DNA from: a virus
Taxonomy: Duplodnaviria > Heunggongvirae > Uroviricota > Caudoviricetes
Length of the DNA: 40,632 nucleotides
IMG/VR virus record: IMGVR_UViG_2541047846_000008
Span: 1 to 40,632 of that record
Reading direction: 5' to 3' (one strand)
Shown: in pieces, positions 1-40,632 of the stretch
Layout of the letters: the number at the start of each line of letters is the position of its first letter
How positions within the stretch are numbered: position 1 is the stretch's first letter
Position numbers and translations under genes: made by a program
The notes under the pieces: generated by a model
What the model saw: the letters and a program-made list of their open reading frames with translations, nothing else
Told to the model about the DNA's origin: nothing
Databases searched by the model: none

Positions 1-420
1 ATGACGGATTATCAGCCATACAGGAAAGGAACTGTGCTTGCCCCAACTGGGCCATGCAATCATCTTCATGTGATTTGTAATGATCCTGTTTATTACCCCG
101 TTAACGATTGTTATTGTGTTTTAGTTGTTAATATTTCTAGTATCAAGGATGGTGTCCCCCACGATCCGTCTTGCGTCTTGAATTCTGGTGATCATCGCTT
201 TATCAAGCATCCAAGTTATGTTGTTTACGCTGAAGCTATAATTTGGCGAGTGGATAACATGGTTAGAAAGCAGCGATCGGGTGAGATTTCTGTTCATGAT
301 GATATGCCAGAAGCTACATTCAATAGAATTCTGGACGGTTTTGATATCTCTGATGAAGTTACGCCAAAGAACCTTAAATTTAAAAATAAATATTGCGTAT
401 CATCTATTGATGATGAGTAA
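1..420 (+). CDS. Hypothetical protein, AT-rich cargo ORF (may extend or start upstream of window)
   Basis: 139-aa ORF from track; AT-rich codon usage unlike the phage core; no recognisable motif. Confidence 0.35.
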   Translation: MTDYQPYRKGTVLAPTGPCNHLHVICNDPVYYPVNDCYCVLVVNISSIKDGVPHDPSCVLNSGDHRFIKHPSYVVYAEAIIWRVDNMVRKQRSGEISVHDDMPEATFNRILDGFDISDEVTPKNLKFKNKYCVSSIDDE

Positions 421-459
421 ACAACAGGAATTGTTTCGGTATAACTTCAGGAGTTTTCT

Positions 460-633
460 ATGGAAGATCAAAAAGCAACCAAGCCACAGGTTAAGTTCGA
501 CACAATGAAAGCATTCGCAGGTATGGGTGCTGCTGTTGAAGTTCTGATGAAGGCTGCTCCTAATGCGTTCACTCACGCTACTGTCTCTGGTAAAGAGCAG
601 CAGGGTAAGCTTCGTCGTCGCAAAGCAGCATGA
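460..633 (+). CDS. Small hypothetical protein (57 aa) with basic C-terminus
   Basis: ATG at 460 preceded by AGGAG about 7 nt upstream; ends TGA at 631..633, directly before a strong terminator; not in ORF track (under 60 aa). Confidence 0.4.
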   Translation: MEDQKATKPQVKFDTMKAFAGMGAAVEVLMKAAPNAFTHATVSGKEQQGKLRRRKAA

Positions 634-652
634 TCATAGCTGGTGCTTTTTG

Positions 653-678
653 AAAACCCGCCTTTAGGCGGGTTTTTT
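653..678. terminator. Bidirectional Rho-independent terminator
   Basis: AAAA-CCCGCC-TTTA-GGCGGG-TTTTTT: 6-bp GC stem, tetraloop, flanking A-run and T-run; sits between convergent genes. Confidence 0.7.
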
Positions 679-680
679 AT

Positions 681-989
681 TTAGTGATGTTCTTTGCCCT
701 TCTGTTTGCTTGTTCTGACCTGTTCCCACTCGATACGTCCTTCTTCTCGTCTTTTGTCTATGTATTCCGCAAGATCCTGAATATTGATGCAACGTTTTGC
801 TTTTTGTGATGTGCCGATGCGATATGTTGGAACGGGCAACTTACAAGCGTTTGCTTTTGCTTCTGCCGTGGCTGGACTCATGCCAAAGTACTTTTGGCTA
901 ACTGCTGAGAGTTCAATGTTAGGGGTATTGAATTCAGCCATCAGTAAAAACAAGGTGTTCATAATTTTCTCCATCAAAACCGGCTGCAC
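681..989 (-). CDS. Excisionase-like small DNA-binding protein (PrtN/Xis-like); true start probably an internal Met
   Basis: Small basic protein at the distal end of the leftward early operon; composition and position typical of phage Xis-like regulators. Confidence 0.45.
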   Translation of the reverse strand: MQPVLMEKIMNTLFLLMAEFNTPNIELSAVSQKYFGMSPATAEAKANACKLPVPTYRIGTSQKAKRCINIQDLAEYIDKRREEGRIEWEQVRTSKQKGKEHH

Positions 990-998
990 CCGGGAAAA

Positions 999-1574
999 TC
1001 ATAATTCTGTGCTGGTGGCAGGAATTAATTTCTGCCAGATAGCGGAAACATATTTTGCCTGATGACGGGCATCAGCCAGGGCGTTGTGCCGTTCGCCATC
1101 GAAAGGCATGTCCATTTTGGGGTCGAATCCGATGGAACGCCCAAGCGTAACGATCGTGCGTACATCGTGGTCATTCCAGTATGCCCACGGGCAGATTTGT
1201 CCTGCTCGCTCATAAGCTCCACGTAAAATTACGTTGTCGAAGGTGGCTCCGTTACCCCAGACTTTTAAATATTTCGTATTGTCTGCGTGCCGGTTAATGA
1301 AATGATTTAGTTCTGAGAGAGCATCGCTGATCGACAAAGTATCATCAATACAGATTGCAGCTCGTGCTTCAGGGCTTTGTTTCAACCACCACAGGATGGT
1401 ATCGCCGTCAGGTGTAGCTCCTTGCCCCATAGCACTTTCCAGGCTAACAACCGTATAGAATTCTTGTCCGATGTCTCCGGTTTCTGGAGTGAAGAACACC
1501 GCGCCAATGGAAACGATCGGTGCATCCTTATTTTTCCCCATCGTCTCAAGGTCGATCATTAAGTTGTTCATCAC
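999..1574 (-). CDS. DnaQ-like 3'-5' exonuclease (DEDD family)
   Basis: N-terminal MIDLETMG motif (Exo I D-x-E) and conserved acidic and His residues downstream; ~190 aa. Confidence 0.6.
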   Translation of the reverse strand: MMNNLMIDLETMGKNKDAPIVSIGAVFFTPETGDIGQEFYTVVSLESAMGQGATPDGDTILWWLKQSPEARAAICIDDTLSISDALSELNHFINRHADNTKYLKVWGNGATFDNVILRGAYERAGQICPWAYWNDHDVRTIVTLGRSIGFDPKMDMPFDGERHNALADARHQAKYVSAIWQKLIPATSTEL

Positions 1575-2380
1575 TTCACCTCTTGTGATGGTTTTGCTGC
1601 AAAATACTCGATACCTTTATCCCAGATAGATTTTATGGTCGACCACGTGACTGGCACTTTAATTTCAATACGTCCGCTCCCGTCACAGGTATCGCAATCA
1701 TCATCGCCAAAGCATTCCAGGCAGCTTATAAACGTAGTTTCTGAAAATTCACCGGATAGCGCCCCCTTAGCGCCGTTCTCGGCTGTTAGTCTCTTCGGCA
1801 CCATAACCCAACCATCCGGAGTTACCGGAGAGTTGCCAGACAGTGCGTTCTGCAATCGTTCCAGCTTAACGTATTCCTGAACCCTGTTTCCGTCGCACGC
1901 CTGAAGCCATTGCACAGCCTTTTGCGCATCAGTGTGAAAGGCACAAGTGCGACCGTCATCAAATTGCATTTCGTAGAGGTCAGCAACCTGTTTAAACTGC
2001 GTTTGTGGCAACTTGTAAGCCTGGCTTGCAGGTACGGCACCATAGAGCATGGCAGCGCGGCAGGCGTTCCAGCCTTCATCAAAACCGACTATGCCATTAT
2101 TTAAAGACGGACGAGCATCTGGCACCACCGGCACTGGCTTGGCTATATATAGCGGCTGAACATACCAGCCCTTTGATAACCAACTGTCAGCAATGTTTTT
2201 ACTCCTGGTTATTGCCGGAATACCTAAGCCATTGTCTGAATGCAGCCATGCCACCGGATCCTCTTCCAGCGATGCCAGAGCAATTTCATAAGCACGGCGC
2301 TCAACATTGTCTCGCACGTCCATGCTGCTGATTCGTTCTTTGATTTCTTTAATCAGTTCTTTATCGGTAAATGTGGTCAT
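1571..2380 (-). CDS. Hypothetical phage early protein with C-terminal Cys-rich (CxxC..CxxC) segment
   Basis: 269-aa ORF with start overlapping the downstream gene; Cys cluster CLECFGDDDCDTCDG. Confidence 0.55.
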   Translation of the reverse strand: MTTFTDKELIKEIKERISSMDVRDNVERRAYEIALASLEEDPVAWLHSDNGLGIPAITRSKNIADSWLSKGWYVQPLYIAKPVPVVPDARPSLNNGIVGFDEGWNACRAAMLYGAVPASQAYKLPQTQFKQVADLYEMQFDDGRTCAFHTDAQKAVQWLQACDGNRVQEYVKLERLQNALSGNSPVTPDGWVMVPKRLTAENGAKGALSGEFSETTFISCLECFGDDDCDTCDGSGRIEIKVPVTWSTIKSIWDKGIEYFAAKPSQEVK

Positions 2381-2742
2381 TATGCTCCAGCCTCCAGTGC
2401 TTTTGGCATTACTGCCCAGTGAGTGATGTTGACGTTTTCAAGGTCCCCGACCTGAAATGTCCACTGCCATTCTCCGGTTTCTTTTTGCCCCCATGTATAC
2501 CAGAGAGAACGCCAGCCAATCAGCCAGCCTTCTCCATTAGCATCAAATAACAGAACACTTTCATTCGCTGGCGGCAGTTCAGCTGACACTGGTATTACTT
2601 TGTTTTCCAGTGCTGCACATTTAGCTTCAAGCGCATCAAATTTACGCACCAGGTATTCAGCATCCGTTTCATTCACTTTCAGATCTCGCGGTACACATTT
2701 CCCGCGAAGAAATCCTTCCATTTCGAAAACATTCATGCGCAT
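2380..2742 (-). CDS. Hypothetical protein, YfdS-like (120 aa)
   Basis: 120-aa ORF in a block whose sizes and order match the CPS-53 yfdP-yfdS block; assignment by analogy, not sequence recall. Confidence 0.5.
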   Translation of the reverse strand: MRMNVFEMEGFLRGKCVPRDLKVNETDAEYLVRKFDALEAKCAALENKVIPVSAELPPANESVLLFDANGEGWLIGWRSLWYTWGQKETGEWQWTFQVGDLENVNITHWAVMPKALEAGA

Positions 2743-3269
2743 TTGCGTAACTCCGATAATTCGTTAAAGCGTTCCATAAACATCCCGTAGGCATGGCCTG
2801 GAGCCAGTGGAATCACGTTGAACATCTCTGTTGCCGGGATACCTTCCAGTACAGGCCAGAAAGAGCCATCATCAAGCCCGAGATCGCGGCGTTCGGTTGC
2901 CAGCATGATGAGATCGGCATATTTCACGGGCGTACTCATAACCGGTGGTAACCCGTATTTCTCACGGATTACGGCGTCTATTTTTTCTTCCATCCGTTTA
3001 TAGTCAGGAAGAAGGCGTTTCAGTGGTGCGGGAATGTCCTGGCAATACGCTTCTGTTGCATCATGCATTAACGCTTCAAAAGCAAATTCCTGCGGCACCA
3101 GCTGGCTGCAAAGAACCGCATGTTGGGCGACGCTGTAGAAGTGCGAAAGATGACCGGCAAAGCGACAGATATTTGAAAGGGAAACCGCGATATCGTTAAT
3201 ATCGATGTCGTCTTTATTTATCCTGTCATAATAAAAATGCTTCCCGGAAAAAGTTTTAATAAATGACAT
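2733..3269 (-). CDS. yfdR: HD-domain metal-dependent phosphohydrolase (YfdR-like)
   Basis: HD-domain His/Asp pattern (AGH..H, MHDATE); 178 aa from the internal Met (track ORF 2733..3296). Confidence 0.65.
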   Translation of the reverse strand: MSFIKTFSGKHFYYDRINKDDIDINDIAVSLSNICRFAGHLSHFYSVAQHAVLCSQLVPQEFAFEALMHDATEAYCQDIPAPLKRLLPDYKRMEEKIDAVIREKYGLPPVMSTPVKYADLIMLATERRDLGLDDGSFWPVLEGIPATEMFNVIPLAPGHAYGMFMERFNELSELRKCA

Positions 3270-3396
3270 TTTGTTCTCCACGTATATGCGCTGCACCGCG
3301 CTGAATTCTGCTAAAAAGAATCCCTCACCATCCGGTGATTATTGAGTTAATTACGTTTCCATAAATGCCCCCGCAGGGGCATTTGCAGTAATGAAA

Positions 3397-4221
3397 TCAG
3401 GCGGTGAAAGTACCAATAAAGGTTTCTACTTTGCTGTCTTTGAATTTCTCAACAAGCAGATCACGAAATTCGTTAGCCATTTCTTCCTGCACCGCTTCCA
3501 GCTGAATAATGCGCAGAACCAGTACAGGACGATCGCCAGTGATAATGCTGAGGCGTAATTTAAACGGACGTTCTTTCAGACCTTCAAACGGAACGCATTT
3601 AAATTCAAATGCCACTGGCATAATGTCTTTGGTCTTCGCTTCGACAGACTCCATCAGGGAGCGTTTGCCGCTGAAGTCATTGTCTTCAAAATCAGCGGTC
3701 TGGTTCGCTTCAATTGTGATTTTACGGATCGCCGCAGCCGCTTTGGTTGCCTGAATGGCGTCACCATTAGCATCAAAGCCCACAAGGTAGTCGGCCCAGT
3801 CTTCAATCCATTCTGCCAGTGACTTCTGGGAGTTACGCTCGCCATTAACAGACAACAGAGCATAGAACGGTGCTGTCTTTTTCAGTTTGAGAGTGGCGGT
3901 GTTATCTGCGTGACCTGGTTCATCAATAGTACCCAGGTTAAGCACACTGACGGCTCGCATATTATCGGCATCGATAAAGCAGCGGGTGCCTTCATCTGCA
4001 AGATCTTTAGAATAACGGGTAAAGTCATCGATGCTGGCAGTGGAAAGTGCACCACGGAAACGGAAACGATTTAAATTAAATTTTTCCAGATCATGAATGC
4101 GGAAATTCTCAGGCAATGCCACAGCATCGGCACCAATCTTACTGATAATTTCATTAACACCCTGAGCAGAAATAAGGGCATGGATTTGATTAATTGCGGT
4201 TGAGTCTAAGTTCTGAGACAT
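3397..4221 (-). CDS. yfdQ: YfdQ-like (DUF2303-type) phage protein
   Basis: 274-aa ORF; size and position match CPS-53 YfdQ; symbol by analogy. Confidence 0.55.
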
Positions 4222-4286
4222 AATAAGTCCTCACTATATTAAGATATTCAGTGATGAGATAAATAATCAGTTAATTAAGAACGATA

Positions 4287-4649
4287 TTAATGACCTGCTG
4301 CGCGGAGTTTTCCGTCAGGTTCACCGGCAAGAGTCAGTAATTGTCCCTGGTCTTCCTGCAGAATAGTCAGGCGACCACCGCGATTGACATACATCGGCGT
4401 TTCGGTGGTGTCTTCTTCGGAAATTTTCCCGCGGTTAGTCGGGCGAACATATGAGAGTTTGTGTTTGATTTTCACACGGTTCTCATCAAATGGTTCGATT
4501 TCCAGGTTGAGTGAGACCTTACCTTTGGTTTTCGTGTTCATCACACCTGAAGCGACTTCACTGAGAACTGCGCCGATTTTGGTTTCAAATACGCCGCCGT
4601 CCAGCTCCCCGATAAATGCCTGCACATCAGTACTGCGTTCGCTAGCCAT
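4287..4649 (-). CDS. YfdP-like hypothetical protein (120 aa; start at internal Met MASERS)
   Basis: Track ORF runs to 4835 but the N-terminal 62 codons are Cys/His/Arg-rich and look non-coding; internal ATG gives a 120-aa product. Confidence 0.5.
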   Translation of the reverse strand: MASERSTDVQAFIGELDGGVFETKIGAVLSEVASGVMNTKTKGKVSLNLEIEPFDENRVKIKHKLSYVRPTNRGKISEEDTTETPMYVNRGGRLTILQEDQGQLLTLAGEPDGKLRAAGH

Positions 4650-5520
4650 TTTGCTGCTCCTCATCATATCGACCCTGCAAGGTCGGTTGGTTTCTCCACA
4701 AAACAGAGAAGAACACCTGCGGTGGCAGCCGCCCGGATGGATTGGGTTATGAGCCCGTCGTCCGGTGATGTTCTTCTCTGTTTTGTAAAAAGAGCGGTAC
4801 CAGCCGGAAGCAAGTGTACAAACTGGTACCGCCAAAGCAGTGGCTGTTGTGGTGACCGGTGCTGATCTCCGGCTTGCGGTTATTTCAGACTCTCACGGGC
4901 GTTTAATTGCCCCGCCGAACAGCTCTTTTCCGCAATAGCTGCAATGTCTTTCGCGCATCAGCCTGCGCATTCACCACAACGCTGAGAGCACTTAGCCAGT
5001 TACGGCACCACACTTTGTCGCGGTTCCATAAATGCCCTCATCGTTGCACCCTGGTCTCTTCCCAGGCGTCAAACCGAATCGCCACGCTGGTTAGGCGTCT
5101 TATCAGCATCATCATTGACTTGCACATTCCGGCTACCTGGTTTGTTTGCCCGAGCAAGGAGTGGATTGTCCCCTTTAACGTCACCAGACCGCTAACGACG
5201 CATGTGCCATACGCCGTGTTACAACCAACCTTTCGTTAACAACAGTCTGTTGTTTGTTCAGATAATGATGCTACTAAAAGTAGCAAAAATCAACAACAAA
5301 AAGTAGAAGTGTGTATTTAATTTTTAGTTTTCTATATAACGTTATGAATTAAAAGGTTTTTCACAGATGGGGTGATGTGGCGTAGTTACGTATAGAAAAT
5401 ATCGAGTGTCTTTTGTTTTGGTTTAATTATTAGGTTAATTAGATAGTAATAATTTGGGGGAAAATAGTGGGAACTATGGATACAACGGGTCAGGAACAGT
5501 GTTATTAAGCAGGCTACGAG

Positions 5521-5545
5521 TATAAAACCCGACCGGTTGGTCGGG
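5521..5545 (-). terminator. Rho-independent terminator downstream of the ParA-like gene
   Basis: CCCGACC-GGTT-GGTCGGG hairpin followed on the minus strand by TTTTATA. Confidence 0.6.
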
Positions 5546-5581
5546 CGAGAATTATGTTCGTTCTAAATCATGGTTATTGTA

Positions 5582-6667
5582 TTACAGACACTTGACTACT
5601 GTTGAAACATCAGATTCTAGTGCTTCAATTTGTGCTCTATTAGCTTGGGTCGCCATACCATAGATAGTGTAACTCTTATGCTGCAGCCTACTTAAAGGGC
5701 ATCCCTCATGGTTTATTATTGCTGCAAGAGTATTACCATCTTTGACATTTTGAACTCTCTCGAAAGTAGCCACATTTGTGAACAGATGAGGATGTGTATT
5801 TAACAGGTCATCCGTGATTCTTTTGATCTCTTCTGCATGTGATTTGAATGCTTTTGCTGCATCACTTTCATTAGTTCTTGAGCGGTTTTGTACGAAAAGG
5901 TGTAGTTCAGGTAGTTCGATAAGGTTTTGCTTTGCTTCTTTGTTGAAATCTAAGAACATTTCATCTTGTTCTGACTTGTCAATAGACACTCCATAAATAA
6001 GTTTAACAAGGTTTTTTATTCCGCGAATTGATGCAGCATCGGCAGTGCAAGGGATAATTATTCTATTTGCCGCGACTACTCCCAATTCTGTGTAGCTGGC
6101 AAAACTTGGGTTACAATCAATAAAAAATGTTTTTGCTCTGTCAGAAATGTTTTTATCGGCTTCAAAAGATGCTATTAGATCTACCAGCAAAGATCGGCTT
6201 TTCTTCCATGCTTCTTTTACTGGGGATGAGCCAATGTGAGATATTAAGCGTGAACAGATATCAAGATCGACATCACCAGGAAGAATATATAAGTTCTCTG
6301 GCATTTTTGCATTAACATCATGGGCTCGTACAAAGTAAGAAGATTCATTTCCTAAACGAGACAAAGGAGATTTGCTAAAACGCTCCTTGATATAACCTGC
6401 GATTGTAACATTTCTGTCTCGCAATTTATTTAGATTTTCTTCCCCGGTACCATTGCCACCAAGAATAATTTCTGAAACGTTTGATTGAGGGCATGAGTCA
6501 ATAACCACAACATCTTGATCCGGATGAGATATAGCAAACTCAACGGCAAGATTATATGTAAGAAAAGTTTTTCCTACACCACCTTTGTTGTTCCATACTA
6601 AATATTTTGTATTGGTGGAAATCATATCTGCTACCCCATCTGTCGCTTCAGTACGTTCATTAATCAT
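5582..6667 (-). CDS. ParA/MinD-family P-loop ATPase with ~110-aa C-terminal extension; AT-rich moron next to repressor
   Basis: Deviant Walker A NNKGGVGKT near N-terminus, FIDCNPS and IIIPCTAD motifs; 361 aa; AT-rich; own terminator. Confidence 0.75.
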   Translation of the reverse strand: MINERTEATDGVADMISTNTKYLVWNNKGGVGKTFLTYNLAVEFAISHPDQDVVVIDSCPQSNVSEIILGGNGTGEENLNKLRDRNVTIAGYIKERFSKSPLSRLGNESSYFVRAHDVNAKMPENLYILPGDVDLDICSRLISHIGSSPVKEAWKKSRSLLVDLIASFEADKNISDRAKTFFIDCNPSFASYTELGVVAANRIIIPCTADAASIRGIKNLVKLIYGVSIDKSEQDEMFLDFNKEAKQNLIELPELHLFVQNRSRTNESDAAKAFKSHAEEIKRITDDLLNTHPHLFTNVATFERVQNVKDGNTLAAIINHEGCPLSRLQHKSYTIYGMATQANRAQIEALESDVSTVVKCL

Positions 6668-6901
6668 TATCGTATCCTGTTGTATAGAATTGTCTATTAT
6701 TTATGTTTTATTTTGGTTTTTTTTGTGTTAGTAACGCACCCAAAGATAACATATGGTCTTTATCTTTTCTTACTTAGGGTAACAGCTCAGTGTTAATCCA
6801 TTTTTATGGACCAATGTGCCAAATAAAATTTGTATAAAGATTTTCTATCCTTATCTTTTATCATCTGTGCTCGTTTGCTTTAACGATTGCTAGATGCCTA
6901 A

Positions 6902-7642
6902 TTAAAGTCGATTATATTTAATCGACTCATGAATCAGTGCCTTACCCATAACATAAAGCTGATCTTGCGACTTCTCATCAATGTACCATTTCTCATAGGC
7001 GGGGTTATCCGAAAGAACAGCTAGTTTGTTGCCTTGCATTTGTAGACGTTTAACATGGAAAGTCTTACCGTAAACGAAAGAGTAAACTCCATCAGTCTGG
7101 AAGTGGCGAACGGAAATGTCGACAAACAATCGATCCCCGGAAACAAGAGTTGGGGACATACTATCTCCATTTACCGTCATAACTTTTATATCATTCTGAG
7201 AACGGTTTCCGAAAAGAGAACGGGCATGTTCAGTTGTGAACTCAATGGCGTAGAGCACATCAACATAGTCTGAAAGCATATAGGTCCCAGGTCCTGCGCT
7301 AACGCTAAGATCCAAAACTTCTATCCTGTATACATCGGGCTTTGTTGGATTGGGGATGCTTGCCATTTCCTTACATTCCTCTCTATCTCCAACACCATAT
7401 TCTAGATATGAAGCTGATACTCCAAGAGCCAACGCAAGTTTACTCATGACAGAGACACGTGGCTTCGCTGCGCCGATTGTGTATCGACGAGCCATTTCAT
7501 ATGTAACGCCCACAAGACTTTTGAGTTGAGTGACAGAGATTCCTTTGATTGTCATCAATTCGTTTAGTCTCTTGGCGAAATCTGGATACTTCTGTTCTTC
7601 TACCATAGGTAGAAGATTACTCACATCACACGCGCTAGTCAT
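6902..7642 (-). CDS. CI-like prophage repressor (N-terminal HTH, C-terminal S24 LexA-like autopeptidase)
   Basis: HTH segment followed by VNGDSMSPTL (S24 catalytic Ser) and downstream Lys; divergent from cro; internal ATG start consistent with a leaderless transcript. Confidence 0.85.
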   Translation of the reverse strand: MTSACDVSNLLPMVEEQKYPDFAKRLNELMTIKGISVTQLKSLVGVTYEMARRYTIGAAKPRVSVMSKLALALGVSASYLEYGVGDREECKEMASIPNPTKPDVYRIEVLDLSVSAGPGTYMLSDYVDVLYAIEFTTEHARSLFGNRSQNDIKVMTVNGDSMSPTLVSGDRLFVDISVRHFQTDGVYSFVYGKTFHVKRLQMQGNKLAVLSDNPAYEKWYIDEKSQDQLYVMGKALIHESIKYNRL

Positions 7643-7644
7643 TT

Positions 7645-7680
7645 CTATTTTAAGTAGTTGCAATTTGCTATTTTAAGTAG
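7645..7680. promoter_or_regulatory. Operator region of the cI/cro switch: two copies of CTATTTTAAGTAG
   Basis: 13-bp partly palindromic direct repeats at about 7645..7657 and 7668..7680 between divergent cI and cro. Confidence 0.5.
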
Positions 7681-7712
7681 CATCATCCCTCTGAATTTCA
7701 GAGGAGAAAGGT

Positions 7713-7976
7713 ATGTCATCTCAAAACTACACAGAGAAAGCAGTAAAGGCTGCGGGAAAGTCTTTATCTGAAGTAGCCCGTCGCTTTGGTTTTAAGTCCA
7801 CTCAATCCGTCGCCAATTGGGTAATTAACAATCAAGTCCCGTCAGAACGGGTTTTACAACTTTGTGAGTTGGGAAACTGGTCCGTGACCCCTCATGAACT
7901 GCGTCCTGATATTTACCCCAATCCAAATGATGGATTACCTGAGTGCTATTCAAAAGTTAGCGGTTCAACTGCGTAA
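7713..7976 (+). CDS. Cro-like HTH regulator (YdaS-family-like)
   Basis: 87-aa ORF with GAGGAG RBS, divergent from cI; HTH-like core. Confidence 0.6.
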   Translation: MSSQNYTEKAVKAAGKSLSEVARRFGFKSTQSVANWVINNQVPSERVLQLCELGNWSVTPHELRPDIYPNPNDGLPECYSKVSGSTA

Positions 7977-8004
7977 ACGTAACCACAGAAACGAGGAATG
8001 AACC

Positions 8005-8589
8005 GTGGGTAAAGAACCTGAATGGAAAGTTGATAAGCAACCAGCATGGCTGGTGGCAGCAATACGAAGAACGATTGCTGATTTACCTCATGGCTATGAG
8101 GAAGCAGCGGAAATTCTTGGTTTGTATAAATCTGATGATATCACCCCAGCGAAAGATCAATTGCATAACAGACTGCGTAGCGGTGGGGATCAAATTTTTC
8201 CACTTGAGTGGGCCATGGTTTTACAGGATGCCAGTGGTACCAGGCATGTAACGGATGCGATAGCGCGTCGTAGTAATGGGGTGTTTGTGCCGCTGGTGGA
8301 CATTGATGACATTGACAATGGTGACATTAATCAGCGGCTGATGGAGTCAATAGAATGGATTGGCAAGCATTCCCAGTACTTACGCAAGGCAACTGCTGAT
8401 GGAGTTATTGACCAGGCTGAGCGTGAGCAAATCGAAGAGAACAGCTACCAAGTAATGGCGAAGTGGCAGGAGCATTTAACACTGTTATTTCGTGTTTTTT
8501 GTGCGCCGGAAAAGAGTAACGCCCGCGAGTGTGCAGCTCCGGGCGTCGTGGCGTCGATTGCTTCTGGTTGTGGAGAAACTAACGCATGA
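8005..8589 (+). CDS. YdaT-like / CII-type early regulator (GTG start)
   Basis: 194-aa ORF directly after the cro-like gene, the lambdoid cII position. Confidence 0.45.
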
Positions 8590-8924
8590 ACAGTTTAACC
8601 ACACACTACCGTCGCTCGCAACTGATTGCGCTTCCTGTACCGGGTGGAAAAGCGAAGGTGGAGTATTGCTATGCGGTGAATGTACCAGGTGACAGGGAAA
8701 TTGTAACCCACAGCTTTGCAGAGTGGGCTGTGGGTGATTTCAACCGGCAGAAGGAGACAGTCCTTTGCAACAAGTTAACCGCTGGTTCAAAGATCACTAC
8801 GGAGTGCCCGTCAGAGTCATTCGTTGGGAACCGGAAACACAACGGGTTATCTACCTCCGCGAAGGCTATGAGCATGAGTGCTTCAGCCCGCTCGAACAGT
8901 TTCGTCGTAAATTCAGGGAAATAG
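8586..8924 (+). CDS. Hypothetical protein, probably frameshifted (C-terminal half continues in another frame to about 8944)
   Basis: ATGA overlap with upstream gene; frame-0 C-terminus is low-complexity while the alternate frame from about 8738 reads protein-like to a stop overlapping the next start. Confidence 0.3.
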
Positions 8925-8933
8925 AGGTCGGTC

Positions 8934-9875
8934 ATGAGCACTAAATTAACCGGCTATGTATGGGATGGTTGCGCTGCGTCAGGCATGAAGTTATCCAGCG
9001 TGGCAATTATGGCCCGCCTGGCTGATTTCAGTAATGACGAAGGTGTGTGCTGGCCATCAATTGAAACCATTGCCCGCCAGATTGGCGCGGGGATGAGCAC
9101 CGTCAGAACGGCTATCGCACGGCTGGAAGCAGAAGGCTGGTTAACGCGTAAGGCGCGTCGCCAGGGTAACCGCAATGCGTCGAATGTTTATCAGCTTAAC
9201 GTTGCGAAGCTTCAGGCAGCGGCATTTTCTCAACTGTCAGATTCTGACCCGTCAAAATCTGACGCATCAAAATCTGACCAGTCAAAATTTGATGCGTCGA
9301 AATCTGGCAAAAAAGCGGGTTTTCACCCGTCAGAATCTGGCGGGGATCCGTCAGTAAAATCAAAACATGATCCGTCAGATAAAAAAACTTCTCGTCCGGA
9401 CGCTTCGCAACCGGACACGCAGACGGCTGAACAGGAGTTTTTAACTCGCCATCCTGATGCGGTTGTATTCAGCCCTAAAAAGCGCCAGTGGGGAACGCAG
9501 GATGATTTGACCTGCGCACAGTGGCTCTGGAAAAAAATCATCGCCCTGTACGAGCAGGCCGCCGAATGTGACGGCGAGGTGGTTCGTCCCAAAGAACCGA
9601 ACTGGACAGCCTGGGCAAACGAAATTCGCCTTATGTGTGTGCAGGATGGTCGTACTCACAAACAAATCTGCGAGATGTACAGCCGCGTCAGCCGCGATCC
9701 GTTCTGGTGCCGTAACGTGCTCAGCCCGTCGAAGCTGCGGGAAAAATGGGATGAGCTTTCCCTGCGCTTATCGCCGTCCGTCAGCACGTACACCGAAAAA
9801 CGCGAAGACCCGTACTTCAAATCCAGTTACGACAACGTGGACTACAGCCAGATCCCGGCAGGATTCAGGGGGTGA
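8934..9875 (+). CDS. Replication initiation protein (N-terminal HTH, central repeat linker, DnaT-like C-terminal region)
   Basis: N-terminal HTH typical of phage replication initiators; SKSD-type pentapeptide repeats encoded by DNA iterons. Confidence 0.65.
   Translation: MSTKLTGYVWDGCAASGMKLSSVAIMARLADFSNDEGVCWPSIETIARQIGAGMSTVRTAIARLEAEGWLTRKARRQGNRNASNVYQLNVAKLQAAAFSQLSDSDPSKSDASKSDQSKFDASKSGKKAGFHPSESGGDPSVKSKHDPSDKKTSRPDASQPDTQTAEQEFLTRHPDAVVFSPKKRQWGTQDDLTCAQWLWKKIIALYEQAAECDGEVVRPKEPNWTAWANEIRLMCVQDGRTHKQICEMYSRVSRDPFWCRNVLSPSKLREKWDELSLRLSPSVSTYTEKREDPYFKSSYDNVDYSQIPAGFRG
9237..9311 (+). repeat. Iteron array (five 15-bp phased repeats, core TCAAAATCTGAC), candidate origin of replication
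   Basis: tcagattctgacccg / tcaaaatctgacgca / tcaaaatctgaccag / tcaaaatttgatgcg / tcgaaatctggcaaa, with degenerate copies to about 9389 and an A-rich tract. Confidence 0.55.
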
Positions 9876-10366
9876 TCATGAGTCTTTTGAATGAAGTTCA
9901 GAAATTCATTGAAGCCCATCCGGGGTGTACTTCCGGAGACATTGCGGATGCTTTTGCAGGTTACTCACGGCAGCGCGTTCTGCAGTATGCAAGCAAGTTA
10001 CGTCAGAGTGGGCGTGTGGCTCACCGTTGTGAAGGAGATACACGCAGACATTTCCCGCGCCTGACTGAGAGAGCGAAGGAGCTGGAACCACAACCAGTTC
10101 GTGAAACCAGACCTGTGCGCAATTTCTATGTCGGCACTAACGATCCACGGGTGATTTTGTGCCTGACCCGCCAGGCTGAAGAACTGGAGTCCAGGGGCTT
10201 ATACCGTCGTGCTGCAACGGTGTGGATGGCGGCATTCCGTGAAAGCCACTCCCAGCCAGAACGAAACAATTTTCTGGCACGTCGTGAGCGGTGCTTACGG
10301 AAAAGCAGCAAGCGCGCTGCATCGGGTGAAGAGTGGTATCTGTCAGGGAATTTCGTGGGGGCTTAA
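9872..10366 (+). CDS. Putative regulatory protein with PerC-like C-terminal motif
   Basis: 164-aa ORF with ATGA overlap; motif AEELESRGLYRRAATVW resembles PerC/Pch activators (from memory). Confidence 0.35.
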   Translation: MIMSLLNEVQKFIEAHPGCTSGDIADAFAGYSRQRVLQYASKLRQSGRVAHRCEGDTRRHFPRLTERAKELEPQPVRETRPVRNFYVGTNDPRVILCLTRQAEELESRGLYRRAATVWMAAFRESHSQPERNNFLARRERCLRKSSKRAASGEEWYLSGNFVGA

Positions 10367-11019
10367 TGAGTAATAAATATTGCCAGGCGCTGGTGGAACT
10401 GCGGAACAAACCAGCCCATGAACTGAAGGAAGTGGGCGATCAGTGGCGCACGCCGGACAACATTTTCTGGGGAATTAACACCCTGTTTGGCCCGTTTGTT
10501 CTGGATCTGTTCACTGACGGTGATAACGCCAAATGTGCTGCGTATTACACGGCGGAAGACAACGCGCTGGCGCATGACTGGTCAGAACGTCTTGCGGAGC
10601 TTAAAGGGGCTGCCTTTGGTAATCCCCCATACAGCCGCGCCAGTCAGCATGAGGGGCAATACATCACCGGCATGCGTTACATCATGAAACATGCCAGTGC
10701 CATGCGTGATAAGGGGGGGCGCTATGTTTTCCTGATCAAAGCTGCCACCAGCGAAGTGTGGTGGCCGGAAGATGCGGACCATATTGCTTTTATTCGAGGG
10801 CGTATTGGTTTTGAACTGCCTGCCTGGTTTATCCCGAAAGACGAGAAGCAGGTACCGACAGGCGCTTTCTTCGCTGGTGCTATTGCTGTTTTCGACAAGA
10901 CCTGGAAGGGACCGGCAATCAGCTACATCGGGCGCGATGAACTTGAGGCATGTGGTGAGGCCTTTCTGGCGCAGGTTCGCCAGCAGGCAGAAAAACTGGT
11001 CAGGGAGATGGCGGCATGA
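10366..11019 (+). CDS. Phage DNA N6-adenine methyltransferase (Dam-like), orphan
   Basis: NPPY catalytic motif (GNPPYS); start overlaps upstream stop; no restriction partner in window. Confidence 0.8.
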   Translation: MSNKYCQALVELRNKPAHELKEVGDQWRTPDNIFWGINTLFGPFVLDLFTDGDNAKCAAYYTAEDNALAHDWSERLAELKGAAFGNPPYSRASQHEGQYITGMRYIMKHASAMRDKGGRYVFLIKAATSEVWWPEDADHIAFIRGRIGFELPAWFIPKDEKQVPTGAFFAGAIAVFDKTWKGPAISYIGRDELEACGEAFLAQVRQQAEKLVREMAA

Positions 11020-11342
11020 CGACGTTAACTCAATGCCAGCAGCAGGTGCTGGATATGCTGATTTCTTATCAGAAAGAACGTGGCTTCCCGCCAACCAATC
11101 AGGAGGTGGCAACCATGCTGGGATACCGTTCAGTGAATGCAGCGGTGGAGCATCTTCGCGCACTGGAGAAAAAAGGCGTCATCACGATAAAGCGTGGTGT
11201 GGCCCGGGGGATCACGCTTCATACCGCAGTGAAGGACGACGACAGCGAAGCGGTCGGGATTATCCGCTCACTGCTTGCCGGTGAGGAAAACGCAAGGCTG
11301 CGTGCAACTCACTGGTTACATGAGAGAGGCCTGAAAGTATGA
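11016..11342 (+). CDS. LexA N-terminal DNA-binding-domain-like protein lacking the peptidase domain
   Basis: Pattern LTxxQQxVLDxxxxxxxxxGxPPTxxExAxxLGxRSxNAAxEHLxALxxKGVIxI matches the LexA winged-helix domain; 108 aa, no S24 domain. Confidence 0.65.
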   Translation: MTTLTQCQQQVLDMLISYQKERGFPPTNQEVATMLGYRSVNAAVEHLRALEKKGVITIKRGVARGITLHTAVKDDDSEAVGIIRSLLAGEENARLRATHWLHERGLKV

Positions 11343-11728
11343 AGCTGATCCTGCCTTTCCCGCCCAGCGTGAACACGTACTGGCGACACCCCAACAAAGG
11401 GGCATTTGCTGGTAAGAGCCTGATAAGCGCGGCGGGGCGAAAATTTCAGAGCGCGGCGTGTGCAGCAATAGTTGAGCAGTTACGTCGTCTGCCAAAACCA
11501 ACGTCGGCACCTGCTTCAGTGGAGATCGTGTTGTTTCCTCCGGATAACCGGATCCGCGATCTGGACAACTATAACAAGGCGCTGTTTGACGCCCTGACCC
11601 ACGCGGGTGTGTGGGAAGACGACAGTCAGGTGAAAAGAATGCTGGTGGAGTGGGGACCGGTTATCCCGGAAGGGAAGGTCGAGATCACTATCAGTAAGTA
11701 CGAGAAAACGGCGGGTGCAGCCGCCTGA
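11339..11728 (+). CDS. rusA: Holliday junction resolvase RusA
   Basis: 129 aa; LPxPPSxNxYWRH, DLDNYxKAxxDALT and WxDDSQV motifs characteristic of RusA. Confidence 0.85.
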   Translation: MKLILPFPPSVNTYWRHPNKGAFAGKSLISAAGRKFQSAACAAIVEQLRRLPKPTSAPASVEIVLFPPDNRIRDLDNYNKALFDALTHAGVWEDDSQVKRMLVEWGPVIPEGKVEITISKYEKTAGAAA

Positions 11729-11747
11729 TTAAGAGGAGAAACGAAGT

Positions 11748-12557
11748 ATGAATAATCTGATGGTCATTGATGGTATTGAAGTTCGTCGTGATGCTTATGG
11801 GCGTTACAGCCTGAACGATCTGCATCGCGCAGCAGTAGCATCTGGTGCAAATGCCAGAACCAAGGAGCCGGGAAAGTTTCTTTCCAGCCAACAAACTGTT
11901 GAGCTTGTTCATGAATTGACCAACACCCAGAATTTGGGTGTTGACCCGGTGAGTGTGATTCATGGGGGAAATGAACGGGGAACGTATGTCTGCAAGGAAC
12001 TGGTGTATGCCTATGCAATGTGGATCAGCCCGTCATTCCATCTGAAGGTGATCCGTACTTTCGATATGGTAACCAGCGCACCGGAAAAATTATCCGGACA
12101 GGCTGCTGACAAGATGCAGGCTGGCGTGATCCTGCTGGACTTTATGCGCCGGGAATTAAACCTGTCTAACTCTTCAGTGCTTGGTGCCTGTCAGAAACTC
12201 CAGGAGGCTGTTGGCTTACCGAATCTGGCACCGCGCTATGCCATTGATGCTCCTGCTGACGCGCCTGATGGCTCAAGCCGCCCCACGCTGTCACTGAGTG
12301 CACTGCTGAAGCAGTATGGTATCCGCCTGACAGCTAATCAGGCATATCACCAGATGGTGAAACTGGGGATCGTCGAGCAGCGCGAACGATACAGCCGTAC
12401 CGCGATTAACAACATCAAAAAATTCTGGTCGCTGACAGCGAAAGGTTGCATGTTCGGCAAGAACATCACCAGTCCCGCAAATCCGCGCGAGACGCAGCCG
12501 CATTTCTTCGAATCCCGATTCCCTGAGCTGTTAAAGCTGCTCGATACCGTTCATTGA
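11748..12557 (+). CDS. KilA-N domain protein (antirepressor-like)
   Basis: N-terminal KilA-N-like segment; strong RBS GAGGAG. Confidence 0.55.
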   Translation: MNNLMVIDGIEVRRDAYGRYSLNDLHRAAVASGANARTKEPGKFLSSQQTVELVHELTNTQNLGVDPVSVIHGGNERGTYVCKELVYAYAMWISPSFHLKVIRTFDMVTSAPEKLSGQAADKMQAGVILLDFMRRELNLSNSSVLGACQKLQEAVGLPNLAPRYAIDAPADAPDGSSRPTLSLSALLKQYGIRLTANQAYHQMVKLGIVEQRERYSRTAINNIKKFWSLTAKGCMFGKNITSPANPRETQPHFFESRFPELLKLLDTVH

Positions 12558-12558
12558 G

Positions 12559-13554
12559 GTGACCGTGAGAGCACTACTGACCCCTGAAATTGCCCCGCGT
12601 ATGGGGATCGTATTGTTCAGGCCAGGTTCAGAGCTGATGCCCCTGTTTATGCAGGGGCGTGTTCTGCTGGAGCCTGAGCCGGAACGTTATTCATCTTTCG
12701 CCAGTGGTGCCGTTCCGGCGGCATCACAACCGCTGGCGGATGATCCTGCCGTTCGGGCCGTGTTCCGCAATGAGGCAGTGATCCGTCGTGCTGGTGGCGT
12801 GGAATGTCTTGAAAGCTGGTTACTTCGTGAAAAAGGCTGCCAGTGGCCTCATTCCGACTGGCACAGCGAGAACATGACCACAATGCGACACGCTCCGGGC
12901 GCAATCCGTCTGTGCTGGCACTGCGATAACCAGCTGCGCGATCAGTTCACGGAACGGCTGGAATCAATGGCAACGGATAACTGTGCCCGCTGGGTGTTGT
13001 CTGTTGTGCGTCGGGATCTCGGTTTTGATGACAGTCACGTTGTGACAATGCCGGAACTGTGCTGGTGGCTGGTTCGTAATGATCTGGCGGATGCCTTACC
13101 GGAAAGCGCAGCCCGTAAGGCACTGAGATTACCGAATCCTGTTGTGCCGTCTGTCACCCGGGAAAGTGACCTTGTGCCTTCGGTTCCTGCCACCAGCATC
13201 ATCCAGGATAAGGCGAAAAAGGTGCTGGCGCTGAAAGTGGATCCGGAGTCGCCGGAGTCTTTTATGTTACGCCCAAAACGTCGCCGCTGGGTTAATGAAA
13301 AGTACACGCGCTGGGTTAAGACACAGCCGTGCGCATGTTGTGGAAAGCCTGCTGATGATCCTCACCACCTGATAGGCCACGGTCAGGGGGGAATGGGTAC
13401 AAAAGCGCATGACCTCTTTGTGTTGCCTTTGTGCAGAAAGCATCACGACGAGCTGCATGCGGATACCGTGGCATTTGAAGAGAAGTATGGCTCCCAGCTG
13501 GAGCTGATATTTCGTTTTATCGATCGTGCGCTGGCAATAGGCGTACTGGCGTAA
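12559..13554 (+). CDS. DUF968-family protein with C-terminal HNH-like zinc motif (GTG start)
   Basis: C-terminal CACCG..HHLIGHG..CRKHHDELH motif; nin-region position. Confidence 0.55.
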   Translation: MTVRALLTPEIAPRMGIVLFRPGSELMPLFMQGRVLLEPEPERYSSFASGAVPAASQPLADDPAVRAVFRNEAVIRRAGGVECLESWLLREKGCQWPHSDWHSENMTTMRHAPGAIRLCWHCDNQLRDQFTERLESMATDNCARWVLSVVRRDLGFDDSHVVTMPELCWWLVRNDLADALPESAARKALRLPNPVVPSVTRESDLVPSVPATSIIQDKAKKVLALKVDPESPESFMLRPKRRRWVNEKYTRWVKTQPCACCGKPADDPHHLIGHGQGGMGTKAHDLFVLPLCRKHHDELHADTVAFEEKYGSQLELIFRFIDRALAIGVLA

Positions 13555-13567
13555 GTGGAGAACGAGC

Positions 13568-14320
13568 ATGAACCTTGAAGCCTTACCAAAATATTACTCC
13601 CCAAAATCTCCAAAATTGAGCGATGACGCACCGGCGACAGGCTCAGGTGGTTTAACGATTACGGATGTGATGGCTGCGCAGGGGATGGTGCAGTCGAAAG
13701 CACCGCTTGGGTTTGCCTTATTCCTGGCAAAAGTTGGTGTTCAGGATCCTCAGTTTGCGATTGAAGGTCTGCTCAATTACGCGATGGCACTGGATAACCC
13801 GACATTGAATAAATTGAGTGAAGAAACCCGGTTACAGCTCATCCCTTACCTTGTGAATTTTGCCTTTGCTGATTATTCCAGGTCTGCGGCAAGTAAGGCT
13901 CGCTGTGAGCATTGTGCTGGTACTGGATTTCATAATGTATTGCGCGAAGTGGTGAAACACTCCAGAAGCGGGGAATCAGTTATCAAGGAAGAGTGGGTGA
14001 AGGAACTATGTCAGCATTGTCATGGTAAGGGAGAAGTCAGCACAGCGTGCAGAGGGTGTAAGGGTAAAGGTATTGTCCTGGATGAAAAAAGGACCCGGCT
14101 TCATGGCACGCCTGTTTATAAGATTTGTGGGCGTTGCAATGGAAACCGGTTTAGCCGTTTACCAACCACACTGGCGCGGCATCATGTCCAGAAGCTGGTA
14201 CCAGACCTGACGGATCATCAGTGGTACAAAGGATATGCAGATGTCATTGATAAACTGGTGACAAAGTGCTGGCAGGAAGAAGCATATGCTGAGGCGCAAT
14301 TAAGAAAAGTGACAAGATAA
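13568..14320 (+). CDS. Late-gene antiterminator Q-like protein (zinc-binding)
   Basis: Four CxxC pairs; sits immediately upstream of the pR'-like promoter, tR'-like terminator and lysis cassette. Confidence 0.55.
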   Translation: MNLEALPKYYSPKSPKLSDDAPATGSGGLTITDVMAAQGMVQSKAPLGFALFLAKVGVQDPQFAIEGLLNYAMALDNPTLNKLSEETRLQLIPYLVNFAFADYSRSAASKARCEHCAGTGFHNVLREVVKHSRSGESVIKEEWVKELCQHCHGKGEVSTACRGCKGKGIVLDEKRTRLHGTPVYKICGRCNGNRFSRLPTTLARHHVQKLVPDLTDHQWYKGYADVIDKLVTKCWQEEAYAEAQLRKVTR

Positions 14321-14351
14321 ATGATTTTCGCCGAAGATGGCGACATGATGC

Positions 14352-14389
14352 TTGCATTTTTCAAAAAATCTGGTTAGGATTTTCCTAAC
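14352..14389 (+). promoter_or_regulatory. Candidate late promoter (pR'-like) with adjacent hairpin (possible qut region)
   Basis: TTGCAT, 17-bp spacer, TAGGAT; overlaps perfect hairpin GTTAGGA-TTT-TCCTAAC. Confidence 0.4.
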
Positions 14390-14430
14390 GATGGGCTTTG
14401 TATGTCTGCCGTTAACGAAATCATAACAAA

Positions 14431-14451
14431 CCTCGCTTCGGCGGGGTTTTT
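14431..14451 (+). terminator. tR'-like Rho-independent terminator downstream of the late promoter
   Basis: CCTCGC-TTCG-GCGGGG stem with UUCG tetraloop followed by TTTTT. Confidence 0.6.
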
Positions 14452-14470
14452 GCTTTTCTGGAGGTCAATA

Positions 14471-14728
14471 ATGCAGGGCGAAAAGCAGCAGCCATATTTT
14501 TTTAACCCTGGTATGACTGTTGAACAGCTTGAAGACTGGCTGGAGCAGCAAAAGCTTCATCTAAGCCGCTATAACCGTCTGGTAAAAGAAAAAGCAGAGC
14601 TTGAAGAACGGCTCAGTGATATTTCTGTGGAAATTGAACGAATGTCTGCTGGTGGTTTTAACGGAAAGTTGAGTTTCCCCTGGGAGTCAAGTTCGCTTCT
14701 GAGAAATCATCAACAGGGTAGTGTTTGA
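14471..14728 (+). CDS. Small hypothetical protein (85 aa, coiled-coil-like) between tR' and holin
   Basis: Internal ATG with GGAGG RBS just after the terminator; the track ORF start at 14402 would overlap the terminator. Confidence 0.4.
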   Translation: MQGEKQQPYFFNPGMTVEQLEDWLEQQKLHLSRYNRLVKEKAELEERLSDISVEIERMSAGGFNGKLSFPWESSSLLRNHQQGSV

Positions 14729-14807
14729 CTGAAATAATAAACAGACTGTCATTAAGATCCCTTCCCCTCATATCTGAGAGGACCAACAGCAATTAAGAGG
14801 GGGCTAA

Positions 14808-15194
14808 ATGTCCGATCCGATTTCCGGTACTTGGCTGGCTGGTGGTGCCCTGACGGGTGCCAGTGTTTATGGACTGCTGACCGGAACTGATTACGGCGTT
14901 GTATTTGGCGCATTTGCAGGGGCTGTATTCTACATAGCAACAGCAGCAGATCTGAGTGCATCGCGCCGGCTGGCATATTTTATCGTGTCATATATTGCCG
15001 GGATTCTTTGCTCTGGGTTGGTTGGCTCCAAGCTGGCGAACTTGACCGGATACAGTGATAAACCTCTGGATGCTATTGGTGCCGTAATCGTCTCTGCTTT
15101 AGCCGTTAAAATCCTGACGTTCCTGAATAATCAGGATATCGGCTCGCTGGTGGCGCTCATAACGCGCCGGGGAGGTTCAGGTGGAGCTAAATGA
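14808..15194 (+). CDS. Putative holin (multi-pass membrane protein)
   Basis: 128 aa, Gly/Ala-rich hydrophobic segments; strong RBS; first gene of lysis cassette. Confidence 0.6.
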   Translation: MSDPISGTWLAGGALTGASVYGLLTGTDYGVVFGAFAGAVFYIATAADLSASRRLAYFIVSYIAGILCSGLVGSKLANLTGYSDKPLDAIGAVIVSALAVKILTFLNNQDIGSLVALITRRGGSGGAK

Positions 15195-15462
15195 CCCGAC
15201 AGCAACTATAAATGCGCTGTTATGTGCTTGTGTTGTTATTACTCTGATGTTTTATCGTCGTGGTGATTCGCGGCATCGTCCTTGGGTTTCACGTTTAGCC
15301 TGGTTGATTACTGTTACATACAGTGCTGTTCCGTTGGCCTATCTCTGTGGGATTTATCCCCATTCCTCATGGCCCATTATCGTGGCGAATACTATTTTTC
15401 TTTCCGTGCTGGTGGCCGTCAGAGGCAACGTTGCACGTCTGGTTGATCATCTGAGGCACTAA
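15181..15462 (+). CDS. Small membrane protein (holin or antiholin partner)
   Basis: 93 aa with hydrophobic helices; overlaps flanking lysis genes. Confidence 0.45.
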   Translation: MELNDPTATINALLCACVVITLMFYRRGDSRHRPWVSRLAWLITVTYSAVPLAYLCGIYPHSSWPIIVANTIFLSVLVAVRGNVARLVDHLRH

Positions 15463-16076
15463 TGAACCAACAATTATTTCAAAAGGCGGCTGGTATTAGC
15501 GCCGGGCTGGCTGTGCGCTGGTTTCCGCACATTGATGCGGCGATGAAGGAATTCGGCATTACAGCACCAGCGGATCAGGCGATGTTTATCGCTCAGGTAG
15601 GCCATGAGTCGATGGGGTTTAGCGCCGTAGTTGAAAATCTTAACTACACACCATCTGCGCTTGTGGCGACGTTCGGAAAGAGGATCACACAGCAGCAGGC
15701 TGATGCCCTTGGCAGAACATCCGGACATGCAGCTCGTCAGGATGCTATTGCCAATCTGGTGTATAGCAACCGACTGGGTAACAAAGCACCAGGTGATGGC
15801 TGGAAATATCGTGGTAGAGGATTAATTCAAATCACTGGCCTCCATAATTATCGCATCTGTGGCGCGGCGCTGAAGTTAGATCTGGTGACTTCACCTGAAC
15901 AACTGGAACAGGAACTACAGGCTGCGCGCTCAGCTGCATGGTTCTACACCTCTAAAGGCTGCATGATCTACGGTGCCGATATTAACCGTGTTACGCGCAT
16001 CATTAACGGCGGTCTGAACGGTATTGAGGATCGTAAGGTCCGATACAACAAGGCGCGGGCGGCGCTGCTGGTATGA
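15462..16076 (+). CDS. Endolysin (glycoside hydrolase family 19 / lysozyme-like)
   Basis: 204 aa; motifs FIAQVGHES and YRGRGLIQITG typical of GH19-type endolysins. Confidence 0.8.
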   Translation: MNQQLFQKAAGISAGLAVRWFPHIDAAMKEFGITAPADQAMFIAQVGHESMGFSAVVENLNYTPSALVATFGKRITQQQADALGRTSGHAARQDAIANLVYSNRLGNKAPGDGWKYRGRGLIQITGLHNYRICGAALKLDLVTSPEQLEQELQAARSAAWFYTSKGCMIYGADINRVTRIINGGLNGIEDRKVRYNKARAALLV

Positions 16077-16507
16077 AGATGAGTTATTGGGCGCTCATTT
16101 TAACGTTTATTGCTTGTGTCGCTGGTGGTCTTGTCTGGTCAGCGAATCACTATCATGGAAAGTTTCTGGAGGAGCAGAAGCGTGCTGATGCTGCGGAACA
16201 GCGAGCTGATTCTACTGAGGCTATCACCGCGAATGTTCTGCGTACTATGGCAATAACGAACATCATTCAGGAGGCGAATCAACATGCAAAACAGCAGATC
16301 GCACTGGAGTCACAGAGAACCCAGGAAGATATCAAAGTGGCTGTTGCGGATGATGATTGTGCTTCACGTCCTGTGCCTGCTGCCGCTGCTGACCGGTTGC
16401 GGAAGTACGCGAACAGTTTACGTAACAGTACCTCCAATTCCGCTTCCAGCTACTCTGACTTTGGAAACGCCAGTACCGCACATACCAGATACCCTGACCT
16501 ATGGTGA
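16073..16507 (+). CDS. Rz-like inner-membrane spanin (i-spanin)
   Basis: N-terminal TM helix then charged coiled-coil region; follows endolysin. Confidence 0.7.
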   Translation: MKMSYWALILTFIACVAGGLVWSANHYHGKFLEEQKRADAAEQRADSTEAITANVLRTMAITNIIQEANQHAKQQIALESQRTQEDIKVAVADDDCASRPVPAAAADRLRKYANSLRNSTSNSASSYSDFGNASTAHTRYPDLW

Positions 16508-16598
16508 CAGCCTGGAGTTGAATGTGAGTCTGTTGTCGGCGTTGGAACAGTGTAATTTTGATAAAGCGACAATAAAAAGTATTGATGCTAACAAGTAA
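16350..16598 (+). CDS. Rz1-like outer-membrane lipoprotein spanin (o-spanin), nested in and extending beyond Rz
   Basis: Alternate frame within Rz; signal peptide with lipobox LLTGC; Pro-rich mature region. Confidence 0.65.
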   Translation: MMIVLHVLCLLPLLTGCGSTRTVYVTVPPIPLPATLTLETPVPHIPDTLTYGDSLELNVSLLSALEQCNFDKATIKSIDANK

Positions 16599-16660
16599 AA
16601 GAGCCTGCACCTTTATAGAGATGATTCCATGTTAATATCGCTCCTCTAACGGGAGGCATT

Positions 16661-17152
16661 ATGATGGATTGGAATATGTGGTCTGCTATTGGGGCTTGTG
16701 GTTCGGCTATCGCGTCTTTTGGGGCGTTGTGTTATGCCCGTAAGGCGTTAAACACATGGAATAGACAGGAGCAATTTAAAGTAAAGTTAGAGTTTAAGAG
16801 AGCTTTACTTCAGTTGGAGGATGCCTTTGAGGCAATGCCTGATAATTGGAATTCCGTACAGTATAGAATAGCCAAAACATTTGCGTCTCAGAGGGGCAAC
16901 GATATATATAATGGAGTTGTTGAGGCTGAAAAACAGCTGTTTTATAAAAAACAAAACCTTAATTTAGCGTACGGACATTCCGTACAGGCATGGGTTTTGT
17001 GTGAAGAACTGTTTAAAGACAATACTATTCATGATGAATGGAAAGCTTTCAGAATTAGTTATGATAATTACATTCTGAATGGTGGGAACAAAAATGATTA
17101 TTTGCCAATGATAAAAAATATATATTCAAAAATTCCTGTGTTTAATGGTTGA
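16661..17152 (+). CDS. Membrane-anchored hypothetical protein (AT-rich moron between lysis and packaging)
   Basis: 163 aa; one N-terminal TM segment then soluble domain; GGGAGG RBS; AT-rich. Confidence 0.6.
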   Translation: MMDWNMWSAIGACGSAIASFGALCYARKALNTWNRQEQFKVKLEFKRALLQLEDAFEAMPDNWNSVQYRIAKTFASQRGNDIYNGVVEAEKQLFYKKQNLNLAYGHSVQAWVLCEELFKDNTIHDEWKAFRISYDNYILNGGNKNDYLPMIKNIYSKIPVFNG

Positions 17153-17200
17153 TTTCTATACGAAATGGACAATATGTTCCATCTTTTTTAGGGAAATTAT

Positions 17201-27397: not shown

Positions 27398-29222
27398 ATT
27401 TGAGCTTAAGGCGTTGATCACCGGTGTCGACAGGCTTTCTCCCGCGCTGTCGAAAATGCAAAAGAAAATCCGGGGATTTAAACGCCAGGCGGAAGAAGCG
27501 TCACAGGGTGGGCTGGCGCTTGGTGGCGGACTGGCAGCGGGTCTGACGCTTTCCCTGAAATCTTATGCCGATCAGGAAAACGCCGCCACCGGGCTGAAAG
27601 TCGCCATGATGGATGCGAACGGCGAGGTTGGAAAGAGCTTTCAGGACATCAATAAACTGGCTATTGGCCTGGGTAACCAGCTACCTGGTACAACGGCTGA
27701 TTTCCAGAACATGATGCAGATGCTGGTGCGTCAGGGGATCCCGGCAGAAAACATTCTGGGTGGTGTGGGTAAAGCGACAGCTTATCTTGCGGTACAACTG
27801 AAAAAAACACCGGAAGCGGCTGCTGAGTTTGCAGCAAAGATGCAGGATGCTACCGGAACGGCGTCAGAAGACATGATGGGGCTGTTCGACACTATCCAGA
27901 AGGCGTTTTATCTGGGCGTTGACGATACCAACATGTTGTCCTTCTTCACTAAAACCAGTTCTGTTCTGAAGATGGTGAACAAGGACGGTCTTCAGGCTGC
28001 GCAGAGCCTTGCCCCCATCAGCGTCATGATGGATCAGATGGGGATGAACGGGGAGTCGGCAGGTAATGCCCTGCGAAAAGTTATCCAGTCCGGATTAAGC
28101 GTTAAGAAAATCAGGGACGTTAATAAAGTTATGGCCCGCCAGAAACTCGGGGTACAGCTCGATTTTACTGACGGCAAAGGAAGTTTTGGCGGTCTTGATA
28201 ACATGTTCAGGCAACTGGCAAAGCTGCGAAAACTGACCGACGTTAAGCGAACAGGTGTACTTAAGGCAATATTTGGTGATGATGCCGAAACCCTTCAGGT
28301 GGTCAATGCACTAATCGATAAAGGAAAGGATGGCTACGATCAGATCCAGCAGAAGATGAATAAACAGGCCAGCCTGAATAAACGTGTTCAGGCACAGCTT
28401 GGTACGCTGTCCAACCTGTGGGAGGCAATGACAGGGACCGCAACTAACGGCCTTGCGGCTATTGGCGGCGCATTTTCTGGTGACGCTAAAAATATCACAC
28501 AATGGCTGGGGGAGTTGGGGGAGAAATTCACGAAGTTTGCGGATGAAAATCCCCGGGTTATTCGCGGCGTCGTCGGGCTTGCTGCCGGTCTTGCGATTCT
28601 GAAACTGGGATTGATGGGCGTGGGCAGTGCCATCAGTATTGTCAGCAGGATTATGTCGATGACGCCGATTGGCATGATTGCGACGGCGATTGCTCTGGCT
28701 GCGGGATTAATTATCACTAACTGGGATGTTGTCGGACCTTATTTTAAGAAGCTCTGGGAAACCATTGGTCCTTATTTTGAGGCTGGCTGGGAACTTCTGA
28801 AGAAAGTTTTTGCCTGGTCGCCGCTGGGAATGGTGATCAATAACTGGGGACCGGTTGTTAAGTGGTTTCAGGATATGTGGGACAAGCTGAAGCCAATTAT
28901 TGAGTGGTTTACCGACAGTTCCGGTGACACGGTCGATGCCATTAACTCTGCGCAGTGGGGCGCGGGTGCTTATGATGCTTATGGGACGGGAATACCGGCG
29001 CGGGGATACACACCTTATCCGGCGGTGGATCCGGCTCAGTCAAACAACGCCTCCGATGCCACAGGCTCGAATCCCTTCATGATTAACAAAGCTTCTGTGC
29101 CAAAAGTTGATGGTGAGATCAAGGTATCTTTTGTGAATTCGCCTCCGGGTATGCGGGTTATGGAAACGCGATCCAGCGGTTTTGATGTCAGCCATGATGT
29201 TGGCTATACGTGGTTCAGGTAG
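27390..29222 (+). CDS. Tail tape measure protein
   Basis: 610 aa, helical N-terminal half, Gly-rich hydrophobic central TM-like region; conserved position. Confidence 0.85.
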   Translation: MAEFELKALITGVDRLSPALSKMQKKIRGFKRQAEEASQGGLALGGGLAAGLTLSLKSYADQENAATGLKVAMMDANGEVGKSFQDINKLAIGLGNQLPGTTADFQNMMQMLVRQGIPAENILGGVGKATAYLAVQLKKTPEAAAEFAAKMQDATGTASEDMMGLFDTIQKAFYLGVDDTNMLSFFTKTSSVLKMVNKDGLQAAQSLAPISVMMDQMGMNGESAGNALRKVIQSGLSVKKIRDVNKVMARQKLGVQLDFTDGKGSFGGLDNMFRQLAKLRKLTDVKRTGVLKAIFGDDAETLQVVNALIDKGKDGYDQIQQKMNKQASLNKRVQAQLGTLSNLWEAMTGTATNGLAAIGGAFSGDAKNITQWLGELGEKFTKFADENPRVIRGVVGLAAGLAILKLGLMGVGSAISIVSRIMSMTPIGMIATAIALAAGLIITNWDVVGPYFKKLWETIGPYFEAGWELLKKVFAWSPLGMVINNWGPVVKWFQDMWDKLKPIIEWFTDSSGDTVDAINSAQWGAGAYDAYGTGIPARGYTPYPAVDPAQSNNASDATGSNPFMINKASVPKVDGEIKVSFVNSPPGMRVMETRSSGFDVSHDVGYTWFR

Positions 29223-29249
29223 TGTACAAAATGATTAATGTGTTTTTGT

Positions 29250-29295
29250 CTGGCATAATTTGGGTTTTCAGCTTTAAGTAGTTAATATAATCATT
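29250..29295 (+). promoter_or_regulatory. Promoter-like -10 elements upstream of the secreted-protein moron
   Basis: CATAAT and perfect TATAAT hexamers in an AT-rich gap; -35 elements weak. Confidence 0.3.
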
Positions 29296-29321
29296 CCTTA
29301 CAAATGATTGAAGGGATGATT

Positions 29322-29816
29322 ATGCGTATCTTTGTTTTTTTTATATCTGCACTTTTATCTTTTAACTTGGCTGCGGAAGAGTGTAAGTTCAGCTTTAATG
29401 AGTCAGAATTAATCTCTTCTATAGGTATTGCACCAGTTAAGCAAGAGATAATAAAGGATGAAGGAATAACTAAGCGGCAATATGAATTCAGAAGAGAATT
29501 ATCTTCTGAAGAAATGCTTAGTGATGACGCTGATGAAAAATATGAGCCGCAGTTTTATATATCTGTTTATAATCCATCATGCCCACAAAAGGTTATTGTT
29601 TGGTTTTTCAAAGACAATAAAAACACAATGGATTTAAGTAATGAGGTCCTTGCTGGTAGAGCGTTCAAGTATTTAACTGGTGTTAATGAAAGTATTTTTG
29701 AAAATAAAATGAAAAAGTTTTTAAAGGTACAGTCATTTGAATCTTTTGATGAAAGGACAGATTCTAAATTTATAAAGAGTGGTGATATTTATTCCATTGA
29801 TGTTCAACTCAGATAG
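29322..29816 (+). CDS. Secreted/periplasmic hypothetical protein (AT-rich moron inside the tail operon)
   Basis: Signal-peptide-like N-terminus MRIFVFFISALLSFNLAAEE; GAAGGG RBS; AT-rich; own promoter-like and terminator-like elements (track ORF starts 29304). Confidence 0.6.
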   Translation: MRIFVFFISALLSFNLAAEECKFSFNESELISSIGIAPVKQEIIKDEGITKRQYEFRRELSSEEMLSDDADEKYEPQFYISVYNPSCPQKVIVWFFKDNKNTMDLSNEVLAGRAFKYLTGVNESIFENKMKKFLKVQSFESFDERTDSKFIKSGDIYSIDVQLR

Positions 29817-29835
29817 TAATTAAAAATATTAGGTT

Positions 29836-29891
29836 CCCGCCACATCTTCTGCGATGTAAATAACTGACAAAGCAGATTTGGCGGGTTTTTT
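29836..29891 (+). terminator. Terminator-like structure after the moron
   Basis: CCCGCCA ... TGGCGGG outer stem around internal small hairpins, followed by TTTTTT. Confidence 0.45.
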
Positions 29892-29906
29892 GTATCCGGA
29901 GTTTAT

Positions 29907-31235
29907 ATGACGTGGAAAGACAGGCTTCAGGATGCGTCATTTCGCGGCGTACCGTTTAAGGTTGAAGAAGAAAGTGCGGGAACCGGTCGCCGTGTGGAAA
30001 CACACGAATATCCGAACCGCGACAAGCCCTATACCGAAGATCTGGGAAAAGTCACTTTCCGCCCGTCCATCACAGCTTATGTGGTGGGAGATGACTGCTT
30101 TGACCAGCGCGATCGCCTGATTGAAGCGCTGAATAAACCCGGTCCCGGCACGCTTGTCCACCCGACATATGGTGAGCTGAAAGTCTGTGTTGACGGGGAA
30201 GTTCGGGTCAGCACATCGAAAAGTGAAGGGCGTATTGTCCGCTTTGACCTGAAGTTTGTCGAAGCAGGAGAACTCTCTTACCCCACATCAGGTGCGGCGA
30301 CGGCGCAAACGCTGATGTCATCCTGTTCTGCACTGGATGACTGCATCAGTGACAGCTTCAGCGGTTTCAGTATCGATGGTGTGGCGGATTTCGTGCAGAA
30401 CGACGTCGTCGGTAATGCCAGCACAATGCTTGGGTATGTTTCTGATGCGATGAAAGTGGTGGATTCTGCCGTATCGGATGCCGCCAGGCTGTTGCAGGGG
30501 GATATCTCGGTACTTCTGCCGCCGCCATCGTCAGGCAAAAATTTCGTTGAGCAGGTGCAGAAAATGTGGCGTACCGGGAAACGCCTTTATGGTAACGCCA
30601 GCGACCTGGTCACCATGATCAAAACGCTTTCCGGTGTCAGCCTCGGCAGCGATCTGCAACCGCGCGGCGTCTGGAAAACGGACAGTAAAACCACCGCCAC
30701 GGCGACGCAGCAGCGTAACGTGGTTGCCAGCACCCTTCGTACGACCGCAATCAGCGAAGCGGCGTATGCCGTCACCCGATTGCCTGCGCCAACAATTTCT
30801 GCGGTGATGCAGAATGCCGCAGTGGGGCAGGCAACAACACCCGCGCAGAGCACTGGCTGGCCTTCCGTCACGCATCCGGCACTGAACAATGCACCGGCGG
30901 TGAAAAACACGGTTGACCTGCCGACGTGGGAAGAACTGACTGACATTCGCGACACACTGAATACGGCAATTGATAAGGAGTTGTCCCGTACAACCAGTGA
31001 TGCGCTGTTTCTGGCGCTGCGCCGGGTGAAAGCAGATCTGAATGCGGATATCAACACGCGCCTTGAACAGTCTGCACGGATCATTCAGCGCACGCCGGAT
31101 GAGGTTTTACCCGCGCTGGTGCTGGCGGCGACCTGGTTTGATAACGCGGCGCGTGACGCGGACATTATCCGGCGTAATGCCATTACACATCCCGGCTTTG
31201 TGCCGGTGATCCCTCTGAAGGTGCCAGTGCAATGA
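29907..31235 (+). CDS. Mu gpN-like DNA circularisation protein (tail component)
   Basis: 442 aa; N-terminal region typical of Mu N-like proteins; follows tape measure. Confidence 0.75.
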   Translation: MTWKDRLQDASFRGVPFKVEEESAGTGRRVETHEYPNRDKPYTEDLGKVTFRPSITAYVVGDDCFDQRDRLIEALNKPGPGTLVHPTYGELKVCVDGEVRVSTSKSEGRIVRFDLKFVEAGELSYPTSGAATAQTLMSSCSALDDCISDSFSGFSIDGVADFVQNDVVGNASTMLGYVSDAMKVVDSAVSDAARLLQGDISVLLPPPSSGKNFVEQVQKMWRTGKRLYGNASDLVTMIKTLSGVSLGSDLQPRGVWKTDSKTTATATQQRNVVASTLRTTAISEAAYAVTRLPAPTISAVMQNAAVGQATTPAQSTGWPSVTHPALNNAPAVKNTVDLPTWEELTDIRDTLNTAIDKELSRTTSDALFLALRRVKADLNADINTRLEQSARIIQRTPDEVLPALVLAATWFDNAARDADIIRRNAITHPGFVPVIPLKVPVQ

Positions 31236-32311
31236 ACGACAATGTCACGCTACGGGTAAATGGCCGGGAGTGGAATGGCTGGACATCGGTGCGCATCGGT
31301 GCCGGTATTGAACGGCTGGCGCGGGATTTCAGTGTGGAGATCACTCGCCAGTGGCCGGGAGATGAGGGTATCACCACGCTTCAGCCGCGCATTAAAAACG
31401 GTTCAAAAGTGGAAGTGCTGATTGGTGATGAGCTGGTGATCACCGGCTGGGTGGAGGCGACGCCCGTTCGTTACGATGCCCGTTCGGTCAGCACCGGTAT
31501 TGCCGGACGCAGTCTGACGGCTGACCTGATTGACTGTGCAGCCGAACCGACACAGTTTAACGGACGCTCGCTGGTGCAGATTGCGCAGGCGCTTGCTGCG
31601 CCTTTCGGCATTGAGGTGGTGAACAGCGGTGCGCCGTCGGGTGTTATTCCTGATGTTCAGCCTGATCACGGTGAAACGGTGATTGAGGTAATCAACAAAA
31701 TACTCGGTCAGCAGCAGGCGCTGGCTTACGACGACCCGCACGGCAGGCTGGTGATTGGCGGTATTGGCTCAACGCGGGCACATACCGCGCTGGTACTTGG
31801 GGAAAACATCCTTTCCTGTGATACGGAGAAGAGTATCCGGGAGCGGTTTTCTGTTTACCAGGTGGCGGGGCAGCGTGCCGGAAACGACGATGATTTCGGT
31901 GAGGCCACCACCACCGCGCTGCGGGCCCGCACAGAGGACGCATTTATTGCCCGTTACCGTCCGATGTATATCAGGCAGACAGGGCAGGCTACGGGGGCAG
32001 GCTGTATTGCCCGTGCGGACTTTGAAGCCCGACAACGGGCGGCGCGGACGGATGAAACCACCTATGTGGTGCAGGGCTGGCGACAGGGTAACGGTACGCT
32101 GTGGCAGCCAAACCAGCGGGTGATTGTCTTTGATCCGGTCTGTGGTTTCGACAATACCGAACTGCTTGTTTCGGAAGTCACGTTTACTCAGGACCAGAAC
32201 GGCACCCTGACGGAAATCCGTGTCGGCCCACCTGATGCTTATCTGCCTGAGCCCGAAGCCCCCGGCGCGCGGAAAAAGAAAAAAGCCAGAGTACAGGAGG
32301 ACCCGTTCTGA
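31232..32311 (+). CDS. Baseplate hub protein (Mu gpP-like)
   Basis: 359 aa, overlapping starts within baseplate cluster. Confidence 0.65.
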   Translation: MNDNVTLRVNGREWNGWTSVRIGAGIERLARDFSVEITRQWPGDEGITTLQPRIKNGSKVEVLIGDELVITGWVEATPVRYDARSVSTGIAGRSLTADLIDCAAEPTQFNGRSLVQIAQALAAPFGIEVVNSGAPSGVIPDVQPDHGETVIEVINKILGQQQALAYDDPHGRLVIGGIGSTRAHTALVLGENILSCDTEKSIRERFSVYQVAGQRAGNDDDFGEATTTALRARTEDAFIARYRPMYIRQTGQATGAGCIARADFEARQRAARTDETTYVVQGWRQGNGTLWQPNQRVIVFDPVCGFDNTELLVSEVTFTQDQNGTLTEIRVGPPDAYLPEPEAPGARKKKKARVQEDPF

Positions 32312-32859
32312 TGAGGACGATTGAAGCCATGCAGCGACAACTCCTCGGCCTGATTGGGCGGGCCGTTGTGAAAAGCATCAGTGCCGCCACGAAATGTCAG
32401 ACCGTGGATGTGTCCCTGATTGCCGGTGAACCCAAAGCAGGGGTTGAACATCTTGAACCCTACGGTTTTACCGCAAGGGCAAACAGCGGTGCGGAAGCGG
32501 TGGTGTTGTTTCCGGATGGCGACCGTTCTCATGCGGTGGTTGTTACGGTGTCGGACCGGCGCTACCGCCTGAAAGGGCTGCAGACGGGTGAGGTGGCTGT
32601 CTATGACGATCAGGGGCAGTCCGTGACGCTGACCCGGGAGGGGATCGTGGTGGACGGTGCAGGTAAAACGATCACGTTTCGCAATTCACCTAAAGCACGT
32701 TTTGAAATGGACCTGGAAGTGACAGGACAGGTGAAAGACCTGTGCGACTCCGGCGGCACCACCATGTCAGCGATGCGGCTTGCCTATAACGGGCATCGTC
32801 ACAGAGAGAACGGTCAGGGAAGTAATACCGACAAACCTGATAAAGCGATGGAGGCATGA
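32311..32859 (+). CDS. Baseplate assembly protein V (spike)
   Basis: 182 aa; gpV-like motifs; conserved order. Confidence 0.75.
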   Translation: MRTIEAMQRQLLGLIGRAVVKSISAATKCQTVDVSLIAGEPKAGVEHLEPYGFTARANSGAEAVVLFPDGDRSHAVVVTVSDRRYRLKGLQTGEVAVYDDQGQSVTLTREGIVVDGAGKTITFRNSPKARFEMDLEVTGQVKDLCDSGGTTMSAMRLAYNGHRHRENGQGSNTDKPDKAMEA

Positions 32860-33284
32860 TGGAACTGTGGCTGACGGTGAACGGTAAACGCACCTGCGCC
32901 AGCGCACCGCTGGATCCGCTGACCCGCGCCGTGGTGATTTCCCTGTTTACCTGGCGGCGGGCGGAGCCTGATGACAACGCCGACGTCCCGATGGGATGGT
33001 GGGGGGATACCTGGCCTGCGGTACAGAATGACCGTTACGGCTCCCGACTGTGGCTGCTTCAGCGCAGCAAACTGACCAATCAGCTGGTGCAGACGGTAAG
33101 GGGGTATATCCGCGAATGCCTGCAATGGATGATTGATGATGGCGTGGTGTCCCGTATTGATCTGGATATCCGCCGCACCGGGATTAATGAACTGGGTAAC
33201 AGTATCACTCTCTGGCGTCGTGACGGACCGGTAATGATTTCTTTTGATGATCTGTGGAGTGCGATAACGCATGGCGGACAGTGA
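32856..33284 (+). CDS. Baseplate protein (Mu gp46-like)
   Basis: 142 aa between gpV-like and J-like genes. Confidence 0.6.
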   Translation: MMELWLTVNGKRTCASAPLDPLTRAVVISLFTWRRAEPDDNADVPMGWWGDTWPAVQNDRYGSRLWLLQRSKLTNQLVQTVRGYIRECLQWMIDDGVVSRIDLDIRRTGINELGNSITLWRRDGPVMISFDDLWSAITHGGQ

Positions 33285-34329
33285 ATTTCAGCGCCCGACG
33301 CTGGCAGAAAATATCAGTATGCTCCGTAACGATTTATTCGCCAGGCTGGACGTCAGCGACACGCTCCGGCGCATGGATGAAGACGTGCGGGCAAAGGTGT
33401 ATGCGGCGGCGCTGCATACGGTTTACGGGTACATCGATTATCTGGCAATGAACATGCTGCCTGACCTGTGCGATGAGTCCTGGCTGGCGCGACATGCTGC
33501 GATGAAACGGTGTCCGCGCAAGGGGGCCACGGCTGCCAGCGGGTATATGCGCTGGGAAGGTGTCAGCGATGGCCTGAAGGTGACCGCCGGGAGTGTTATT
33601 CAGCGCGATGACCTGGTTCAGTACACGGCAACTGCCGATGCAACCAGCTCCGGTGGTGTCCTGCGCGTGCCGATCGCCTGCTCAAGTGCAGGCGCGGTCG
33701 GTAACGCTGACGACGGTACGTCATTAATCCTGGTCACGCCGGTGAATGGTCTGCCGTCTTCCGGCGTGGCAGATACACTGACAGGTGGATTTGATACTGA
33801 AGAGCTGGAAACGTGGCGCGCCCGCGTCATTGAGCGGTATTACTGGACGCCTCAGGGCGGGGCTGACGGGGACTATGTCGTCTGGGCTAAAGAAGTTCCC
33901 GGCATTACCCGCGCATGGACATACCGACACTGGATGGGAACGGGGACTGTCGGTGTGATGATTGCCAGCAGCGACCTGATTAATCCCATTCCGGAAGAAT
34001 CAACGGAAACGGCGGCAAGACAACATATCGGGCCACTGGCCCCGGTGGCAGGCTCTGATTTGTATGTGTTCAGGCCGGTGGCGCATACGGTGGATTTTCA
34101 TATCCGTGTGACGCCGGATACACCAGAAATACGGGCTGCCATCACCGCCGAGTTGCGTTCGTTCCTGCTGCGTGATGGTTATCCGCAGGGAGAACTGAAG
34201 GTGTCGCGTATCAGTGAAGCGATTTCCGGTGCGAACGGGGAATACAGCCATCAGTTGCTTGCACCGGCAGACAATATCTCCATTGCAAAAAATGAACTGG
34301 CGGTACTGGGGACGATTTCATGGACGTGA
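33271..34329 (+). CDS. Baseplate J-like protein
   Basis: 352 aa; position and size. Confidence 0.75.
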
Positions 34330-34904
34330 CAAACGATGATTACATCCGTCTGTTGTCGGCACTGTTGCCCCCCGGTCCGGCGTGGTCAGCCAGCGATCCG
34401 GCGATTGCCGGTGCGGCACCGTCATTAACCCGCGTTCATCAGCGTGCGGATGCCCTGATGCGGGAGCTGGATCCGCGCACCACCACCGAACTGATAAATC
34501 GCTGGGAGCGTCTGTGCGGCCTGCCGGATGAATGTATTCCCGCAGGGACACAGACCCTTCGCCAGCGTCAGCAACGGCTGGATGCGAAGGTTAATCTGGC
34601 GGGCGGCATCAATGAGGATTTTTACCTTGCACAGCTTGCTGCCCTGGGCAGACCAGACGCCACTATCACGCGATACGATAAAAGCACGTTCACCTGCTCA
34701 TCGGCCTGTACTGACGCAGTGAATGCGCCGGAATGGCGGTATTACTGGCAGGTCAACATGCCAGCCGCCACCAACACCACCTGGATGACATGTGGCGATC
34801 CCTGTGATTCCGCACTGCGTATCTGGGGCGACACCGTTGTCGAGTGCGTGCTTAACAAACTCTGCCCTTCGCATACCTACGTAATTTTTAAATATCCGGA
34901 GTAA
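34320..34904 (+). CDS. Tail protein (Mu gp48-like / YmfQ-like)
   Basis: 194 aa upstream of tail fibre gene. Confidence 0.55.
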
Positions 34905-34907
34905 TCC

Positions 34908-35654
34908 ATGCATCGTATAGACACGAAAACCGCGCAGAAGGATAAGTTCGGCGCGGGTAAGAACGGTTTTACCCGTGGTAACCCCCAGACCGGCACACCT
35001 GCCACCGATCTGGATGATGACTACTTTGACATGTTGCAGGAAGAACTTTGTAGCGTGGTGGAGGCCTCCGGTGCCAGCCTGGAGAAGGCGCGGCACGACC
35101 AGTTGCTTACCGCGCTTCGTGCGCTGCTGTTAAGCCGCAAGAATCCGTTTGGCGATATCAAATCGGATGGCACGGTGGAAACGGCTCTCGAAAACCTTGG
35201 TTTGGGAGAAGGTGCTCCAGCTATTGGCGTTCCGTTCTTCTGGCCGTCCGCTGCAATGCCAAATACTGTAATCGACAGCTGGTCCAGTATGGTGTTTTTG
35301 AAGTTCAACGGCGCGAAATTCTCTGCCACTGATTATCCTGTGCTGGCGAAAGTGTTTCCTTCGCTGGTATTACCTGAAGCCCGCGGTGATTTCATTCGTA
35401 TCTGGGATGACGGGCGAGGTGCAGACGGTGGTCGCGAATTATTAAGCTGGCAGGAAGCTACAAACTTTTCTCAGTTTGCCGGGAATATAGTCGGAGGTGC
35501 GGGACACGCAATTAACTTTCATGATGGCATCGCCGGAAATCAGCCAGGATTTTCACGATTTAATTTCACCAGTAACTCTGTGGGTGATGGTGTGAATTTT
35601 GTTGCTGTCAGACCGCGAAATATTGCATTTAACTTTCTGGTGAGGGCTAAATAA
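34908..35654 (+). CDS. Tail fibre protein (constant N-terminus to about 35216, variable C-terminus inside invertible segment)
   Basis: 248 aa; crossover site inside the gene; an alternative C-terminal exon lies on the opposite strand. Confidence 0.8.
35187..35216. repeat. Left recombination (crossover) site of the invertible segment, inside the tail fibre gene
   Basis: ctcgaaaaccttggtttgggagaaggtgct; matches the inverted partner at 36925..36954 in 20 of 21 positions; resembles hix/gix-type sites. Confidence 0.5.
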
Positions 35655-36247
35655 TGAAACCTGTTTTTGATGAAAATGGGCTGGCCACAGTGCCGGGCGA
35701 TATGCGTTGTTTTTATTATGATGCTGAAACATCTGAGTATACGGGCTGGTCTGATGAATATATTAATACTGGCGTAAGTATGCCCGCCTGTTCCACTGGT
35801 ATTGACCCGGGCGAAAACATTCCGGGGAAAGTGGCAGTATTTACGGGTAAGGGATGGAGCCATGAAGAAGACTATCGCAATGAGACTGTTTACTCAACAG
35901 AAAATGGCGCAGCTGTTACAGTGGATTATATCGGTGCCATCAAAAACGGTTATGTCACGCTTTCACCGTTAACGCCATATGATAAATGGGATGGTGAGAA
36001 ATGGGTGACAGATACTGAGGCACAACACGGTGCCGCAGTAGAAGCAGCAGAAGCACAGCGCCAGTCACTGATTGATGCAGTAATGGCTTCCATTAGTCTG
36101 ATTCAGCTGAAATTACAGGCCGGACGGAAACTGACTCAGGCAGAAACAACCCGACTTAACACCGTGCTGGATTACATTGACGCGGTGACGGCAACAGATA
36201 CCAGCACCGCGCCGGATGTCATCTGGCCTGAACTGCCGGAGGCGTAG
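35654..36247 (+). CDS. Tail fibre assembly protein (Tfa), active orientation
   Basis: 197 aa; conserved C-terminal motif TSTAPD(V/I)xWPExP shared with the inverted copy. Confidence 0.8.
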
Positions 36248-36647
36248 GCCATTCAATATCGGGTGCTGTTGAAGTATCAACACGCATCAGCAGCACACGG
36301 TATTTCTTCCATTCGGTGAGAGTTGAAGTTTCTTCATCAGTTGCGATATCAGCATCAACAGCATCCTGACGCCAGGATATTTCACTGTCAGCTTTTTCCC
36401 GTAATTGGGATTTTTTAACTTCAGCAATAGCTATTAATTCCTTTTTGGTCGGCTGAGGAATATCTATCAGTGCTGGTTTTCCATTCAGTGTTCCAATCTG
36501 TTTTCCTGGTGGAATATCCATAAATAACTTTTTATGTTCTTCCTCACTGACTATTACACCATCATCAGGCCACAGACCTGATGCCTCAAATTTTTCTTTC
36601 TCCGATATGGGGAAAAAGCCATTTGATTTAGCGCTCCATACGTACAT
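36219..36647 (-). CDS. Tail fibre assembly protein (Tfa), alternative copy in inverted orientation
   Basis: 142 aa; C-terminal motif [15 protein letters not shown]; convergent with the other Tfa. Confidence 0.75.
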
Positions 36648-36648
36648 A

Positions 36649-36915
36649 TCAATACCCCACCGCTATAATGTCCACATTAAATCCCCCGGGACCTGCCTGC
36701 CAGATGCTGGCCCCTGTTAATGATTTTGTTTGATGAACAACCGCCACATTTGCTGGTGATTGTGTTTCAGTTGTTACAGTACCGATATCATTCCAGTTAA
36801 TTGAGATGGAATAGTTCGTTGTTGTAAACGACCGGGGGAAAGTTATGTGTCTTGCATTGGTGCCAATAGGAAATCCAAGATAAACACGCTGAATTATCAT
36901 TCCTCCAGGTAACAT
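36649..36915 (-). CDS. Alternative tail fibre C-terminal segment (promoterless; frame stays open upstream to the crossover site)
   Basis: Upstream in-frame sequence reads ..[12 protein letters not shown].., matching ..ENLGLGEGA.. of the expressed fibre. Confidence 0.6.
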
Positions 36916-36924
36916 AACCCAGTT

Positions 36925-36954
36925 AGCACCTTCTCCAAAACCAACCTTTCAAAT
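36925..36954. repeat. Right recombination (crossover) site of the invertible segment
   Basis: agcaccttctccaaaaccaacctttcaaat, inverted relative to the site at 35187..35216. Confidence 0.5.
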
Positions 36955-37015
36955 ATTTTTCTGAATCAGGTGATATTTCGCCTCTTCTCCTGTTTTTACA
37001 ACAGGAGAAGCACTC

Positions 37016-37579
37016 ATGATTTACGGGTATGTTCGTGTATCAACAAATCATCAGGATACAGAGTTGCAACGTCTTGCACTTGAGTCAGCTGGCTGTGAGC
37101 GAATTTATGAAGAATATGCCAGTGGCAGAACAGCTAATCGCCCTGTGTTAAAGGAATTAATTACGGTGATGAAAAGTGGAGATGAGTTGATTGTCTGGAA
37201 GTTAGATCGGATAGGGAGAAATGTGCTGCATGCGCTATTGATGTTTCAAAATCTGCACGAAAAAGGTGTTAATTTTCGGAGTATTACAGATGGCGTAGAC
37301 CTGAAAACAGCAAGTGGTCGCTATAATTTCCGTAATATTCTTTCTGCTGCGCAGTATGAATCTGATTTGAATAGCGAGCGAACTTTAGCTGGTTTGGCTA
37401 TTGCCAGATCCAAAGGCCGGATTGGTGGGCGTAGACCGAAGTTTAGCGACGAGCAGTGGCAACAGATGGGAGCGCTCATAGCGGCAGGGAAATCACGGCG
37501 TTATGTTGCACGTATCTATAACGTTGGGCTATCAACCCTATATAAACGATTTCCTGTTACTGGCATTCAAACGAAATAA
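37016..37579 (+). CDS. pin: Serine DNA invertase (Pin/Gin/Hin family)
   Basis: N-terminal YVRVSTxxQ catalytic Ser motif and C-terminal HTH; 187 aa; adjacent to inverted crossover sites. Confidence 0.9.
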   Translation: MIYGYVRVSTNHQDTELQRLALESAGCERIYEEYASGRTANRPVLKELITVMKSGDELIVWKLDRIGRNVLHALLMFQNLHEKGVNFRSITDGVDLKTASGRYNFRNILSAAQYESDLNSERTLAGLAIARSKGRIGGRRPKFSDEQWQQMGALIAAGKSRRYVARIYNVGLSTLYKRFPVTGIQTK

Positions 37580-37619
37580 TTTAAAAGCAATTTAAAGAGT
37601 TATTTGTCTAATGTTGGAA

Positions 37620-37655
37620 GCCGCAGCCACGTCGTATGCAAGAACGTGCTGCGGC
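37620..37655. terminator. Terminator-like hairpin between convergent pin and dinI-like genes
   Basis: Long imperfect GC-rich inverted repeat GCCGCAGCCACG ... CGTGCTGCGGC; no strong U-tract. Confidence 0.35.
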
Positions 37656-37722
37656 TGGCTGGCGAACTTTCGATAGTGCGAGTATTGAATGATTTCCAGC
37701 CGTTACCGATTTTACGTGTTAA

Positions 37723-37971
37723 TTAGTGAACAAACCACTCGTCAGCAGATTCCCAGGTATCTTTCAGAGTCTCCTGAACAAAAGTTTTTGCAGAATCCTT
37801 ATCTGCGGTGCGTGTAACAGAAAGGCCATCGTTGCTGGTGGCTTTTACGATCACCTCTACATCGTCATAACGTTTACTGATGCGTCGGGTTAATTCTTCC
37901 TTTAACGCATCCACAGCACCGGTTGGCATTTTAGTCATTTTTTCTTTGGCTATGCAGATTTCAATACGCAT
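37723..37971 (-). CDS. dinI: DinI-like protein (predicted RecA/SOS modulator)
   Basis: 82 aa; MRIEI.IAK and C-terminal TWESADEWF motifs as in DinI; two LexA boxes upstream. Confidence 0.8.
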
Positions 37972-37986
37972 AAAAGTCCCTCTATA

Positions 37987-38030
37987 CTGTGTTTGTATAC
38001 AGTATTATTTTTAACTGTATAGATAAACAG
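37987..38030. promoter_or_regulatory. Two tandem LexA (SOS) boxes upstream of the dinI-like gene
   Basis: taCTGTgtttgtatACAGta (37987..38002) and aaCTGTatagataaACAGtg (38015..38030); both CTGT-N8-ACAG. Confidence 0.65.
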
Positions 38031-38032
38031 TG

Positions 38033-39130
38033 TCAAGAGGCCTTATTTCTGCTCCTTTGGAGCTCTTCAAAACGATTATGTAAAGATTTCGGATACAGTT
38101 CGGTATATACCTGCCATAGCACGTTTAATGAACGATGCCCTGTAACCTGGGCGACTTCCTCAATACTAAAACCAGCCTCAAATAAGCGACTTGCCCCTTC
38201 TCTACGCAAATCATGGTATCGCAGATCTTTAATACCTAATTTGCTTCTTACCCTCTGGAATCCCGCAGTAACAGAAGTGCTGTTATATGGAAAAATGAAT
38301 TCTGATTTTTTGGGTTGTCGTTGGACGATATCCCAGGCTTCCCCAAGCAAGGCTACTTTCATATGGTTGCCTTCCTTTTTACGTGGATCTTTCCTGTCTC
38401 TTACGAGTATGGATTTTTGTTCCTGATCGAGATCCTCCCATCGTAATCGGCATACTTCACCGATTCGCATACATGACCACACAGAAAATTTGAGGATATC
38501 AACGAACGGAATTTTTGAGCATTTATGTGTAGATCGTTGTTGAAGACCTTCAATGAGCATGTCCAGTTCATCAGATGCCGGTCTACGATTACGACGATTT
38601 GATTTACCAATTAAACCAAGTTTAAGTAGATATGGACGAGCGGCTTTTGCTGGGTTTGATGTGTAATTAATTCCATATACAGGTTTGGCAGCATCCAGAA
38701 CACTGCCAAGATAACTAACATCGTGGCTAACTGTAGCTGGACCTGCACCAGCGTTGTTTCTTAGCCTGCAATGTTCAATTACGTCATTTTCTGTCAGTTC
38801 AGATAGTTTGAGCGCGGAGACGTCACTATCCATAAGCAGTTCCAGCACATATCTTTTAGTACGGCCTGCTTTACCTCCGGCATTTGGGTCATTTAAATAT
38901 TTGTGTAGTAAGTCACGGACTGTAAGTCCGTCAACTGCATTTGATGATGGAATGCCATATAGATCTAATTCCATCACTTTCTGTGTGCCCCATGTTTTGG
39001 CATGAGCATGTTTAGGGAATGTTTTACTTTCCCTGTAAGTGATAACACCTTTTTCTTTGATAATCACATTACAGCGATAGCGTGGTGTGCCATCGGATTT
39101 TAGTCGTTTCTCTATGTTATAGTATGCCAT
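38033..39130 (-). CDS. int: Tyrosine integrase (DusA-targeting type)
   Basis: 365 aa; C-terminal catalytic region with RxxR ... HDLRR ... Y pattern; adjacent to dusA. Confidence 0.9.
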   Translation of the reverse strand: MAYYNIEKRLKSDGTPRYRCNVIIKEKGVITYRESKTFPKHAHAKTWGTQKVMELDLYGIPSSNAVDGLTVRDLLHKYLNDPNAGGKAGRTKRYVLELLMDSDVSALKLSELTENDVIEHCRLRNNAGAGPATVSHDVSYLGSVLDAAKPVYGINYTSNPAKAARPYLLKLGLIGKSNRRNRRPASDELDMLIEGLQQRSTHKCSKIPFVDILKFSVWSCMRIGEVCRLRWEDLDQEQKSILVRDRKDPRKKEGNHMKVALLGEAWDIVQRQPKKSEFIFPYNSTSVTAGFQRVRSKLGIKDLRYHDLRREGASRLFEAGFSIEEVAQVTGHRSLNVLWQVYTELYPKSLHNRFEELQRSRNKAS

Positions 39131-39218
39131 TACACGACCTCGTTATTTCGGGTTCCCATAAAACGTGGGAACCTGTGCGGGAACCTAACGCGAGAAAAAT
39201 AGCCTGAAATGTTCAAAA

Positions 39219-40256
39219 ATGCACGATAATCATGAAGCACAAAAAATTAATCAAACCAGCGTGATGCCTGAAAAAACTGGTGTTTACTGGAATTCTCGGT
39301 TTAGCATTGCTCCTATGCTTGACTGGACGGACAGACATTGCCGTTATTTCCTGCGTCTGCTTTCCCGCAATACGTTGCTGTATACCGAAATGGTGACCAC
39401 AGGGGCGATTATTCACGGTAAAGGTGATTACCTGGCGTACAGTGAAGAAGAACATCCGGTAGCGTTGCAACTCGGGGGTAGCGATCCGGCGGCGCTGGCA
39501 CAGTGTGCGAAGCTGGCAGAAGCGCGCGGATATGATGAGATCAACCTGAATGTCGGCTGCCCGTCTGACCGGGTGCAGAACGGCATGTTTGGTGCGTGTC
39601 TGATGGGTAATGCGCAGCTGGTTGCCGACTGCGTGAAAGCGATGCGCGATGTGGTGTCGATTCCGGTGACGGTGAAAACGCGTATTGGCATCGATGATCA
39701 GGACAGCTATGAATTTCTCTGCGATTTCATCAACACCGTTTCCGGCAAAGGTGAGTGTGAGATGTTCATCATCCACGCACGTAAAGCCTGGCTTTCTGGG
39801 TTAAGTCCGAAAGAAAACCGTGAGATCCCGCCGCTCGATTATCCGCGTGTGTATCAACTGAAGCGTGACTTTCCGCATCTGACGATGTCGATTAACGGTG
39901 GTATCAAGTCGCTGGAAGAAGCTAAAGCGCATTTGCAACATATGGATGGCGTGATGGTCGGGCGCGAGGCGTATCAGAATCCGGGGATTCTGGCGGCGGT
40001 AGACCGAGAGATTTTTGGTTCCTCGGATACCGATGCCGATCCGGTGGCGGTAGTGCGCGCCATGTATCCGTACATTGAGCGTGAACTCAGCCAGGGTACG
40101 TATCTCGGCCATATTACCCGGCATATGCTGGGCTTGTTCCAGGGTATTCCTGGCGCGCGGCAGTGGCGGCGTTATTTAAGTGAAAATGCCCATAAAGCGG
40201 GTGCAGACATTAATGTGCTGGAACACGCGCTCAAACTGGTGGCGGATAAGCGTTAA
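39219..40256 (+). CDS. dusA: tRNA-dihydrouridine synthase A
   Basis: 345 aa; conserved Dus motifs; followed by pspG as in E. coli. Confidence 0.9.
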
Positions 40257-40389
40257 CTTTTCACCAAAAAGTAGTCAAATTCACCACGCCCTGCGCACCG
40301 TCGCGGGGTGTTTTGCTGTTAAATCAACAGATTATTTTTGGCATGATTCTTGTAATGCCAGCAAGAGATTTCATATTTGGGAGAGCATC

Positions 40390-40632
40390 ATGCTGGAACT
40401 ACTTTTTGTAATTGGCTTTTTTGTCATGCTGATGGTCACCGGTGTTTCGTTGCTGGGTATTATCGCCGCGCTGATTGTGGCGACGGCCTTTATGTTCCTC
40501 GGCGGTATGCTGGCATTGATGATTAAGTTGCTGCCGTGGCTGCTGTTGGCGGTTGCGGTGGTGTGGGTGATCAGGGCAATTAAAGCACCAAAAGTGCCGA
40601 AATATCAGCGTTATGACCGCTGGCGTTACTAA
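40390..40632 (+). CDS. pspG: Phage shock protein G
   Basis: 80-aa highly hydrophobic protein ending KVPKYQRYDRWRY; internal ATG of track ORF 40180..40632. Confidence 0.8.
   Translation: MLELLFVIGFFVMLMVTGVSLLGIIAALIVATAFMFLGGMLALMIKLLPWLLLAVAVVWVIRAIKAPKVPKYQRYDRWRY

Follow-up and report, generated by a model that had tools for sequence, protein, structure and literature searches.

The left edge of the DNA considered here (hereafter the window: 40,632 nucleotides, positions 1 to 40,632 of the IMG/VR virus record IMGVR_UViG_2541047846_000008) carries two short open reading frames, and the question that they raise is what they encode and whether they belong together. Both ORF139 (1-420, 139 aa) and ORF57 (460-633, 57 aa, ending in the basic tail KLRRRKAA) are read rightward from the + strand and converge on an early-left operon, just as the initial annotation had described them. 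The last gene of that - strand operon, which bounds the cargo slot, encodes a PrtN-family excisionase-like protein (681-989; Pfam PyocinActivator, E 4e-23; phrog_1300 excisionase, E 8e-40), and next to it lie a Rv2179c-like 3'-5' exonuclease gene (999-1574) and further early genes of the Ea22-like, EaE-like and HD-hydrolase types. The two ORFs had been taken together for an AT-rich accessory block, perhaps a toxin-antitoxin-like pair. The compositional part of this description applies to ORF139 (38.6% GC against 50.2% in the rest of the prophage) but not to ORF57, whose 48.3% GC is ordinary for the prophage; the 650-nt block as a whole falls at the 8.5th percentile of windows ranked by GC, and AT-richer regions exist elsewhere.

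Between the two convergent units there is a GC-rich hairpin followed by a U-tract (652-677, + strand), an intrinsic terminator common to both, with an 11-bp stem formed by GAAAACCCGCC and GGCGGGTTTTT. Its predicted free energy is -19 kcal/mol (z -4.4), and none of 200 shuffled sequences folds as well. The claim that this is a strong bidirectional terminator is half right: its strength lies on the + strand, while on the - strand the hairpin is weaker, folds at -16.2 kcal/mol and is followed by just UUUUC, and a consensus terminator scan reports it on the + strand only. A search of positions 1-1200 against Rfam gave only sub-threshold terminator-like matches.

The genomic setting is given by the other end of the window. 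According to the ORF calls, it closes with an integrase gene (38033-39130, - strand), a complete dusA gene whose 5' end is supplied by the phage (39219-40256, + strand) and pspG (40390-40632). By this gene content the window reads as a lambdoid prophage that sits in the dusA gene of E. coli and is cut slightly inside its attL end; the integrase and the restored dusA at the right thus place ORF139 and ORF57 at the attL-proximal end. In megablast searches the first kilobase was 100% identical to phage SKA5, to E. coli WP4-S18-ESBL-09 and to other strains, and 98.8% identical to phage Lys8385Vzw. The two ORFs occupy the position that in dusA-integrating lambdoid phages such as mEp460, Lys8385Vzw and SKA5, and in the O157:H7 dusA prophage, is the cargo ("moron") slot separating attP from xis. 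All of these share with the window the same integrase, xis and exonuclease genes and the same slot order: the attL/dusA' fragment, the cargo, ORF57, the terminator and the PrtN-type xis. What varies is the cargo itself, which in E. coli is either the two-gene set discussed below (about 206 genomes) or a gene for a 178-aa phrog_4350 protein (about 358 genomes). In this sense the module is ordinary prophage accessory cargo.

The initial annotation had also allowed for ORF139 being cut by the window edge. This is not the case: the N-terminus MTxYxPYRKGT is kept in 33 homologues, which makes the ATG at position 1 the genuine start codon, and what the window edge cuts is the operon. Following leftward the copies in E. 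coli and phages that match at or near 100%, as had been advised, brings into view in every case a 190-aa gene directly upstream of ORF139 (as in SKA5, in Lys8385Vzw and in the 100%-identical E. coli WP4-S18-ESBL-09) and, about 250 bp further upstream, the dusA 5' pseudogene fragment that marks attL (3074-3178 in locus L004). [quoted passage not shown] It ends in an ATGA at positions 1-4, where its TGA stop overlaps the ORF139 start codon (as in the sequences of loci L004 and L001; in L004 panA occupies 3432-4004 and ORF139 begins at 4001). Judging from the identical genomes, panA would also be present in the source genome, to the left of the window. There is no evident Shine-Dalgarno sequence directly upstream of the ORF139 ATG, and the ATGA overlap suggests that translation of ORF139 is coupled to that of panA. 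The idea that ORF139 is a piece of a longer host gene is ruled out by the conserved N-terminus together with the ATGA junction. RefSeq/PGAP starts the gene at GTG-34 (window 34-420; WP_014640052.1, 128 aa, "hypothetical protein"), while the GenBank entries of phages SKA5 and Lys8385Vzw carry the longer form. The shorter PGAP start is probably wrong, since the conserved N-terminus and the ATGA coupling favor the ATG at position 1.

With regard to transcription, a promoter scan of the window returned no sites, and the same scan of the attL-panA region gave four sites against 5.0 expected. One candidate there, TTGACC-17-TAAACT, 127 nt upstream of panA, is unsupported in view of these numbers. Host dusA transcription could perhaps read through into panA, ORF139 and ORF57 from the displaced native dusA 5' fragment at attL.

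How constant is the association between panA and ORF139? A pattern scan with one genome per species recovered 43 loci with relatives of ORF139 (30-87% identity) in Enterobacterales, Methylococcales, Beggiatoales, Rhodobacterales, Sphingomonadales and Rhizobiales. In each of the 39 of these other-species loci where the toxin gene is intact, a same-strand ORF of 182-229 aa ends between -4 and +45 nt from the start of the match, and PF13274 was matched by all 40 of the upstream proteins scanned (those 39 plus the phage Lys8385Vzw copy). Judged by the FlaGs criterion, the two-gene architecture is kept across divergent taxa (39/39 intact-toxin loci), while the genes downstream of the ORF139 relatives are heterogeneous across the 43 loci. 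Within E. coli, DNA of panA plus ORF139 is present in 208 of 5,426 complete genomes (about 4%), in all but two of which it is complete (206); the search for the two genes found no E. coli genome with ORF139 but without panA, and all 14 of the 205 full-length E. coli matches that were checked by annotation have an overlapping Panacea-domain protein. The linkage of panA and ORF139 is therefore near-obligate across Gamma- and Alphaproteobacteria. In the two incomplete copies IS903B interrupts ORF139 near nt 140 and leaves panA intact, which is consistent with tolerated loss of the toxin, although both may derive from one ancestral event. These insertions lie at 1976-2944 of locus L050 (E. coli AR_0089) and at 3674-4642 of locus L058 (E. 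coli 7_33_46A); in 7_33_46A the rest of ORF139 and adjacent prophage genes have also been lost beside the IS element.

Conventional annotation says little about ORF139. Searches of ORF139 and ORF57 against Pfam, NCBIfam and PADLOC returned nothing meaningful (the ICMT and DapC matches were far under the cut-offs), and ORF139 falls in phrog_19071, a PHROGs group of unknown function. Its family is nevertheless large, with 2,671 clusters at 50% identity (E ≤ 1e-3). Among 104 diverse members H21 is invariant, and L22, D55, C58, G63, H65, F67, S72, Y76, G113 and S117 are at least 90% conserved.

A Panacea protein encoded in front of a small unannotated protein is the arrangement of the PanAT toxin-antitoxin systems, which were defined by Kurata et al. 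(2022, PNAS 119:e2102212119; PMC8832971), who grouped the associated toxins into 88 clusters. One of these, cluster T6, accounts for about 87 rows in the portion of Dataset S1 covered here, where the T6 pairs have the antitoxin first and typical overlaps of -4 or -1 (PMC8832971). A protein from one of our loci (P0286 = WP_101821906.1; locus L009, -1 spacing), 57% identical to ORF139, is catalogued in T6 as the toxin of "Yersiniaceae bacterium 2016Iso4", in a row with the same -1 spacing; similarly, the Pantoea septica LMG 5345 locus (L010) matches its T6 row in strain name and in its -4 spacing. ORF139 is therefore placed in T6. The validated T6 pair comes from Pseudomonas moraviensis (PanA WP_083354365.1, PanT WP_083201923.1): this PanT is toxic, is neutralised by its PanA and is pulled down with it, and it specifically inhibits protein synthesis, measured as 35S-Met incorporation, but not DNA or RNA synthesis (PMC8832971). 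ORF139 is linked to this tested protein by way of the clustering in PMC8832971. Some predicted PanAT pairs, such as that in the T1 E. coli row, are not toxic in E. coli (PMC8832971).

The module at the window edge resembles the T6 systems in several respects. The antitoxin gene comes first, with a -4/-1 type overlap; its product, like the P. moraviensis PanA, is of the stand-alone ("noNTD") kind, and its N-terminus MFCEEKVAQ resembles the corrected MIFSEQKVAQ of that protein. ORF139 is of the size of the T6 toxins (about 130-140 aa) and like them has no CDD or Pfam match and a MazF-like predicted structure. In contrast to the validated P. moraviensis pair, which is classed as "NotPhage", the E. 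coli copy rides on a temperate phage. This dusA-prophage copy did not appear in the portion of Dataset S1 covered here, where neither WP_000458584 nor WP_014640052 was found. PanAT is therefore a known toxin-antitoxin family of which the E. coli dusA-prophage module is, on sequence grounds, an uncharacterised candidate member.

The predicted structure of ORF139 points in the same direction. An AlphaFold2 model built from the family alignment (pLDDT 92.5, pTM 0.86) shows a CcdB/MazF-type fold; MazF structures make up the whole of its best 40 Foldseek matches (E 1.5e-3, target TM 0.64), and MazF chains rank above CcdB in both fold searches. The sequence comparisons are silent by contrast. ORF139 has no Pfam match to PemK_toxin, and HMM searches of all PDB sequences, with profiles built first from 33 and later from 104 family members, turned up chance matches only, none of them MazF. 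An hhalign comparison of the ORF139 family with a thin, four-sequence MazF/Kid/EndoA/ChpBK alignment gave a probability of 0.4%, which is not significant. The relationship to MazF is thus one of fold and not of sequence profile. Compared with MazF, PemK, Kid and EndoA, ORF139 is only 8-17% identical, has a short loop between strands 1 and 2, bears two extra C-terminal helices (104-131) and conserves different residues (H21, D55, C58, H65). The partners differ as well: the MazF/PemK antitoxins are MazE/PemI proteins of the AbrB or RHH type, while that of ORF139 is a Panacea protein. The catalytic residues of canonical MazF are R29, at the start of strand 2, and T52. At the start of strand 2 ORF139 has no conserved Arg, but the invariant H21 instead, and S46 falls on MazF T52 only in the non-significant hhalign register. 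CcdB, a gyrase poison, shares the MazF fold. Since the canonical MazF residues are not evidently conserved and CcdB has the same fold, RNase activity is only the most likely of several possible activities.

Taken together, our preferred reading, to which we would give a probability of about 0.8, is that positions 1-420 encode the toxin half (PanT; cluster T6, MazF-like) of a two-gene type II PanAT module carried as cargo by a dusA prophage, with panA just upstream and off the window, and that ORF57 is a separate gene. By analogy with the P. moraviensis T6 pair, PanA would bind PanT directly and neutralise it, and free PanT would arrest growth through a block of translation, most likely as an endoribonuclease. 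Its active site might consist of the invariant H21 with D55, C58, H65 and perhaps S46, in place of R29 and T52 of MazF. The two genes would be translationally coupled through the ATGA overlap; ORF57 would be a small gene co-transcribed downstream, either left over from or shared with a phrog_4350-ORF57 cassette, and the hairpin at 652-677 would end the panAT-ORF57 unit.

The pairing originally proposed, in which the two ORFs make up a toxin-antitoxin-like or other accessory module and ORF57, as the small basic protein, neutralises or regulates ORF139, can be weighed against this. The two genes are adjacent, co-directional, 39 nt apart and served by one terminator; ORF57, like many antitoxins, is small and mostly disordered; and in E. 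coli nearly every copy of ORF139 precedes an ORF57 (205 full-length matches). The suggestion of toxin-antitoxin-like cargo does hold for ORF139, but the partner is the upstream Panacea gene, which is found in every intact-toxin locus, while by tblastn ORF57 is absent from all 43 of the loci from other species. Conversely, about 358 E. coli genomes, as well as Salmonella and Hafnia phages, have an ORF57 but no ORF139, and in each case a phrog_4350 gene of 177-179 aa precedes it; the two ORFs are thus not conserved as a pair, an outcome that the initial annotation had itself named as refuting its proposal. The difference in GC content between them argues in the same sense, as does the remark of Kurata et al. 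that a third gene occurs only sporadically beside PanAT pairs (PMC8832971). We consider ORF57 very improbable as the partner of ORF139.

A less radical departure from the PanAT reading keeps PanA as the partner of ORF139 but gives the latter some activity other than that of an RNase: a different target, for example gyrase as for CcdB, or a non-toxic role as effector or sensor. Three considerations stand against it, namely that the validated T6 member blocks protein synthesis and not DNA or RNA synthesis (PMC8832971), that MazF outranks CcdB in both fold searches, and that S46 coincides with MazF T52, albeit in a low-confidence hhalign register. We regard such an activity as unlikely.

The Panacea domain itself suggests another comparison. 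In the type VI SocAB system of Caulobacter crescentus the antitoxin has the same Panacea/DUF4065 domain as PanA; there SocA acts as a ClpXP adaptor, and the toxin SocB, which is unrelated to ORF139, targets the beta sliding clamp. PanA could by analogy be an adaptor that keeps the toxin degraded instead of inhibiting it by binding. PF13274 is in fact named after SocA, and there is a weak match to the NCBIfam SocA_antitoxin model (E 0.022), but it scores only 14.4 bits against the cut-off of 190 of this equivalog model (NF047745). Moreover, SocB belongs to cluster T10 and the relatives of ORF139 to T6, and PanA and PanT form stable complexes, including those of the T6 pair, and PanAT is classed as type II (PMC8832971). 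Ernits et al. (2023; PMC10440598) have also reported that stand-alone Panacea proteins neutralise toxins directly. This degradative scheme is, in our opinion, no more credible than a partnership with ORF57, and a PanAT module that acts by direct neutralisation is the reading that we retain.

If ORF57 does not belong to this module, where does it come from? It is a member of phrog_2741 (E 8e-36), a narrow, Enterobacterales-only family with 26 invariant columns, and it has a Shine-Dalgarno sequence of its own (AGGAG, 449-453, 7 nt upstream). For ORF57 AlphaFold2 gave a low-confidence model (pLDDT 61) that shows one helix, at residues 15-32, and no usable fold. ORF57 is present in about 562-565 E. 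coli genomes, about 205 with panAT upstream and 358 with the 178-aa phrog_4350 gene, an arrangement exemplified by phage mEp460 and the O157:H7 dusA prophage. Megablast matches of the window to mEp460 and to about 360 E. coli genomes begin at 447-450, so that the two arrangements part precisely at the Shine-Dalgarno sequence of ORF57; side by side, the sequences place this mosaic junction, together with the AGGAG, at 447-459 (+ strand). Since the recurrent neighbor of ORF57 is the phrog_4350 gene and not ORF139, ORF57 is best seen as a third gene downstream of panAT in this prophage, in agreement with the sporadic third genes near other PanAT pairs (PMC8832971). On this comparative evidence ORF57 is a conserved, small and separable protein and not a PanAT component.

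The phrog_4350-ORF57 pair has a distribution of its own. Besides the E. coli prophages, it is found in Salmonella dusA prophages and in Hafnia phages, where its two proteins are 64% and 70% identical and its genes stand between the Q antiterminator and holin genes, just after a gene for a protein of 319-352 aa with a RelA_SpoT domain (toxSAS-like). The phrog_4350 protein has no Pfam, NCBIfam or PADLOC match. Copies of the pair can be seen at 4281-5187 of locus L002 (mEp460 gp23-gp24), at 2319-3174 of loci L051-L053, and in loci L048 and L054-L057. These observations and, separately, the unusual residues of the T6 family suggest two further proposals. One is that phrog_4350 and ORF57 may make up an undescribed mobile toxin-antitoxin or anti-phage module, of which ORF57 is a functional orphan in this prophage; the other is that the MazF scaffold of the T6 toxins may bear a His/Asp/His(/Cys) site. 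We hold these proposals to be rather doubtful, if less so than the alternatives weighed above. If they were true, the phrog_4350-ORF57 module would occupy different moron slots from phage to phage (att-xis in E. coli and Salmonella, Q-holin in Hafnia), ORF57 would have been kept in the window's prophage after panAT replaced its partner, and the His/Asp/His(/Cys) site would represent a type of catalysis so far undescribed in the MazF fold.

With respect to its biological role, the PanAT module might, speculatively, provide either a prophage-borne abortive-infection defence or a means of prophage stabilisation, and both are possible. PADLOC-DB 2.0 contains no match for PanA, ORF139, ORF57 or the phrog_4350 protein, so it lends a defence role no support. 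General understanding is unchanged by this result. It does correct an annotation trap: as the left edge of the window coincides with its start codon, the toxin gene only looks like an orphan. It also assigns a module of the T6 PanAT type to an E. coli dusA prophage that is widespread, in about 4% of complete genomes, and whose attL-proximal cargo slot holds either panAT or a second, uncharacterised cassette. This prophage offers a convenient natural system for asking whether a prophage-borne PanAT serves phage defence or prophage retention, and what its Panacea domain senses. Two points alone might repay further work, the uncharacterised phrog_4350/ORF57 module and the conserved residues in which the T6 toxins depart from the canonical pattern.

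Some other features of the window deserve mention. On the - strand at 5582-6667 there is a gene for a 361-aa ParA/MinD-like P-loop ATPase (Pfam AAA_31, E 3e-16), inside the longest of the window's AT-rich islands (about 5100-6800, 34-38% GC) and directly beside the gene of a cI-like repressor with S24-peptidase and HTH domains (6902-7663); given a place in the immunity region, a moron or a gene for superinfection exclusion or defence is conceivable here. Right after the tape-measure gene (27390-29222), a 170-aa ORF (29304-29816, + strand) lies in a patch of 31-38% GC; it has a hydrophobic N-terminal segment resembling a signal sequence and no Pfam match, and it may be a secreted or envelope moron within the tail module. 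Finally, a Hin/Gin-type serine invertase gene (37016-37579; Resolvase, E 3e-36) adjoins oppositely oriented tail-fibre and tail-fibre-assembly ORFs (35654-36915), and in its arrangement the region 35654-37579 resembles the invertible host-range segments Mu G and P1 C.

Follow-up and report, generated by a model that had tools for sequence, protein, structure and literature searches.

Mobile, structured non-coding RNA modules probably make up the untranslated early-left leader of a phage without N

The window, a 40,632-nucleotide stretch of viral DNA (Caudoviricetes; IMG/VR record IMGVR_UViG_2541047846_000008), contains a genuine gap between a ParA-like gene (5582–6667, minus strand) and a yfdP-type gene, likewise on the minus strand, whose ATG lies at 4649. 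PHROG 204 aligns from residue 1 of the product starting at this ATG, and the early-left operon continues from yfdP through yfdQ, yfdR, two unknown genes and an exonuclease gene to xis. The only ORFs within the gap are an upstream extension of yfdP (to 4835), a 47-aa ORF and a 110-aa ORF on the plus strand (4907–5239). None of them matches a Pfam or PHROG family, and RefSeq/PGAP carries no annotation across the gap in identical prophages. The earlier note had described an apparently non-coding leader of about 0.9 kb that lacks an N-like ORF, and these searches agree with both the sparse coding content and the missing N: no N-like protein was found among the ORFs next to the promoter pL or among the early-left operon products. 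The gap is nevertheless non-random sequence, as the minus strand between 4640 and 5260 folds with a z-score of −6.1 relative to shuffles. Read along the minus strand, pL is followed by an RNA module (C), a flank motif, a second RNA module (B), a terminator, a long hairpin, and the ribosome-binding site and ATG of yfdP, so that the features of the gap are as follows:

5527–5546, minus strand: terminator immediately after the ParA-like stop codon, ending the cI/ParA-like (rex-position) transcript
5312–5526, no strand: AT-rich spacer of about 32–37% G+C, without an Rfam match
5265–5311, no strand: operator region oL, whose 47 nt repeat oR (7640–7686, the operator region of cI/cro) in inverted orientation (79%)
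5265–5293, minus strand: pL, with −35 TTGATT (5293–5288), a 17-nt spacer and −10 CATCAT (5270–5265)
5050–5228, minus strand: RNA module C, about 180 nt, multi-helix (covariation, homologues)
4981–5049, minus strand: C–B spacer, the last 12 nt of which (4992–4981, AGUGCUCUCAGC) form the motif flanking B on its 5' side
4843–4980, minus strand: RNA module B, a tRNA-shaped cloverleaf (covariance model R1, covariation)
4787–4833, minus strand: intrinsic terminator tL, with a 13-bp stem (4833–4821 with 4805–4793), a 15-nt loop and CUUUUU (4792–4787)
4693–4791, minus strand: perfect 25-bp hairpin with arms 4791–4767 and 4717–4693 and a branched tip
4650–4692, minus strand: proximal 5' UTR with a small hairpin (4687–4668) and the Shine-Dalgarno sequence GAGGAG (4662–4657)
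4287–4649, minus strand: yfdP-type first early-left gene, 120 aa (PHROG 204, E = 1e-49; yfdP in RefSeq)

The terminator of the ParA-like gene consists of an 8-bp G+C-rich stem (6 G-C pairs), a 4-nt loop and a T run; PADLOC returned no defence-system match for the ParA-like protein. We placed oL and pL at 5265–5311 because this segment repeats oR in inverted orientation; the operator TGCTACTAAAAGTAGCA at 5269–5285 is matched in sequence by TGCTATTTTAAGTAGCA at 7666–7682. The layout of pL is also that of pR (TTGCAA at 7658–7663, 17 nt, CATCAT at 7681–7686). The pL promoter of HK022 carries the same CATCAT and starts 7 nt downstream of it (numbering checked against the residues in PMC9378689); by analogy, transcription from pL would begin at about 5258. 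With pL inside the gap, the transcribed leader therefore extends only from 5258 down to 4650 (609 nt), and the idea of a single 0.9-kb leader running from the ParA-like terminator has to be abandoned, even though the gap as a whole is non-coding.

In module B, a closing stem (4978–4972 with 4854–4848; UGUGGUG/CACCACA) encloses hairpin 1 (4968–4953; GCGCA-GGCUGA-UGCGC), a variable insert (4952–4876) and hairpin 2 (4873–4855; GCCGG-AGAUCAGCA-CCGGU). The R1 covariance model scores the copy in the window with 70.9 bits (E = 3e-18), and its minimum free energy fold displays the same four-way junction as R1. Among 98 copies, 98.3% of cells pair and compensatory changes occur at 11 of 17 pairs, which none of 500 shuffles equalled; as the copy collection was seeded on the 5' core, the covariation in the 5' half comes from few divergent copies. 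On the 3' strand of the closing stem, the one-sided changes (UA to UG, GC to GU) all preserve pairing as G-U when read on the minus strand. The 7-bp acceptor-like stem and the 5-bp T-like stem abut without an intervening nucleotide, giving 12 bp, and the loops of the D-like and T-like hairpins (GCUGAU and AUCAGC) are complementary to each other; 4–6 nt of such loop–loop complementarity were found in nearly all parsed copies with the usual hairpin 1 loop of the family. The predicted fold thus has the geometry of a tRNA-like RNase P substrate, namely a 12-bp coaxial stack and a two-loop elbow. Moreover, TANNNT hexamers upstream of B peak 6 nt before its first nucleotide, G1 (13 copies versus 0–3 at other distances), and in some copies this −10 box places the transcription start on the first base of B.

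B shares with tRNA, the tRNA-like domain of tmRNA and the bacterial Y RNA YrlA a closing stem of 7 bp stacked on a 3' hairpin of 5 bp (12 bp in total), a 3-nt linker leading to a 5' hairpin, a possible elbow from complementary loops and a frequent NCCA behind the stem. It differs from them in the 9-nt T-like loop (7 nt in tRNA), the missing anticodon arm and the absence of a Ro/Rsr or SmpB context; in addition, CCA follows the stem in only about one third of the copies, again a departure from tRNA. B is recognised by none of the Rfam tRNA, tmRNA and YrlA models, a search of Rfam 15 with B alone at E up to 10 gave chance-level hits only and no tRNA match, a permissive search with the gap region likewise yielded nothing above chance, and neither Rfam 15 at the gathering threshold nor ARAGORN (tRNA and tmRNA genes) detected anything across the whole window. 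The best explanation of the modelled fold is that B would be a tRNA mimic in which a hypervariable domain takes the place of the anticodon arm, and its recognition by RNase P is plausible on the same structural grounds. The closest parallels in arrangement are species 1 and species 2 of phage T4 (rnaC, rnaD), which are likewise stable-RNA genes co-oriented within a phage tRNA array and have tRNA-like ends (rnaC has a T-arm and acceptor, rnaD ends in CCA); to our knowledge, their function is still not known. B differs from both in its ultra-conserved frame, hypervariable insert and far wider host range, and homology was rejected: in the T4 tRNA region, R1 with filters off gave a best E of 0.26, outside rnaC and rnaD. 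RydB was also discarded as a relative, because its hairpin GCCGGAGAUAAGCGCCGG resembles hairpin 2 of B but the remainder is mismatched.

The 24-nt 5' core of B is identical in 55 species genomes from Enterobacterales to Betaproteobacteria, all of them full-length matches, although some of the distant genomes are metagenome-assembled or short scaffolds into which phage contigs may have been mis-binned. The insert, by contrast with this frame, is hypervariable, with at least 109 distinct types among 150 copies and only a mild excess of GCUAAGC in its k-mers; antisense matches of the insert within the window (11 nt) remained inside the shuffle range. Many unrelated phages, among them P1 and HK620, carry B without an annotation. 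Wherever tRNA genes occur next to it, B is co-oriented with them at a spacing typical of tRNA arrays. In Massilia, for instance, tRNA-Gly, B and tRNA-Pro follow one another without a gap, in Aeromonas B lies 4 nt before tRNA-Pro, and in P1 it is located in the ban operon 3' of tRNA-Thr. HK620 has its copy of B between qut and tQ, the annotated late terminator, a position that rules out B itself as an antiterminator. Among relatives, alleles of the B type are exchanged within one closing stem, and the modules occur in several architectures: C, B, terminator, hairpin and yfdP; the same with another allele in place of B; B, terminator, hairpin and yfdP; C alone; and B alone.

Module C is predicted to fold into stem I (5217–5195), a long branched stem II, a hairpin with a 7-nt loop, a possible pseudoknot and a terminal hairpin. 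Across 12 diverged homologues, 95.4% of its cells pair, versus 34–42% in slid controls, and 33 cells are compensatory compared with 12.7 in shuffles (reached by 0 of 500). The invariant parts of C, whose alignment columns show no variation at all, do not discriminate between stem I, which is local, and a long-range alternative from RNAalifold. C also occurs in Uetakevirus phages and in P1, where it directly follows tRNA-Ile, adjoining this tRNA gene deep in the ban operon, about 2.3 kb from Pban. As for B, Rfam 15 holds no match for C, and a search with C alone at E up to 10 yielded chance-level hits only. Furthermore, we found no description of B or C in the searchable literature (an exact search for the B core as well as keywords); a preprint on Pas sRNAs deals with late-region sRNAs rather than B or C, and a paper on the small non-coding RNAs of phage P22 contains nothing on either. 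The earlier note's suggestion that the region may hold RNA elements is supported by these two conserved, covarying structures; of the searches it had proposed, folding and covariance analysis uncovered structured RNAs, and the comparisons with Rfam 15 and with put (see below) gave no match.

Downstream of B, tL combines a stable, G+C-rich hairpin with an immediate U tract, as predicted for an intrinsic terminator (ΔG −21.5 kcal/mol, z = −3.6). A simple terminator scan missed it because of its long loop. In related loci it always accompanies the hairpin and yfdP. Its 13-bp stem looks strong, which speaks against ample readthrough into an operon that ends in xis, above all in phages that have neither C nor N. 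The following 25-bp hairpin, whose branched tip includes GGGCUCAUAACCC (4756–4744), is far more stable than expected by chance (ΔG −51.2 kcal/mol, z = −8.3, 0 of 200 shuffles) and is kept together with yfdP. With 25 consecutive pairs, it exceeds the 20 bp of uninterrupted duplex that defines an RNase III substrate, and cleavage by this enzyme may be expected from the duplex length. The overall arrangement resembles the lambda pL–nutL–N leader, in which a promoter, an untranslated structured leader, a limiting terminator and a long duplex (RNase III site) also precede the first gene. It is likewise comparable to the promoter, leader and terminator of the lambda pR' 6S transcript, which ends at tR', and the HK620 copy of B lies in the corresponding pR'-to-tQ leader. 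Unlike the lambda nut leader, the present one has no N and no boxB, and its cargo is two mobile RNA genes rather than a protein-binding site. A search for the lambda order of boxA then boxB found only the degenerate boxA-like UGCUCUCA at 4990–4983, followed by the closing stem of B and not by a short boxB-type hairpin.

Taken together, we consider it probable that the 609-nt untranslated leader strings together structured non-coding RNA modules that are mobile independently of one another. Put differently, the locus is best read as a slot in which non-coding RNAs, stable and processed, precede a leaky terminator. We infer the leader RNAs and their processing sites from sequence and predicted folds, and the following course of events is proposed on this basis. 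Once the repressor is lost, pL would yield mainly a short C–B transcript ending at tL. C could be another stable RNA besides B, or could act in cis as part of the leader. The enzymes of tRNA maturation would free B as a stable small RNA, with RNase P cutting before G4977 and the 3' end being trimmed; the frame of B would make the RNA stable and let a conserved host factor recognise it, whereas the effector would be the insert. A fraction of the polymerases might read through tL, allowing expression of yfdP through xis, and cleavage of the long hairpin by RNase III would part this mRNA from the RNA modules.

Antitermination by RNA, which the earlier note had raised with HK022 put as the example, remains a minority hypothesis for this leader. 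In its concrete form, C would be a put-like cis-acting antiterminator that binds RNA polymerase (the β' zinc-binding domain) soon after pL, passes terminators and replaces N. We regard this as possible but rather unlikely. A phage without N leaves room for such a role, and a reliance on put has already been guessed for N-less lambdoids of the yfdP/Q/R type (PMC12315714). The position is also appropriate: like put in HK022, a phage that is also N-less and lambdoid, C has a highly conserved fold and lies on the sense strand just past pL, about 30 nt from the putative start, and upstream of the intrinsic terminator at 4833–4787. C and HK022 putL have in common the blocks ACGGCG (A9–G14), CAUGCGUCG (C26–G34) with AGCG (A37–G40), and CGG.AAUG.UGC, which are the segments forming the polymerase-binding platform in the cryo-EM structure. 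Over the polymerase-binding core (A9–G14, C26–G35, the base of stem II, A63–U65), 19 positions in three blocks are identical; C deviates by a U in place of G35, by a spacer of 7 instead of 11 nt and by the missing A3–G7/C15–U19 arm. As to the first deviation, the G35U mutant of HK022 put is reported to have retained 70% of antitermination activity (PMC9378689), and in 5 of 12 representative homologues the nucleotide opposite the U28 equivalent forms a mismatch with it; both points speak for the put-like reading. Against these short core motifs stand several observations. A canonical put covariance model (R2, built from 8 HK022-type put sequences and run with filters off over the whole window) gave no hit at 5050–5228 or anywhere else (best E = 1.2, at an unrelated site), and a Smith-Waterman alignment of putL with the leader was not significant, as 186 of 1000 shuffles scored as well. 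C lacks the triplex formed by the A3–G7/C15–U19 arm, its CAUG segment is predicted to be paired, and it measures about 180 nt with at least six helices, compared with about 74 nt and two stems for put. HK022 has both putL and putR, whereas a search for a second copy of C behind pR found none. The P1 copy, distant from Pban and right behind a tRNA gene, does not follow an early promoter as put does and instead resembles an RNA gene in an array. Finally, in related phages that lack both C and N, pL and B are followed by the same block of terminator, hairpin and yfdP, so that passage through the terminator does not depend on C. A put-like action of C thus has the core motifs in its favour and the model search, the alignment and the C-less relatives against it.

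A bolder version of the stable-RNA reading, which we put forward tentatively and consider doubtful as a whole, would make B a natural tRNA-scaffold platform, with a near-invariant frame for a universal host machine (RNase P, the CCA-adding enzyme, EF-Tu or the ribosome) and a swappable effector insert, and C a put-related polymerase-binding RNA serving untranslated arrays. If this were true, phages from Enterobacterales to Betaproteobacteria would swap RNA cassettes within one closing stem, and the inserts might be decoys or inhibitors directed against host defence or RNA-metabolism proteins, or base-pairing regulators, making the locus an arms race written in RNA. Apart from this bolder version, the conservation of the frame at tRNA-like levels across bacterial classes, combined with a hypervariable cargo, points to a conserved host factor that reads the frame. 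In this respect B is the natural counterpart of the engineered tRNA scaffolds used for RNA expression.

The motif preceding B invites another interpretation, in which it would be a boxA that loads NusB/NusE and a Nus complex and thereby shields the long untranslated RNA from Rho, as in rRNA and CRISPR transcripts. The consensus of the B flank over 145 copies is AGUGCUCUUUCCGU, which resembles the rrn boxA, UGCUCUUUAACAA; it begins with UGCUCUUU, equal to the first 8 nt of the E. coli rrn boxA. The motif (TGCTCTTT with at most one mismatch) stands at a fixed distance before 58 of the 145 copies of B and is retained in distant taxa, and a 609-nt untranslated leader would be a natural substrate for Rho. 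For CRISPR arrays, protection of long non-coding transcripts from Rho by boxA has been documented (PMC7665894). In the window, however, the copy is degenerate (UGCUCUCA, inside the flank motif), the motif diverges after 8 nt and runs on as CCGU and not AACAA, and it is missing from those copies of B that have a promoter of their own and start at G1. Moreover, Nus/boxA complexes are known to counter Rho rather than strong intrinsic terminators. The flank could equally be a leader determinant for RNase P or RNase E, or a recombination joint, and we judge protection by boxA to be unlikely.

It is very improbable that the conserved blocks work as DNA, for example as a site of recombination or insertion, as a miniature transposable element or as a signal for replication. 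B-type cassettes are indeed exchanged precisely inside a 9-bp inverted repeat (GTTGTGGTG...CACCACAAC) and occur in many unrelated genomic contexts. The pairing is strand-specific, however, with G-U pairs tolerated on the minus strand only; the co-orientation with tRNA genes is constant, promoters are positioned for a start at G1, no target duplication is seen at the joints, and no recombinase was noted in the annotated neighbourhoods that we looked at non-systematically. The reading that the gap encodes small proteins (the 110-aa ORF, the 47-aa ORF or the yfdP extension), which the earlier note had entertained and for which speaks that such ORFs exist and two were called by the mEp460 annotators, is extremely improbable, since in addition to the blank family searches and PGAP annotation 1–5 stop codons interrupt the 110-aa frame in all but one of the 11 diverged homologues of this DNA, substitutions track RNA pairing rather than codons, and the B insert is swapped wholesale between relatives.

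For the early-left expression of N-less yfdP/Q/R lambdoids, the literature offers only the put guess, to which C, the flank motif, tL and the long hairpin now add defined elements. Re-annotation as RNA genes would concern a widespread stretch, now blank or covered by doubtful ORFs (plp/upl in P1, mEp460_036/037), in Stx-converting phages, P1, P7, HK620, many Klebsiella and Salmonella phages and over half of the complete E. coli genomes. Of 5426 complete E. coli genomes, 3084 share positions 4650–5239 as a conserved stretch, and so do 125 phage and 589 plasmid records; among the matches listed, the plasmids are mostly non-mobilizable and 84–105 kb in size. At least 80% of a longer query (4600–5600), which includes the AT-rich spacer, was found in 71 E. 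coli genomes, and the other matching genomes hold part of it only.

The window is a lambdoid E. coli prophage of SfV/mEp460-like type, and its genes around the interval 4650-5581 are arranged as follows:

4287-4649 onward, leftward operon: yfdP (4287-4649), yfdQ, yfdR, two unknowns, exonuclease and xis
5546-5527: terminator of the ParA-like gene, directly after that gene
5582-6667, minus strand: ParA-like ATPase
6902-7663, minus strand: cI-type repressor
7713-7976: cro
8005-8589: cII-like gene

The earlier note had described this interval as apparently non-coding and without an N-like ORF, and this holds: it has no conserved ORF, PGAP leaves it blank in identical prophages, and the early-left operon encodes no N-like protein. 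The note's suggestion of unrecognised small proteins is unlikely: the yfdP extension, a 47-aa ORF and a 110-aa plus-strand ORF gave no Pfam or PHROG family match, and of 11 diverged homologues of this DNA, 10 have stop codons that break the 110-aa frame. Structure prediction on the gap, which had also been proposed, yielded two RNAs that fold in a conserved, covarying manner, namely the tRNA-shaped module B (4980-4843, minus strand) and the multi-helix module C (5228-5050, minus strand). The plus-strand hypothetical genes annotated in phage mEp460 over these modules and a neighbouring hairpin, mEp460_036 (L001 4123-4266) and mEp460_037 (4308-4676), do not have conserved frames.

The interval had been read as one leader starting at the ParA terminator, which does not fit the oL/pL region inside it. 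The operators between cI and cro (7640-7686) recur in inverted form at 5265-5311 (47 nt, 79%), the palindromic operator TGCTACTAAAAGTAGCA included. On the minus strand, pL consists of TTGATT, 17 nt and CATCAT, with a start near 5258; its layout is identical to that of pR (TTGCAA, 17 nt, CATCAT), and its -10 box is common to HK022 pL. The true leader is therefore 609 nt long, from 5258 down to 4650, and the ParA-like gene, together with the terminator that ends it, falls inside the immunity region, at the position of lambda rexAB. The ATPase belongs to PHROG 164 and has no match in PADLOC; located between cI and oL/pL, it may be a lysogen-expressed moron. Between the ParA terminator and oL lies an AT-rich, G-skewed spacer (5312-5526), in which no feature was identified and which appears to be carried by a minority of related prophages, with only 71 E. 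coli genomes matching at least 80% of the query 4600-5600 that includes it.

Positions 4650-5239 are 95-99% conserved in thousands of E. coli prophages, in mEp460, cdtI and Stx2 phages, and in others. The segments 4845-4993 and 5053-5228 also occur apart from each other, at different places in matching replicons, which include 84-105 kb plasmids (mostly non-mobilizable) and phage P1 and its relatives. Both lie on the transcribed strand of the P1 ban operon, each directly 3' of tRNA genes, so that the minus strand of the window is the sense strand. Constant across architectures is a block of terminator, hairpin and yfdP:

after module B: terminator, a hairpin with a 13-bp stem followed by CUUUUU (dG -21.5)
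after the terminator: perfect 25-bp hairpin (dG -51.2, z = -8.3)
3' of the 25-bp hairpin: yfdP, with its Shine-Dalgarno sequence and ATG start codon

At its tip, the 25-bp hairpin carries the 13-mer GGGCUCAUAACCC (4744-4756, minus strand), which is identical to the anticodon stem-loop of the E. coli initiator tRNA, including its three G-C pairs; the sequence around it in the window hairpin is not tRNA-like.

Module B is a folded RNA, as evidenced by covariation, G-U strand bias and consistent folds. Its parts are, from the outside inwards and then 5' to 3':

closing stem: UGUGGUG/CACCACA
linker: 3 nt, AAU
hairpin 1: GCGCA-GGCUGA-UGCGC
variable region (insert): 12 to ~200 nt, from reading of the copies
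hairpin 2: GCCGG-AGAUCAGCA-CCGGC, in direct contact with the closing stem's 3' strand

Built on this frame, a covariance model gives the window copy 70.9 bits (E = 3e-18) and finds 98 copies from 88 sources, more divergent ones included. Over these copies, 98.3% of cells are paired and 11 of the 17 pairs show compensatory changes, a level that none of 500 shuffles reaches; slid partners pair in only 29-45%. One-sided changes are G-U compatible on the minus strand only, and, when folded to minimum energy, the window copy and three other types share one topology. Larger types form a cloverleaf-like four-way junction, and a 71-nt minimal copy lacks the central arm. The loops GCUGAU and AUCAGC are complementary, as are at least 4 nt in nearly all parsed copies having the family's usual hairpin 1 loop, and the linkerless 7 + 5 bp stack is built like the acceptor/T arm of a tRNA.

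The 40-nt core of B was matched in phages of very different kinds:

L004 1433-1529, HK620: late leader, between qut and the annotated terminator tQ
L006 1433-1529, 48-kb Klebsiella phage ZC2: upstream of the major tail gene
also in Ackermannviridae phage Magnus and Escherichia phage PDP46

An exact-pattern scan of IMG/VR found at least 120 loci. An exact 24-nt 5' core is present in 55 species-representative genomes (55/55 full-length matches), spanning many Enterobacterales, Aeromonas, Janthinobacterium, Massilia, Undibacterium, Xenophilus, Marinobacterium, Moraxellaceae and Lysobacterales, and a few MAGs or short scaffolds from other phyla that call for caution. Its neighbourhood and upstream hexamers argue that B is an RNA gene. 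Wherever tRNA genes are present in the fetched loci, B is adjacent to them and on the same strand, with a spacing of zero in Massilia (tRNA-Gly, B, tRNA-Pro) and of 4 nt in Aeromonas. In ~9% of copies the end of a TANNNT hexamer lies exactly 6 nt 5' of the first G in GUGGUG, and at any other distance in at most 3, which points to this G as the transcription start in those copies. Most other copies have in its place a AGUGCUCUUUCCGU flank (40% of 145 with at most 1 mismatch, fixed distance), kept also in distant taxa and located at 4983-4992 in the window; the initial 8 nt of this conserved flank are those of rrn boxA.

Inserts fall into at least 109 unrelated types (29-160 nt) among 150 unique copies. 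At least 36 close relatives of the window prophage keep the closing stem and flanks of B around a different interior, and in relatives L235, L230, L218, L196 and L192 another RNA interior replaces B at the same site, inside the GUUGUGGU...CCACCACAAC stem. Together with an additional B subtype in P1, this shows that alleles or cassettes are exchanged inside a constant closing stem.

Homologues of module C were gathered at 48-99% identity, and structure was assessed on 12 representatives. It comprises stem I, a long branched stem II, a hairpin with a 7-nt loop, a possible pseudoknot and a terminal hairpin. Of its cells, 95.4% pair, compared with 34-42% in slid controls, and 33 are compensatory, compared with 12.7 in shuffles (0/500). 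Several invariant segments are able to pair locally or long-range.

The nearest analogue of C is HK022 put, and the earlier note had suggested put-like antitermination here. Membership of the put family fails: a covariance model of eight canonical put RNAs has no match anywhere in the window, the local alignment of putL with the leader is not significant, and C lacks the triplex arm. We nevertheless assign a modest probability to C acting as a put-like antiterminator RNA. With putL numbering matched to the residues reported for the cryo-EM structure (PMC9378689), ACGGCG, CAUGCGUCG..AGCG and a CGG.AAUG.UGC block are common to C and the polymerase-binding core of put; C has U at the G35 position, and put G35U is reported to retain 70% activity (PMC9378689). 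C also sits just 3' of pL in a phage without N. However, there is no second copy behind pR, C in P1 and in one further locus stands behind a tRNA(CAU) gene and a long way from the promoter, and L093-type phages, which have pL, B at ~+7 and the same terminator, hairpin and yfdP, carry neither C nor N. For the related N-less phage LLS, a 2025 paper goes no further than speculation about put (PMC12315714). B itself is unlikely to be an antiterminator, since the HK620 copy precedes the late terminator against which Q has to act; from its place between qut and tQ, pR' transcripts stopping at tQ would contain it.

We propose that the stretch from pL to the first early gene serves as a slot for stable non-coding RNA genes; in other phages the same kind of slot holds tRNAs. 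The main product of pL would be a short C-B transcript, from which B would be excised in a tRNA-like manner, and transcripts that read through would be cleaved in the long duplex, with translation starting at yfdP. The processing, the leaky termination and any function in trans are our inferences.

No family in Rfam 15 matches B or C, RNA annotation over their segments is absent from the phage and RefSeq records listed (nothing or hypothetical proteins lie under the matches), and the searchable literature, including searches with the exact core sequences, gave no description of either. We class both with the tRNA-like or structured stable RNAs that phages carry. B is closest to the T4 stable RNAs species 1 and 2, analogues that lie in a tRNA cluster and are not homologous, and to tRNA-like domains generally. 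RydB was rejected as a member: its hairpin GCCGGAGAUAAGCGCCGG agrees with hairpin 2 of B at 16/18 positions, the remainder misfits the model, and E. coli K-12 rydB (L293 1214-1281) gives only a local match (E = 0.08).

In ZC2 (L006 1433-1529), B occupies a 530-bp gap that precedes the major tail gene and runs antisense to the structural genes on either side, implying a separate transcription unit. P1 carries two B-type RNAs on the ban-operon strand, 3' of tRNA-Thr (L003 5818-5922 and 6079-6205; NC_005856 69817-69921 and 70078-70204), and the minus-strand ORFs over or beside them, plp and upl, may be mis-annotated RNA genes. In a further B variant (L120 1797-1970 and L250 3704-3877), the insert resembles a tRNA D-arm plus T-arm (GGUAGAGC ... 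GGUUCGAUUCC).

Follow-up and report, generated by a model that had tools for sequence, protein, structure and literature searches.

A ParA-like ATPase gene next to the repressor of an E. coli prophage is a probable ortholog of the Salmonella phage defence gene GiPD474

The gene and its slot beside the repressor

The window analyzed here is the whole 40,632-nucleotide stretch of IMG/VR record IMGVR_UViG_2541047846_000008. The features that bear on its ParA-like gene are the following.

5240..5526, no strand: AT-rich non-coding tail of the inserted segment, GC 0.34
5527..5546, minus strand: intrinsic-terminator-like hairpin, GCCCGACC-AACC-GGTCGGGT followed by a T-run, 36 nt past the stop codon of the ParA-like gene
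5582..6667, minus strand: ParA-like ATPase gene, probably of the GiPD474 type, based on the open reading frame, Pfam and PHROG matches, a family alignment, the structure and 93% identity to S. Typhimurium Gifsy sequences
6668..6901, minus strand: AT-rich spacer from the repressor stop codon to the ParA-like gene, GC 0.30
6902..7663, minus strand: cI-type repressor (HTH_3 and Peptidase_S24), directly upstream of the ParA-like gene on the same strand
7713-7976, plus strand: divergent cro-like gene (YdaS/HTH), part of the immunity region
8005-8589, plus strand: cII-like gene, completing the immunity region
38033..39130, minus strand: tyrosine integrase at the prophage end, abutting dusA (39219-40256)

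The ParA-like gene is one open reading frame with a product of 361 aa. Residues 28-34 of the product are KGGVGKT, a deviant Walker A motif of the form N-K28-GGVGK33-T34. The key residues are therefore the signature Lys K28 and K33/T34 of Walker A, together with D57 of Walker A' and D184 of Walker B, while Cys59 occupies the position of the catalytic Asp. The protein is matched by AAA_31/CbiA in Pfam, and phrog_164, "ParA-like partition protein", covers residues 9-350. A scan against NCBIfam gave only sub-threshold matches to ParA, MinD, BcsQ and ArsA P-loop proteins. No model matched in a scan of PADLOC-DB v2.0.0, where the single hit, Drt5 (E 0.007, 13.6 bits), was noise; this null only shows that the gene was missing from the 2023 catalogue. 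Defence-discovery papers that mention ParA were set aside as irrelevant.

The open reading frame has a GC content of 0.378 (GC3 0.276) and the spacer upstream of it 0.303, compared to 0.501 for the window. Sequence held in common with relatives in which the slot is empty (mEp460, Stx2c phages, cdtI) stops at about 5239. The next gene on the same strand is yfdP-like, with no other gene before it. The hairpin at 5546-5527 has an 8-bp stem with six G-C pairs and a T-run and is the sole terminator-like site within 5200-7800. Since 1.7 +/- 1.3 such sites are expected by chance in that interval, and one site is within this expectation, the argument for a terminator is based on the position and quality of the hairpin and not on statistics.

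A Shine-Dalgarno sequence, AGGA, is found at 6678-6675, 7 nt ahead of the ATG. Neither a terminator-like site nor a convincing promoter is present in the spacer, so the ParA-like gene is most likely transcribed by read-through from the promoter of the repressor. The sole promoter-like hexamers of the spacer stop 2 nt short of the ATG, where they cannot give rise to an mRNA led by the ribosome-binding site. A portable promoter was rejected as well: when ortholog upstream regions were aligned, conservation was limited to bases close to the ribosome-binding site that are shared with Salmonella.

The repressor lies 234 bp from the ParA-like gene, which is downstream of it on the same strand. In RefSeq this repressor is annotated in a 705-nt version, and in E. 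coli it always accompanies the ParA-like gene. The integrase abutting dusA identifies the element as an integrated prophage. The window is a mosaic whose early and late regions match different E. coli prophages and, therefore, it could not be annotated as a whole from one genome. The first-pass annotation, made from the letters alone, had described a 361-aa product with a deviant Walker A motif, encoded by a gene AT-richer than the phage core, with its own terminator, on the repressor strand directly downstream of cI, in an integrase-dependent element. Each part of this description was borne out.

Relatives differ in what they carry at this slot. It is empty in mEp460, phiSTEC1575-Stx2k and Ayreon, and other Gifsy-1 variants carry the remAIN defence cargo there (PMC12724215). 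The order of repressor followed by ParA-like gene is also found in Klebsiella phage ST11-VIM1phi8.2 and Pseudomonas phi297 (38% identity), and a lineage with 31% identity has the ParA-like gene exactly between cI and N, in the manner of lambda rexAB. Across viral contigs, a repressor-like gene is directly upstream in 45 of 77 loci, and these repressors fall into 11 clusters. Most likely, the gene is a cargo module, AT-rich and with its own terminator, that occupies the position immediately downstream of the prophage repressor.

Other cargo genes of this kind were compared. Lambda RexAB, P22 SieB, HK022 Nun and BstA are also found next to the repressor, on the repressor strand, and are lysogen-expressed, but they have no sequence or fold kinship with the ParA-like protein, being membrane/ion-channel proteins, a transcription terminator and KilA-N proteins. 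RemAIN, from Gifsy-1 of S. Typhimurium 14028s, is a prophage-encoded defence in the same immunity-region slot of sister Gifsy prophages, and its ATPase has been described as weakly ParA-like (PMC9879122). However, RemAIN has three genes, which encode the RemA ATPase, the RemI immunity protein and a nuclease effector, the HEPN anticodon nuclease RemN, whereas a single gene with a terminator right after its stop codon is found here. [quoted passage not shown]

Relation to GiPD474

The E. coli protein is 93% identical to S. Typhimurium sequences over all 361 residues and falls into one cluster with them at 90% identity. The S. Typhimurium sequences are located in Gifsy-type prophages, and the contig with the 93% variant has flanking Gifsy-1/Gifsy-2 DNA at 97% identity. 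GiPD474 (STM474_RS13505) is carried by Gifsy-1 of S. Typhimurium 4/74 and Gifsy-3 of 14028s (Bosma, Noireaux and Bowden, Appl Environ Microbiol 2025, PMC12724215). It is a 1,086-nt gene whose product has GGVGKT at residues 29-34 and an AAA_31 domain, and it is a single gene in the immunity region beside the repressor, cro and cII (PMC12724215). Homologs were defined in that study by at least 70% identity plus at least 70% coverage, and clade I consists of Salmonella and Escherichia (PMC12724215).

The E. coli gene has the same features: a product of 361 aa, the same Walker A position, AAA_31, a place as the single gene in the immunity region beside the repressor, cro and cII, and a prophage that bears an integrase. 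The E. coli allele differs by about 7% substitutions, mostly at residues 1-18 of the N-terminus and at residues 297-302. The repressor ahead of it is of the S24 type, whereas that ahead of a close (93%) variant is short and non-S24. The prophage of the E. coli allele is dusA-integrating and of the myovirus type. Based on the 93%-identical S. Typhimurium sequences and the published descriptors, with GiPD474 itself matched by description, we are fairly confident that this prophage gene is the GiPD474 ortholog of E. coli and provides defence against phages with a single protein.

GiPD474 lowers the plating of T4, Alf5 and FO1, for which the single gene suffices, and its deletion restores the plating of FO1 (PMC12724215). 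With the gene on a low-copy clone, protection against T4 and Alf5 amounts to about 5 logs, in E. coli K-12 as well (PMC12724215). The gene spares S16, Jbel and VpaE1, which are close relatives of the sensitive phages, as well as T7 and SP6, and its expression exceeds 500 TPM in growing lysogens (PMC12724215). The first-pass annotation had suggested a lysogen-expressed, single-gene exclusion or defence function for the cI-adjacent slot, and the 93% identity to sequences that fit the description of GiPD474 supports this. Defence, single-gene sufficiency, function in K-12 and lysogen expression have all been demonstrated by others for the 93% ortholog. The defence role of the E. coli gene is, therefore, probably already known and is not new as a discovery. 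Our analysis adds the near-identity to Gifsy sequences, the fold, the slot and the lack of a partner. What is new is a family that extends far beyond Enterobacteriaceae, is always solo, follows at least 11 repressor types and, in every member examined, has Cys in place of the catalytic Asp.

The gene is present in about 1.3% of complete E. coli genomes, including those of O145:H28 and other pathogenic lineages. In these strains it would be a ready-made barrier to T4-like and Felix-O1-like phages, and it is relevant to phage therapy and biocontrol.

Fold, family and a Cys at the catalytic position

According to the first-pass annotation, the protein has about 110 extra C-terminal residues of unknown fold, and the residues beyond ~275-288 of GiPD474 have likewise been called an unknown domain (PMC12724215). 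The AlphaFold model of the E. coli protein is a single compact domain (pLDDT 87.5, pTM 0.88), and both the predicted structure and its fold matches are those of ParA/Soj. With hhalign, residues 19-222 of the query align to residues 2-163 of Soj, and D57 and D184 line up with the Walker A' and Walker B Asp of Soj. The ~110 extra residues are scattered, with ~18 at the N-terminus, ~42 within 19-222 and ~49 within 223-361. In the predicted model the last third of the protein, which is conserved across the family alignment, is the C-terminal subdomain of ParA, diverged past sequence recognition. Residues 250-361 gave no significant match when used as a profile against PDB sequences. The likeness of "VKDGNTLAAIINHEG" to the LysM repeats of LytE (E 0.7) was judged to be chance, since this region superposes on the ParA C-terminal subdomain.

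The impression of an extra domain is explained by the short AAA_31 model, which ends at residue 227 of the protein. Profile and structure searches thus confirmed a ParA/Soj fold over the protein and gave no distinct fold for the C-terminal 110 aa, and the claim of a separate C-terminal domain is wrong. The third of GiPD474 that had been left as an unknown domain is placed in the ParA fold by the same residues here. A single ParA fold is found throughout the family, and 10 longer (440-600 aa) distant relatives have no additional Pfam domain.

The family has been described as limited to Enterobacteriaceae (PMC12724215). We find that its scope is wider, reaching Pseudomonas phages, P1-like phage-plasmids, Campylobacter, Acinetobacter, cable bacteria and a few archaeal MAGs, with a very high conservation of 55-67% identity across classes. 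Clustering of the open reading frames at 161 loci from 48 lineages revealed no conserved neighbor gene beyond repressors. The gene stands alone amid housekeeping genes in Aggregatibacter, Electrothrix and Alysiella, and family members are found beside Cas9-Cas1-Cas2 in Azospirillum and beside HicAB in an Acinetobacter prophage.

K28, G29, G30, G32 and K33 are invariant in 120 of 120 members, as is C59, and D57 and D184 are invariant across the family alignment. The catalytic, water-activating Asp of the D-x-D-P-Q motif is absent; Cys59 is found instead, two residues after the Walker A' D57, and 86 of 97 readable representatives have D-x-C-P-Q. C59 aligns to the Asp of PDB 3pg5 ("VDCDPQCN") and, by hhalign, to that of Soj. 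The PDB entries HpSoj D41A and McdA(D38A)-ATP are presumably mutants at the equivalent Asp that were used to trap ATP-bound complexes. The replacement of the catalytic Asp by Cys suggests an ATP-bound dimer switch, not a cycling partition ATPase. A Cys at this position could still support hydrolysis or other chemistry. The invariant Cys gives a concrete, testable handle on a defence protein that does not have an effector domain.

Canonical partition and positioning ATPases of the ParA, Soj and McdA kind (e.g. PDB 8ray, 8jmj, 6noo, 2bek) were also compared. In contrast to them, the E. coli protein has Cys for the catalytic Asp of D-x-D-P-Q, has its ~110 extra residues as an N-terminal tail plus insertions, has neither a ParB/McdB-type partner nor a centromere, scores below the NCBIfam partition cut-off and has a probable ortholog whose phenotype is phage defence. 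The entry 3pg5 (DIP2308 of Corynebacterium diphtheriae) is also an uncharacterised ParA-like protein of 361 aa, but it keeps the catalytic Asp and is structurally no closer than plain ParA.

Possible modes of action

The protein has one ParA/Soj-fold domain and neither an enzymatic effector domain nor a partner gene. In a lysogen, its gene would probably be transcribed together with the repressor. The protein would bind ATP and dimerise as a sandwich, as deviant-Walker-A ATPases typically do. With an invariant Cys in place of the water-activating Asp, hydrolysis would be slow and the dimer would act as a long-lived switch or clamp, not as a cycling partition motor. In its ATP-bound state the dimer may recognize an early product of infection, either a protein or a nucleoprotein complex specific to the phage, and sequester or mislocalise it, so that replication or assembly is blocked directly. 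The lysogen would then be protected after adsorption against particular lytic phages, which for the Salmonella allele are T4 together with FO1 and Alf5, two phages of the Felix-O1-like group. If the gene is a defence gene, this direct block is the most likely mechanism, and we propose it tentatively. An identity of 55-67% across classes would not usually be expected of a sensor that has to keep up with fast-evolving phage proteins, and it counts against this explanation.

A wider form of the proposal, which we consider doubtful, is that the D-x-C-P-Q proteins are a large multi-phylum clade (with a few archaeal MAGs) of effector-less immune ATPases that act as single proteins and whose long-lived ATP-bound dimers capture, coat or mislocalise phage DNA or nucleoprotein on the nucleoid. 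If true, the principle of defence would differ from that of nuclease, NADase, membrane and tRNA-cleaving effectors, and the positioning-ATPase fold would have a new function.

Another possible explanation is abortive infection through self-toxicity. An ATP-bound dimer that senses infection would, much like Soj and MinD, hit a conserved structure of the host, for example the nucleoid, the division machinery or the replication initiator, and the cell would be arrested or killed while the clone is protected. Without an effector domain or partner, any effect of the protein must come through ParA-type interactions. The very high cross-phylum conservation is easier to reconcile with a conserved target in the host than with a variable one in the phage, the protein functions unchanged in Salmonella and E. 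coli, and the neighboring Gifsy defences HepS and RemAIN are abortive infection systems or toxic nucleases. However, expression is high and constitutive with no reported toxicity, and the fine specificity between sister phages still demands a phage-specific trigger. We therefore find self-toxicity rather unlikely.

The protein could also be an accessory of lysogeny control or prophage competition, made with the repressor to modulate the induction of its own or co-resident prophages, with phage resistance as a side effect. The tight position behind at least 11 repressor types and the constant presence of the same repressor in E. coli would fit this role, and RemAIN, which fills the corresponding Gifsy slot, reportedly blocks not only incoming phages but also the lytic cycles of prophages resident in the same cell (PMC12724215). 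This role is improbable since many family members are neither near a repressor nor in a prophage, and the cloned gene by itself makes prophage-unrelated hosts resistant to phages that are strictly lytic.

The first-pass annotation had noted that no parB or parS-like partner was present and that a partition role was not obvious, and we agree. No ParB-type gene was found in the element, either among the RefSeq annotations of near-identical prophage segments or in Pfam scans of the rest of it, and 5200-7000 contains no centromere-like repeat array, only short two-copy matches. The NCBIfam model NF041546 (ParA_partition) scored 48.9 bits against a cut-off of 180, which is below the equivalog threshold. 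An orphan partition or maintenance ATPase that keeps a copy of the prophage stable when it is excised or in a plasmid state, as is said of Soj with island PAPI-1 and as was proposed by the phi297 authors for their 38% homolog (PMC3564109), would be consistent with the ParA fold, the intact nucleotide site and the homologs on 160 plasmid records, but it is very improbable and was rejected given the findings above, the integrated state of the integrase-bearing element, the lone chromosomal copies amid housekeeping genes, the loss of the catalytic Asp needed for the ATPase cycle and the direct defence phenotype of the ortholog. Even on an IncY P1-like plasmid that carries a 35% relative, a ParB family gene is present elsewhere on the same plasmid.

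The ParA-like gene and its published counterpart

The immunity region of this prophage contains the following features.

5582-6667, minus strand: ParA-like ORF, 361 aa
5546-5527, minus strand: well-formed hairpin terminator, 36 nt past the ParA-like stop codon
6902-7663, same strand as the ParA-like gene and directly upstream of it: repressor with Pfam domains HTH_3 and Peptidase_S24
7713-7976, divergent from the repressor: cro-like YdaS/HTH gene, by domain match
8005-8589, divergent from the repressor: cII-like gene, by domain match

Residues 26-34 of the ParA-like product (the query) are NNKGGVGKT, a deviant Walker A motif of the ParA/MinD ATPase type with its signature lysine. The query matches Pfam AAA_31 (E 3e-16, residues 24-227) and CbiA, and its RefSeq record is WP_000606712.1, 'ParA family protein'. 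In PHROGs it matches phrog_164, 'ParA-like partition protein', at residues 9-350 (E 2e-46), so nearly its whole length is covered.

A gene fitting this description has been studied in Salmonella Typhimurium 4/74, where poor plating of phage Felix O1 (FO1) was traced to the prophage Gifsy-1 and then to one immunity-region gene, gipd474 (STM474_RS13505; Bosma, Noireaux and Bowden, Appl Environ Microbiol 2025; PMC12724215). The gene has 1,086 nt and 361 codons, and its product, GiPD474, carries GGVGKT at residues 29-34, an AAA_31 domain, and ParA, Soj, and MinD as structural neighbours (PMC12724215). Homologs with at least 70% identity fall into three clades, of which clade I comprises Salmonella and Escherichia, and their neighbours are repressor, cro, and cII genes, followed at some distance by an integrase (PMC12724215). 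S. Typhimurium sequences that fit the description are 93% identical to the query. Sequence comparison therefore strongly supports the query as an ortholog of GiPD474, which is known here by its published description.

Deleting gipd474 restored FO1 plating, and a low-copy clone lowered it (PMC12724215). [quoted passage not shown] Expression exceeds 500 TPM in lysogens in exponential growth, and the authors propose that a post-adsorption step is affected (PMC12724215). The function is thus already known through the 93%-identical allele, and these experiments support the exclusion or defence role that the first-pass annotation had proposed from sequence. That annotation was largely correct; its separate C-terminal domain was wrong, as described below. 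Our literature search found the gene mentioned in no other paper. What is added here is a Cys-for-Asp signature, a structural reassignment of the 'unknown domain', a far wider distribution with a solo gene throughout, and recurrent placement behind many kinds of repressor.

Fold and catalytic position

About 110 extra C-terminal residues had been assigned to the query. These proved to be an artefact of the short Pfam model. An AlphaFold model, built with an alignment of 40 sequences as input, is a single compact domain (pLDDT 87.5, pTM 0.88), and Foldseek aligned the query to Soj, McdA, and ParA along about 347 query columns. In a profile-sequence alignment, query residues 19-222 correspond to Soj 2-163 (the Soj sequence serves as a ruler only). 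A 255-residue ParA is matched almost in full, so the last 139 residues of the query must supply the C-terminal ParA part of about 90 residues. The excess over ParA is distributed over three places: an N-terminal stretch of about 18 residues, about 42 residues inside 19-222, and about 49 inside 223-361. By sequence, the last third has no recognisable relative in the PDB; it is strongly conserved inside the family, meaning the relatives of the query found here by homology searches (e.g., KDGNTLAxIxNHxG at 309-322). The same C-terminal part was coloured as an 'unknown domain' in the GiPD474 paper (PMC12724215). On the predicted structure, this part belongs inside the ParA fold.

Invariance was scored over 120 distinct family members with identity down to 31%. 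The invariant residues are W25, N26, N27, K28, G29, G30, G32, and K33; D57, C59, P60, Q61, and N63; D184, N186, P187, and S188; and P206, D210, N261, and D310. C59 (codon at window 6491-6493) takes the place of the second Asp in the ParA/Soj/MinD motif D-x-D-P-Q, making the family motif D-x-C-P-Q-x-N. It aligns with an Asp of 3pg5 (VDCDPQCN) and of Soj, the latter again as a ruler only. All 120 members from fetched loci have Cys at this catalytic-Asp position. Among the best 150 representatives from an exhaustive search, 97 had a readable motif, with Cys in 86, Asp in seven, and Ser in four. In ParA-type proteins, the attacking water is activated by this Asp, and variants that lack it form hydrolysis-deficient sandwich dimers with ATP bound. 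PDB entries among the fold matches are titled HpSoj D41A and McdA(D38A)-ATP, which we take to carry substitutions of the equivalent Asp. The Cys-for-Asp signature goes unmentioned in the GiPD474 paper (PMC12724215).

Judged by these residues, the family appears to retain everything for ATP binding and dimerisation without the usual catalytic residue. This favours a reading in which the protein would form an ATP-dependent dimer, slow to hydrolyse, and serve as a switch or clamp. With neither an effector domain nor a partner gene, it would have to work by contacts of the ParA type. If the contact is a phage-specific protein or nucleoprotein complex, interference would be direct; if it is a conserved host structure, the outcome would be abortive infection. 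Sensitivity to GiPD474 is unequal among sister phages, with T4 set against S16 and Jbel, and Alf5 and FO1 against VpaE1 (PMC12724215), a pattern in favour of a specific phage determinant. Conservation across phyla is unusually high, and this speaks for a conserved interaction surface too.

Distribution and the slot beside the repressor

Our survey of the wider family goes further than published work. It yielded more than 1,000 homologs, almost all of 335-365 aa, including homologs with 55-67% identity in Campylobacter, Aggregatibacter, Acinetobacter, Moraxella, Azospirillum, Gallionella, and cable bacteria. Scanning species-representative genomes for two motifs turned up 418 stretches with relatives, a few archaeal MAGs among them, and 121 cluster representatives at E <1e-30 came from an exhaustive profile search. 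ORF clustering (161 loci, 48 lineages) detected no conserved neighbour except repressor-like genes immediately upstream in the same orientation. Of 77 viral-contig loci, 45 have such a gene, and these repressor-like genes form 11 clusters at 50% identity. The same order occurs in Klebsiella phage ST11-VIM1phi8.2 (83% identity) and Pseudomonas phage phi297 (38%), whose authors took the homolog as an orphan partition gene (PMC3564109). In a lineage with 31% identity, cI and the N antiterminator flank the ParA-like gene, placing it exactly where lambda has rexAB. One contig of this lineage (L164, 7049-11227) has the order cI (S24), ParA-like, N antiterminator, pentapeptide-repeat protein, and P22 gp17-type superinfection-exclusion gene, and so holds several accessory genes within one early-left operon.

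Many non-mobilizable plasmids of E. coli, E. fergusonii, and Salmonella, about 75-145 kb in size, carry a 35%-identical relative. On the one examined, IncY P1-like E. fergusonii pRHB32-C05_4 (L167), the gene (7001-8056, 351 aa) lies just past icd, antirepressor, and HTH (repL-like) genes. The plasmid has a ParB family gene at another place, so the site looks like a cargo slot. Lone genes flanked by housekeeping genes were found in Aggregatibacter, Electrothrix, and Alysiella. The Campylobacter homolog is within an integrase/AlpA island, an Acinetobacter prophage homolog adjoins HicAB, and the Azospirillum homolog adjoins Cas9-Cas1-Cas2 and RhuM, flanked by IS1595 transposase copies. A solo gene across such varied contexts points to a self-contained, horizontally mobile single-gene module. 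As judged from gene contexts, this distribution is compatible with defence and incompatible with partition. In Azospirillum, a small DUF6471 gene is directly upstream of the homolog in two independent contigs (L179, 6681-6911; L180, 176-406), with a second copy close by at L179 10515-10778.

As first noted, the ParA-like gene is AT-richer than the phage core (GC 0.378, GC3 0.276, against 0.501 for the window), lies directly downstream of the repressor on its strand, and has its own terminator. The hairpin is the sole terminator-like site in window 5200-7800, with none between the repressor and the ParA-like gene; shuffled sequence can yield one such site as well, and the argument is made from position and quality, not statistics. 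A Shine-Dalgarno AGGA lies 7 nt 5' of the ATG. The 234-bp spacer upstream (GC 0.303, window 0.501) has no convincing promoter, its lone hexamer pair ending 2 nt short of the ATG, and ortholog upstream regions lack conservation. Transcription that starts at the repressor promoter and reads through into the ParA-like gene is therefore likeliest.

In mEp460, phiSTEC1575-Stx2k, and Ayreon, sequence common with the window stops at about 5239 and the repressor comes about 100-150 bp later, so the AT-rich segment of about 1.6 kb is an insertion into an otherwise empty slot. Gifsy-1 of strain 14028s has the three-gene defence system remAIN at the corresponding place (PMC12724215); its ATPase has been called weakly ParA-like (PMC9879122), and its nuclease, RemN, is a HEPN protein (PMC13043305). 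The ParA-like gene is present in 71 of 5,426 complete E. coli genomes, always as a single copy, at least 99.7% identical and with the same repressor, on varying backbones and attachment sites (tRNA-Thr in strain 2EC1, dusA in the window).

The mosaic prophage

The window is an E. coli prophage in the integrated state. Its integration features are as follows.

38033-39130: integrase
39219-40256: dusA, adjoining

The presence of an integrase agrees with the integrase dependence that had been claimed for the element. The claimed lack of a parB or parS-like partner was borne out, with no ParB-type protein in the element (RefSeq annotation of near-identical segments and Pfam scans of uncovered stretches) and no centromere-like repeat array around the gene. 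The early region (2392-14413) resembles lambda-like siphovirus and CPS-53-like prophages; part of a prophage in strain 2020N21-246-1 matches it at 99% identity. The late region (15700-40632) resembles a myovirus-type prophage that integrates at dusA in other E. coli strains. This mosaic origin indicates that the repressor and ParA-like cassette moves among unrelated prophage backbones.

Several other parts of the window were recorded. A second, strongly AT-rich patch at 29001-30000 (GC 0.36-0.40), between the tape-measure and DNA-circularization genes of the tail module, may be another cargo gene; its counterpart in a near-identical prophage encodes a 164-aa hypothetical protein (L176, 16547-17041). 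The left end (1-420 and 460-680) is AT-rich (GC 0.39), with a 139-aa ORF without a Pfam match that adjoins a PrtN (pyocin-activator)-like gene (681-989) and an Rv2179c-like 3'-5' exoribonuclease gene (999-1574). In the early-right operon, the product of 11016-11342 carries the annotation LexA family regulator; its 108 aa could hold only the LexA DNA-binding part. Past the lysis genes, 16423-17190 (GC 0.41) is unmatched in the otherwise 99%-identical prophage of strain SK6988, which has a GrlR-family regulator gene in that area, making this another variable spot. Within 35213-37579, the tail-fibre region is the part least conserved against the closest prophages, and after it come a 'recombinase family protein' gene (37016-37579) and tail-fibre assembly genes in opposite orientation, which suggests an invertible host-range segment. 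A DinI-like gene lies past the recombinase gene, at 37723-37971.

Follow-up and report, generated by a model that had tools for sequence, protein, structure and literature searches.

The origin of phage lambda lies within the initiator gene O and comprises four iterons and an AT-rich tract, the site of the O-some. In phi80 the origin lies in gene 15, where four sites for gp15 are annotated. The origins of P22 and phage L have been predicted on the basis of imperfect repeats that lie within the initiator gene, gene 18, with six copies of an 11-bp repeat in phage L (PMC8022706), and such inference from repeats within an initiator gene is accepted for lambda, P22 and phage L (PMC8022706; PMC7466680). 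Theta plasmids such as RK2, pPS10, R6K and F carry arrays of initiator-binding repeats beside an AT-rich unwinding element, and Rep is reported to be able to contact the unwinding-element repeats as single strands too (PMC4081077). Here, a 40,632-nucleotide stretch of viral DNA (the window) was analysed. It is a lambdoid prophage of the SfIV/SfII type, with a putative origin embedded in its own initiator gene. The region 9237–9392 is likely a lambda-type origin, made up of candidate initiator-binding iterons and an unwinding region. The literature searched contained no published binding, unwinding or replicon assay for this initiator family. Searches for an SfIV, SfII or SfV origin and for the motif strings returned no origin; the SfIV genome paper is silent on the matter and the string matches were unrelated primers.

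The gene at 8934–9875 is 99% identical to the initiator gene of Shigella phages SfIV and SfII, and its product matches the PHROG 391 profile 'replication initiation O-like' over residues 1–313 (E 1e-134). The N-terminal domain is of the HTH_36 type. In the AlphaFold model it consists of four helices and a β-hairpin wing, with a pLDDT of about 73–89 that falls to about 66 at residues 71–80, and the model shows a single winged helix. The linker that follows (residues 103–160) has a pLDDT below 50 and is predicted to be disordered, so the protein-level constraint on it is probably weak. The C-terminal half shares homology with lambda O and with phi80 gp15 (BLASTP, E 2e-25 each), residues 170–277 aligning with lambda O 175–270. 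The profile match and the affinities of the two domains uphold the preliminary description of the gene as a replication initiator gene. The Pfam family Phage_rep_O (PF04492), which matches lambda O (E 6e-36) and phi80 gp15 (E 6e-25), has no match in the window's initiator. phi80 gp15 had been suggested as a close relative by the annotation of a homolog; this was rejected, as the C-terminal domain alone is in common. A sequence search of the PDB gave nothing beyond generic MarR winged helices (E about 3e-3), and an NCBIfam search gave no match above the cutoff.

The extreme C-terminus of the protein resembles that of host DnaT. The nonapeptide SQIPAGFRG is identical to residues 171–179 of E. 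coli DnaT at eight of nine positions, and in another allele (P0022) the tail matches DnaT at 14 of 20 positions (E 9e-8). The extreme C-terminal tail of DnaT goes unmentioned in the DnaT preprimosome paper. The initiator gene follows cro and cII in the early rightward operon, and the genes downstream encode PerC-like, Dam, LexA-like, RusA, KilA-N, DUF968 and Q proteins. No helicase-loader, helicase or primase gene was present among the ORFs of at least 110 aa scanned between 999 and 14320. No sigma-70-like promoter was found in 8800–10000; a TTGACC...TAAAAT pair in the consensus was rejected as an internal promoter because its elements are 27 nt apart and not conserved. An antisense terminator-like hairpin at 9316–9329 was treated as chance, since its stem is lost in relatives.

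Table 1. Features of the initiator gene and of the putative origin within it, in window coordinates.
Feature	Position	Strand	Details
O-like replication initiator gene, 313 aa	8934..9875	+	99.2% identical to Shigella phage SfIV gp41
N-terminal winged-helix DNA-binding domain, aa 1-99	8934..9230	+	Pfam HTH_36 (PF13730) E 4e-11, aa 23-70
Five 15-bp iterons	9237..9311	.	conserved palindromic core TCARAWTCTGA; PWM 13-23 bits
Unit 1	9237		TCAGATTCTGACCCG
Unit 2	9252		TCAAAATCTGACGCA
Unit 3	9267		TCAAAATCTGACCAG
Unit 4	9282		TCAAAATTTGATGCG
Unit 5	9297		TCGAAATCTGGCAAA
18-bp spacer	9312..9329	.	AAAGCGGGTTTTCACCCG; puts sixth site out of 15-bp phase
60-nt core	9321..9380	.	TTTCACCCGTCAGAATCTGGCGGGGATCCGTCAGTAAAATCAAAACATGATCCGTCAGAT; nucleotide-level conservation, synonymous-codon identity 0.897
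Sixth iteron	9330..9344	.	TCAGAATCTGGCGGG; PWM 19.5 bits; near-invariant in 59 relatives
First GATCCGTCAG element	9345..9354	.	contains GATC, present in 59/59 relatives
A-rich tract, candidate DNA-unwinding region	9353..9392	+	72.5% A+T, 50% A on coding strand
Second GATCCGTCAG element	9369..9378	.	24 spacing from first; GATC in 51/59 relatives
Mosaic junction zone, N-domain-plus-origin module / C-domain module	9379..9413	.	
Helical C-terminal domain, aa 162-278	9417..9767	+	homologous to lambda O and phi80 gp15; pLDDT 73-94
C-terminal tail SQIPAGFRG	9846..9872	+	resembles C-terminus of host DnaT

The array is formed by five 15-bp units arranged head to tail and in phase, at 9237–9311. Their phasing is perfect, as had been claimed; the 12-mer quoted earlier as their core, TCAAAATCTGAC, is exact in two units, and the other three carry two mismatches each. 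The degenerate copies reported alongside them were also recovered, one at 9330, offset by the 18-bp spacer, and a weaker one at 9360. The repeat core is an 11-bp palindrome, TCAGA-W-TCTGA, present in six copies, each repeat having internal dyad symmetry, and a perfect 13-bp palindrome, GTCAGATTCTGAC, occupies 9236–9248. The half-sites lie about 6 bp apart, a distance unusual for a winged-helix dimer, which counts against the origin reading. The pattern TCARAWTCTGR has five matches in the 40.6 kb, every one within 9237–9340, against an expectation of 0.15, and none of 100 shuffles reached five matches. Tandem Repeats Finder scored a period of 30 (93) above a period of 15 (79); the 30-bp super-period was rejected and the repeat unit taken as 15 bp because relatives do not keep the CCG and GCR spacers in alternation. 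The 15-bp spacing was counted 256 times in relatives; across 61 of them, sites 33 nt apart appeared 37 times and sites 48 nt apart 21 times. The repeats lie at gene offset 304–411, wholly within the linker between the two folded domains, where they encode SDSDP/SKSDA/SKSDQ/SKFDA/SKSGK, in agreement with the SKSD-type linker first described.

Conservation is highest downstream of the five units. In all pairwise comparisons among 59 relatives, synonymous-codon identity is 0.897 in the core at 9321–9380 and 0.425 in the N-domain, where no codon exceeds 0.86. In 120 of 120 viral contigs the 17-mer GGGGATCCGTCAGTAAA was in frame within an ORF longer than 60 aa, and 115 of the ORFs have the N-domain of the window's initiator. 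The GATCCGTCAG element at 9345 belongs to a class, GAWCC(N1-2)TCA, that has members in 18 of 20 HTH_36 initiator genes, against a background of 6e-5 per nt. The A-rich tract noted in the preliminary description is real and lies directly 3' of the iterons; no other 40-mer in 8634–10175 (the gene plus 300 bp on each side) is as rich in A+T, and its strength is similar to that of the lambda tract. The tract is short (about 40 bp) and just 72% A+T, a point against the origin reading. The palindromic nature of the units, the peak of conservation downstream of them, the non-lambda DNA-binding domain and the lack of a P-like gene were all absent from the preliminary description.

The relatives used for the analysis of selection were 59 non-redundant genes from many Enterobacterales genera. 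Linker serine codons in this set are TCA or TCT in 82% of cases versus 37% elsewhere in the gene (p 5e-92), and linker lysine codons are AAA in 97% versus 68% elsewhere (p 6e-21), both p values being uncorrected for shared ancestry. Between relatives the N-domain is saturated at its synonymous sites (codon identity 0.30–0.56 against the window sequence), and the third-codon positions of the unit (3, 6 and 9) are as informative as the first and second positions. The DNA core TCAAAATCTG is kept although the encoded residue switches from D to V, and one relative (L006) has a 20-bit copy of the motif in another reading frame. These comparisons show that the repeats, the core and the A-rich tract are under purifying selection at the nucleotide level, and that the repeats are conserved as DNA, not as protein. 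Nucleotide conservation means a function of DNA or RNA; origin firing does not follow from it. Because the repeats and the A-rich core are conserved as DNA and not as protein, the region is very probably the phage replication origin. Alleles without the whole array are rare (P0015, P0017 and P0019) and may be dead prophages.

The repeat sequence changes together with the DNA-binding domain. One relative (L094) has an N-domain roughly 60% identical to that of the window, a C-terminal half 95–100% identical and a different 15-bp palindrome, TTGACCCGTCAA. Among more distant HTH_36 initiators, ten of ten have palindromic or direct repeats of their own at a gene offset of about 260–450, generally in 3–5 copies (10 overlapping copies in L085, two in SI5) and mostly at 21–24-bp spacing. 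The N-domain is inherited together with the repeats and the core, as a single module that is joined to at least three different C-domains, and the junctions between modules fall just after the core. The identity of L094 rises from about 60% to 95–100% at 9379–9413, and the matches to mEp460_4F5 and phiNP are limited to gene positions 446–942 and 2–479, respectively. The identity of the gene, the position of the repeats, the linker, selection at the DNA level and this co-variation lend comparative support to the earlier proposal of a probable origin that mirrors ori-lambda in gene O.

Nucleotide conservation indicates a DNA function without saying which. The palindromes could be true sites for the initiator, or for another protein, that serve regulation (autoregulation, roadblock, copy control or handcuffing), with strand opening and helicase loading elsewhere in the genome; plasmid iterons also serve copy control (PMC4980987). 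This is unlikely, given that the 40.6-kb window holds no second motif cluster, that the region's strongest AT-rich tract adjoins the sites, that the layout copies those of lambda and phi80, whose sites are the origin, and that the N-domain, repeats and core travel as a single module. A role at the protein level only, with a flexible Ser/Lys/Asp-rich linker grown by replication slippage and a likeness of the DNA due to recent duplication, would fit the near-identical alleles that differ in 5-codon steps (3, 5, 6, 7 and 10–11 units), a recent 60-nt duplication in one relative (L067) and the predicted disorder of the linker. This explanation is already disfavoured and we consider it very unlikely: the TCA, AAA and TCT codons are kept across genera with other synonymous sites saturated, the DNA core persists despite amino acid change, L006 has a copy of the motif out of frame, and a palindromic unit is meaningless for a peptide.

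The conserved sequence might also work as RNA, forming a structure in the early mRNA through which the initiator message is controlled in its translation or stability. The fold of the single strand is much more favourable than those of its shuffles (z −5.3 as RNA), with unit 1 paired to site 6 and units 2–3 to unit 4, but an array of palindromes folds in this way automatically, and the most conserved stretch, 9345–9380, is unpaired in the fold. Rfam has no family for the sequence, the sole match being a miRNA (E 0.3; 22 bits versus a threshold of 97 bits). Relatives with other numbers of units would fold differently, and distant relatives retain the arrangement and not the sequence, all of which makes an RNA element extremely improbable.

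A replication origin of the lambda type would operate here as follows, by analogy with lambda. The N-terminal winged-helix domain would bind the palindromes and form a nucleoprotein array, melting would take place in the conserved A-rich core beside them (about 9345–9392), and the C-terminal domain and tail would recruit the host DnaB helicase. Transcription of the early rightward operon (cro, cII and the initiator gene) would run through the site. As the phage has no helicase or loader gene of its own, helicase loading would have to use host factors directly, and the DnaT-like tail is a lead on how this is done. A broader model can be offered tentatively, as a possibility with the balance against it. 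HTH_36 initiators may share a previously undescribed origin core, in which lineage-specific palindromic iterons are followed by constant, frame-independent GAWCC(N1-2)TCA repeats; the constant element, represented in the window by GATCCGTCAG twice within the invariant 60-nt block, might be a strand-opening or single-strand-recognition site. In phages that encode only the initiator, the DnaT-like tail (...IPxGFRG) might plug the origin into the host DnaC-DnaB or PriA/PriB/DnaT restart pathway. If this model is true, the direct link from tail to host loading removes the need for a P-type loader. The window has lineage-specific repeats directly after the N-domain and then GAWCC(N1-2)TCA, an arrangement proposed here as a new and not an established criterion.

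The layout is the expected lambda-style one, and no origin has so far been described for this initiator family; the surprise value is modest, since a phage biologist would expect the basic arrangement. The analysis locates the likely origin and the specificity determinants for a common type of initiator. One 90%-identity cluster of the protein has 5,414 member sequences, and the last 73 bases of the gene, which are common to other O-type genes, have a match in 2,672 of 5,426 complete E. coli genomes. SfII and SfIV, which convert the serotype of Shigella, belong to the family. The results also suggest an annotation rule for HTH_36 origins, namely that palindromic repeats come right after the domain and a GAWCC-N-TCA core with an A-rich tract comes next. 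A lambda-O-like C-terminal domain without a P protein raises the question of helicase loading, for which the DnaT-like tail is a testable handle.

The theta plasmids share with the window an array of putative initiator-binding repeats beside an AT-rich element. Their repeats are direct and lie outside the rep gene, and their Rep proteins have two winged-helix domains, whereas the window has palindromic intragenic sites and a single winged helix in the model, which places it outside this group. A plasmid search returned a 16-kb circular record with a 52%-identical O-like gene and a DnaC-like ATPase; the record may be an assembly product and was left out of the evidence. P22 and phage L resemble the window in the level of evidence, sequence inference in each case; they differ in the repeat sequences and in having their own DnaB-type helicase (gene 12). 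Other HTH_36 initiators (ST64B Sb42, Stx phage 24B 'O', SI5, RothC and Vibrio phage D75) have homologous N-domains, 39–46% identical, that are followed at once by palindromic repeats and then by GAWCC(N1-2)TCA. Their repeats, unlike those of the window, are 19–22 bp long at 21–24-bp spacing and unrelated in sequence, and several of these phages have a partner gene, which encodes a primase-helicase in 24B and in SI5 and a P-like protein in the case of RothC.

phi80 has a matching architecture, with its sites at the same relative position in the gene; it differs in the Phage_rep_O N-domain of gp15, in sites spaced at 20–21 bp and in its P-like gene 14. The differences from lambda are similar in kind. 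The N-domain is HTH_36 in the window and Phage_rep_O in lambda O, the sites are 15 bp head to tail as against 18–19 bp at 20–24-bp spacing, and there are six of them as against four. The window further has an extra invariant core with the GATCCGTCAG elements and has neither a P gene nor another gene for a loader or helicase. Its repeat spacing of 15 bp falls short of about two helical turns (20–24 bp). That this spacing is 21–24 bp in lambda, phi80 and distant HTH_36 relatives is a point against the lambda-type reading. In both lambda and the window, repeated palindromic sites lie in the middle of the initiator gene (annotated iterons at O offset 349–433, window repeats at 304–411) and are encoded in the inter-domain linker; the sites are followed directly on their 3' side by a tract that is A-rich on the coding strand (74% A+T and 57% A in lambda); the C-terminal domains are homologous; and the gene comes behind cro and cII in the early rightward operon.

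With 99.2% identity to gp41 of Shigella phage SfIV and 98.2% to the SfII gene, the initiator gene marks the window as a lambdoid prophage of the SfIV/SfII type. The initiator gene is preceded by cI-like repressor, cro-like and cII-like genes and two small ORFs, and followed by PerC-like, Dam, LexA-like, RusA, KilA-N, DUF968 and Q genes. Two ORFs at 8586–8924 and 8765–8944 overlap by 160 nt in different frames, each with strong family support (phrog_1170, E 1e-69; DUF4222, E 6e-19, and phrog_1343, E 9e-35); the former is annotated in SfIV, the latter in RefSeq E. coli, and the two genes may truly overlap, or one family may be spurious. Adjoining the repressor gene on the minus strand is a 361-residue ParA/AAA_31-type ATPase ORF (5582–6667); no such gene is listed at the corresponding place in the SfIV annotation. 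Only the C-terminal half (residues 98–149) of the product of the gene following the initiator (9872–10366) is PerC-like; a PHROG of unknown function matches the N-terminal 100 residues. In RefSeq records of E. coli, the gene overlapping the 3' end of the window gene is annotated as yfdN (PerC family), a name from the K-12 CPS-53 prophage.

The full-length initiator matches PHROG 391, 'replication initiation O-like' (E 1e-134), and the array falls within its ORF, in agreement with the preliminary description, which had placed the repeats inside a replication gene. Residues 23–70 form an HTH_36 winged helix (Pfam E 4e-11), a domain distinct from the Phage_rep_O domain of lambda O and phi80 gp15. 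The C-terminal half is homologous to lambda O (residues 170–277, E 2e-25) and to phi80 gp15 (E 2e-25). In an AlphaFold model based on 45 homologs, a winged-helix domain (residues 1–99) is joined to a helical domain (162–278) by a linker with pLDDT below 50 (103–160), and the repeats and all sequence after them as far as 9392 lie within the segment encoding it.

Coordinates of the initiator gene, its repeat array and related elements in compared loci (L-numbers)
Feature	Locus	Position	Sequence	Remark
Initiator ORF	window	8934–9875		313 aa; contains array
cI-like repressor gene	window	6902–7663		minus strand; upstream of initiator gene
Unit 1	window	9237	TCAGATTCTGACCCG	in phase, 15 bp
Unit 2	window	9252	TCAAAATCTGACGCA	in phase, 15 bp
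Unit 3	window	9267	TCAAAATCTGACCAG	in phase, 15 bp
Unit 4	window	9282	TCAAAATTTGATGCG	in phase, 15 bp
Unit 5	window	9297	TCGAAATCTGGCAAA	in phase, 15 bp
Sixth copy	window	9330	TCAGAATCTGGCGGG	separated from unit 5 by 18-bp spacer
Perfect 13-bp palindrome	window	9236–9248	GTCAGATTCTGAC	
Element in two copies	window	9345 and 9369	GATCCGTCAG	
A-run	window	9381–9387		
GAWCC(N1-2)TCA repeats	window	9345–9378		after iterons
GAWCC(N1-2)TCA repeats	L089	1610–1650		after iterons
GAWCC(N1-2)TCA repeats	L090	1595–1625		after iterons
GAWCC(N1-2)TCA repeats	L092	1608–1648		after iterons
GAWCC(N1-2)TCA repeats	L093	1568–1600		after iterons
TCGTCnGAGAATTCTGrCGAATCC	L088	1160–1195		
Same element	L098	11778–11812		
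Same element	L055, L065, L067, L072, L073			linker ends

Reading of 8400–10800 confirmed the five in-phase 15-bp repeats described earlier; the quoted 12-mer core is exact in two of them and has two differences in each of the other three. Tandem Repeats Finder scored the array 79 at period 15 and 93 at period 30, and a repeat search recovered the same family as inverted repeats of one another. The motif TCARAWTCTGR occurs five times in the 40.6-kb window against 0.15 expected, always between 9237 and 9340, a number reached by no shuffle. Between unit 5 and the sixth copy (9316–9329) the antisense strand has a terminator-like hairpin with a T-run after it; the stem is not kept in relatives, and the feature is probably due to chance.

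The repeats could in principle be a property of the encoded peptide. Loci with the same N-domain were collected from one-genome-per-species bacterial contigs (79) and from phages (eight), and 61 sequences with less than 95% nucleotide identity in the N-domain formed the reduced set. Within the N-domain, the window and its relatives share the same codon at only 30–56% of identical amino acids (0.425 over all pairs, no codon above 0.86), and synonymous sites are therefore saturated between relatives. When a position weight matrix was refined across the full gene set, the unit came out as T-C-A-R-A-A-T-C-T-G-A plus four bases with little conservation. Its third-codon positions match first and second positions in information: position 3 is A in 94%, position 6 is A in 81% and never G or C, and position 9 is T in 78%. 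Matches were spaced by 15 nt in 256 cases and lay in frame 0 in 427 of 436. Because the matrix picks its own matches, the codon test was repeated with the linker bounded by protein anchors only. Serine was encoded by TCA or TCT in 82% of linker cases versus 37% outside the linker in these genes (p 5e-92), and lysine by AAA in 97% versus 68% (p 6e-21); these p-values ignore shared ancestry, and the effect is large. Providencia and Proteus relatives keep TCAAAATCTG though the peptide changes from SKSD to SKSV, and Stx2 phage KH16-043 (L006, N-domain 62% identical) carries a 20-bit copy, CTTCAGAATCTGACC, in another reading frame, where it encodes L-Q-N-L-T. Codon usage, the core kept despite the D-to-V change and the out-of-frame copy together reject a purely protein-level repeat.

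Selection on the nucleotides might also act through RNA, as suggested by strong single-strand folding of the array (z −5.3), but such folding is automatic for palindrome arrays, leaves the most conserved stretch unpaired and has no counterpart found in Rfam. An internal promoter was not supported. A regulatory role for the palindromes as binding sites, with replication starting from another locus, is disfavoured by the lack of any other motif cluster in the window and by the AT-rich tract adjoining the sites.

Array and N-domain vary together. In E. coli CP083701 (L094), the C-half is 95–100% identical to the window's and the N-domain only about 60% at the nucleotide level; the array again has a 15-bp period with a different palindrome, TTGACCCGTCAA, and keeps GATCCGTCAG twice. 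Conversely, at least three unrelated C-domains (lambda-O-like, TIGR02220/conserved phage C-terminal, and a third type) occur fused to the window-type N-domain and array, and megablast breakpoints map closely behind the core, to gene positions 446 and 479. Near-identical alleles, including P0006, P0008, P0010 and P0047, carry 3, 5, 6, 7 or 10–11 units. In the rare alleles P0015, P0017 and P0019, in-frame deletions remove most or all of the array, with breakpoints in short direct repeats such as ATGCGTCGAA at 9175 and 9292. Ten distant HTH_36 initiators (ST64B, Stx phage 24B, SI5, RothC, Vibrio phage D75, and genome loci of Psychrobacter, Thorsellia, Phlomobacter and others) each have repeats of their own sequence at gene offset about 260–450, mostly 3–5 palindromic copies of 19–26 bp at 21–24-bp spacing (ten overlapping copies in L085, two in SI5). 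Such co-variation and modularity are the pattern expected of predicted initiator-specific binding sites; lambda, P22 and phage L have been treated in the same way (PMC8022706; PMC7466680).

Alignment of 59 genes anchored on the DPSV motif showed that 9321–9380 is almost invariant, TTTsACCCGTCAGAATCTGGnGGGGATCCGTCAGTAAAwTCAAmwmmwGAwCCrTCAG, from Escherichia to Yersinia, Pantoea, Rahnella, Providencia and Proteus. Synonymous-codon identity is 0.897, with 13 of 20 codons at or above 0.91. The 17-mer GGGGATCCGTCAGTAAA was found in at least 120 viral contigs, always within an ORF in the same frame; the N-domain of this family was present in 115 of the 120 ORFs, and three of the other five run off the contig end. 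The A-rich tract that had been pointed out was borne out: 9353–9392, directly after the block, is 72.5% A+T and 50% A, the richest 40-mer in 8634–10175. The first core GATC is present in 59/59 genes and the second in 51/59. A Dam gene (10333–11019) lies two genes downstream of the initiator, directly after it in several relatives, and is absent from SfIV itself; origin use may be tied to methylation through the conserved GATC sites (9345, 9369) and the phage Dam. The element listed last in the table is common to lambda, phi80 and Providencia prophages, where it sits immediately to the right of the AT-rich tract as the lambda-type C-module begins; the window has a diverged version of it only (about 9389–9418).

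Downstream of the iterons, distant HTH_36 relatives carry two or three copies of a GAACCAGTCA-like sequence at 12–17-bp spacing. In ST64B, 24B, SI5, RothC, D75 and L087 the copies do not all share a reading frame, one departing from the rest (AGA ACC AGT CAC versus GAA CCA GTC). The consensus GAWCC(N1-2)TCA, which covers the window's GATCCGTCAG, occurs within the linker region in 18 of 20 HTH_36 initiator genes (background 6e-5 per nucleotide), and neither the lambda nor the phi80 O gene contains it; no description of it was found in the literature searched. By analogy with plasmid unwinding elements, whose repeats are bound by Rep (PMC4081077), strand opening or single-strand recognition is a candidate role.

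The anatomy, nucleotide-level selection, co-variation and domain architecture are established here. By analogy with lambda, the winged-helix N-domain would bind at all six palindromes, the conserved A-rich core next to them would open and the C-domain would recruit helicase. The analogy has a gap in that the C-domain of lambda O acts through P, whereas no P, DnaC-like, DnaB-like or primase gene was found among ORFs scanned in 999–14320; no loader, helicase or primase is annotated in SfIV, or beside the initiator gene in five compared loci (L002–L005 and L008). The initiator ends in SQIPAGFRG (9846–9872), identical at 8 of 9 residues to the last nine of E. coli DnaT; allele P0022 matches 14 of the last 20 (E 9e-8), and the tail [IV]PxGFR[GS] is kept in relatives with other, unrelated C-domains. 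It probably explains 'primosomal protein I' annotations and may serve to dock a host factor in phages without a helicase loader; no account of its function in DnaT was found in the literature searched. A 15,977-bp circular record deposited as a plasmid (L099, NZ_CP148542.1) is a lambdoid early-right region: it has cI and cro, an O-like gene that lacks annotation and is 52% identical to the window's, a gene for a DnaC-like ATPase, nin-like genes, Q and lysis genes. This record could be a natural replicon of the lambda-dv type or a product of assembly.

The initiator is a member of the HTH_36 (PHROG 391) initiators, differing from the lambda O family in its N-terminal domain type and in lacking a loader gene downstream. 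No experimental or explicit bioinformatic description of an origin for these initiators was found, in a search whose scope excludes much subscription literature, notably the 2006 phage-replication-module review cited in PMC7466680; the SfIV genome paper mentions no origin. The basic claim of an origin inside the initiator gene is ordinary; what deserves experiment is the invariant core, the GAWCC-N-TCA element shared among these initiators, and the design in which a DnaT-like tail goes with the lack of a loader. The likeness to ori-lambda inside gene O, proposed earlier, held in gene offset (six sites at 304–411, annotated lambda iterons at 349–433), in the homologous C-half and in the AT-rich tract, which in lambda (74% A+T, 57% A) likewise lies on the coding strand just 3' of the iterons. 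We infer that this putative origin works like ori-lambda and ori-phi80, with repeats spaced by 15 bp rather than the 20–24 bp of lambda/phi80-type origins.

Follow-up and report, generated by a model that had tools for sequence, protein, structure and literature searches.

What might a LexA DNA-binding head do in a prophage once it is separated from its autopeptidase? The question is raised by a small gene in a 40,632-nucleotide stretch of viral DNA (the window), analysed over its whole length, where an SfV/mEp460-like prophage with a Mu-type contractile tail lies beside dusA. An earlier note, made from the sequence alone, had seen in its 108-residue product a LexA domain that could occupy LexA boxes as a non-cleavable repressor and add a layer to the control of prophage induction. 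The gene has already been annotated by similarity, and phage proteins reduced to a LexA head are a known kind. SfV orf42, PHROG 362 and WP_000210170.1 denote this very protein, at 98-100% identity. All three owe their annotation to similarity only, and the full-text literature yielded no functional work on the enterobacterial family.

A LexA head without a peptidase

The features of the gene and its product are as follows.

11016..11342, + strand: gene of the LexA-NTD-only protein, an ATG to TGA ORF of 108 amino acids
11016..11222, + strand: LexA-type winged helix-turn-helix, residues 1-69 (AF2 model and Foldseek)
11130..11171, + strand: recognition helix SVNAAVEHLRALEK, residues 39-52 (ungapped LexA alignment)
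11223..11339, + strand: short acidic linker and two-helix tail, residues 70-108 (AF2 and family alignment)
11277..11282, + strand: A88-G89, facing the A84-G85 scissile bond of LexA (HMMER alignment)

The Pfam profile LexA_DNA_bind (PF01726) matches residues 1-65 over its entire length (positions 1-65 of 65) with an E-value of 2.9e-19 and a score of 69 bits, for a cutoff of 23.7. E. coli LexA (PDB IDs 1lea, 1jhh and 3jso) is retrieved from the PDB by phmmer at an E-value of about 1e-15, and residues 2-69 of the two proteins align without gaps at ~50% identity. The AF2 model, for which 30 family members served as input, has a mean pLDDT of 83 and comprises helices 6-22, 28-35 and 40-52 followed by wing strands 56-58 and 66-68. 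Foldseek ranks first the E. coli LexA of the LexA-DNA crystal 3jso (0.9 Å over 68 columns, 50% identity), its best matches, 3jso and 1lea, lying at an rmsd of 0.9-1.2 Å. A complete LexA winged-helix head is confirmed, far beyond chance, and the check by structure prediction returned the LexA fold rather than an unrelated winged helix. The match to PHROG 362 ("transcriptional repressor") extends over residues 1-108 and profile positions 1-106 of 106 (E=1.1e-59). To note, some NCBI records name relatives "Rrf2"; this name is unsupported, as the protein reaches 16.1 bits with the Rrf2 profile (PF02082), below the gathering cutoff of 30.

The chain ends at residue 108, and Pfam detects no Peptidase S24 domain (PF00717) in it. 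With the NCBIfam lexA equivalog TIGR00498, the score is 70.8 bits, under the cutoff of 110.95, and the match covers model positions 1-91 of 203 only. The lack of an autopeptidase, as described in the earlier note, is borne out. E. coli LexA possesses an S24 domain with Ser119/Lys156, whereas the phage protein has none and would not undergo autocleavage. Because the autopeptidase is absent from this LexA-type protein (Pfam, TIGR00498, AF2 and Foldseek), RecA-stimulated self-cleavage is impossible, in agreement with the earlier proposal.

The alignment with LexA continues through the linker, where LLAGE faces LexA VAAGE (HMMER), and places A88-G89 opposite the scissile bond. In relatives, the position is occupied by AN, VG, RE, DD, EE, NN or another pair, and the AF2 model predicts a helical segment. 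A retained site for trans-cleavage by LexA or CI was considered and rejected on account of this variability and of the predicted helix. As relatives carry other pairs there, A88-G89 is an evolutionary relic of a full-length lexA ancestry and no conserved cleavage site.

The two-helix tail and the DNA-reading surface

The tail is formed by helices 75-88 and 93-103 (pLDDT 86-88), and Foldseek finds no PDB match for residues 70-108. Its hydrophobic pattern (A79, I82/I83, L86/L87, A93, A97, W100/L101, G105) is kept down to ~40% identity. The pattern, that of two amphipathic helices, is common to relatives from E. coli, Salmonella, Citrobacter and Cronobacter, and it is also found in those from Klebsiella, Enterobacter, Atlantibacter and Kosakonia. 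In the model, the tail appears as a family-specific element that stands in for the peptidase/dimerisation domain of LexA, 39 residues of predicted helical tail replacing the LexA linker and C-terminal domain (CTD). Some winged-helix regulators dimerise via C-terminal helices and, by analogy, the tail may be a dimerisation element replacing the CTD. LexA itself dimerises via its CTD, according to PMC3091678, and this domain probably helps to set the spacing of the LexA half-sites. With a different dimerisation module, the half-sites may be spaced otherwise than by N8.

The residues of LexA that contact DNA are S39, N41, A42, E44 and E45 according to PMC3091678, which is a secondary source for the role of E44. 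In the recognition helix of the phage protein, S39, N41, A42 and E45 are those of E. coli LexA, while E44 and P40 are both replaced by valine; the wing residues R64/G65 are kept. With 11 full-length LexAs from a representative search as reference, all 16 invariant positions of the alignment are conserved in the phage protein (S39, N41 and R64 included), as is the near-invariant A42. Departures are observed at R28 (N), F37 (Y), S63 (A) and E44 (V). The statement that the protein matches LexA over its conserved positions thus holds for the invariant ones but not for these four, and the alignment check of the DNA-contacting residues recovers S39, N41, A42 and E45 but not E44.

The change at position 44 is systematic: a glutamate occupies it in 10 of the 11 full-length LexAs and never in the phage family, where V, A, F, T, N or L is found. 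Position 45 is E, D, G, L, T, I or A according to the subfamily, the 44/45 pairs being VE, AE, FE, TD, ND, LL, LT and FI, a variation that suggests diverging specificities. Conversely, S39 and N41 are invariant throughout the family alignment. From these comparisons, the head is clearly LexA-like, with one base-contacting position apparently changed across the family, and SOS-box binding by the 108-residue protein is plausible.

The only characterised analogue found is gp6 of the Bacillus thuringiensis phage GIL01, likewise a phage-encoded LexA DNA-binding domain devoid of autopeptidase. This truncated LexA homologue is the product of an early gene expressed after LexA inactivation; its target is GaCACAnnTGTGaC and not the LexA box, and it acts as an activator of the late promoter P3 (PMC6182141). 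The two proteins are likened by description only: gp6 belongs to a tectivirus and is described as a LexA DNA-binding domain alone, with no such tail, whereas the protein studied here possesses a conserved two-helix tail of ~35 residues and is encoded in a Q-antiterminated lambdoid/SfV-like genome. No Bacillus phage appears among the organisms named in the tblastn output (63 records), for which the query was the 108-residue protein and not gp6.

The gp6 precedent, with its non-LexA palindrome and its activation of P3, opens the main rival explanation: the head may have drifted to a private phage operator that differs in half-site, in spacing or in both, the protein activating or repressing one or a few phage promoters with little effect on the host SOS regulon. 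The systematic loss of E44 and R28, the variation at 44/45 between subfamilies and the new tail in place of LexA's dimerisation domain all point in that direction, as does the recurrence of stand-alone short LexA winged-helix proteins in many unrelated phages, Tectiviridae included (BFVD). However, with S39, N41, A42 and E45 kept, the recognition helix is closer to that of host LexA than a retargeted regulator would need, late transcription is already provided by Q, and the co-travelling module contains no conserved candidate site. Once the absence of an enriched palindrome in the window, described below, is added, such a private operator is somewhat unlikely.

Operon setting, timing and LexA boxes

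The neighbouring genes and the other SOS-related elements of the window are listed here.

10333..11019, + strand: Dam, DNA N6-adenine methyltransferase (Pfam Dam, E=1e-45)
11339..11728, + strand: RusA Holliday-junction resolvase (Pfam RusA, E=6e-15)
13568..14320, + strand: Q antiterminator, closing the gene string to which the LexA-like gene belongs (Pfam Antiterm, E=1.5e-53)
6902..7663, - strand: CI-type repressor, RecA-sensitive (Pfam HTH_3 and Peptidase_S24)
37723..37971, - strand: DinI-family gene, 82 amino acids (Pfam DinI, E=1.1e-19)
37985..38032, no strand assigned: tandem canonical LexA boxes TACTGTGTTTGTATACAGTA and AACTGTATAGATAAACAGTG (pattern search)

The gene is part of an unbroken + strand string that encodes CII-like, replication, PerC-like, Dam, LexA-like, RusA, KilA-N, DUF968 and Q products, a terminator-like hairpin (14428..14449) being located after Q. 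The LexA-like gene shares a 4-bp ATGA with each neighbour: its start codon overlaps the dam TGA, and its stop codon the rusA ATG. Since Q stands at its end, the string is classed as a putative early-right/delayed-early operon, upstream of Q. E. coli lexA is an autoregulated SOS gene, whereas the phage gene belongs to this early-right operon.

A consensus scan reveals no convincing sigma-70-like promoter or + strand terminator beside the LexA-like gene. A weak dam promoter is annotated in the SfV record; its counterpart in the window (hexamers TGGCAC ... TACGGA) is more degraded and goes undetected in the consensus scan. An own promoter ensuring expression in the lysogen was considered and, with weak hexamers and an empty scan, is unsupported. 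Because the gene is ATGA-coupled within the early-right operon and has no convincing promoter of its own, the early-right promoter would be its sole source of transcription; the lysogen would not express it, and expression would begin after CI inactivation or upon infection. The LexA-like protein should accordingly act on what follows induction and not on the decision to induce. In proposing a multi-layer control of induction, the earlier note is thus off in its timing, as an early-right gene is expected to be expressed only after CI inactivation or infection.

The order PerC, methyltransferase(s), LexA-like, RusA, KilA-N/Rha, DUF968 and Q is also that of phage SfV, and it recurs in prophages of Cronobacter (~49% identity), Salmonella (~57%) and Atlantibacter (~48%). 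Such a setting could mean that the winged helix is an accessory DNA-metabolism factor, which tethers or modulates the methyltransferase or RusA, or contacts a host protein. Indeed, a methyltransferase (Dam, or Dam plus a C5-type enzyme) and rusA flank the gene and are translationally coupled to it, an arrangement that is invariable in E. coli, Cronobacter, Salmonella and Atlantibacter. This linkage is not obligatory, because the Klebsiella/Enterobacter subfamily has no upstream methyltransferase and, in Klebsiella, no RusA either. The invariance of the base-contacting S39 and N41 is moreover what is expected for sequence-specific binding, and the accessory role is improbable.

Two other elements of the earlier proposal were found in place: the CI repressor combines HTH_3 and Peptidase_S24 domains, and the dinI-like gene is preceded by two perfect LexA boxes in the gap that separates it from int. 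The boxes, at 37987..38002 and 38015..38030, are the only perfect CTGT-N8-ACAG motifs of the window and lie within the 61-bp dinI-int gap, bracketing the -10 of a TTGACA dinI promoter read from the sequence. They also obtain the top two scores in a heterology-index scan of the window, whose matrix, built from SOS boxes, gives a rough ranking only. Pattern and heterology-index scans identify no strong LexA box in the window other than at dinI, ~27 kb from the LexA-like gene. The dinI promoter is a possible phage-internal target of the LexA-like protein. CTGT/ACAG palindromes with spacings of 0-14, in either orientation, are not enriched in the window over shuffles, a result that speaks against the private operator considered above.

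The link to the SOS response is more visible in some relatives. In a Klebsiella/Enterobacter subfamily of 130-135 residues, a strong canonical LexA box is located 530-690 bp upstream of the gene on the same strand, with dinI sometimes between box and gene and sometimes absent. In Klebsiella, TACTGTTTATTTATACAGTA directly precedes dinI; a small ORF separates dinI from the LexA-like gene, after which DUF968 and lysis genes are found. An Enterobacter Rac-like prophage has a repressor devoid of S24 domain, and its box, AACTGTACATTCATACAGTG, stands ahead of a small ORF and the LexA-like gene, with RusA, DUF968 and Q farther on. These arrangements suggest that the LexA-like gene of this branch is under SOS control, and the upstream box fits a role in SOS circuitry without proving it. 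The boxes are placed otherwise elsewhere: over the start of a methyltransferase gene downstream of Q in SfV and Salmonella prophages, and about 3.2 kb downstream of the gene at one Kosakonia locus (L020). No LexA box is present within the fetched flanks of the Cronobacter, Atlantibacter and Leclercia loci or of two other Kosakonia loci (L016 and L019). The idea that a phage-internal LexA box always travels with the gene was rejected, as box positions differ between loci or boxes are absent.

Prevalence and possible role

The gene is 100% identical at the nucleotide level to E. coli genes of WP_000210170.1 ("LexA family transcriptional regulator"), and its product is 98.1% identical to that of SfV orf42. 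Close copies are present in 2233 of 5426 complete E. coli genomes (~41%). A tblastn search with the 108-residue protein against 50,697 phage records (E<=1e-3) retrieves 63 records, among them phages SfV, SfII, SfIV, mEp460, cdtI and 1720a-02 as well as Stx-converting phages (Stx2a, Stx2c and Stx2k). The protein is annotated in Stx1a phages too.

A decaying fragment of a captured lexA, devoid of function, would account for an alignment that reaches the A-G relic beyond the linker and for the many frameshifted copies of the gene in databases. It does not account for a length and a tail pattern that are kept across genera to ~40% identity, nor for conserved synteny and translational coupling. At least 2223 complete E. 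coli genomes carry an intact copy, and the dN/dS of about 0.08 obtained in close pairs, with the Shigella and SfV copies, shows that the gene is under purifying selection. Decay is thus very hard to credit.

The preferred reading, still a tentative one, is that of a dimeric, RecA-insensitive LexA-type regulator, made early in lytic development, that represses SOS-box-like operators anew. The protein would derive from LexA by association of the winged-helix head with a two-helix hairpin, the latter supplying dimerisation. It would be expressed only once CI is gone, by induction or at infection, exactly when host LexA is cleaved. By binding to CTGT-type operators, it would repress LexA-controlled promoters again, those of host SOS genes, of the prophage dinI and of LexA-controlled genes of co-resident elements being candidate targets, and this repression would not be relieved by RecA*. 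A comparable situation is described in PMC10584840: the free N-terminal domain of LexA keeps some SOS-box binding and repression, and the free fragment is removed by ClpXP. Re-repression is mechanistically reasonable in that the free head still represses unless ClpXP removes it. The autocleavage fragment LexA(1-84) is a similar free head, whereas the phage protein extends past the cleavage site with an extra tail.

Some observations run counter to an SOS-box model. E44 and R28 are lost, and the window contains no strong box besides those at dinI, no phage-internal box being consistently linked to the gene. The gp6 precedent is one of a new site and an activator, and the spacing imposed by the tail may differ from N8.

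A bolder form of the re-repression reading holds that the protein is a RecA-proof LexA surrogate by which the SOS regulon is silenced again after lytic commitment or a new infection; in this full extent, it is doubtful. If true, host SOS functions and the LexA-controlled genes of rival mobile elements would be shut off, and in the Klebsiella/Enterobacter sister subfamily the protein would repress its own SOS-induced operon in a negative-feedback loop. Given that ~41% of complete E. coli genomes and many Stx phages carry the gene, SOS output, and possibly the behaviour of Shiga-toxin phages, would then be modulated on a wide scale by a factor so far unrecognised.

If the protein binds SOS boxes, a common prophage gene would override the host DNA-damage response in a way that RecA could not reverse. 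Changes in SOS mutagenesis, in the cross-induction of co-resident prophages and colicins, and in the kinetics of Stx-phage development after antibiotic treatment may follow. If, conversely, it recognises a private operator, it would be the second independent case, after GIL01 gp6, of a LexA head recycled by a phage. The importance of the finding would come mainly from the prevalence of the gene in prophages of pathogenic E. coli, its carriers including Stx1a, Stx2a, Stx2c, cdt and Shigella serotype-converting phages.

Probable integration site and other genes of the prophage

The integrase of the prophage in the window adjoins dusA, and the prophage thus appears to be seated at this hotspot of prophage integration. 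In E. coli RM8385, dusA is likewise occupied by a prophage that carries this module, and the lexA-dinF operon of the host is just some 4 kb away.

Regions concerned:
window 38033..40256
E. coli RM8385 (L001) 3251..7909

Other genes in the window:
5582..6667 (-), ParA/MinD-like ATPase, 361 aa (Pfam AAA_31, CbiA)
9872..10366 (+), PerC-family putative transcriptional activator, directly 5' of dam
35654..36647, tail-fibre ORFs in opposite orientations, adjoining the serine invertase
37016..37579 (+), Hin/Gin-type serine invertase (Resolvase and HTH_7 domains)

The ParA/MinD-like ATPase gene, which has the early-left operon on one side and the gene for CI on the other, is unusually placed; possibly it is a moron, or serves in exclusion or defence. 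The location of the serine invertase beside oppositely oriented tail-fibre ORFs suggests a host-range segment that can be inverted. As for the PerC-family gene, its position is kept in Cronobacter, Salmonella and Atlantibacter prophages.

Architecture and C-termini of the LexA-head relatives

In several database relatives of the LexA-head protein, 140-350 aa long (P0132, P0133, P0149, P0152, P0153, P0156 and P0159), the query matched in two separate stretches. Judged by these matches, each chain appears to harbor two tandem LexA-type winged-helix domains, possibly a covalent-dimer answer to the missing LexA C-terminal domain. Many family members terminate in small hydrophobic residues (-SAA, -AIA, -ITA, -IVA, -KV; alignment A5). 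Such ends are similar to the C-terminal tags that ClpX recognizes, for instance the -VAA terminus of cleaved LexA. The family members might be turned over under the control of a protease. The databases also contain many copies that are frameshifted or fused (P0024, P0034, P0081, P0111, P0044 and locus L013), Dam-LexA-like and LexA-like-RusA fusions among them, as expected of decaying prophages or assembly errors.

LexA boxes associated with the module

Strong LexA boxes in the compared loci include the following.

Box TACTGTAAAAATAAACAGTG, at a methyltransferase gene:
Shigella phage SfV (L027) 34170..34189
L008, about 10310
L009, about 10444
L010, about 4696

Box and LexA-head gene of 130-135 aa, Klebsiella and Enterobacter prophages:
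L002 5385..6393
L022 and L026, about 9308..10294
L025 (= L028) 9467..10315

The first box, common to SfV and Salmonella prophages, sits over the first codons of an N6_N4 DNA methyltransferase gene located 3' of Q. Either it acts as the promoter of a moron under SOS regulation, or the coding sequence happens to match a LexA box by coincidence.

The second box, a canonical one, lies 530-690 bp upstream of the longer, 130-135-aa LexA-head version and on the same strand. Between the two, dinI is present in the Klebsiella prophages and absent in Enterobacter, and the repressor of the Enterobacter prophage is of the HTH_3 type only, without an S24 domain. This arrangement suggests that the LexA-head gene belongs to an operon under SOS control, reading into RusA, DUF968 and Q.

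Follow-up and report, generated by a model that had tools for sequence, protein, structure and literature searches.

Which signals control the first gene behind the Q antiterminator of this phage, and does that gene belong to the lysis machinery or is it a passenger in a slot where related phages carry toxin genes? The stretch of DNA analysed here, referred to as the window, is 40,632 nucleotides long and comes from a tailed phage (Caudoviricetes; IMG/VR record IMGVR_UViG_2541047846_000008). An original prediction, made from the letters alone, placed a late promoter, a hairpin and a terminator behind a Q-like gene, followed by a small open reading frame (ORF) rather than a lysis gene. From the sequence comparisons described below, we suggest that the region is very probably a late-gene switch of the lambda type, controlled by Q, and that the gene behind it is accessory cargo that likewise depends on Q.

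Its matches place the window among temperate phages or prophages of the SfV/SKA5/118970_sal3 type. In megablast, positions 13568-15200 match Escherichia phage SKA5 and Salmonella phage 118970_sal3 at 98-99% identity, and positions 14330-14810 match a prophage of E. coli ZH177 at 100%. The gene order, from upstream to downstream, is a KilA-N protein, a DUF968/HNH protein (12559-13554), Q, an 85-aa ORF, two holin-family genes, a GH19 endolysin, Rz and Rz1. Pfam and PHROG searches and the RefSeq annotation define a lysis cassette of five ORFs on the plus strand (14808-16598): two holins, PF16931 (14808-15194) and PF05449 (15181-15462), the GH19 endolysin (15462-16076), Rz (16073-16507) and an embedded Rz1-like ORF (16284-16598).

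The Q antiterminator gene (13568-14320, plus strand) encodes 250 amino acids. Profile searches match the protein to PF03589 (E 1.5e-53), to phrog_127 (E 1.5e-108) and to the Q-lambda structure PDB 7ubm (E 1.2e-37), the last in two blocks covering residues 1-120 and 160-250. The protein has an extra zinc-ribbon insertion and four CxxC motifs. By these matches Q is a member of the Q-lambda family. It shares this family with lambda Q (PF03589; PDB 7ubm) but, at 250 aa, carries a second zinc-ribbon pair of CxxC motifs. An identity as a Q21-family protein, as in the Stx2c literature, was ruled out by the structure search, which leads to the Q-lambda family.

A predicted pR'-type late promoter (14352-14380, plus strand) starts 31 bases past the Q stop codon and aligns in register with lambda pR' and with SfV. 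It consists of the -35 element TTGCAT (14352-14357), a spacer of 17 nt (14358-14374) and the -10 element TAGGAT (14375-14380). The lambda Q system comprises a DNA element that lies between -35 and -10 and is bound by Q, and a sigma-dependent pause element (PMC9388147, PMC6266700). The spacer of the window lies at the position of this Q-binding element, has the same length as in lambda and is identical to it at 11 of 17 positions, and it can be regarded as the candidate position of the Q-binding element here. Compared with lambda pR' (NC_001416), the register is the same and the hexamer positions coincide, whereas both hexamers, -35 and -10, and the remaining 6 of the 17 spacer positions differ in sequence. 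In the alignment, CAACGATGGG is invariant among lambda, SfV and the window. The identical promoter type is present in SfV, mEp460, the Stx2c phages and 2H10.

In lambda, AACGATGGG is the start of the late transcript, and the AACGAT within the same region is a -10-like sigma-dependent pause element. Six nucleotides after its -10 element the window has the identical 9-mer (14387-14395, plus strand), at the same distance as in lambda, and this is the predicted start of the late transcript, with +1 predicted at A14387 (plus or minus 1). AACGAT and the GGG that follows match lambda exactly and at equal distance from the -10 element. We infer that AACGAT acts as a -10-like sigma-dependent pause element also here, with polymerase expected to pause at about 14402-14403. 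AACGATGGG occurs twice in the window, against 0.41 copies expected by chance, and the copy at 14387 alone has a promoter context; the second copy, at 17624-32 on the minus strand, lacks one and was dismissed. Among 29 promoter variants the 9-mer is nearly constant, being changed in four. One contig, L170, has a window-type promoter fused to the lambda 6S leader directly after AACGATGGG. Judged by this junction, which falls immediately past the 9-mer, the pause element is a recombination joint in its own right.

Between this promoter and the first late gene sits the intrinsic terminator tR' (14428-14458, plus strand). Its stem, AAACCUCGC/GCGGGGUUU (14428-14449), carries a UUCG loop closed by C-G and is followed by UUGCUUUUCU. 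The GC core, CCUCGC-UUCG-GCGGGG (14431-46), is lengthened by A/U pairs and ends in the U-rich tail. With nine stem pairs it has the most among the 12 terminator-like sites in 12500-17000, and the hairpin energy is -13.1 kcal/mol; cUUCGg is an extra-stable tetraloop. ORF-bearing relatives retain the stem, while the loop is variable (TTCG, CTTT, AGTC, ACT, AACC, ACCC, TATAT). SfV, the Stx2c phages and 2H10 have a terminator at equal distance but with another sequence, which is annotated as a terminator in SfV; in the alignments the SfV/Stx2c type reads AACCCGCC-GCTG-AGCGGGTT. A megablast extension had suggested that 2H10 shares the terminator of the window, but this was an artefact, as the alignment shows a different terminator. 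Lambda also has an intrinsic terminator ahead of its first late gene; the leader is about 67 nt here and 194 nt in lambda, and the terminated RNA of the window is predicted to be about 66-70 nt. The pR'-tR' arrangement of the original prediction thus stands, and the promoter-like element and the UUCG-tetraloop terminator are present where they had been placed.

For the hairpin of the original prediction, the reading as a possible qut finds no support: in the Q-lambda family qut is a DNA Q-binding element plus a pause element, and not an RNA hairpin (PMC9388147, PMC6266700). What had been seen was probably, for one of the hairpins, the DNA palindrome GTTAGGA-TTT-TCCTAAC (14373-14389). As it spans both the -10 element and the transcript start, it is not an RNA element. 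SfV, the Stx2c phages and L044 have versions of this promoter that are not palindromic here, and by a rough estimate palindrome arms of such size occur by chance about 15 times per 40 kb.

A second candidate is a potential RNA hairpin in the 5' leader (14387-14414, plus strand, about +1 to +28), where the MFE fold pairs AACG with CGUU and UGGGC with GUCUG. Over the 29 promoter variants, 92.8% of the cells are paired, compared with 32-50% in slid controls; covariation in the same variants does not exceed the shuffle control. The 5' arm of this hairpin is the nearly invariant pause element. The predicted hairpin may stabilise the 5' end of the transcript. An Rfam scan of 13000-16000 (E <= 10) returned sub-threshold chance matches alone, driven by the terminator (istR, leader families).

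The 85-aa ORF (14471-14728, plus strand; stop codon at 14726-14728) follows the terminator directly. From the end of the terminator tail (14458) to the ATG at 14471 there are 12 nt, and within these lies the Shine-Dalgarno sequence GGAGG (14460-14464, plus strand), 6 nt before the ATG and about 9 nt past the first U-run. This spacing leaves no room for a separate ORF promoter between the terminator and the ATG. With the ribosome-binding site this close behind the U-run, any transcript that serves the ORF must have passed the terminator, and with the site directly behind tR' the transcription of the ORF would depend either on Q or on leakage of the terminator. The ORF fails the strict definition of a moron: it has neither its own promoter upstream nor its own terminator downstream, and the stretch from its end to the first holin (14729-14807) contains no terminator-like site.

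RefSeq holds the identical 258-nt CDS, annotated as a hypothetical protein, and purine-rich equivalents of the Shine-Dalgarno sequence are kept in relatives. Compared with homologues at dS 0.7-2.6, the dN/dS of the ORF is 0.11-0.28; among very close relatives it is about 1, a value that comes from just 1-5 substitutions. From the low dN/dS, the conserved Shine-Dalgarno sequence and the RefSeq CDS we conclude that the ORF is a real coding gene under purifying selection. A longer ORF of 108 aa, starting at 14402, traverses the terminator, and the family alignment lends it no support. A real coding gene at this place sets the window apart from lambda, where nothing comparable lies between tR' and the holin: lambda has just the doubtful annotated orf-64, which is inside the leader, before tR'.

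The protein matches phrog_3501 with E 1.2e-54, residues 1-84 being aligned to positions 1-84 of the 85 in the profile. This family, which the original prediction had not recognised, is narrow: among 1.84 billion proteins it forms 59 clusters when grouped at 90% identity and is reduced to 31 representatives at 50%, and an exhaustive profile search of the 1.84 billion representatives found no distant relatives outside it. The members with a named source are all enterobacterial (Escherichia, Salmonella, Citrobacter, Enterobacter, Kluyvera, Pectobacterium) and all 'hypothetical', and we found no functional data on phrog_3501 or on its ST64B member sb50 in the literature. Scans against Pfam, NCBIfam and PADLOC gave no match (for the PADLOC defence models, 0 families at E <= 0.01), and neither did any lysis-category PHROG or Pfam family. 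By these searches the ORF is a member of an already existing uncharacterised PHROG and not a recognisable lysis or defence protein.

The protein is hydrophilic and has no hydrophobic stretch, signal peptide or membrane segment. Its AlphaFold (AF2) model is one long helix, residues 17-60, with pLDDT 90-95 at residues 21-50. A PDB profile search returned just designed coiled coils and generic helices (best E 0.003). With Foldseek the best viral models reach E 3 and the PDB gives no match; for a single-helix model such a fold search is uninformative. On the basis of the model the protein is a soluble helical protein, probably an oligomeric coiled coil, in agreement with the original prediction of a coiled-coil-like protein, rather than a lysis protein, as the first gene product past the terminator. 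Residues 6-48 are nearly invariant on every face of the helix (QQPYFFNPGM..E.LEDWLGQQK.HL...NRLVKEKAALEERL). Conserved motifs are found at the N-terminus, QQPYFFNPGM, and at the C-terminus, SFPW(D/E)PSPLL.

The gene is widespread. The exact 85-aa protein is found on at least 1000 contigs, this version of the ORF occurs in E. coli chromosomes as a prophage gene, and 101 of 5426 complete E. coli genomes carry the entire stretch from promoter to ORF. GC content is 42-44% across the ORF, compared with about 50% in the flanking genes.

To describe the surroundings of the ORF we used 80 ORF-bearing viral contigs, 73 with enough upstream and 75 with enough downstream DNA. Three Q queries were searched, the PF03589 variants of 250 aa and 271 aa and the ST64B phrog_753 type, and a homologue of a query lies just upstream of the ORF in 66 of the 73 loci. 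The remaining seven all have a tRNA-Thr-type context. In one of these, L071, the order is an antiterminator of the DUF1133/PF06530 type (Q21 family), its own promoter and terminator, a tRNA-Thr gene and then the ORF; the antiterminator was verified in this contig and assumed in the other six, and the tRNA-Thr is confirmed in L071, L079 and L084. Downstream of the ORF a lysis cassette is present in all 75 loci, with holins of PF16931, PF05106, PF16083 or the ST64B type and with several endolysin types. The holin lies 79 nt away in the window, and for the 58 loci whose holin is PF16931 the median distance is 83 nt; in some loci the gap to the lysis genes reaches 2 kb and contains other genes.

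The ORF thus occurs behind three antiterminator gene groups and before at least four holin families. Since both the antiterminators and the holins vary across the 80 contigs, the ORF is, as far as gene order tells, tied to a position, after a Q-dependent terminator and before the lysis genes, and not to a particular neighbour. The interchangeable antiterminators and holin families around it also mark it as accessory cargo and not as core lysis machinery.

The alignments also reveal a mosaic. Megablast matches to SfV, mEp460, Ayreon, 15 Stx2c-converting phages and others span Q and the promoter and end at 14413, about +27. At this point the homology to SfV and the Stx2c phages stops, and homology to the leaders of ORF-bearing, Klebsiella-type phages starts. 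Among 41 ORF-bearing contexts, the 3' part of the leader, the 3' arm of the terminator, the U-run, the ribosome-binding site and the ORF are common to phages with quite different promoters. Because this stretch is shared across different promoters, the region from 14413 to about 14757 (plus strand) behaves, by homology, as a mobile cassette made up of the 3' part of the leader, tR', the 85-aa ORF and the remnant of a convergent gene, in which terminator and ORF travel together. Both the cassette starting at about 14413 and its presence behind three antiterminator gene groups go beyond the original prediction.

The remnant (14729-14757, minus strand) is a 29-nt identity with ST64B, in which, as in Klebsiella phages, the convergent gene (phrog_5286, E 2e-17) is intact. 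The counterparts of the ORF in ST64B (sb50) and in Klebsiella prophages belong to phrog_3501 and are homologous to the window protein at 63-76% identity. They too lie directly after a Q-type gene, and the 3' arm of the terminator, the U-run and the ribosome-binding site are homologous, whereas the Q genes, promoters and lysis cassettes differ from those of the window. The annotation of sb50 is too long, 119 aa, with a start upstream of the terminator. As the conserved C-terminal motif overlaps the convergent gene in ST64B-type phages, its conservation could be partly owed to the other strand.

On the promoter side of the joint, Q and the promoter are 97.6% identical to 15 Stx2c phage records. 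More broadly, SfV, the Stx2c phages (e.g. LC727876), mEp460 and 2H10 are 94-98% identical to the window over Q and the promoter up to about +27, and differ in what follows. The cargo is orf47 and a DNA methylase in SfV and cold-shock genes in 2H10; in the Stx2c phages it consists of a 141-aa ORF, a 75-aa ORF, a methylase, tRNA-Met, tRNA-Arg and, about 2.6 kb downstream, stx2c A (PF00161) and B (PF02258). LC727876 has three ORFs behind a window-type promoter, next the two tRNA genes and then both stx2c genes, and in contig L002 stx2c A and B likewise lie downstream of such a promoter; the positions of stx and qut in phages have been described (PMC6266700). The slot of the window contains the 85-aa ORF alone, without a Pfam domain, and no toxin genes. 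No tRNA genes were found in the near-identical SKA5 locus.

A survey of viral contigs scanned for the -35 element plus spacer sequence gave at least 119 loci, and the downstream DNA was clustered for the 101 of these with enough of it. Behind the window-type promoter, these 101 loci form 17 downstream sequence clusters with at least 12 different gene sets. The 75-aa ORF with a DNA methylase, as in SfV, and cold-shock (csp) genes of the 2H10/Qin type, with a confirmed CSD domain, account for 21 loci each. The 85-aa ORF is found in 16 and a lipoprotein-like ORF with a methylase in 14; other loci carry small zinc-ribbon proteins, a lambda-like direct junction to S, and others. The proposal that the ORF occupies the stx slot, and that this slot holds varied cargo, is well borne out by the Stx2c phages and by this survey. 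Most relatives with the same promoter carry other genes, so the ORF is, by this comparison, dispensable for the lambdoid late programme.

By analogy with lambda, whose Q mechanism and pause element have been described (PMC9388147), the region would work as follows. Sigma-70 RNA polymerase would initiate at about A14387 from TTGCAT-17-TAGGAT and pause a few nucleotides further on, when sigma re-binds the -10-like AACGAT on the non-template strand. Without Q, transcription would end at the UUCG-tetraloop terminator and give an RNA of about 67 nt. Once Q has accumulated from the gene just upstream, it would bind the DNA between -35 and -10, load onto the paused polymerase and make it resistant to termination. 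Read-through would then reach the 85-aa ORF, the holins, the endolysin, the spanins and the morphogenesis genes. The start site, the pause and the Q dependence in this scheme are predictions, as is any activity of the protein.

As for the protein itself, we propose that it serves as an adaptor, a soluble and probably oligomeric coiled coil with a component of the host as its target. Most phages that have this promoter lack the ORF, in keeping with an accessory role. The partner is most likely a host component common to Enterobacteriaceae rather than a phage protein, since the adjoining antiterminators and lysis genes are interchangeable while residues 6-48 are nearly invariant, and since the rest of the genome, judged from the differing carrier phages, is interchangeable too.

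Other explanations touch the promoter, the coding status of the ORF and its role. The terminator could merely end the early (Q) unit, with the promoter-like sequence inactive and the late genes driven from elsewhere. It is true that the -35 element is weak, scoring 3 of 6 against the consensus, and that a generic sigma-70 scan made no call there. However, an inactive promoter is highly improbable for a sequence that aligns in register with lambda pR', pause element included, and that is preserved after the same Q across at least 119 viral contigs with differing DNA beyond it; the sole other promoter-like site between Q and the holin is a 9/12 match at 14710-14738. Still less probable is that the ORF is untranslated and owes its conservation to an RNA leader element or to the overlapping convergent gene on the minus strand. 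In ST64B and Klebsiella phages phrog_5286 does overlap the final 70 nt or so of the ORF, and the palindrome TGGGATCCCA gives WDP on both strands. Yet the dN/dS of 0.11-0.28 holds for the whole ORF, the best-conserved residues 6-48 fall outside the overlap, the strong Shine-Dalgarno sequence is conserved, and in the window the convergent gene has been lost while the ORF is still intact.

If the ORF is a translated gene, its product might regulate the timing of lysis, as a cytoplasmic antiholin or a holin co-factor, functionally like T4 RIII, that is produced shortly ahead of the holins and binds their cytoplasmic parts. Its place directly upstream of the holin, at 79 nt here and a median of 83 nt in the PF16931 loci, the lysis cassette downstream in every one of the 75 loci and a predicted product that is late-expressed, small, soluble and helical would all suit such a role. 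We consider it unlikely, though, as the holins that follow the ORF belong to at least four unrelated families, the endolysins are of several types and other genes lie in gaps of up to 2 kb, and interchangeable holins fit poorly with a specific holin contact; the window-type promoter and related holins are also found without the ORF, and no lysis-category PHROG matches it. Somewhat more plausible, though still doubtful, is an action mainly in the lysogen, as conversion or defence cargo expressed at a low level from a constitutive pR' through leakage of tR'. Low expression of stx from pR' through tR' leakage is known. The same slot accommodates stx, csp and methylase genes and a STAND NTPase gene, the GC content of 42-44% lies below that of the neighbours, and the protein recurs unchanged on at least 1000 contigs, the version of the window being a prophage gene in E. 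coli chromosomes. Against this, the ORF has no promoter of its own, the terminator before it is strong and none follows it, no PADLOC defence model matches, and the protein has neither signal peptide nor membrane segment. A tentative reading of similar weight is that the position as first late gene is itself what has been selected: as the ORF is kept behind three antiterminator groups and before at least four holin families, the protein may perform a hitherto undescribed late-phase task on a conserved enterobacterial host target and spread as a terminator-plus-gene cassette. Host-process shutdown at the onset of late transcription, or lysis timing independent of the holin type, are examples of such tasks.

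By its sequence, the regulatory part of the locus is a textbook case of the lambda-type Q/pR'/tR' family; it differs little from the Q-pR' of SfV and the Stx2c phages, itself unstudied. In the Q/pR' type that SfV-like phages share with Stx2c-converting phages and many E. coli prophages, recombination has left a sharp joint about 27 nt past the start of the late transcript, and beyond this joint terminators and cargo are swapped between phages. Modestly new are the cassette of tR' plus ORF and its strict position behind different antiterminator groups. The 85-aa gene is common, under purifying selection and strictly conserved in position. Should its protein act on the host when late transcription or lysis begins, it would be a new small phage effector; otherwise it is one more hypothetical cargo gene.

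Overlong database annotations are frequent in the family of the 85-aa ORF (phrog_3501, window 14471-14728, plus strand), with 119 aa annotated for sb50 of ST64B (L005 2899-3258) and 108-aa forms elsewhere; in the window the 108-aa form would span 14402-14728. These overlong forms begin upstream of the terminator (14428-14458) and read through it. Both the family alignment and a Shine-Dalgarno sequence support 85 aa as the correct predicted length.

At its 3' end the ORF meets a convergent minus-strand gene of phrog_5286, which encodes about 144 aa of no assigned function. This gene is intact in ST64B (L005 3188-3622), where the annotation omits it, and in Klebsiella phages, and lies at about 3190-3620 in L006; the window keeps a 29-nt remnant (14729-14757, minus strand). 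In ST64B and the Klebsiella phages the gene overlaps the 85-aa ORF over its final ~70 nt, and a palindrome, TGGGATCCCA, specifies W-D-P in each of the two.

The interval between Q and the 85-aa ORF holds further genes in some relatives. One, L063, carries a 402-aa STAND-type NTPase there (2674-3882), matching PF20703 (nSTAND1) and weakly PADLOC PDC-S59, as well as an additional terminator ahead of the 85-aa ORF. In another group (L071, L079, L084 and others) a tRNA-Thr(UGU) directly precedes the ORF and follows an antiterminator with its own promoter and terminator (L071 3107-3998). The antiterminator is of the DUF1133/PF06530 type (Q21 family) in L071 and presumably so in the others. The layout of this group is similar to that of Stx phages.

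The Q gene of the window (13568-14320) encodes 250 aa, compared with 207 aa in lambda, and its Q-lambda similarity is split into two blocks, residues 1-120 and 160-250. An insert of ~40 aa brings the number of CxxC motifs to four. Together with a DnaJ_CXXCXGXG-like match, this suggests that the zinc ribbon of Q is duplicated.

Downstream of the 85-aa ORF, two tandem holin-family genes of different kinds, PF16931 (128 aa) and PF05449 (93 aa), occupy 14808-15462 with a mutual overlap of 14 nt; they may work as holin and antiholin or form a two-component holin. Further on, a 163-aa ORF (16661-17152; phrog_6169, no assigned function, no match in Pfam and PADLOC searches) is flanked by spanins and HNH/terminase genes. 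GC content drops here to 32-38%, from about 50% in the surroundings, and the ORF looks like a moron-type island.

The 9-mer at the predicted late transcript start (14387-14395), AACGATGGG, has a second copy on the minus strand at 17624-17632, around which no promoter context was found. This copy adjoins an inverted repeat, GGGGCGGG...CCCGCCCC, in a region (17580-17632) between the HNH endonuclease and small terminase genes that may be the cos region.

The 9-mer carries the predicted AACGAT pause element. L170, an IMG/VR contig, is a natural hybrid in which the window-type -35 and spacer are followed by lambda sequence, with the 6S leader and the S/R genes of that phage. The fusion point lies immediately 3' of AACGATGGG; thus, the pause element is a recombination joint between Q/pR' types.

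What the first reader, a model, noticed from the sequence alone, without database searches (positions are those of the whole stretch)
16661..17152. AT-rich membrane-anchored moron between the lysis cassette and the packaging genes
A 163-aa protein with one N-terminal TM helix and a soluble domain sits at the slot where lambda carries bor, with its own strong RBS and AT-rich composition. Small membrane-anchored proteins at such slots are often superinfection-exclusion or abortive-infection factors.
Basis: inference. Interest (0 to 1): 0.55.

Follow-up and report, generated by a model that had tools for sequence, protein, structure and literature searches.

The report
Membrane-anchored prophage moron after lysis genes
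This is a real, optional add-on gene ("moron") of a lambda-like E. coli prophage that encodes a small inner-membrane protein of an uncharacterised family; it is a plausible but unproven phage-exclusion factor, and an ordinary kind of feature.

Summary
The 163-aa ORF at 16661-17152 is real and under purifying selection (dN/dS 0.14-0.34). It has 36.8% GC against 48-57% in its neighbours. It lies in a 613-bp segment (16586-17198) that is replaced by 62 bp in closely related prophages. The flanking lysis and HNH/terminase genes occur in 1393 of 5426 complete E. coli genomes. This gene occurs in 9 of them and a 24%-identical paralogue in 28. Other genomes have an empty slot or unrelated cargo, so the gene is dispensable for lysis and packaging.

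The protein belongs to phrog_6169 (unknown function), a small family restricted to Enterobacterales. In all 16 contexts examined it is the first gene after the spanins, whatever the holin, endolysin or terminase type.

The predicted protein is a single-pass anchor, N-terminus out and C-terminus in, with a conserved stripe of small residues in the membrane helix. A cytoplasmic four-helix bundle follows (AlphaFold pLDDT 92). No specific structural or sequence relative was found in PADLOC, Pfam, PDB, SieA, SieB, gp15 or Bor.

An invariant extended -10-like motif lies upstream and a weak hairpin with a T-run lies downstream, which fits an independent transcription unit.

Moron status is well supported. 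A role in phage exclusion or abortive infection is only inferred.

The parts
16586..17198 (.). Variable cassette (moron). Similarity to empty-slot prophages ends inside the last codons of Rz1 and resumes 2 nt before the HNH start codon.
   Evidence: Alignment with the empty-slot locus L001, which has 62 bp in place of these 613 bp. The cassette is AT-rich.
16630..16638 (+). Extended -10-like promoter motif TGTTAATAT, 31 nt upstream of the ATG. It sits inside a 24-nt block (16615-16638) that is almost invariant among four alleles.
   Evidence: The upstream region has 93% column identity, while the coding sequences are 77-89% identical with dS 0.45-0.66. Motif scan. Function as a promoter is inferred, not shown.
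16640..16657 (+). Possible hairpin GCUCCUC-UAAC-GGGAGGC that pairs the Shine-Dalgarno sequence (GGGAGG, 16651-16656).
   Evidence: RNA folds. The hairpin is weak here (-6.5 kcal/mol, not better than shuffles) and stronger in several relatives (L025, L012, L015, L009). The substitutions seen among alleles keep or improve pairing.
16661..17152 (+). Coding sequence, 163 aa, family phrog_6169. It encodes a single-pass inner-membrane protein, predicted N-terminus out and C-terminus in, with a cytoplasmic four-helix bundle.
16676..16738 (+). Membrane helix (residues 6-26), with a conserved stripe of small residues at positions 8, 12, 15, 19, 22, 26, 29 and 32.
   Evidence: Hydropathy. In the 40-member alignment, 87-100% of residues at these positions are small; flanking charges are negative on the N side and positive on the C side.
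16739..17149 (+). Cytoplasmic helical-bundle domain (residues 27-163). Conserved positions are W33, Q36, E37, K40, F45, K46, P60, W111, E115, W127 and Y137, plus a C-terminal hydrophobic F/V/I-rich motif.
   Evidence: Alignments A2 and A3. AlphaFold2 model with mean pLDDT 92.1 and pTM 0.79.
17165..17189 (+). Weak terminator-like element: ATGGA-CAATATGT-TCCAT followed by CTTTTTT.
   Evidence: The fold is not better than shuffles in this allele. A hairpin at the same place has a different sequence in the Citrobacter and Salmonella/FT130 alleles, and distant relatives have clear terminators.
14808..16598 (+). Upstream context, the lysis cassette: holins 14808-15194 and 15181-15462, GH19 endolysin 15462-16076, Rz 16073-16507, Rz1/LysC 16284-16598.
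   Evidence: Pfam and PHROG matches.
17201..19909 (+). Downstream context, the packaging genes: HNH endonuclease 17201-17551, P27-family small terminase 17668-18162, large terminase 18176-19909.
   Evidence: Pfam and PHROG matches. RefSeq annotation of near-identical prophages.

Best explanation
The segment 16586-17198 is a moron: a horizontally acquired, self-contained accessory cassette in the variable slot between the spanin genes and the HNH/terminase genes of a lambdoid E. coli prophage.

It encodes a 163-aa protein of the uncharacterised family phrog_6169. The protein inserts into the inner membrane through one N-terminal helix, with the N-terminus in the periplasm and the C-terminus in the cytoplasm. 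The helix carries a conserved face of small residues suited to tight helix-helix packing. It continues into a cytoplasmic four-helix bundle with a conserved juxtamembrane W-x2-QE-x2-K...FK patch.

I infer that the gene is transcribed in the lysogen from its own extended -10 promoter. Q-antiterminated late transcription may also read through it.

I infer that the protein acts at the inner membrane on something generic rather than on this phage's own lysis or packaging proteins. The most likely role is to protect the lysogen against other phages. It could do so by interfering with genome entry across the inner membrane (superinfection exclusion). Alternatively it could act as a membrane-tethered sensor and effector that aborts infection.

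Shown here: gene reality, cassette boundaries, sporadic distribution, composition, family, position and predicted fold. Inferred: topology, promoter use and the anti-phage role.
For: Accessory status:
- The flanks are in 1393 of 5426 E. coli genomes. The gene is in 9 and a paralogue in 28.
- In a systematic sample of 23 prophages with both flanks, 7 had an empty slot and the rest carried at least 8 unrelated cargos on either strand.
- The cassette boundaries are precise.

Foreign composition: GC is 36.8% against about 50%. All relatives are 36-40% GC in flanks of 44-58%.

Real, constrained gene: dN/dS is 0.14-0.34, 4-6 times more relaxed than the neighbouring HNH gene.

Independence from any particular lysis or packaging partner:
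- The 87%- and 70%-identical alleles sit next to different holin families and a different endolysin.
- Distant members sit next to four endolysin types and four terminase types.

Own regulatory signals:
- TGTTAATAT is invariant within a conserved upstream block.
- Promoter-like motifs lie 30-60 nt upstream in most lineages, against a 10% background.
- Terminators lie downstream in relatives.

Architecture:
- In 40 members the N side has K+R 29 and D+E 104; the C side has K+R 221 and D+E 91.
- The membrane helix has a small-residue stripe.
- The AlphaFold2 model is confident.

Precedent: prophage morons encoding small inner-membrane proteins that block genome entry include HK97 gp15 (PMC3594210) and P22 SieA (PMC10883804). 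A membrane-tethered, cytoplasm-facing defence protein acting at the injection site is SNIPE (bioRxiv 10.1101/2025.11.03.685801).
Against: No functional evidence of any kind.
- No match to 5027 PADLOC defence models, for this protein or its relatives.
- No profile similarity to SieA, SieB, gp15 or Bor.
- Structural neighbours are only generic helical bundles.
- The promoter lacks a -35 element, and the window's terminator is weak and not better than shuffles.
- The gene is always co-oriented with the late operon and always directly follows the lysis genes (16 of 16 contexts). That pattern would also fit a late lytic role.
- A 135-aa cytoplasmic domain is not obviously needed to block entry from the periplasmic side.
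Confidence: 0.4

Rival explanations
1. Late-phase accessory of the lytic cycle. The protein is made mainly from the Q-antiterminated late transcript, together with holin, endolysin and spanins. It tunes events at the inner membrane late in infection, such as lysis timing, protection against premature lysis or membrane-acting host abortive systems, or exclusion of secondary infection during the late period.
For: In 16 of 16 distinct contexts the gene is the first gene after the spanins and on the late-operon strand. Other cargos in the same E. coli slot can be on the opposite strand. The family was found only in lambdoid prophages, never on plasmids. In some relatives the downstream spacer is too short for a terminator (L010, 31 nt).
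Against: The gene is missing from about 97% of E. coli prophages with nearly identical lysis and packaging genes. Close alleles are paired with unrelated holins and endolysins, so a specific holin or endolysin partner is unlikely. Positional constancy is expected anyway, because lambdoid mosaic recombination preserves gene order; bor and stx also keep their slots (established knowledge). Conserved promoter-like and terminator-like signals point to independent expression.
Confidence: 0.2
2. Lysogenic-conversion factor unrelated to phages. The membrane-tethered bundle modulates a host inner-membrane protein (a transporter, sensor kinase or protease). This would change host physiology, stress tolerance or colonisation, as Bor and Lom do for lambda lysogens.
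Against: The structural matches are generic, with under 15% identity and no conserved ligand or phosphotransfer residues identified. The family is confined to prophages, and no chromosomal homologues were found outside them. No virulence or stress-related domain was detected.
Confidence: 0.2
3. Essential or conserved component of lysis or of HNH/terminase-dependent cos packaging.
For: Only its position between the two modules.
Against: Prophages with 93-94% identical flanks lack it entirely: 26 nt lie between the Rz1 stop and the HNH start in L001. It also occurs next to four different terminase systems.
Confidence: 0.02
4. Chance ORF in an AT-rich spacer, not a gene.
For: None beyond its low GC.
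Against: Full-length homologues at 21-87% identity exist in at least ten enterobacterial genera. dN/dS is below 0.35. The co-evolution-driven AlphaFold2 model is confident. The PHROG match has E = 1e-63.
Confidence: 0.01

Closest known systems
phrog_6169 (PHROGs v4, unknown function)
   Same: Full-length HMM match, E = 1.3e-63, covering 162 of 163 residues. The 145-aa E. coli paralogue and the Serratia members match the same PHROG.
   Different: Nothing differs. This is the family, but it has no assigned function, so membership explains nothing about mechanism.
HK97 gp15 moron (superinfection exclusion; Cumby et al. 2012, reviewed in PMC3594210)
   Same: An AT-rich moron of an HK97-like prophage (HNH plus P27-type terminase) that encodes a small inner-membrane protein inside a late operon and on the same strand.
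   Different: gp15 is 62 aa, YebO-like, and sits between tail genes. There is no profile similarity. The protein here has a 135-aa cytoplasmic bundle.
P22 SieA (inner-membrane superinfection-exclusion protein, PMC10883804)
   Same: Similar size (162-164 aa), prophage-encoded, in the inner membrane, and with its own promoter. SieA also exists as types less than 30% identical to each other.
   Different: SieA is predicted to have three membrane helices and lies elsewhere in the genome, on the opposite strand. hhalign gives a probability of 0.5%.
Lambda bor (moron in the Rz-cos slot)
   Same: Same map slot, directly after Rz/Rz1. It is an accessory gene expressed in lysogens (PMC3594210).
   Different: Bor is a 97-aa outer-membrane lipoprotein encoded on the opposite strand. 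There is no similarity. The family here has no conserved lipobox cysteine.
SNIPE, a membrane-bound nuclease acting at the phage injection site (bioRxiv 10.1101/2025.11.03.685801)
   Same: The concept only: a defence protein held at the inner membrane facing the cytoplasm, placed where phage genomes enter.
   Different: SNIPE carries a nuclease domain. No catalytic domain is detectable here. No homology was tested or claimed.
Pfam DUF4760 (label that UniRef gives to two relatives)
   Same: UniRef names the Salmonella and Yersinia clusters 'DUF4760 domain-containing protein'.
   Different: hmmscan against Pfam-A gave no DUF4760 hit, even at E <= 10, for the window protein, the labelled proteins or 31 family members.

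Membership tests
Moron (Juhala/Hendrix definition, as summarised in PMC3594210) | Present in some closely related phages and absent in others, as an obvious addition between conserved genes | tested here: met
   613 bp here against 62 bp in empty-slot prophages with 93-94% identical flanks. The gene is in 9 of 1393 E. coli genomes that carry the flanks.
Moron (Juhala/Hendrix definition, as summarised in PMC3594210) | Base composition different from surrounding genes | tested here: met
   36.8% GC against 48-57% in neighbours. The same holds in all relatives.
Moron (Juhala/Hendrix definition, as summarised in PMC3594210) | Own promoter | tested here: inconclusive
   An invariant extended -10-like TGTTAATAT lies 31 nt upstream in a conserved block. 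There is no -35 element, and the consensus scan did not list it. Relatives have 10-of-12 sigma-70 matches at -55 to -58. No transcript data.
Moron (Juhala/Hendrix definition, as summarised in PMC3594210) | Own terminator | tested here: inconclusive
   A weak 5-bp hairpin plus T6 at 17165-17189, no better than shuffles. Terminators are clear in L012, L018, L009 and the Citrobacter allele.
Moron (Juhala/Hendrix definition, as summarised in PMC3594210) | Expressed from the repressed prophage | not testable with these tools
   Needs RNA-seq or 5' RACE of a lysogen.
phrog_6169 | Full-length match to the family HMM | tested here: met
   E = 1.3e-63, residues 1-162 on profile positions 4-164 of 165.
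Pfam DUF4760 (PF15956) | Match to the Pfam HMM above the gathering score | tested here: not met
   No hit, even at E <= 10, for the window protein, the UniRef-labelled relatives or 31 members.
Known anti-phage defence families (PADLOC-DB 2.0) | Match to any defence-protein HMM | tested here: not met
   No families for the window protein at E <= 1, nor for four relatives at E <= 0.01.
P22 SieA / SieB superinfection-exclusion proteins | Sequence or profile homology; three membrane helices for SieA | tested here: not met
   hhalign probability 0.5% and 0.1%. There is one membrane helix here.
HK97 gp15 / YebO family | Sequence or profile homology | tested here: not met
   hhalign probability 0.1%.
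Lambda Bor lipoprotein family | Homology, plus a lipoprotein signal peptide with a conserved lipobox cysteine | tested here: not met
   hhalign probability 0.4%. The n-region has no positive charge, and Cys13 is not conserved in the family.
Superinfection exclusion or abortive infection (functional class) | Reduces productive infection by other phages when expressed alone | not testable with these tools
   Needs phage challenge of a strain that expresses the cassette.

The most novel reading that the evidence does not exclude
phrog_6169 is a previously unrecognised single-protein anti-phage system carried by lambdoid prophages across Enterobacterales. Its small-residue membrane helix docks onto the channel that incoming phages build in the inner membrane (tape-measure or ejection proteins, or the host permease they use). 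Its cytoplasmic four-helix bundle then blocks genome entry or triggers an abortive response. Divergent alleles in the same slot (24% identity within E. coli) would give different phage specificities.
Probability: 0.3. Interest if true: 0.55.

Novelty: new member of a known kind. Interest (0 to 1): 0.33.

Why it matters
If the family proves to exclude phages, it would add a compact, single-gene, membrane-level defence. The gene is easy to spot because it always follows the spanins in lambdoid prophages of Escherichia, Salmonella, Citrobacter, Yersinia, Serratia and related genera. Its natural allelic series would be suited to mapping specificity. The spanin-terminase slot would also be marked as a cargo hotspot worth mining alongside the known Q-holin slot. 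If it does not exclude phages, it remains one more uncharacterised moron, and the finding is ordinary.

Tried and rejected
- Pfam, NCBIfam and PADLOC scans of the protein and its relatives gave nothing above noise. The UniRef 'DUF4760' label could not be reproduced.
- A profile search of PDB sequences gave nothing.
- The first AlphaFold run, with 3 sequences, was useless (pLDDT 46). The 40-sequence run was good.
- An alignment-based homologous-protein search added nothing new.
- tblastn against plasmids found no match. Against 50,697 phage records it found only Salmonella phage 118970_sal3.
- Literature searches for DUF4760, and for membrane-anchored morons at this slot, found no study of this family.
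- hhalign against SieA, SieB, gp15 and Bor was negative.
- I considered a signal-peptide or lipoprotein reading of the N-terminus (IGAC at residues 10-13). I rejected it because there is no positive n-region, the cysteine is not conserved, and the charges are strongly positive after the helix.
- I considered a holin- or terminase-specific partner and rejected it, because close alleles pair with unrelated holins and distant ones with four terminase types.
- Other cargos of the same slot matched no PADLOC or Pfam family. The slot therefore cannot yet be called a defence hotspot.

Full report
**Observation.** The ORF exists exactly as described: 16661..17152 on the + strand, 163 aa.
- It is markedly AT-rich, with 36.8% GC and 35% GC3. 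The window average is 50%, the lysis genes are 47-52%, and the HNH, TerS and TerL genes are 54-60%.
- Upstream lie two holins (14808-15194 and 15181-15462), a GH19 endolysin (15462-16076), and the nested spanins Rz (16073-16507) and Rz1/LysC (16284-16598).
- Downstream lie an HNH endonuclease (17201-17551), a P27-family small terminase (17668-18162), the large terminase (18176-19909) and the portal gene.
- This is the map position that bor occupies in lambda, directly after Rz/Rz1.
- A GGGAGG Shine-Dalgarno sequence lies 4 nt before the first ATG and 7 nt before the second.
- The N-terminal hydrophobic segment is weak in this allele (Kyte-Doolittle 1.42 over 19 residues). It is unambiguous in the family (1.4-2.7 in 40 members).

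**The gene is real.**
- It has full-length homologues.
- Between the four closest alleles (E. coli window; Citrobacter 87% aa; Salmonella and E. coli FT130 about 70% aa), dN/dS is 0.14-0.34. That is purifying selection, but 4-6 times more relaxed than the adjacent HNH gene at 0.05-0.08.

**It is an optional cassette in a variable slot.**
- A 2.2-kb query spanning the gene and both flanks finds the flanks in 1393 of 5426 complete E. coli genomes. Only 8 of those cover 80% or more of the query.
- The gene itself is in 9 genomes: 3 at 99% identity or more, and 6 carrying an allele about 78% identical.
- Alignment with an empty-slot prophage places the breakpoints at 16586, inside the last codons of Rz1, and at 17198, 2 nt before the HNH ATG. 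The window has 613 bp where the empty allele has 62 bp.
- A systematic sample down the hit list contained 23 prophages with both flanks. Seven had an empty slot. The others carried at least eight different cargos:
  - a 168-aa protein;
  - two gene pairs;
  - a 124-aa protein on the opposite strand;
  - GrlR-family and YodC-family proteins;
  - a peptidase;
  - a 145-aa protein.
- HK97 has a KilA-N gene in this slot and P22 has rha and small ORFs.

**Family.**
- Pfam, NCBIfam and PADLOC give nothing.
- PHROGs gives a full-length match to phrog_6169, unknown function, E = 1.3e-63.
- An exhaustive HMMER search of 1.84 billion representative proteins found only 45 hits.
- All named members are from Enterobacterales: Escherichia, Shigella, Salmonella, Citrobacter, Leclercia, Pantoea, Serratia, Enterobacter, Yersinia and Klebsiella aerogenes.
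- The 145-aa cargo found at the same slot in 28 other E. coli genomes is a 24%-identical member of the same PHROG. The slot thus holds divergent alleles of one family.
- UniRef labels two clusters 'DUF4760', but hmmscan against Pfam-A gives no such hit, even at E <= 10.

**Position is invariant.** In all 16 distinct contexts I could read, the gene is the first gene after the spanins, on the late-operon strand, and upstream of the terminase. This holds regardless of what surrounds it:
- Holin: Phage_holin_8 plus 3_7, 2_1, 3_1, 3_3, and unassigned types.
- Endolysin: GH19, GH24, GH108 and M15.
- Spanin type varies as well.
- Packaging system: HNH plus P27 TerS, Terminase_2 with Terminase_6, Terminase_2 with Terminase_3, and lambda-like Nu1/GpA.
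- Close alleles (87% and 70% identity) sit beside unrelated holins. This argues against a specific holin, endolysin or terminase partner.
- No member was found on plasmids. Only one deposited phage record carries one: 118970_sal3, at the same slot.
- Constant position does not prove a functional link to lysis, because order-preserving mosaic recombination keeps lambdoid morons in their slots, as with bor and stx. That last point rests on established knowledge and was not tested here.

**Regulatory signals.**
- The 100 nt upstream have 93% column identity among four alleles whose coding sequences have dS of 0.45-0.66.
- A 24-nt block (16615-16638) is almost invariant and ends in TGTTAATAT, an extended -10-like motif 31 nt before the ATG. 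No -35 element is present, and the consensus scan did not list the site.
- In the other lineages, 10-of-12 sigma-70 matches or extended -10 motifs lie 39-58 nt upstream (L012, L015, L018, L021). Overall 7 of 9 lineages have a promoter-like motif within 150 nt. Random 150-nt windows of the same loci score about 10%.
- Downstream, the window has only a weak hairpin plus T6 (17165-17189), no better than shuffles.
- A hairpin of different sequence occupies the same place in the other alleles. Clear terminators follow the gene in L012, L018 and L009.
- The Shine-Dalgarno sequence can pair with an upstream pyrimidine stretch. This is weak here and stronger in L025, L012, L015 and L009. I treat it as a lead only.

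**Protein architecture.**
- With a 40-sequence alignment, AlphaFold2 gives a confident model (pLDDT 92.1, pTM 0.79). One long helix (residues 3-58) contains the membrane segment and continues into a helical bundle, with further helices at 65-76, 85-117, 121-140 and 148-156.
- Across 40 members, the residues before the membrane helix carry K+R 29 against D+E 104. The 20 residues after it carry K+R 221 against D+E 91. By the positive-inside rule the protein is N-terminus out and C-terminus in, so the bundle is cytoplasmic. This is an inference.
- Positions 8, 12, 15, 19, 22, 26, 29 and 32 are small residues (G, A, S, T or C) in 87-100% of members. They form a continuous stripe along one face of the membrane helix. 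I read this as a helix-packing interface, either for self-association or for docking to another membrane protein.
- Conserved cytoplasmic positions are W33, Q36, E37, K40, F45, K46, P60, W111, E115, W127 and Y137.
- Foldseek against PDB and BFVD finds nothing with E < 0.08.
- Profile comparison with P22 SieA and SieB, HK97 gp15 and lambda Bor is negative.

**Interpretation.** Moron status is well supported on three of the defining criteria: sporadic presence, foreign composition and discrete boundaries. It is plausibly supported on two more (own promoter and own terminator). Expression in the lysogen is untested.

On function, the data exclude an essential lysis or packaging role and make a module-specific partner unlikely. 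The target is then either the host or foreign phages at the inner membrane.

Prophage morons that encode small inner-membrane proteins and have been tested often block genome entry, as with HK97 gp15 (PMC3594210) and P22 SieA (PMC10883804). Membrane-tethered, cytoplasm-facing defence proteins acting at the injection site also exist (SNIPE, bioRxiv 10.1101/2025.11.03.685801).

I therefore rank phage exclusion or abortive infection first, at confidence about 0.4. A late lytic accessory role follows at 0.2, supported by the strict co-orientation and adjacency to the lysis genes. A phage-unrelated lysogenic-conversion role is also at 0.2. None of these has direct evidence.

**Novelty and verdict.** This is a new, uncharacterised member of a familiar kind of element, belonging to a family already catalogued as phrog_6169. 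Its structural reading is essentially right, except that the soluble domain is predicted to be cytoplasmic. Its functional suggestion remains a reasonable but untested guess. Interest is modest: the finding is cheap to test experimentally, but a specialist would not find it surprising.

Noticed in passing
window 29304-29816 (+): A second AT-rich (36-40% GC) accessory ORF of 170 aa with an N-terminal signal-peptide-like sequence. It sits between the tape-measure gene (27390-29222) and the DNA-circulation gene (29907-31235). It matches phrog_8976 (unknown function) and has no Pfam or PADLOC hit. It looks like a moron in the tail module, at a slot comparable to HK97 gene 15.
   Followed up: partly
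window 16640-16657; L012 5974-5999; L009 5975-5996; L015 5968-5999; L025 736-755: In several family members the Shine-Dalgarno sequence is paired in a hairpin with an upstream pyrimidine stretch. Fold z-scores are -2.3 to -3.3 in L025, L012 and L015, but the hairpin is not significant in the window. This may be translational damping or a thermosensor-like control.
   Followed up: partly
window 16560-16598 and the matching parts of L025, L026, L029: The last ~12 codons of Rz1 (…DKATIKSIDANK*) travel with the cassette and are conserved among four alleles, even though their upstream lysis genes differ (GH19 against GH24-type endolysin, different holins). The recombination joint therefore lies inside the spanin gene.
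   Followed up: partly
L026-L028 (Salmonella), L021, L023: The slot between the Q antiterminator and the holin in related prophages carries known or candidate defence genes on the opposite strand: a KAP-family NTPase, Kiwa KwaA/KwaB and Abi_alpha. These prophages therefore load defence cargo at a second hotspot.
   Followed up: no
window 14373-14449 and 14402-14728: A strong terminator-like hairpin (14428-14449, 9-bp stem plus T-run) lies just downstream of the Q gene and is probably the tR'-type late terminator. It overlaps the 5' end of a 108-aa ORF. That ORF's PHROG match (phrog_3501, unknown function) starts only at residue 24, so its true start is probably downstream.
   Followed up: no
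window 5582-7663 (-): A ParA-like ATPase (361 aa; AAA_31/CbiA; phrog_164) sits directly beside the LexA/S24-type cI repressor (6902-7663), in the most AT-rich part of the window (33-38% GC). It has no PADLOC hit.
   Followed up: partly
window 37016-40256: The right end of the prophage has three features: a serine invertase (37016-37579) next to the tail-fibre genes, a tyrosine integrase (38033-39130, - strand), and directly beyond it a Dus-family dihydrouridine synthase gene (39219-40256). The last suggests integration next to a host dus gene. The tail module is Mu-like and contractile (sheath gene at 25127-26623).
   Followed up: partly
E. coli hits H45, H46, H61 (GrlR family); H47 (YodC family plus peptidase); H52, H54: Other occupants of the same Rz1-HNH slot include GrlR-family regulators and YodC-family proteins. 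In two prophages the slot holds 380-560 bp of extra DNA with no annotated gene. None of the hypothetical cargos I read (L003, L006, L007, L008) matches Pfam or PADLOC.
   Followed up: partly
Salmonella phage 118970_sal3 (NC_031940.1): This deposited 'phage' record is 77 kb and shows two places matching family member P0050. It may be a concatenate or carry a duplication.
   Followed up: no

Follow-up and report, generated by a model that had tools for sequence, protein, structure and literature searches.

The window analyzed here (the whole stretch of 40,632 nucleotides) represents a temperate phage of the SfV/SfII-like kind whose contractile tail is of Mu type, and the source of the locus is an E. 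coli prophage. Rfam and tRNA scans of the window returned no matches. The locus lies between the genes for the tail tape-measure protein (TMP) and a Mu N-like DNA-circularization/baseplate-hub protein (N), which border a slot occupied by a small gene that we refer to as the cargo gene. It comprises the following features:

27390..29222, + strand: TMP gene, coding for 610 aa (PF10145, 9.8e-27; PHROG tape-measure families); left border of the cargo slot
29223..29321, + strand: AT-rich spacer of 99 nt upstream of the cargo gene, with -10-like hexamers and poor -35 elements
29286..29324, + strand: predicted 5' RNA hairpin, in which the TATAAT arm (29286-29299) pairs with the Shine-Dalgarno sequence (SD; 29310-29316) and the AUG (29322-24)
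29322..29816, + strand: cargo CDS, 164 aa, 31% G+C, PHROG 8976 (a family without assigned function)
29322..29375, + strand: predicted Sec/SPase I-type signal peptide, residues 1-18, with an n-h-c layout and predicted cleavage between LAA and EE
29836..29891, + strand: terminator-like hairpin (CCCGCCA...TGGCGGG with an internal 5-bp helix, then T6)
29898..31235, + strand: ribosome-binding site (RBS) and gene of the Mu N-like protein (PF07157, 3.7e-34; PHROG 184)

The N gene codes for 442 aa from an ATG at 29907, with its RBS (GGAG) at 29898-29901, and forms the right border of the slot. In alignments with SfV and SfII, similarity ends within the final ~4 codons of the TMP gene (~29210) and restarts at ~29893, 5' of the N gene. 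The + strand ORF within this interval spans 29304 to 29816, and its start is set at the ATG at 29322 by alignment of homologs, the PGAP annotation of a near-identical prophage of E. coli M8, and the SD (GAAGGGA, 29310-29316). A preliminary description had reported here an AT-rich ORF with a signal-peptide-like N-terminus, -10-like hexamers, and a stem-loop with a T-run, all of which are present where it had placed them. The strong AT-richness is likewise borne out: G+C is 0.31 in the CDS versus 0.51 in the TMP gene and 0.56 in the N gene, a fall of >20 points that is far beyond chance, and the other alleles of the family all show values of 0.33-0.41 versus 0.47-0.58 in the surrounding genes. 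The match to the PHROG 8976 profile extends over the full length of the protein (E 2.8e-107; residues 1-164 aligned to positions 1-164 of 164).

The N-terminus of the cargo protein (MRIFVFFISALLSFNLAA, followed after the predicted cleavage point by EEC) carries an Arg as its second residue, then a hydrophobic core of 12 residues, with small residues occupying -3 and -1. Parsed as MR-IFVFFISALLSF-NLAA and then EEC, it displays the hallmarks of a Sec-type signal, namely a positively charged n-region, an h-region within the range of 10-15 residues, the small residues just noted, and no lipobox, since the Cys lies at +3 after the predicted cleavage. The n-h-c layout is kept, while the sequence itself varies, in all 31 distinct alleles examined. 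The mature protein is acidic (~146 aa, pI 4.9), with exactly two Cys in 30 of these 31 alleles; in protein alignments of the family C87 is invariant and C21 nearly so, and the mature protein probably contains one disulfide. AlphaFold2 produced a confident model (pLDDT 88, pTM 0.80), in which only residues 1-20 are of low confidence (pLDDT <55). The secretion signal proposed earlier is thereby upheld, being of Sec type by sequence criteria, and the conserved signal layout together with the low-pLDDT N-terminus makes it very probable that the product is periplasmic, as had been surmised. The model has no solved structural relative in the PDB, including no match to Spackle, and a PDB sequence-profile search with the family likewise gave no match. 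A search of BFVD returned a single match to a gut-virome protein (TM 0.63, 13% identity), the name of which is probably spurious.

Scans of the cargo protein against Pfam and NCBIfam gave no matches; no known immunity protein, lysozyme inhibitor, or virulence factor resembles it, and no homology to a characterized superinfection-exclusion protein (gp15, SieA, Sim, Sp, Imm, Ltp, Llp, Cor) was found in sequence or structure. The family is tiny and has no named member: a word-indexed search of 5.8 billion proteins yielded 16 clusters, and a full HMMER profile search of 1.84 billion cluster representatives yielded 12 family representatives, with a range confined to enterobacterial and Pantoea phages. 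Members occur in E. coli, commensal as well as pathogenic, from a variety of hosts, and a plant-leaf Pantoea phage also carries one. The order TMP-cargo-N is found in all ~60 loci examined, including those from Kosakonia, Atlantibacter, Kluyvera, and the Pantoea phage AH07, and the family motifs are retained down to 28-36% identity, with the ORF intact across several genera. Within the E. coli alleles, pN/pS is ~0.2 at unsaturated divergence, so that the gene is under purifying selection. The cargo gene co-diverges with TMP and N (Spearman 0.82-0.85) down to 36% identity, a pattern for which linkage alone suffices. A recent random insertion is not supported, as the family is tied to one place and the tail module has diverged along with it. 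A search for flanking direct repeats or att-like sites at the insertion found only short chance repeats, and the locus is better explained by cassettes exchanged via homologous recombination through the conserved flanks. Between the alleles L012 and L021, the flanks show a dS of ~0.5 while the synonymous sites of the cargo gene are saturated, and the exchanged patch takes in the TMP C-terminus and the N N-terminus.

Related prophages do differ, as had been anticipated, in what they carry between TMP and N: the slot is either empty or holds one of six unrelated genes. In SfV, SfII, and SfI the cargo gene is absent, TMP and N are separated by a 45-nt hairpin-containing spacer, and the flanking DNA at the junction is >95% identical to that of the window. 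The TMP-N site is empty in about 40% to half of the E. coli relatives (~1100 genomes with the tail module, judged from a sample of 60). This sample, drawn from 1115 E. coli hits, comprises 25 records with an empty site, five with the present cargo gene, ~9 with a 176-aa TM protein, four with a bPH_1 protein, four with a lipoprotein, and two with a TM/OB-fold protein. In nine further sampled records the query match was limited to N and the downstream genes; of the two that were inspected, one had another tape-measure gene, after which a 162-aa secreted protein is encoded, and in the other the junction was empty and the tail genes were degraded. Across 5426 complete E. coli genomes, the present cargo gene occurs in 84, the 176-aa TM protein in 174, the bPH_1 protein in 24, the lipoprotein in 54, the TM/OB-fold protein in 70, and the 162-aa secreted protein in 101, so that the six families together account for about 500 genomes, or roughly one in ten. 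Of the six cargo types, five are exported or anchored in the membrane (a rough P of ~0.01 if 30% of proteins are so), the bPH_1 type being cytoplasmic. The TM/OB-fold cargo matches PHROG 8545, labeled 'superinfection exclusion Sie-like', at 1.5e-49, the label being an annotation and not functional proof. Profile-sequence comparison of the present family with three of the other cargo proteins detected no relationship.

Viable isolates include both carriers of the cargo gene (SKA5, AH07) and phages that lack it (SfV, SfII, SfI); hence the gene is dispensable for the phage. We conclude that it is almost certainly optional cargo in a hotspot. A moron, in the formulation of Juhala and Hendrix (summarized in PMC3594210), is extra DNA between genes that are adjacent in close relatives, with a deviant composition, its own promoter and terminator, and expression from the prophage. 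The present locus has the extra DNA, judged against SfV, SfII, SfI, and ~40% of the sampled E. coli relatives, and the G+C content of the cargo gene departs from that of its neighbors. The moron or defense signature that had been read from the cassette stands as regards an optional gene of deviant composition. No known defense model matches: PADLOC-DB v2 gave zero families at E<=1 for the cargo protein and four alternative cargo proteins (the 176-aa TM, bPH_1, lipoprotein, and TM/OB-fold types).

The transcriptional signals fared less well. The stem-loop at 29836-29885 with its T-run at 29886-91 is present and folds beyond shuffled sequences (dG -22.3 kcal/mol, z = -2.6, with 1 of 200 shuffles folding equally well), but it is not peculiar to the cassette. 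The corresponding position at empty and otherwise-loaded sites bears a compact C(UUCG)G hairpin plus T-run, and a hairpin lies just 5' of the RBS of N both where the slot is empty and in almost all loaded variants. The hairpin plus T6 therefore cannot be assigned to the cassette and, by comparison of these sites, appears to be a backbone feature of the slot. Upstream, -10-like hexamers do occur at the places reported, namely TGGCATAAT at 29251-29259 and TATAAT at 29286-29291, the latter 30 nt before the ATG, but they are no better than expected by chance in AT-rich DNA, because 31% of shuffles score at least as high as the best promoter candidate in a PWM scan. A sigma-70 consensus scan found no site on the + strand. 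The claim of a self-contained unit with its own promoter also runs up against the more distant alleles, which lack the spacer: in L072, L074, L075/L086, and the Pantoea phage AH07, the cargo gene starts 12-17 nt past the TMP stop or overlaps it, so that there is no room for an intergenic promoter. As these alleles are packed like ordinary late genes, expression in the lysogen may not be a trait of the family. For the allele in the window, we see about an even chance that it has a promoter of its own.

The start region of this allele is also predicted to fold into a stable 5' hairpin (dG -16.5 kcal/mol, z -3.9) that persists in a 141-nt context. The probability that the RBS is unpaired is 0.04, versus 0.39+/-0.10 with shuffled upstream sequence, and none of 100 shuffles gives a value as low. 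No covariation was found in the hairpin, the E. coli copies being nearly invariant, and in a comparison that took in both alleles of the family and other cargo types, RBS occlusion is significant in only the window allele and the L021-type allele, two of the five family lineages tested. As modeled, the hairpin would block translation initiation on read-through transcripts, and a transcript starting just downstream of the TATAAT would be free of it.

Because the slot in relatives is either empty or mostly filled with envelope-targeted genes, the cargo gene probably serves in phage exclusion or host conversion and not as part of the tail. We tentatively favor, at close to an even chance, the reading that it is an accessory moron-type gene for a soluble, acidic, Sec-exported periplasmic protein that most likely mediates superinfection exclusion at the envelope. 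Taken by itself, a phage-exclusion role is quite possible although short of probable, and a defense role is plausible by analogy and from the neighboring cargo types. We propose that the protein might shut out superinfecting phages at the level of the cell envelope, most likely through periplasmic interference with DNA delivery by related contractile-tailed phages. It could do so by attaching to the tape-measure or N protein upon ejection, or to a periplasmic factor of the host on which these depend; HK97 gp15, TP-J34 Ltp, P1 Sim, and T4 Spackle work in a comparable manner for other phages. Expression could follow two routes. Late read-through transcription is expected because a Q-type antitermination gene is annotated upstream in the near-identical prophage segment of E. 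coli M8. In the lysogen, the TATAAT at 29286 could also drive independent transcription, and the 5' hairpin would then leave only the promoter-proximal transcript translatable. A more far-reaching proposal, which we consider speculative and unlikely in its entirety, is that the family represents a previously unrecognized soluble periplasmic anti-injection class specific for Mu-type contractile tails, binding and co-evolving with ejected TMP/N, that the TMP-N junction is a dedicated envelope-exclusion hotspot, and that in the E. coli allele a hairpin-embedded promoter, as the source of the sole translated transcript, restricts the protein to lysogens.

Among the alternatives, the cargo gene might specify a late-expressed lytic-cycle factor, exported to protect the infected cell or the progeny, instead of a moron expressed in the lysogen. 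It could exclude secondary infection during the latent period, as do T4 Imm and Spackle, or prevent the loss of progeny on lysing cells and debris, as does T5 Llp. The gene is on the same strand within the late operon with no terminator upstream of it, the distant alleles have an RBS alone between them and the TMP stop, and the promoter of the window is not above chance; moreover, there are lytic-phase precedents for envelope exclusion in Spackle (PMC7677548) and Llp (PMC9586334), and receptor blocking by prophage proteins as a means of preserving progeny is also on record (cited in PMC12952977, ref. 9). However, the SD and AUG of the window allele are buried in a predicted stable hairpin on read-through transcripts, which makes efficient late translation less likely, a soluble periplasmic protein could not mask the outer face of a receptor, and the low G+C and the replaceable cassette behavior are those of classical morons. 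On balance we regard a lytic-cycle factor as doubtful.

The protein could instead be a lysogenic-conversion or host-fitness factor without a role in phage exclusion, one that alters envelope physiology from the periplasm and benefits the lysogen in the gut, for example via immunity to bacteriocins or T6SS effectors, stress or serum resistance, or modulation of the O-antigen or outer-membrane proteins. The exported product, the optional nature of the gene, and its presence in both commensal and pathogenic E. coli are compatible with this, as are the known morons with such roles, lambda Bor and Lom (PMC3594210), and the envelope-acting nature of the SfV-group phages, which are serotype converters (PMC3851460). 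Against it, the confinement of the family to one junction of one tail module would be unusual for a general fitness gene, the protein does not resemble known immunity proteins, lysozyme inhibitors, or virulence factors, and the family is shared by a plant-leaf Pantoea phage and gut bacteria, so that no single host niche is implied. A purely host-directed role hence appears unlikely.

A sub-lineage-specific tail structural or assembly protein, acting for instance with the tape measure or the hub, would account for the fixed place between TMP and N and the co-divergence with both. We rejected this assignment as largely refuted and very improbable: the predicted cleavable signal peptide would remove the protein from the compartment of tail assembly, the cytoplasm, SfV, SfII, and SfI are viable without the gene despite their near-identical flanks, and it is absent from most E. 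coli relatives and replaced elsewhere by unrelated genes, in hundreds of prophages. The lack of an annotated function and the small size of the family might suggest a decaying or selfish, functionless hitch-hiker ORF, but this is contradicted by the pN/pS, the motifs kept at low identity, the intact ORF in several genera, and the confident fold prediction, and is the least credible of all.

If superinfection exclusion is indeed what the cargo gene mediates, the slot offers six small genes, each by itself a candidate for a new mechanism of phage resistance at the envelope; they would be simple to test, being single genes with natural 'empty' and 'swapped' isogenic backbones. To our knowledge, no exclusion protein that targets the tape measure or the hub is known from contractile-tailed temperate phages. 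The results would bear on the host range of phages used in therapy and on the influence of prophages on competition in the gut. The conserved slot hairpin and the predicted RBS-occluding 5' structure additionally provide a tractable case of cargo insulation inside a late operon. Were the protein a host-fitness factor instead, it would still present an uncharacterized periplasmic fold.

The predicted 5' structure is reminiscent of gene e of T4, for which McPheeters et al. are said to have described, in 1986, transcript-specific translation, with a hairpin that sequesters the RBS on upstream-initiated transcripts. In both instances a promoter in the 5' arm of the hairpin would give a translatable mRNA, whereas the arrangement at the cargo gene is a structural prediction with a candidate promoter, significant in two of the five lineages tested. 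At the level of genome organization, the slot resembles the hotspots of P2-like phages and P4-like satellites, in which a fixed backbone position accommodates many swappable unrelated genes (Rousset et al. 2022, cited in PMC10884400). The present slot differs in phage group and position, in holding single small genes that mostly code for envelope proteins, and in giving no PADLOC match (five of the six cargo types scanned).

Several exported entry blockers encoded by phages or prophages provide analogies for the product itself. Among the lipoproteins TP-J34 Ltp, T5 Llp, and phi80/N15 Cor, Ltp targets the tape measure (PMC10883804, PMC3952083) and Llp is encoded beside its related tail gene (PMC9586334). 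One of the alternative cargoes at the slot is also a lipoprotein, whereas the cargo protein itself has no lipobox and no detected homology to these proteins. T4 Spackle, a periplasmic exclusion protein, is likewise a small phage protein with a cleavable signal peptide that acts in the periplasm on components of the incoming phage (PMC7677548). It differs in being all-helical, the product of an early gene of a lytic phage, and an inhibitor of the gp5 lysozyme, whereas the gene annotations of the tail module of the cargo gene, considered as annotations only, include no lysozyme domain. P1 Sim is a further small protein with a cleavable signal peptide that effects superinfection exclusion in the periplasm, where it is directed at components of the incoming phage.

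Gene 15 of HK97 is a moron in the tail operon that adjoins the tape-measure gene and blocks DNA entry (PMC3594210). Like the cargo gene, it is an extra gene of deviant composition, absent from close relatives, with an envelope-targeted product. Its exclusion depends on the tail/tape-measure region of the incoming phage (PMC3594210, PMC10883804), and escape from both Ltp and gp15 proceeds via the tape measure (PMC10883804). In contrast to the soluble periplasmic product encoded between the tape measure and the hub of a myovirus-type tail module, gp15 is a small inner-membrane protein of a siphovirus with its gene between those of the chaperone and the tape measure; it has a demonstrated promoter and prophage expression, and the two proteins have no sequence relationship.

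The window belongs to the SfV/SfII group of temperate phages. It matches the prophage of E. coli M8 at 97.6–99.6% over ~28 kb, and its cargo-gene region is 99.4–99.9% identical to those of this dusA-adjacent prophage and of Escherichia phage SKA5. The genes run in the order sheath, tube, chaperone, tape measure protein (TMP), cargo ORF, N, and Mu P/Q/V/W-like baseplate genes, with the cargo ORF oriented like the tail genes:

27390-29222 (+), tape measure (PF10145)
29322-29816 (+), cargo ORF
29907-31235 (+), Mu N-like DNA-circularisation/hub protein (PF07157)

The cargo ORF has in-frame ATGs at 29304, 29316, and 29322, of which the first is annotated as the start in the SKA5 record and the third by PGAP. 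Homologs all start with M-R/H at the place of the third ATG, and since the Shine-Dalgarno GAAGGGA (29310-29316) suits this codon, the product is 164 aa. This agrees with the AT-rich ORF of that approximate length in the preliminary description. The gene has a G+C of 0.31, versus 0.51 for TMP and 0.56 for N.

SfV, SfII, and SfI align to both flanks at 94–96% DNA identity and have no cargo gene, with just ~45 nt from the TMP stop to the N start; this spacer is filled by a hairpin (TCCCAC-TCCG-GTGGGA, followed by T6) annotated as a terminator in the SfII record. The divergence of the window from these phages begins at about the last four TMP codons and ends at the T-run and ribosome-binding site (RBS) of N. 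With the two flanks joined as a query against complete E. coli genomes, the tail module was found in 1107 of 5426, and the junction contents were read in an even-step sample of 60 records.

Contents of the TMP–N junction (sampled records; genomes by direct search)
Empty site: 25/60
Cargo gene studied: 5/60; 84 genomes
176-aa protein with an N-terminal TM segment: ~9/60; 174 genomes
Cytoplasmic bPH_1 protein (PF08000): 4/60; 24 genomes
225-aa lipoprotein with an LLGGC lipobox: 4/60; 54 genomes
TM-anchored tRNA_anti-like OB-fold protein, opposite strand: 2/60; 70 genomes
162-aa signal-peptide protein, unrelated: 101 genomes (direct search)

In 9 of the 60 records the match is limited to N and the genes downstream; of two such records inspected, one has a different TMP gene with the 162-aa signal-peptide protein behind it; in the other the junction is empty and the tail genes are degraded. 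Related prophages were to be checked for different cargo between these genes, and they indeed have either an empty site or one of six unrelated genes; profile comparison of the studied family with three of the other cargo families found no relationship. All of the other cargo types are low in G+C (0.34–0.42), and five of the six types are exported or membrane-anchored. The OB-fold cargo matches PHROG 8545, annotated as ‘superinfection exclusion Sie-like’ (1.5e-49), while none of the five cargo types scanned, the studied gene included, has a PADLOC match. Of the four sequence-level hallmarks of a moron, the studied gene shows two: it is extra DNA by comparison with close relatives, and its composition deviates. 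The other two are a promoter and a terminator of its own, each represented by a candidate sequence.

The cargo family comprises only 16 clusters at 90% identity among 5.8 billion proteins and only 12 representatives at 50% identity among 1.84 billion, and occurs in only 2 of 185,579 species-representative genomes (Kluyvera and Atlantibacter). The order tube-TMP-gene-N-P holds at every examinable locus, namely ~60 spanning Kosakonia, Atlantibacter, and Kluyvera genomes, metagenomes, IMG/VR contigs, and Pantoea phage AH07, an isolate with a 42% identical protein. Cargo divergence follows flank divergence (Spearman 0.82–0.85), with non-synonymous divergence ~2x faster in the cargo than in the flanks. 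For one pair of loci (L012/L021), flank dS is ~0.5, the cargo synonymous sites are saturated, and the divergent patch reaches into the C-terminus of TMP and the N-terminus of N, a pattern that indicates allele exchange by recombination and not fast evolution alone. At unsaturated divergence within E. coli the pN/pS of the cargo gene is ~0.2, like that of N, and the protein is therefore functional. The family is small, old, and locked to the TMP–N position.

Other regions also vary among these phages. A 163-aa ORF at 16661-17152 (+), with ~33% G+C, a hydrophobic N-terminal segment, and no Pfam or PADLOC match, has the Rz/Rz1 lysis genes on one side and the HNH endonuclease/terminase on the other; M8, otherwise 98–99% identical, has a GrlR-family regulator gene in its place, and no alignment to M8 is seen over window 16423-17190. 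This site looks like a second cargo hotspot. At 5582-6667 (-) lies a gene for a 361-aa ParA/MinD-like P-loop ATPase (PF13614, 3e-16; 35–38% G+C), absent from M8; it is directly downstream of a 253-aa ORF (6902-7663, -) positioned like the M8 gene annotated as a LexA-family repressor, a location typical of prophage-expressed accessory or defense genes. Some relatives (L018 from Atlantibacter, at 7980-9778, and loci L067 and L084) have one or two additional ORFs separating N from the P-like baseplate gene (in L018 two, of 506 and 93 aa, with no Pfam match on record). One gene further downstream than the cargo site, this interval may also be a variable slot. The M8 prophage (compare window 1-2600 and ~38000-40632, and locus L027 at 1985-3282) sits within dusA: a 5' fragment of the gene lies to its left and an intact copy, beside the integrase, to its right. 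Its left end encodes a YafO-family toxin and a hypothetical protein, and the window aligns only partially to that end. The tail-fiber and fiber-assembly region (35211-36928), adjoining a Pin-like recombinase annotated in M8, is unlike M8 save for a short match in reverse (35966-36281), consistent with an invertible host-range segment.

The N-terminus of the cargo protein, previously described as signal-peptide-like, is a classic signal peptide of the Sec/signal peptidase I type, with Arg2, a hydrophobic core of 12 residues, and LAA|EE. Across 31 distinct alleles its sequence varies freely, with the n-h-c pattern and small -3/-1 residues retained; a Cys always lies two residues past the predicted cleavage site, which is therefore no lipobox. 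All mature alleles but one have exactly two Cys (C87 invariant and C21 nearly so in protein alignments), and most are acidic. By sequence criteria the protein thus qualifies as periplasmic. An AlphaFold2 model, for which 13 family sequences were used, has high confidence (pLDDT 88, pTM 0.80; low only at residues 1–20) and predicts an α + β domain with seven strands and four main helices. Foldseek found no PDB relatives below E 0.05, and BFVD gave a single match, a gut-virome protein (TM 0.63, 13% identity), leaving the model without a convincing structural relative. The protein has no match in Pfam, NCBIfam, or PADLOC and falls in PHROG family 8976 (‘unknown function’); neither sequence nor fold places it in a characterized exclusion or defense family.

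The preliminary description had viewed the gene as a self-contained transcription unit. Its -10-like hexamers are present in the 99-nt spacer 5' of the gene (TATAAT, 29286-29291; TGGCATAAT, 29251-29259), but both have a poor -35; a consensus scan of the window found no + strand promoter, and the best PWM candidate is equaled by 31% of shuffles. Other cargo types have somewhat better candidates 32–36 nt 5' of their ATGs (shuffle fractions 0.02–0.05). The stem-loop with T-run 3' of the gene (29836-29891; dG -22.3, z -2.6) is likewise real, but an equivalent lies directly 5' of the RBS of N at empty sites and also in every distant lineage and every + strand cargo variant, usually as a very stable C(UUCG)G form (CCCGCTTCGGCGGG-T7). 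It would hence belong to the slot and not to this cassette. With weak promoter candidates, a slot-wide hairpin, and spacerless distant alleles, an independent unit is not established. The M8 segment that matches the window has, further upstream, a gene annotated as a Q-type antiterminator, and in lambdoid biology late transcription is then expected to pass through such a hairpin. The G+C-rich hairpin occurs at the equivalent position in loci L002, L003, L006, L007, L009, L012, L016, L018, L021, and L072-L086, usually as CCCGC-UUCG-GCGGG, and is kept even where flanking proteins are only 52–59% identical; that of the window has ~35 nt inserted in the loop. In the late operon it might act as a terminator that insulates the baseplate genes, as an mRNA stabilizer, or as a recombination anchor.

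Upstream of the gene, 29286-29299 (including TATAAT) pairs with 29311-29324 (including the Shine-Dalgarno and AUG) in a predicted hairpin (dG -16.5 kcal/mol, z -3.9) that persists in a 141-nt context. The unpaired probability of the RBS is 0.04, versus 0.39±0.10 with only the upstream sequence shuffled (0/100 shuffles as low), and a transcript begun ~7 nt 3' of TATAAT would have no 5' arm and folds, by prediction, into an open form. Read-through late mRNA would then be poorly translatable and promoter-proximal mRNA translatable, a transcript-dependent logic that is the mirror image of that of T4 gene e. The L021-type allele has an unrelated spacer with similar occlusion (0.11; 1/100 shuffles); occlusion was not seen in three other alleles or in the other cargo types, and the E. 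coli copies vary too little for covariation to be assessed. As a working hypothesis, the folding predictions suggest promoter-dependent translatability.

The cargo gene is optional, replaceable, compositionally foreign, under purifying selection, and position-locked. In the distant lineages L072, L074, and L075/L086 and in AH07, its start lies 12–17 nt past, or overlaps, the TMP stop; with the RBS alone intervening, it there resembles an ordinary late gene, and a late-acting role in the lytic cycle is conceivable, if rather doubtful. A contribution to host fitness unrelated to phage seems unlikely for a gene held between TMP and N at every examinable locus. The signal peptide, together with viable relatives that lack the gene, effectively rules out a structural role in the tail. 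Tentatively, we favor an action at the envelope, most likely the exclusion of incoming phage, because most of what the slot carries is exported proteins, with one annotated as Sie-like, and because both neighbors, TMP and N, exit the virion during infection. Morons in tail operons and accessory hotspots are well-known concepts; what is new is the TMP–N slot with its six families of cargo, and the family of the protein studied. Our literature search, of incomplete coverage, found no paper describing the TMP–N junction as a hotspot or naming the cargo protein. The exclusion reading draws further on soluble periplasmic exclusion proteins such as T4 Spackle (PMC7677548) and on the location beside the tape measure, which mirrors that of the founding moron, HK97 gene 15; the block to DNA entry imposed by the product of gene 15 depends on the tail and the tape measure (PMC3594210, PMC10883804).
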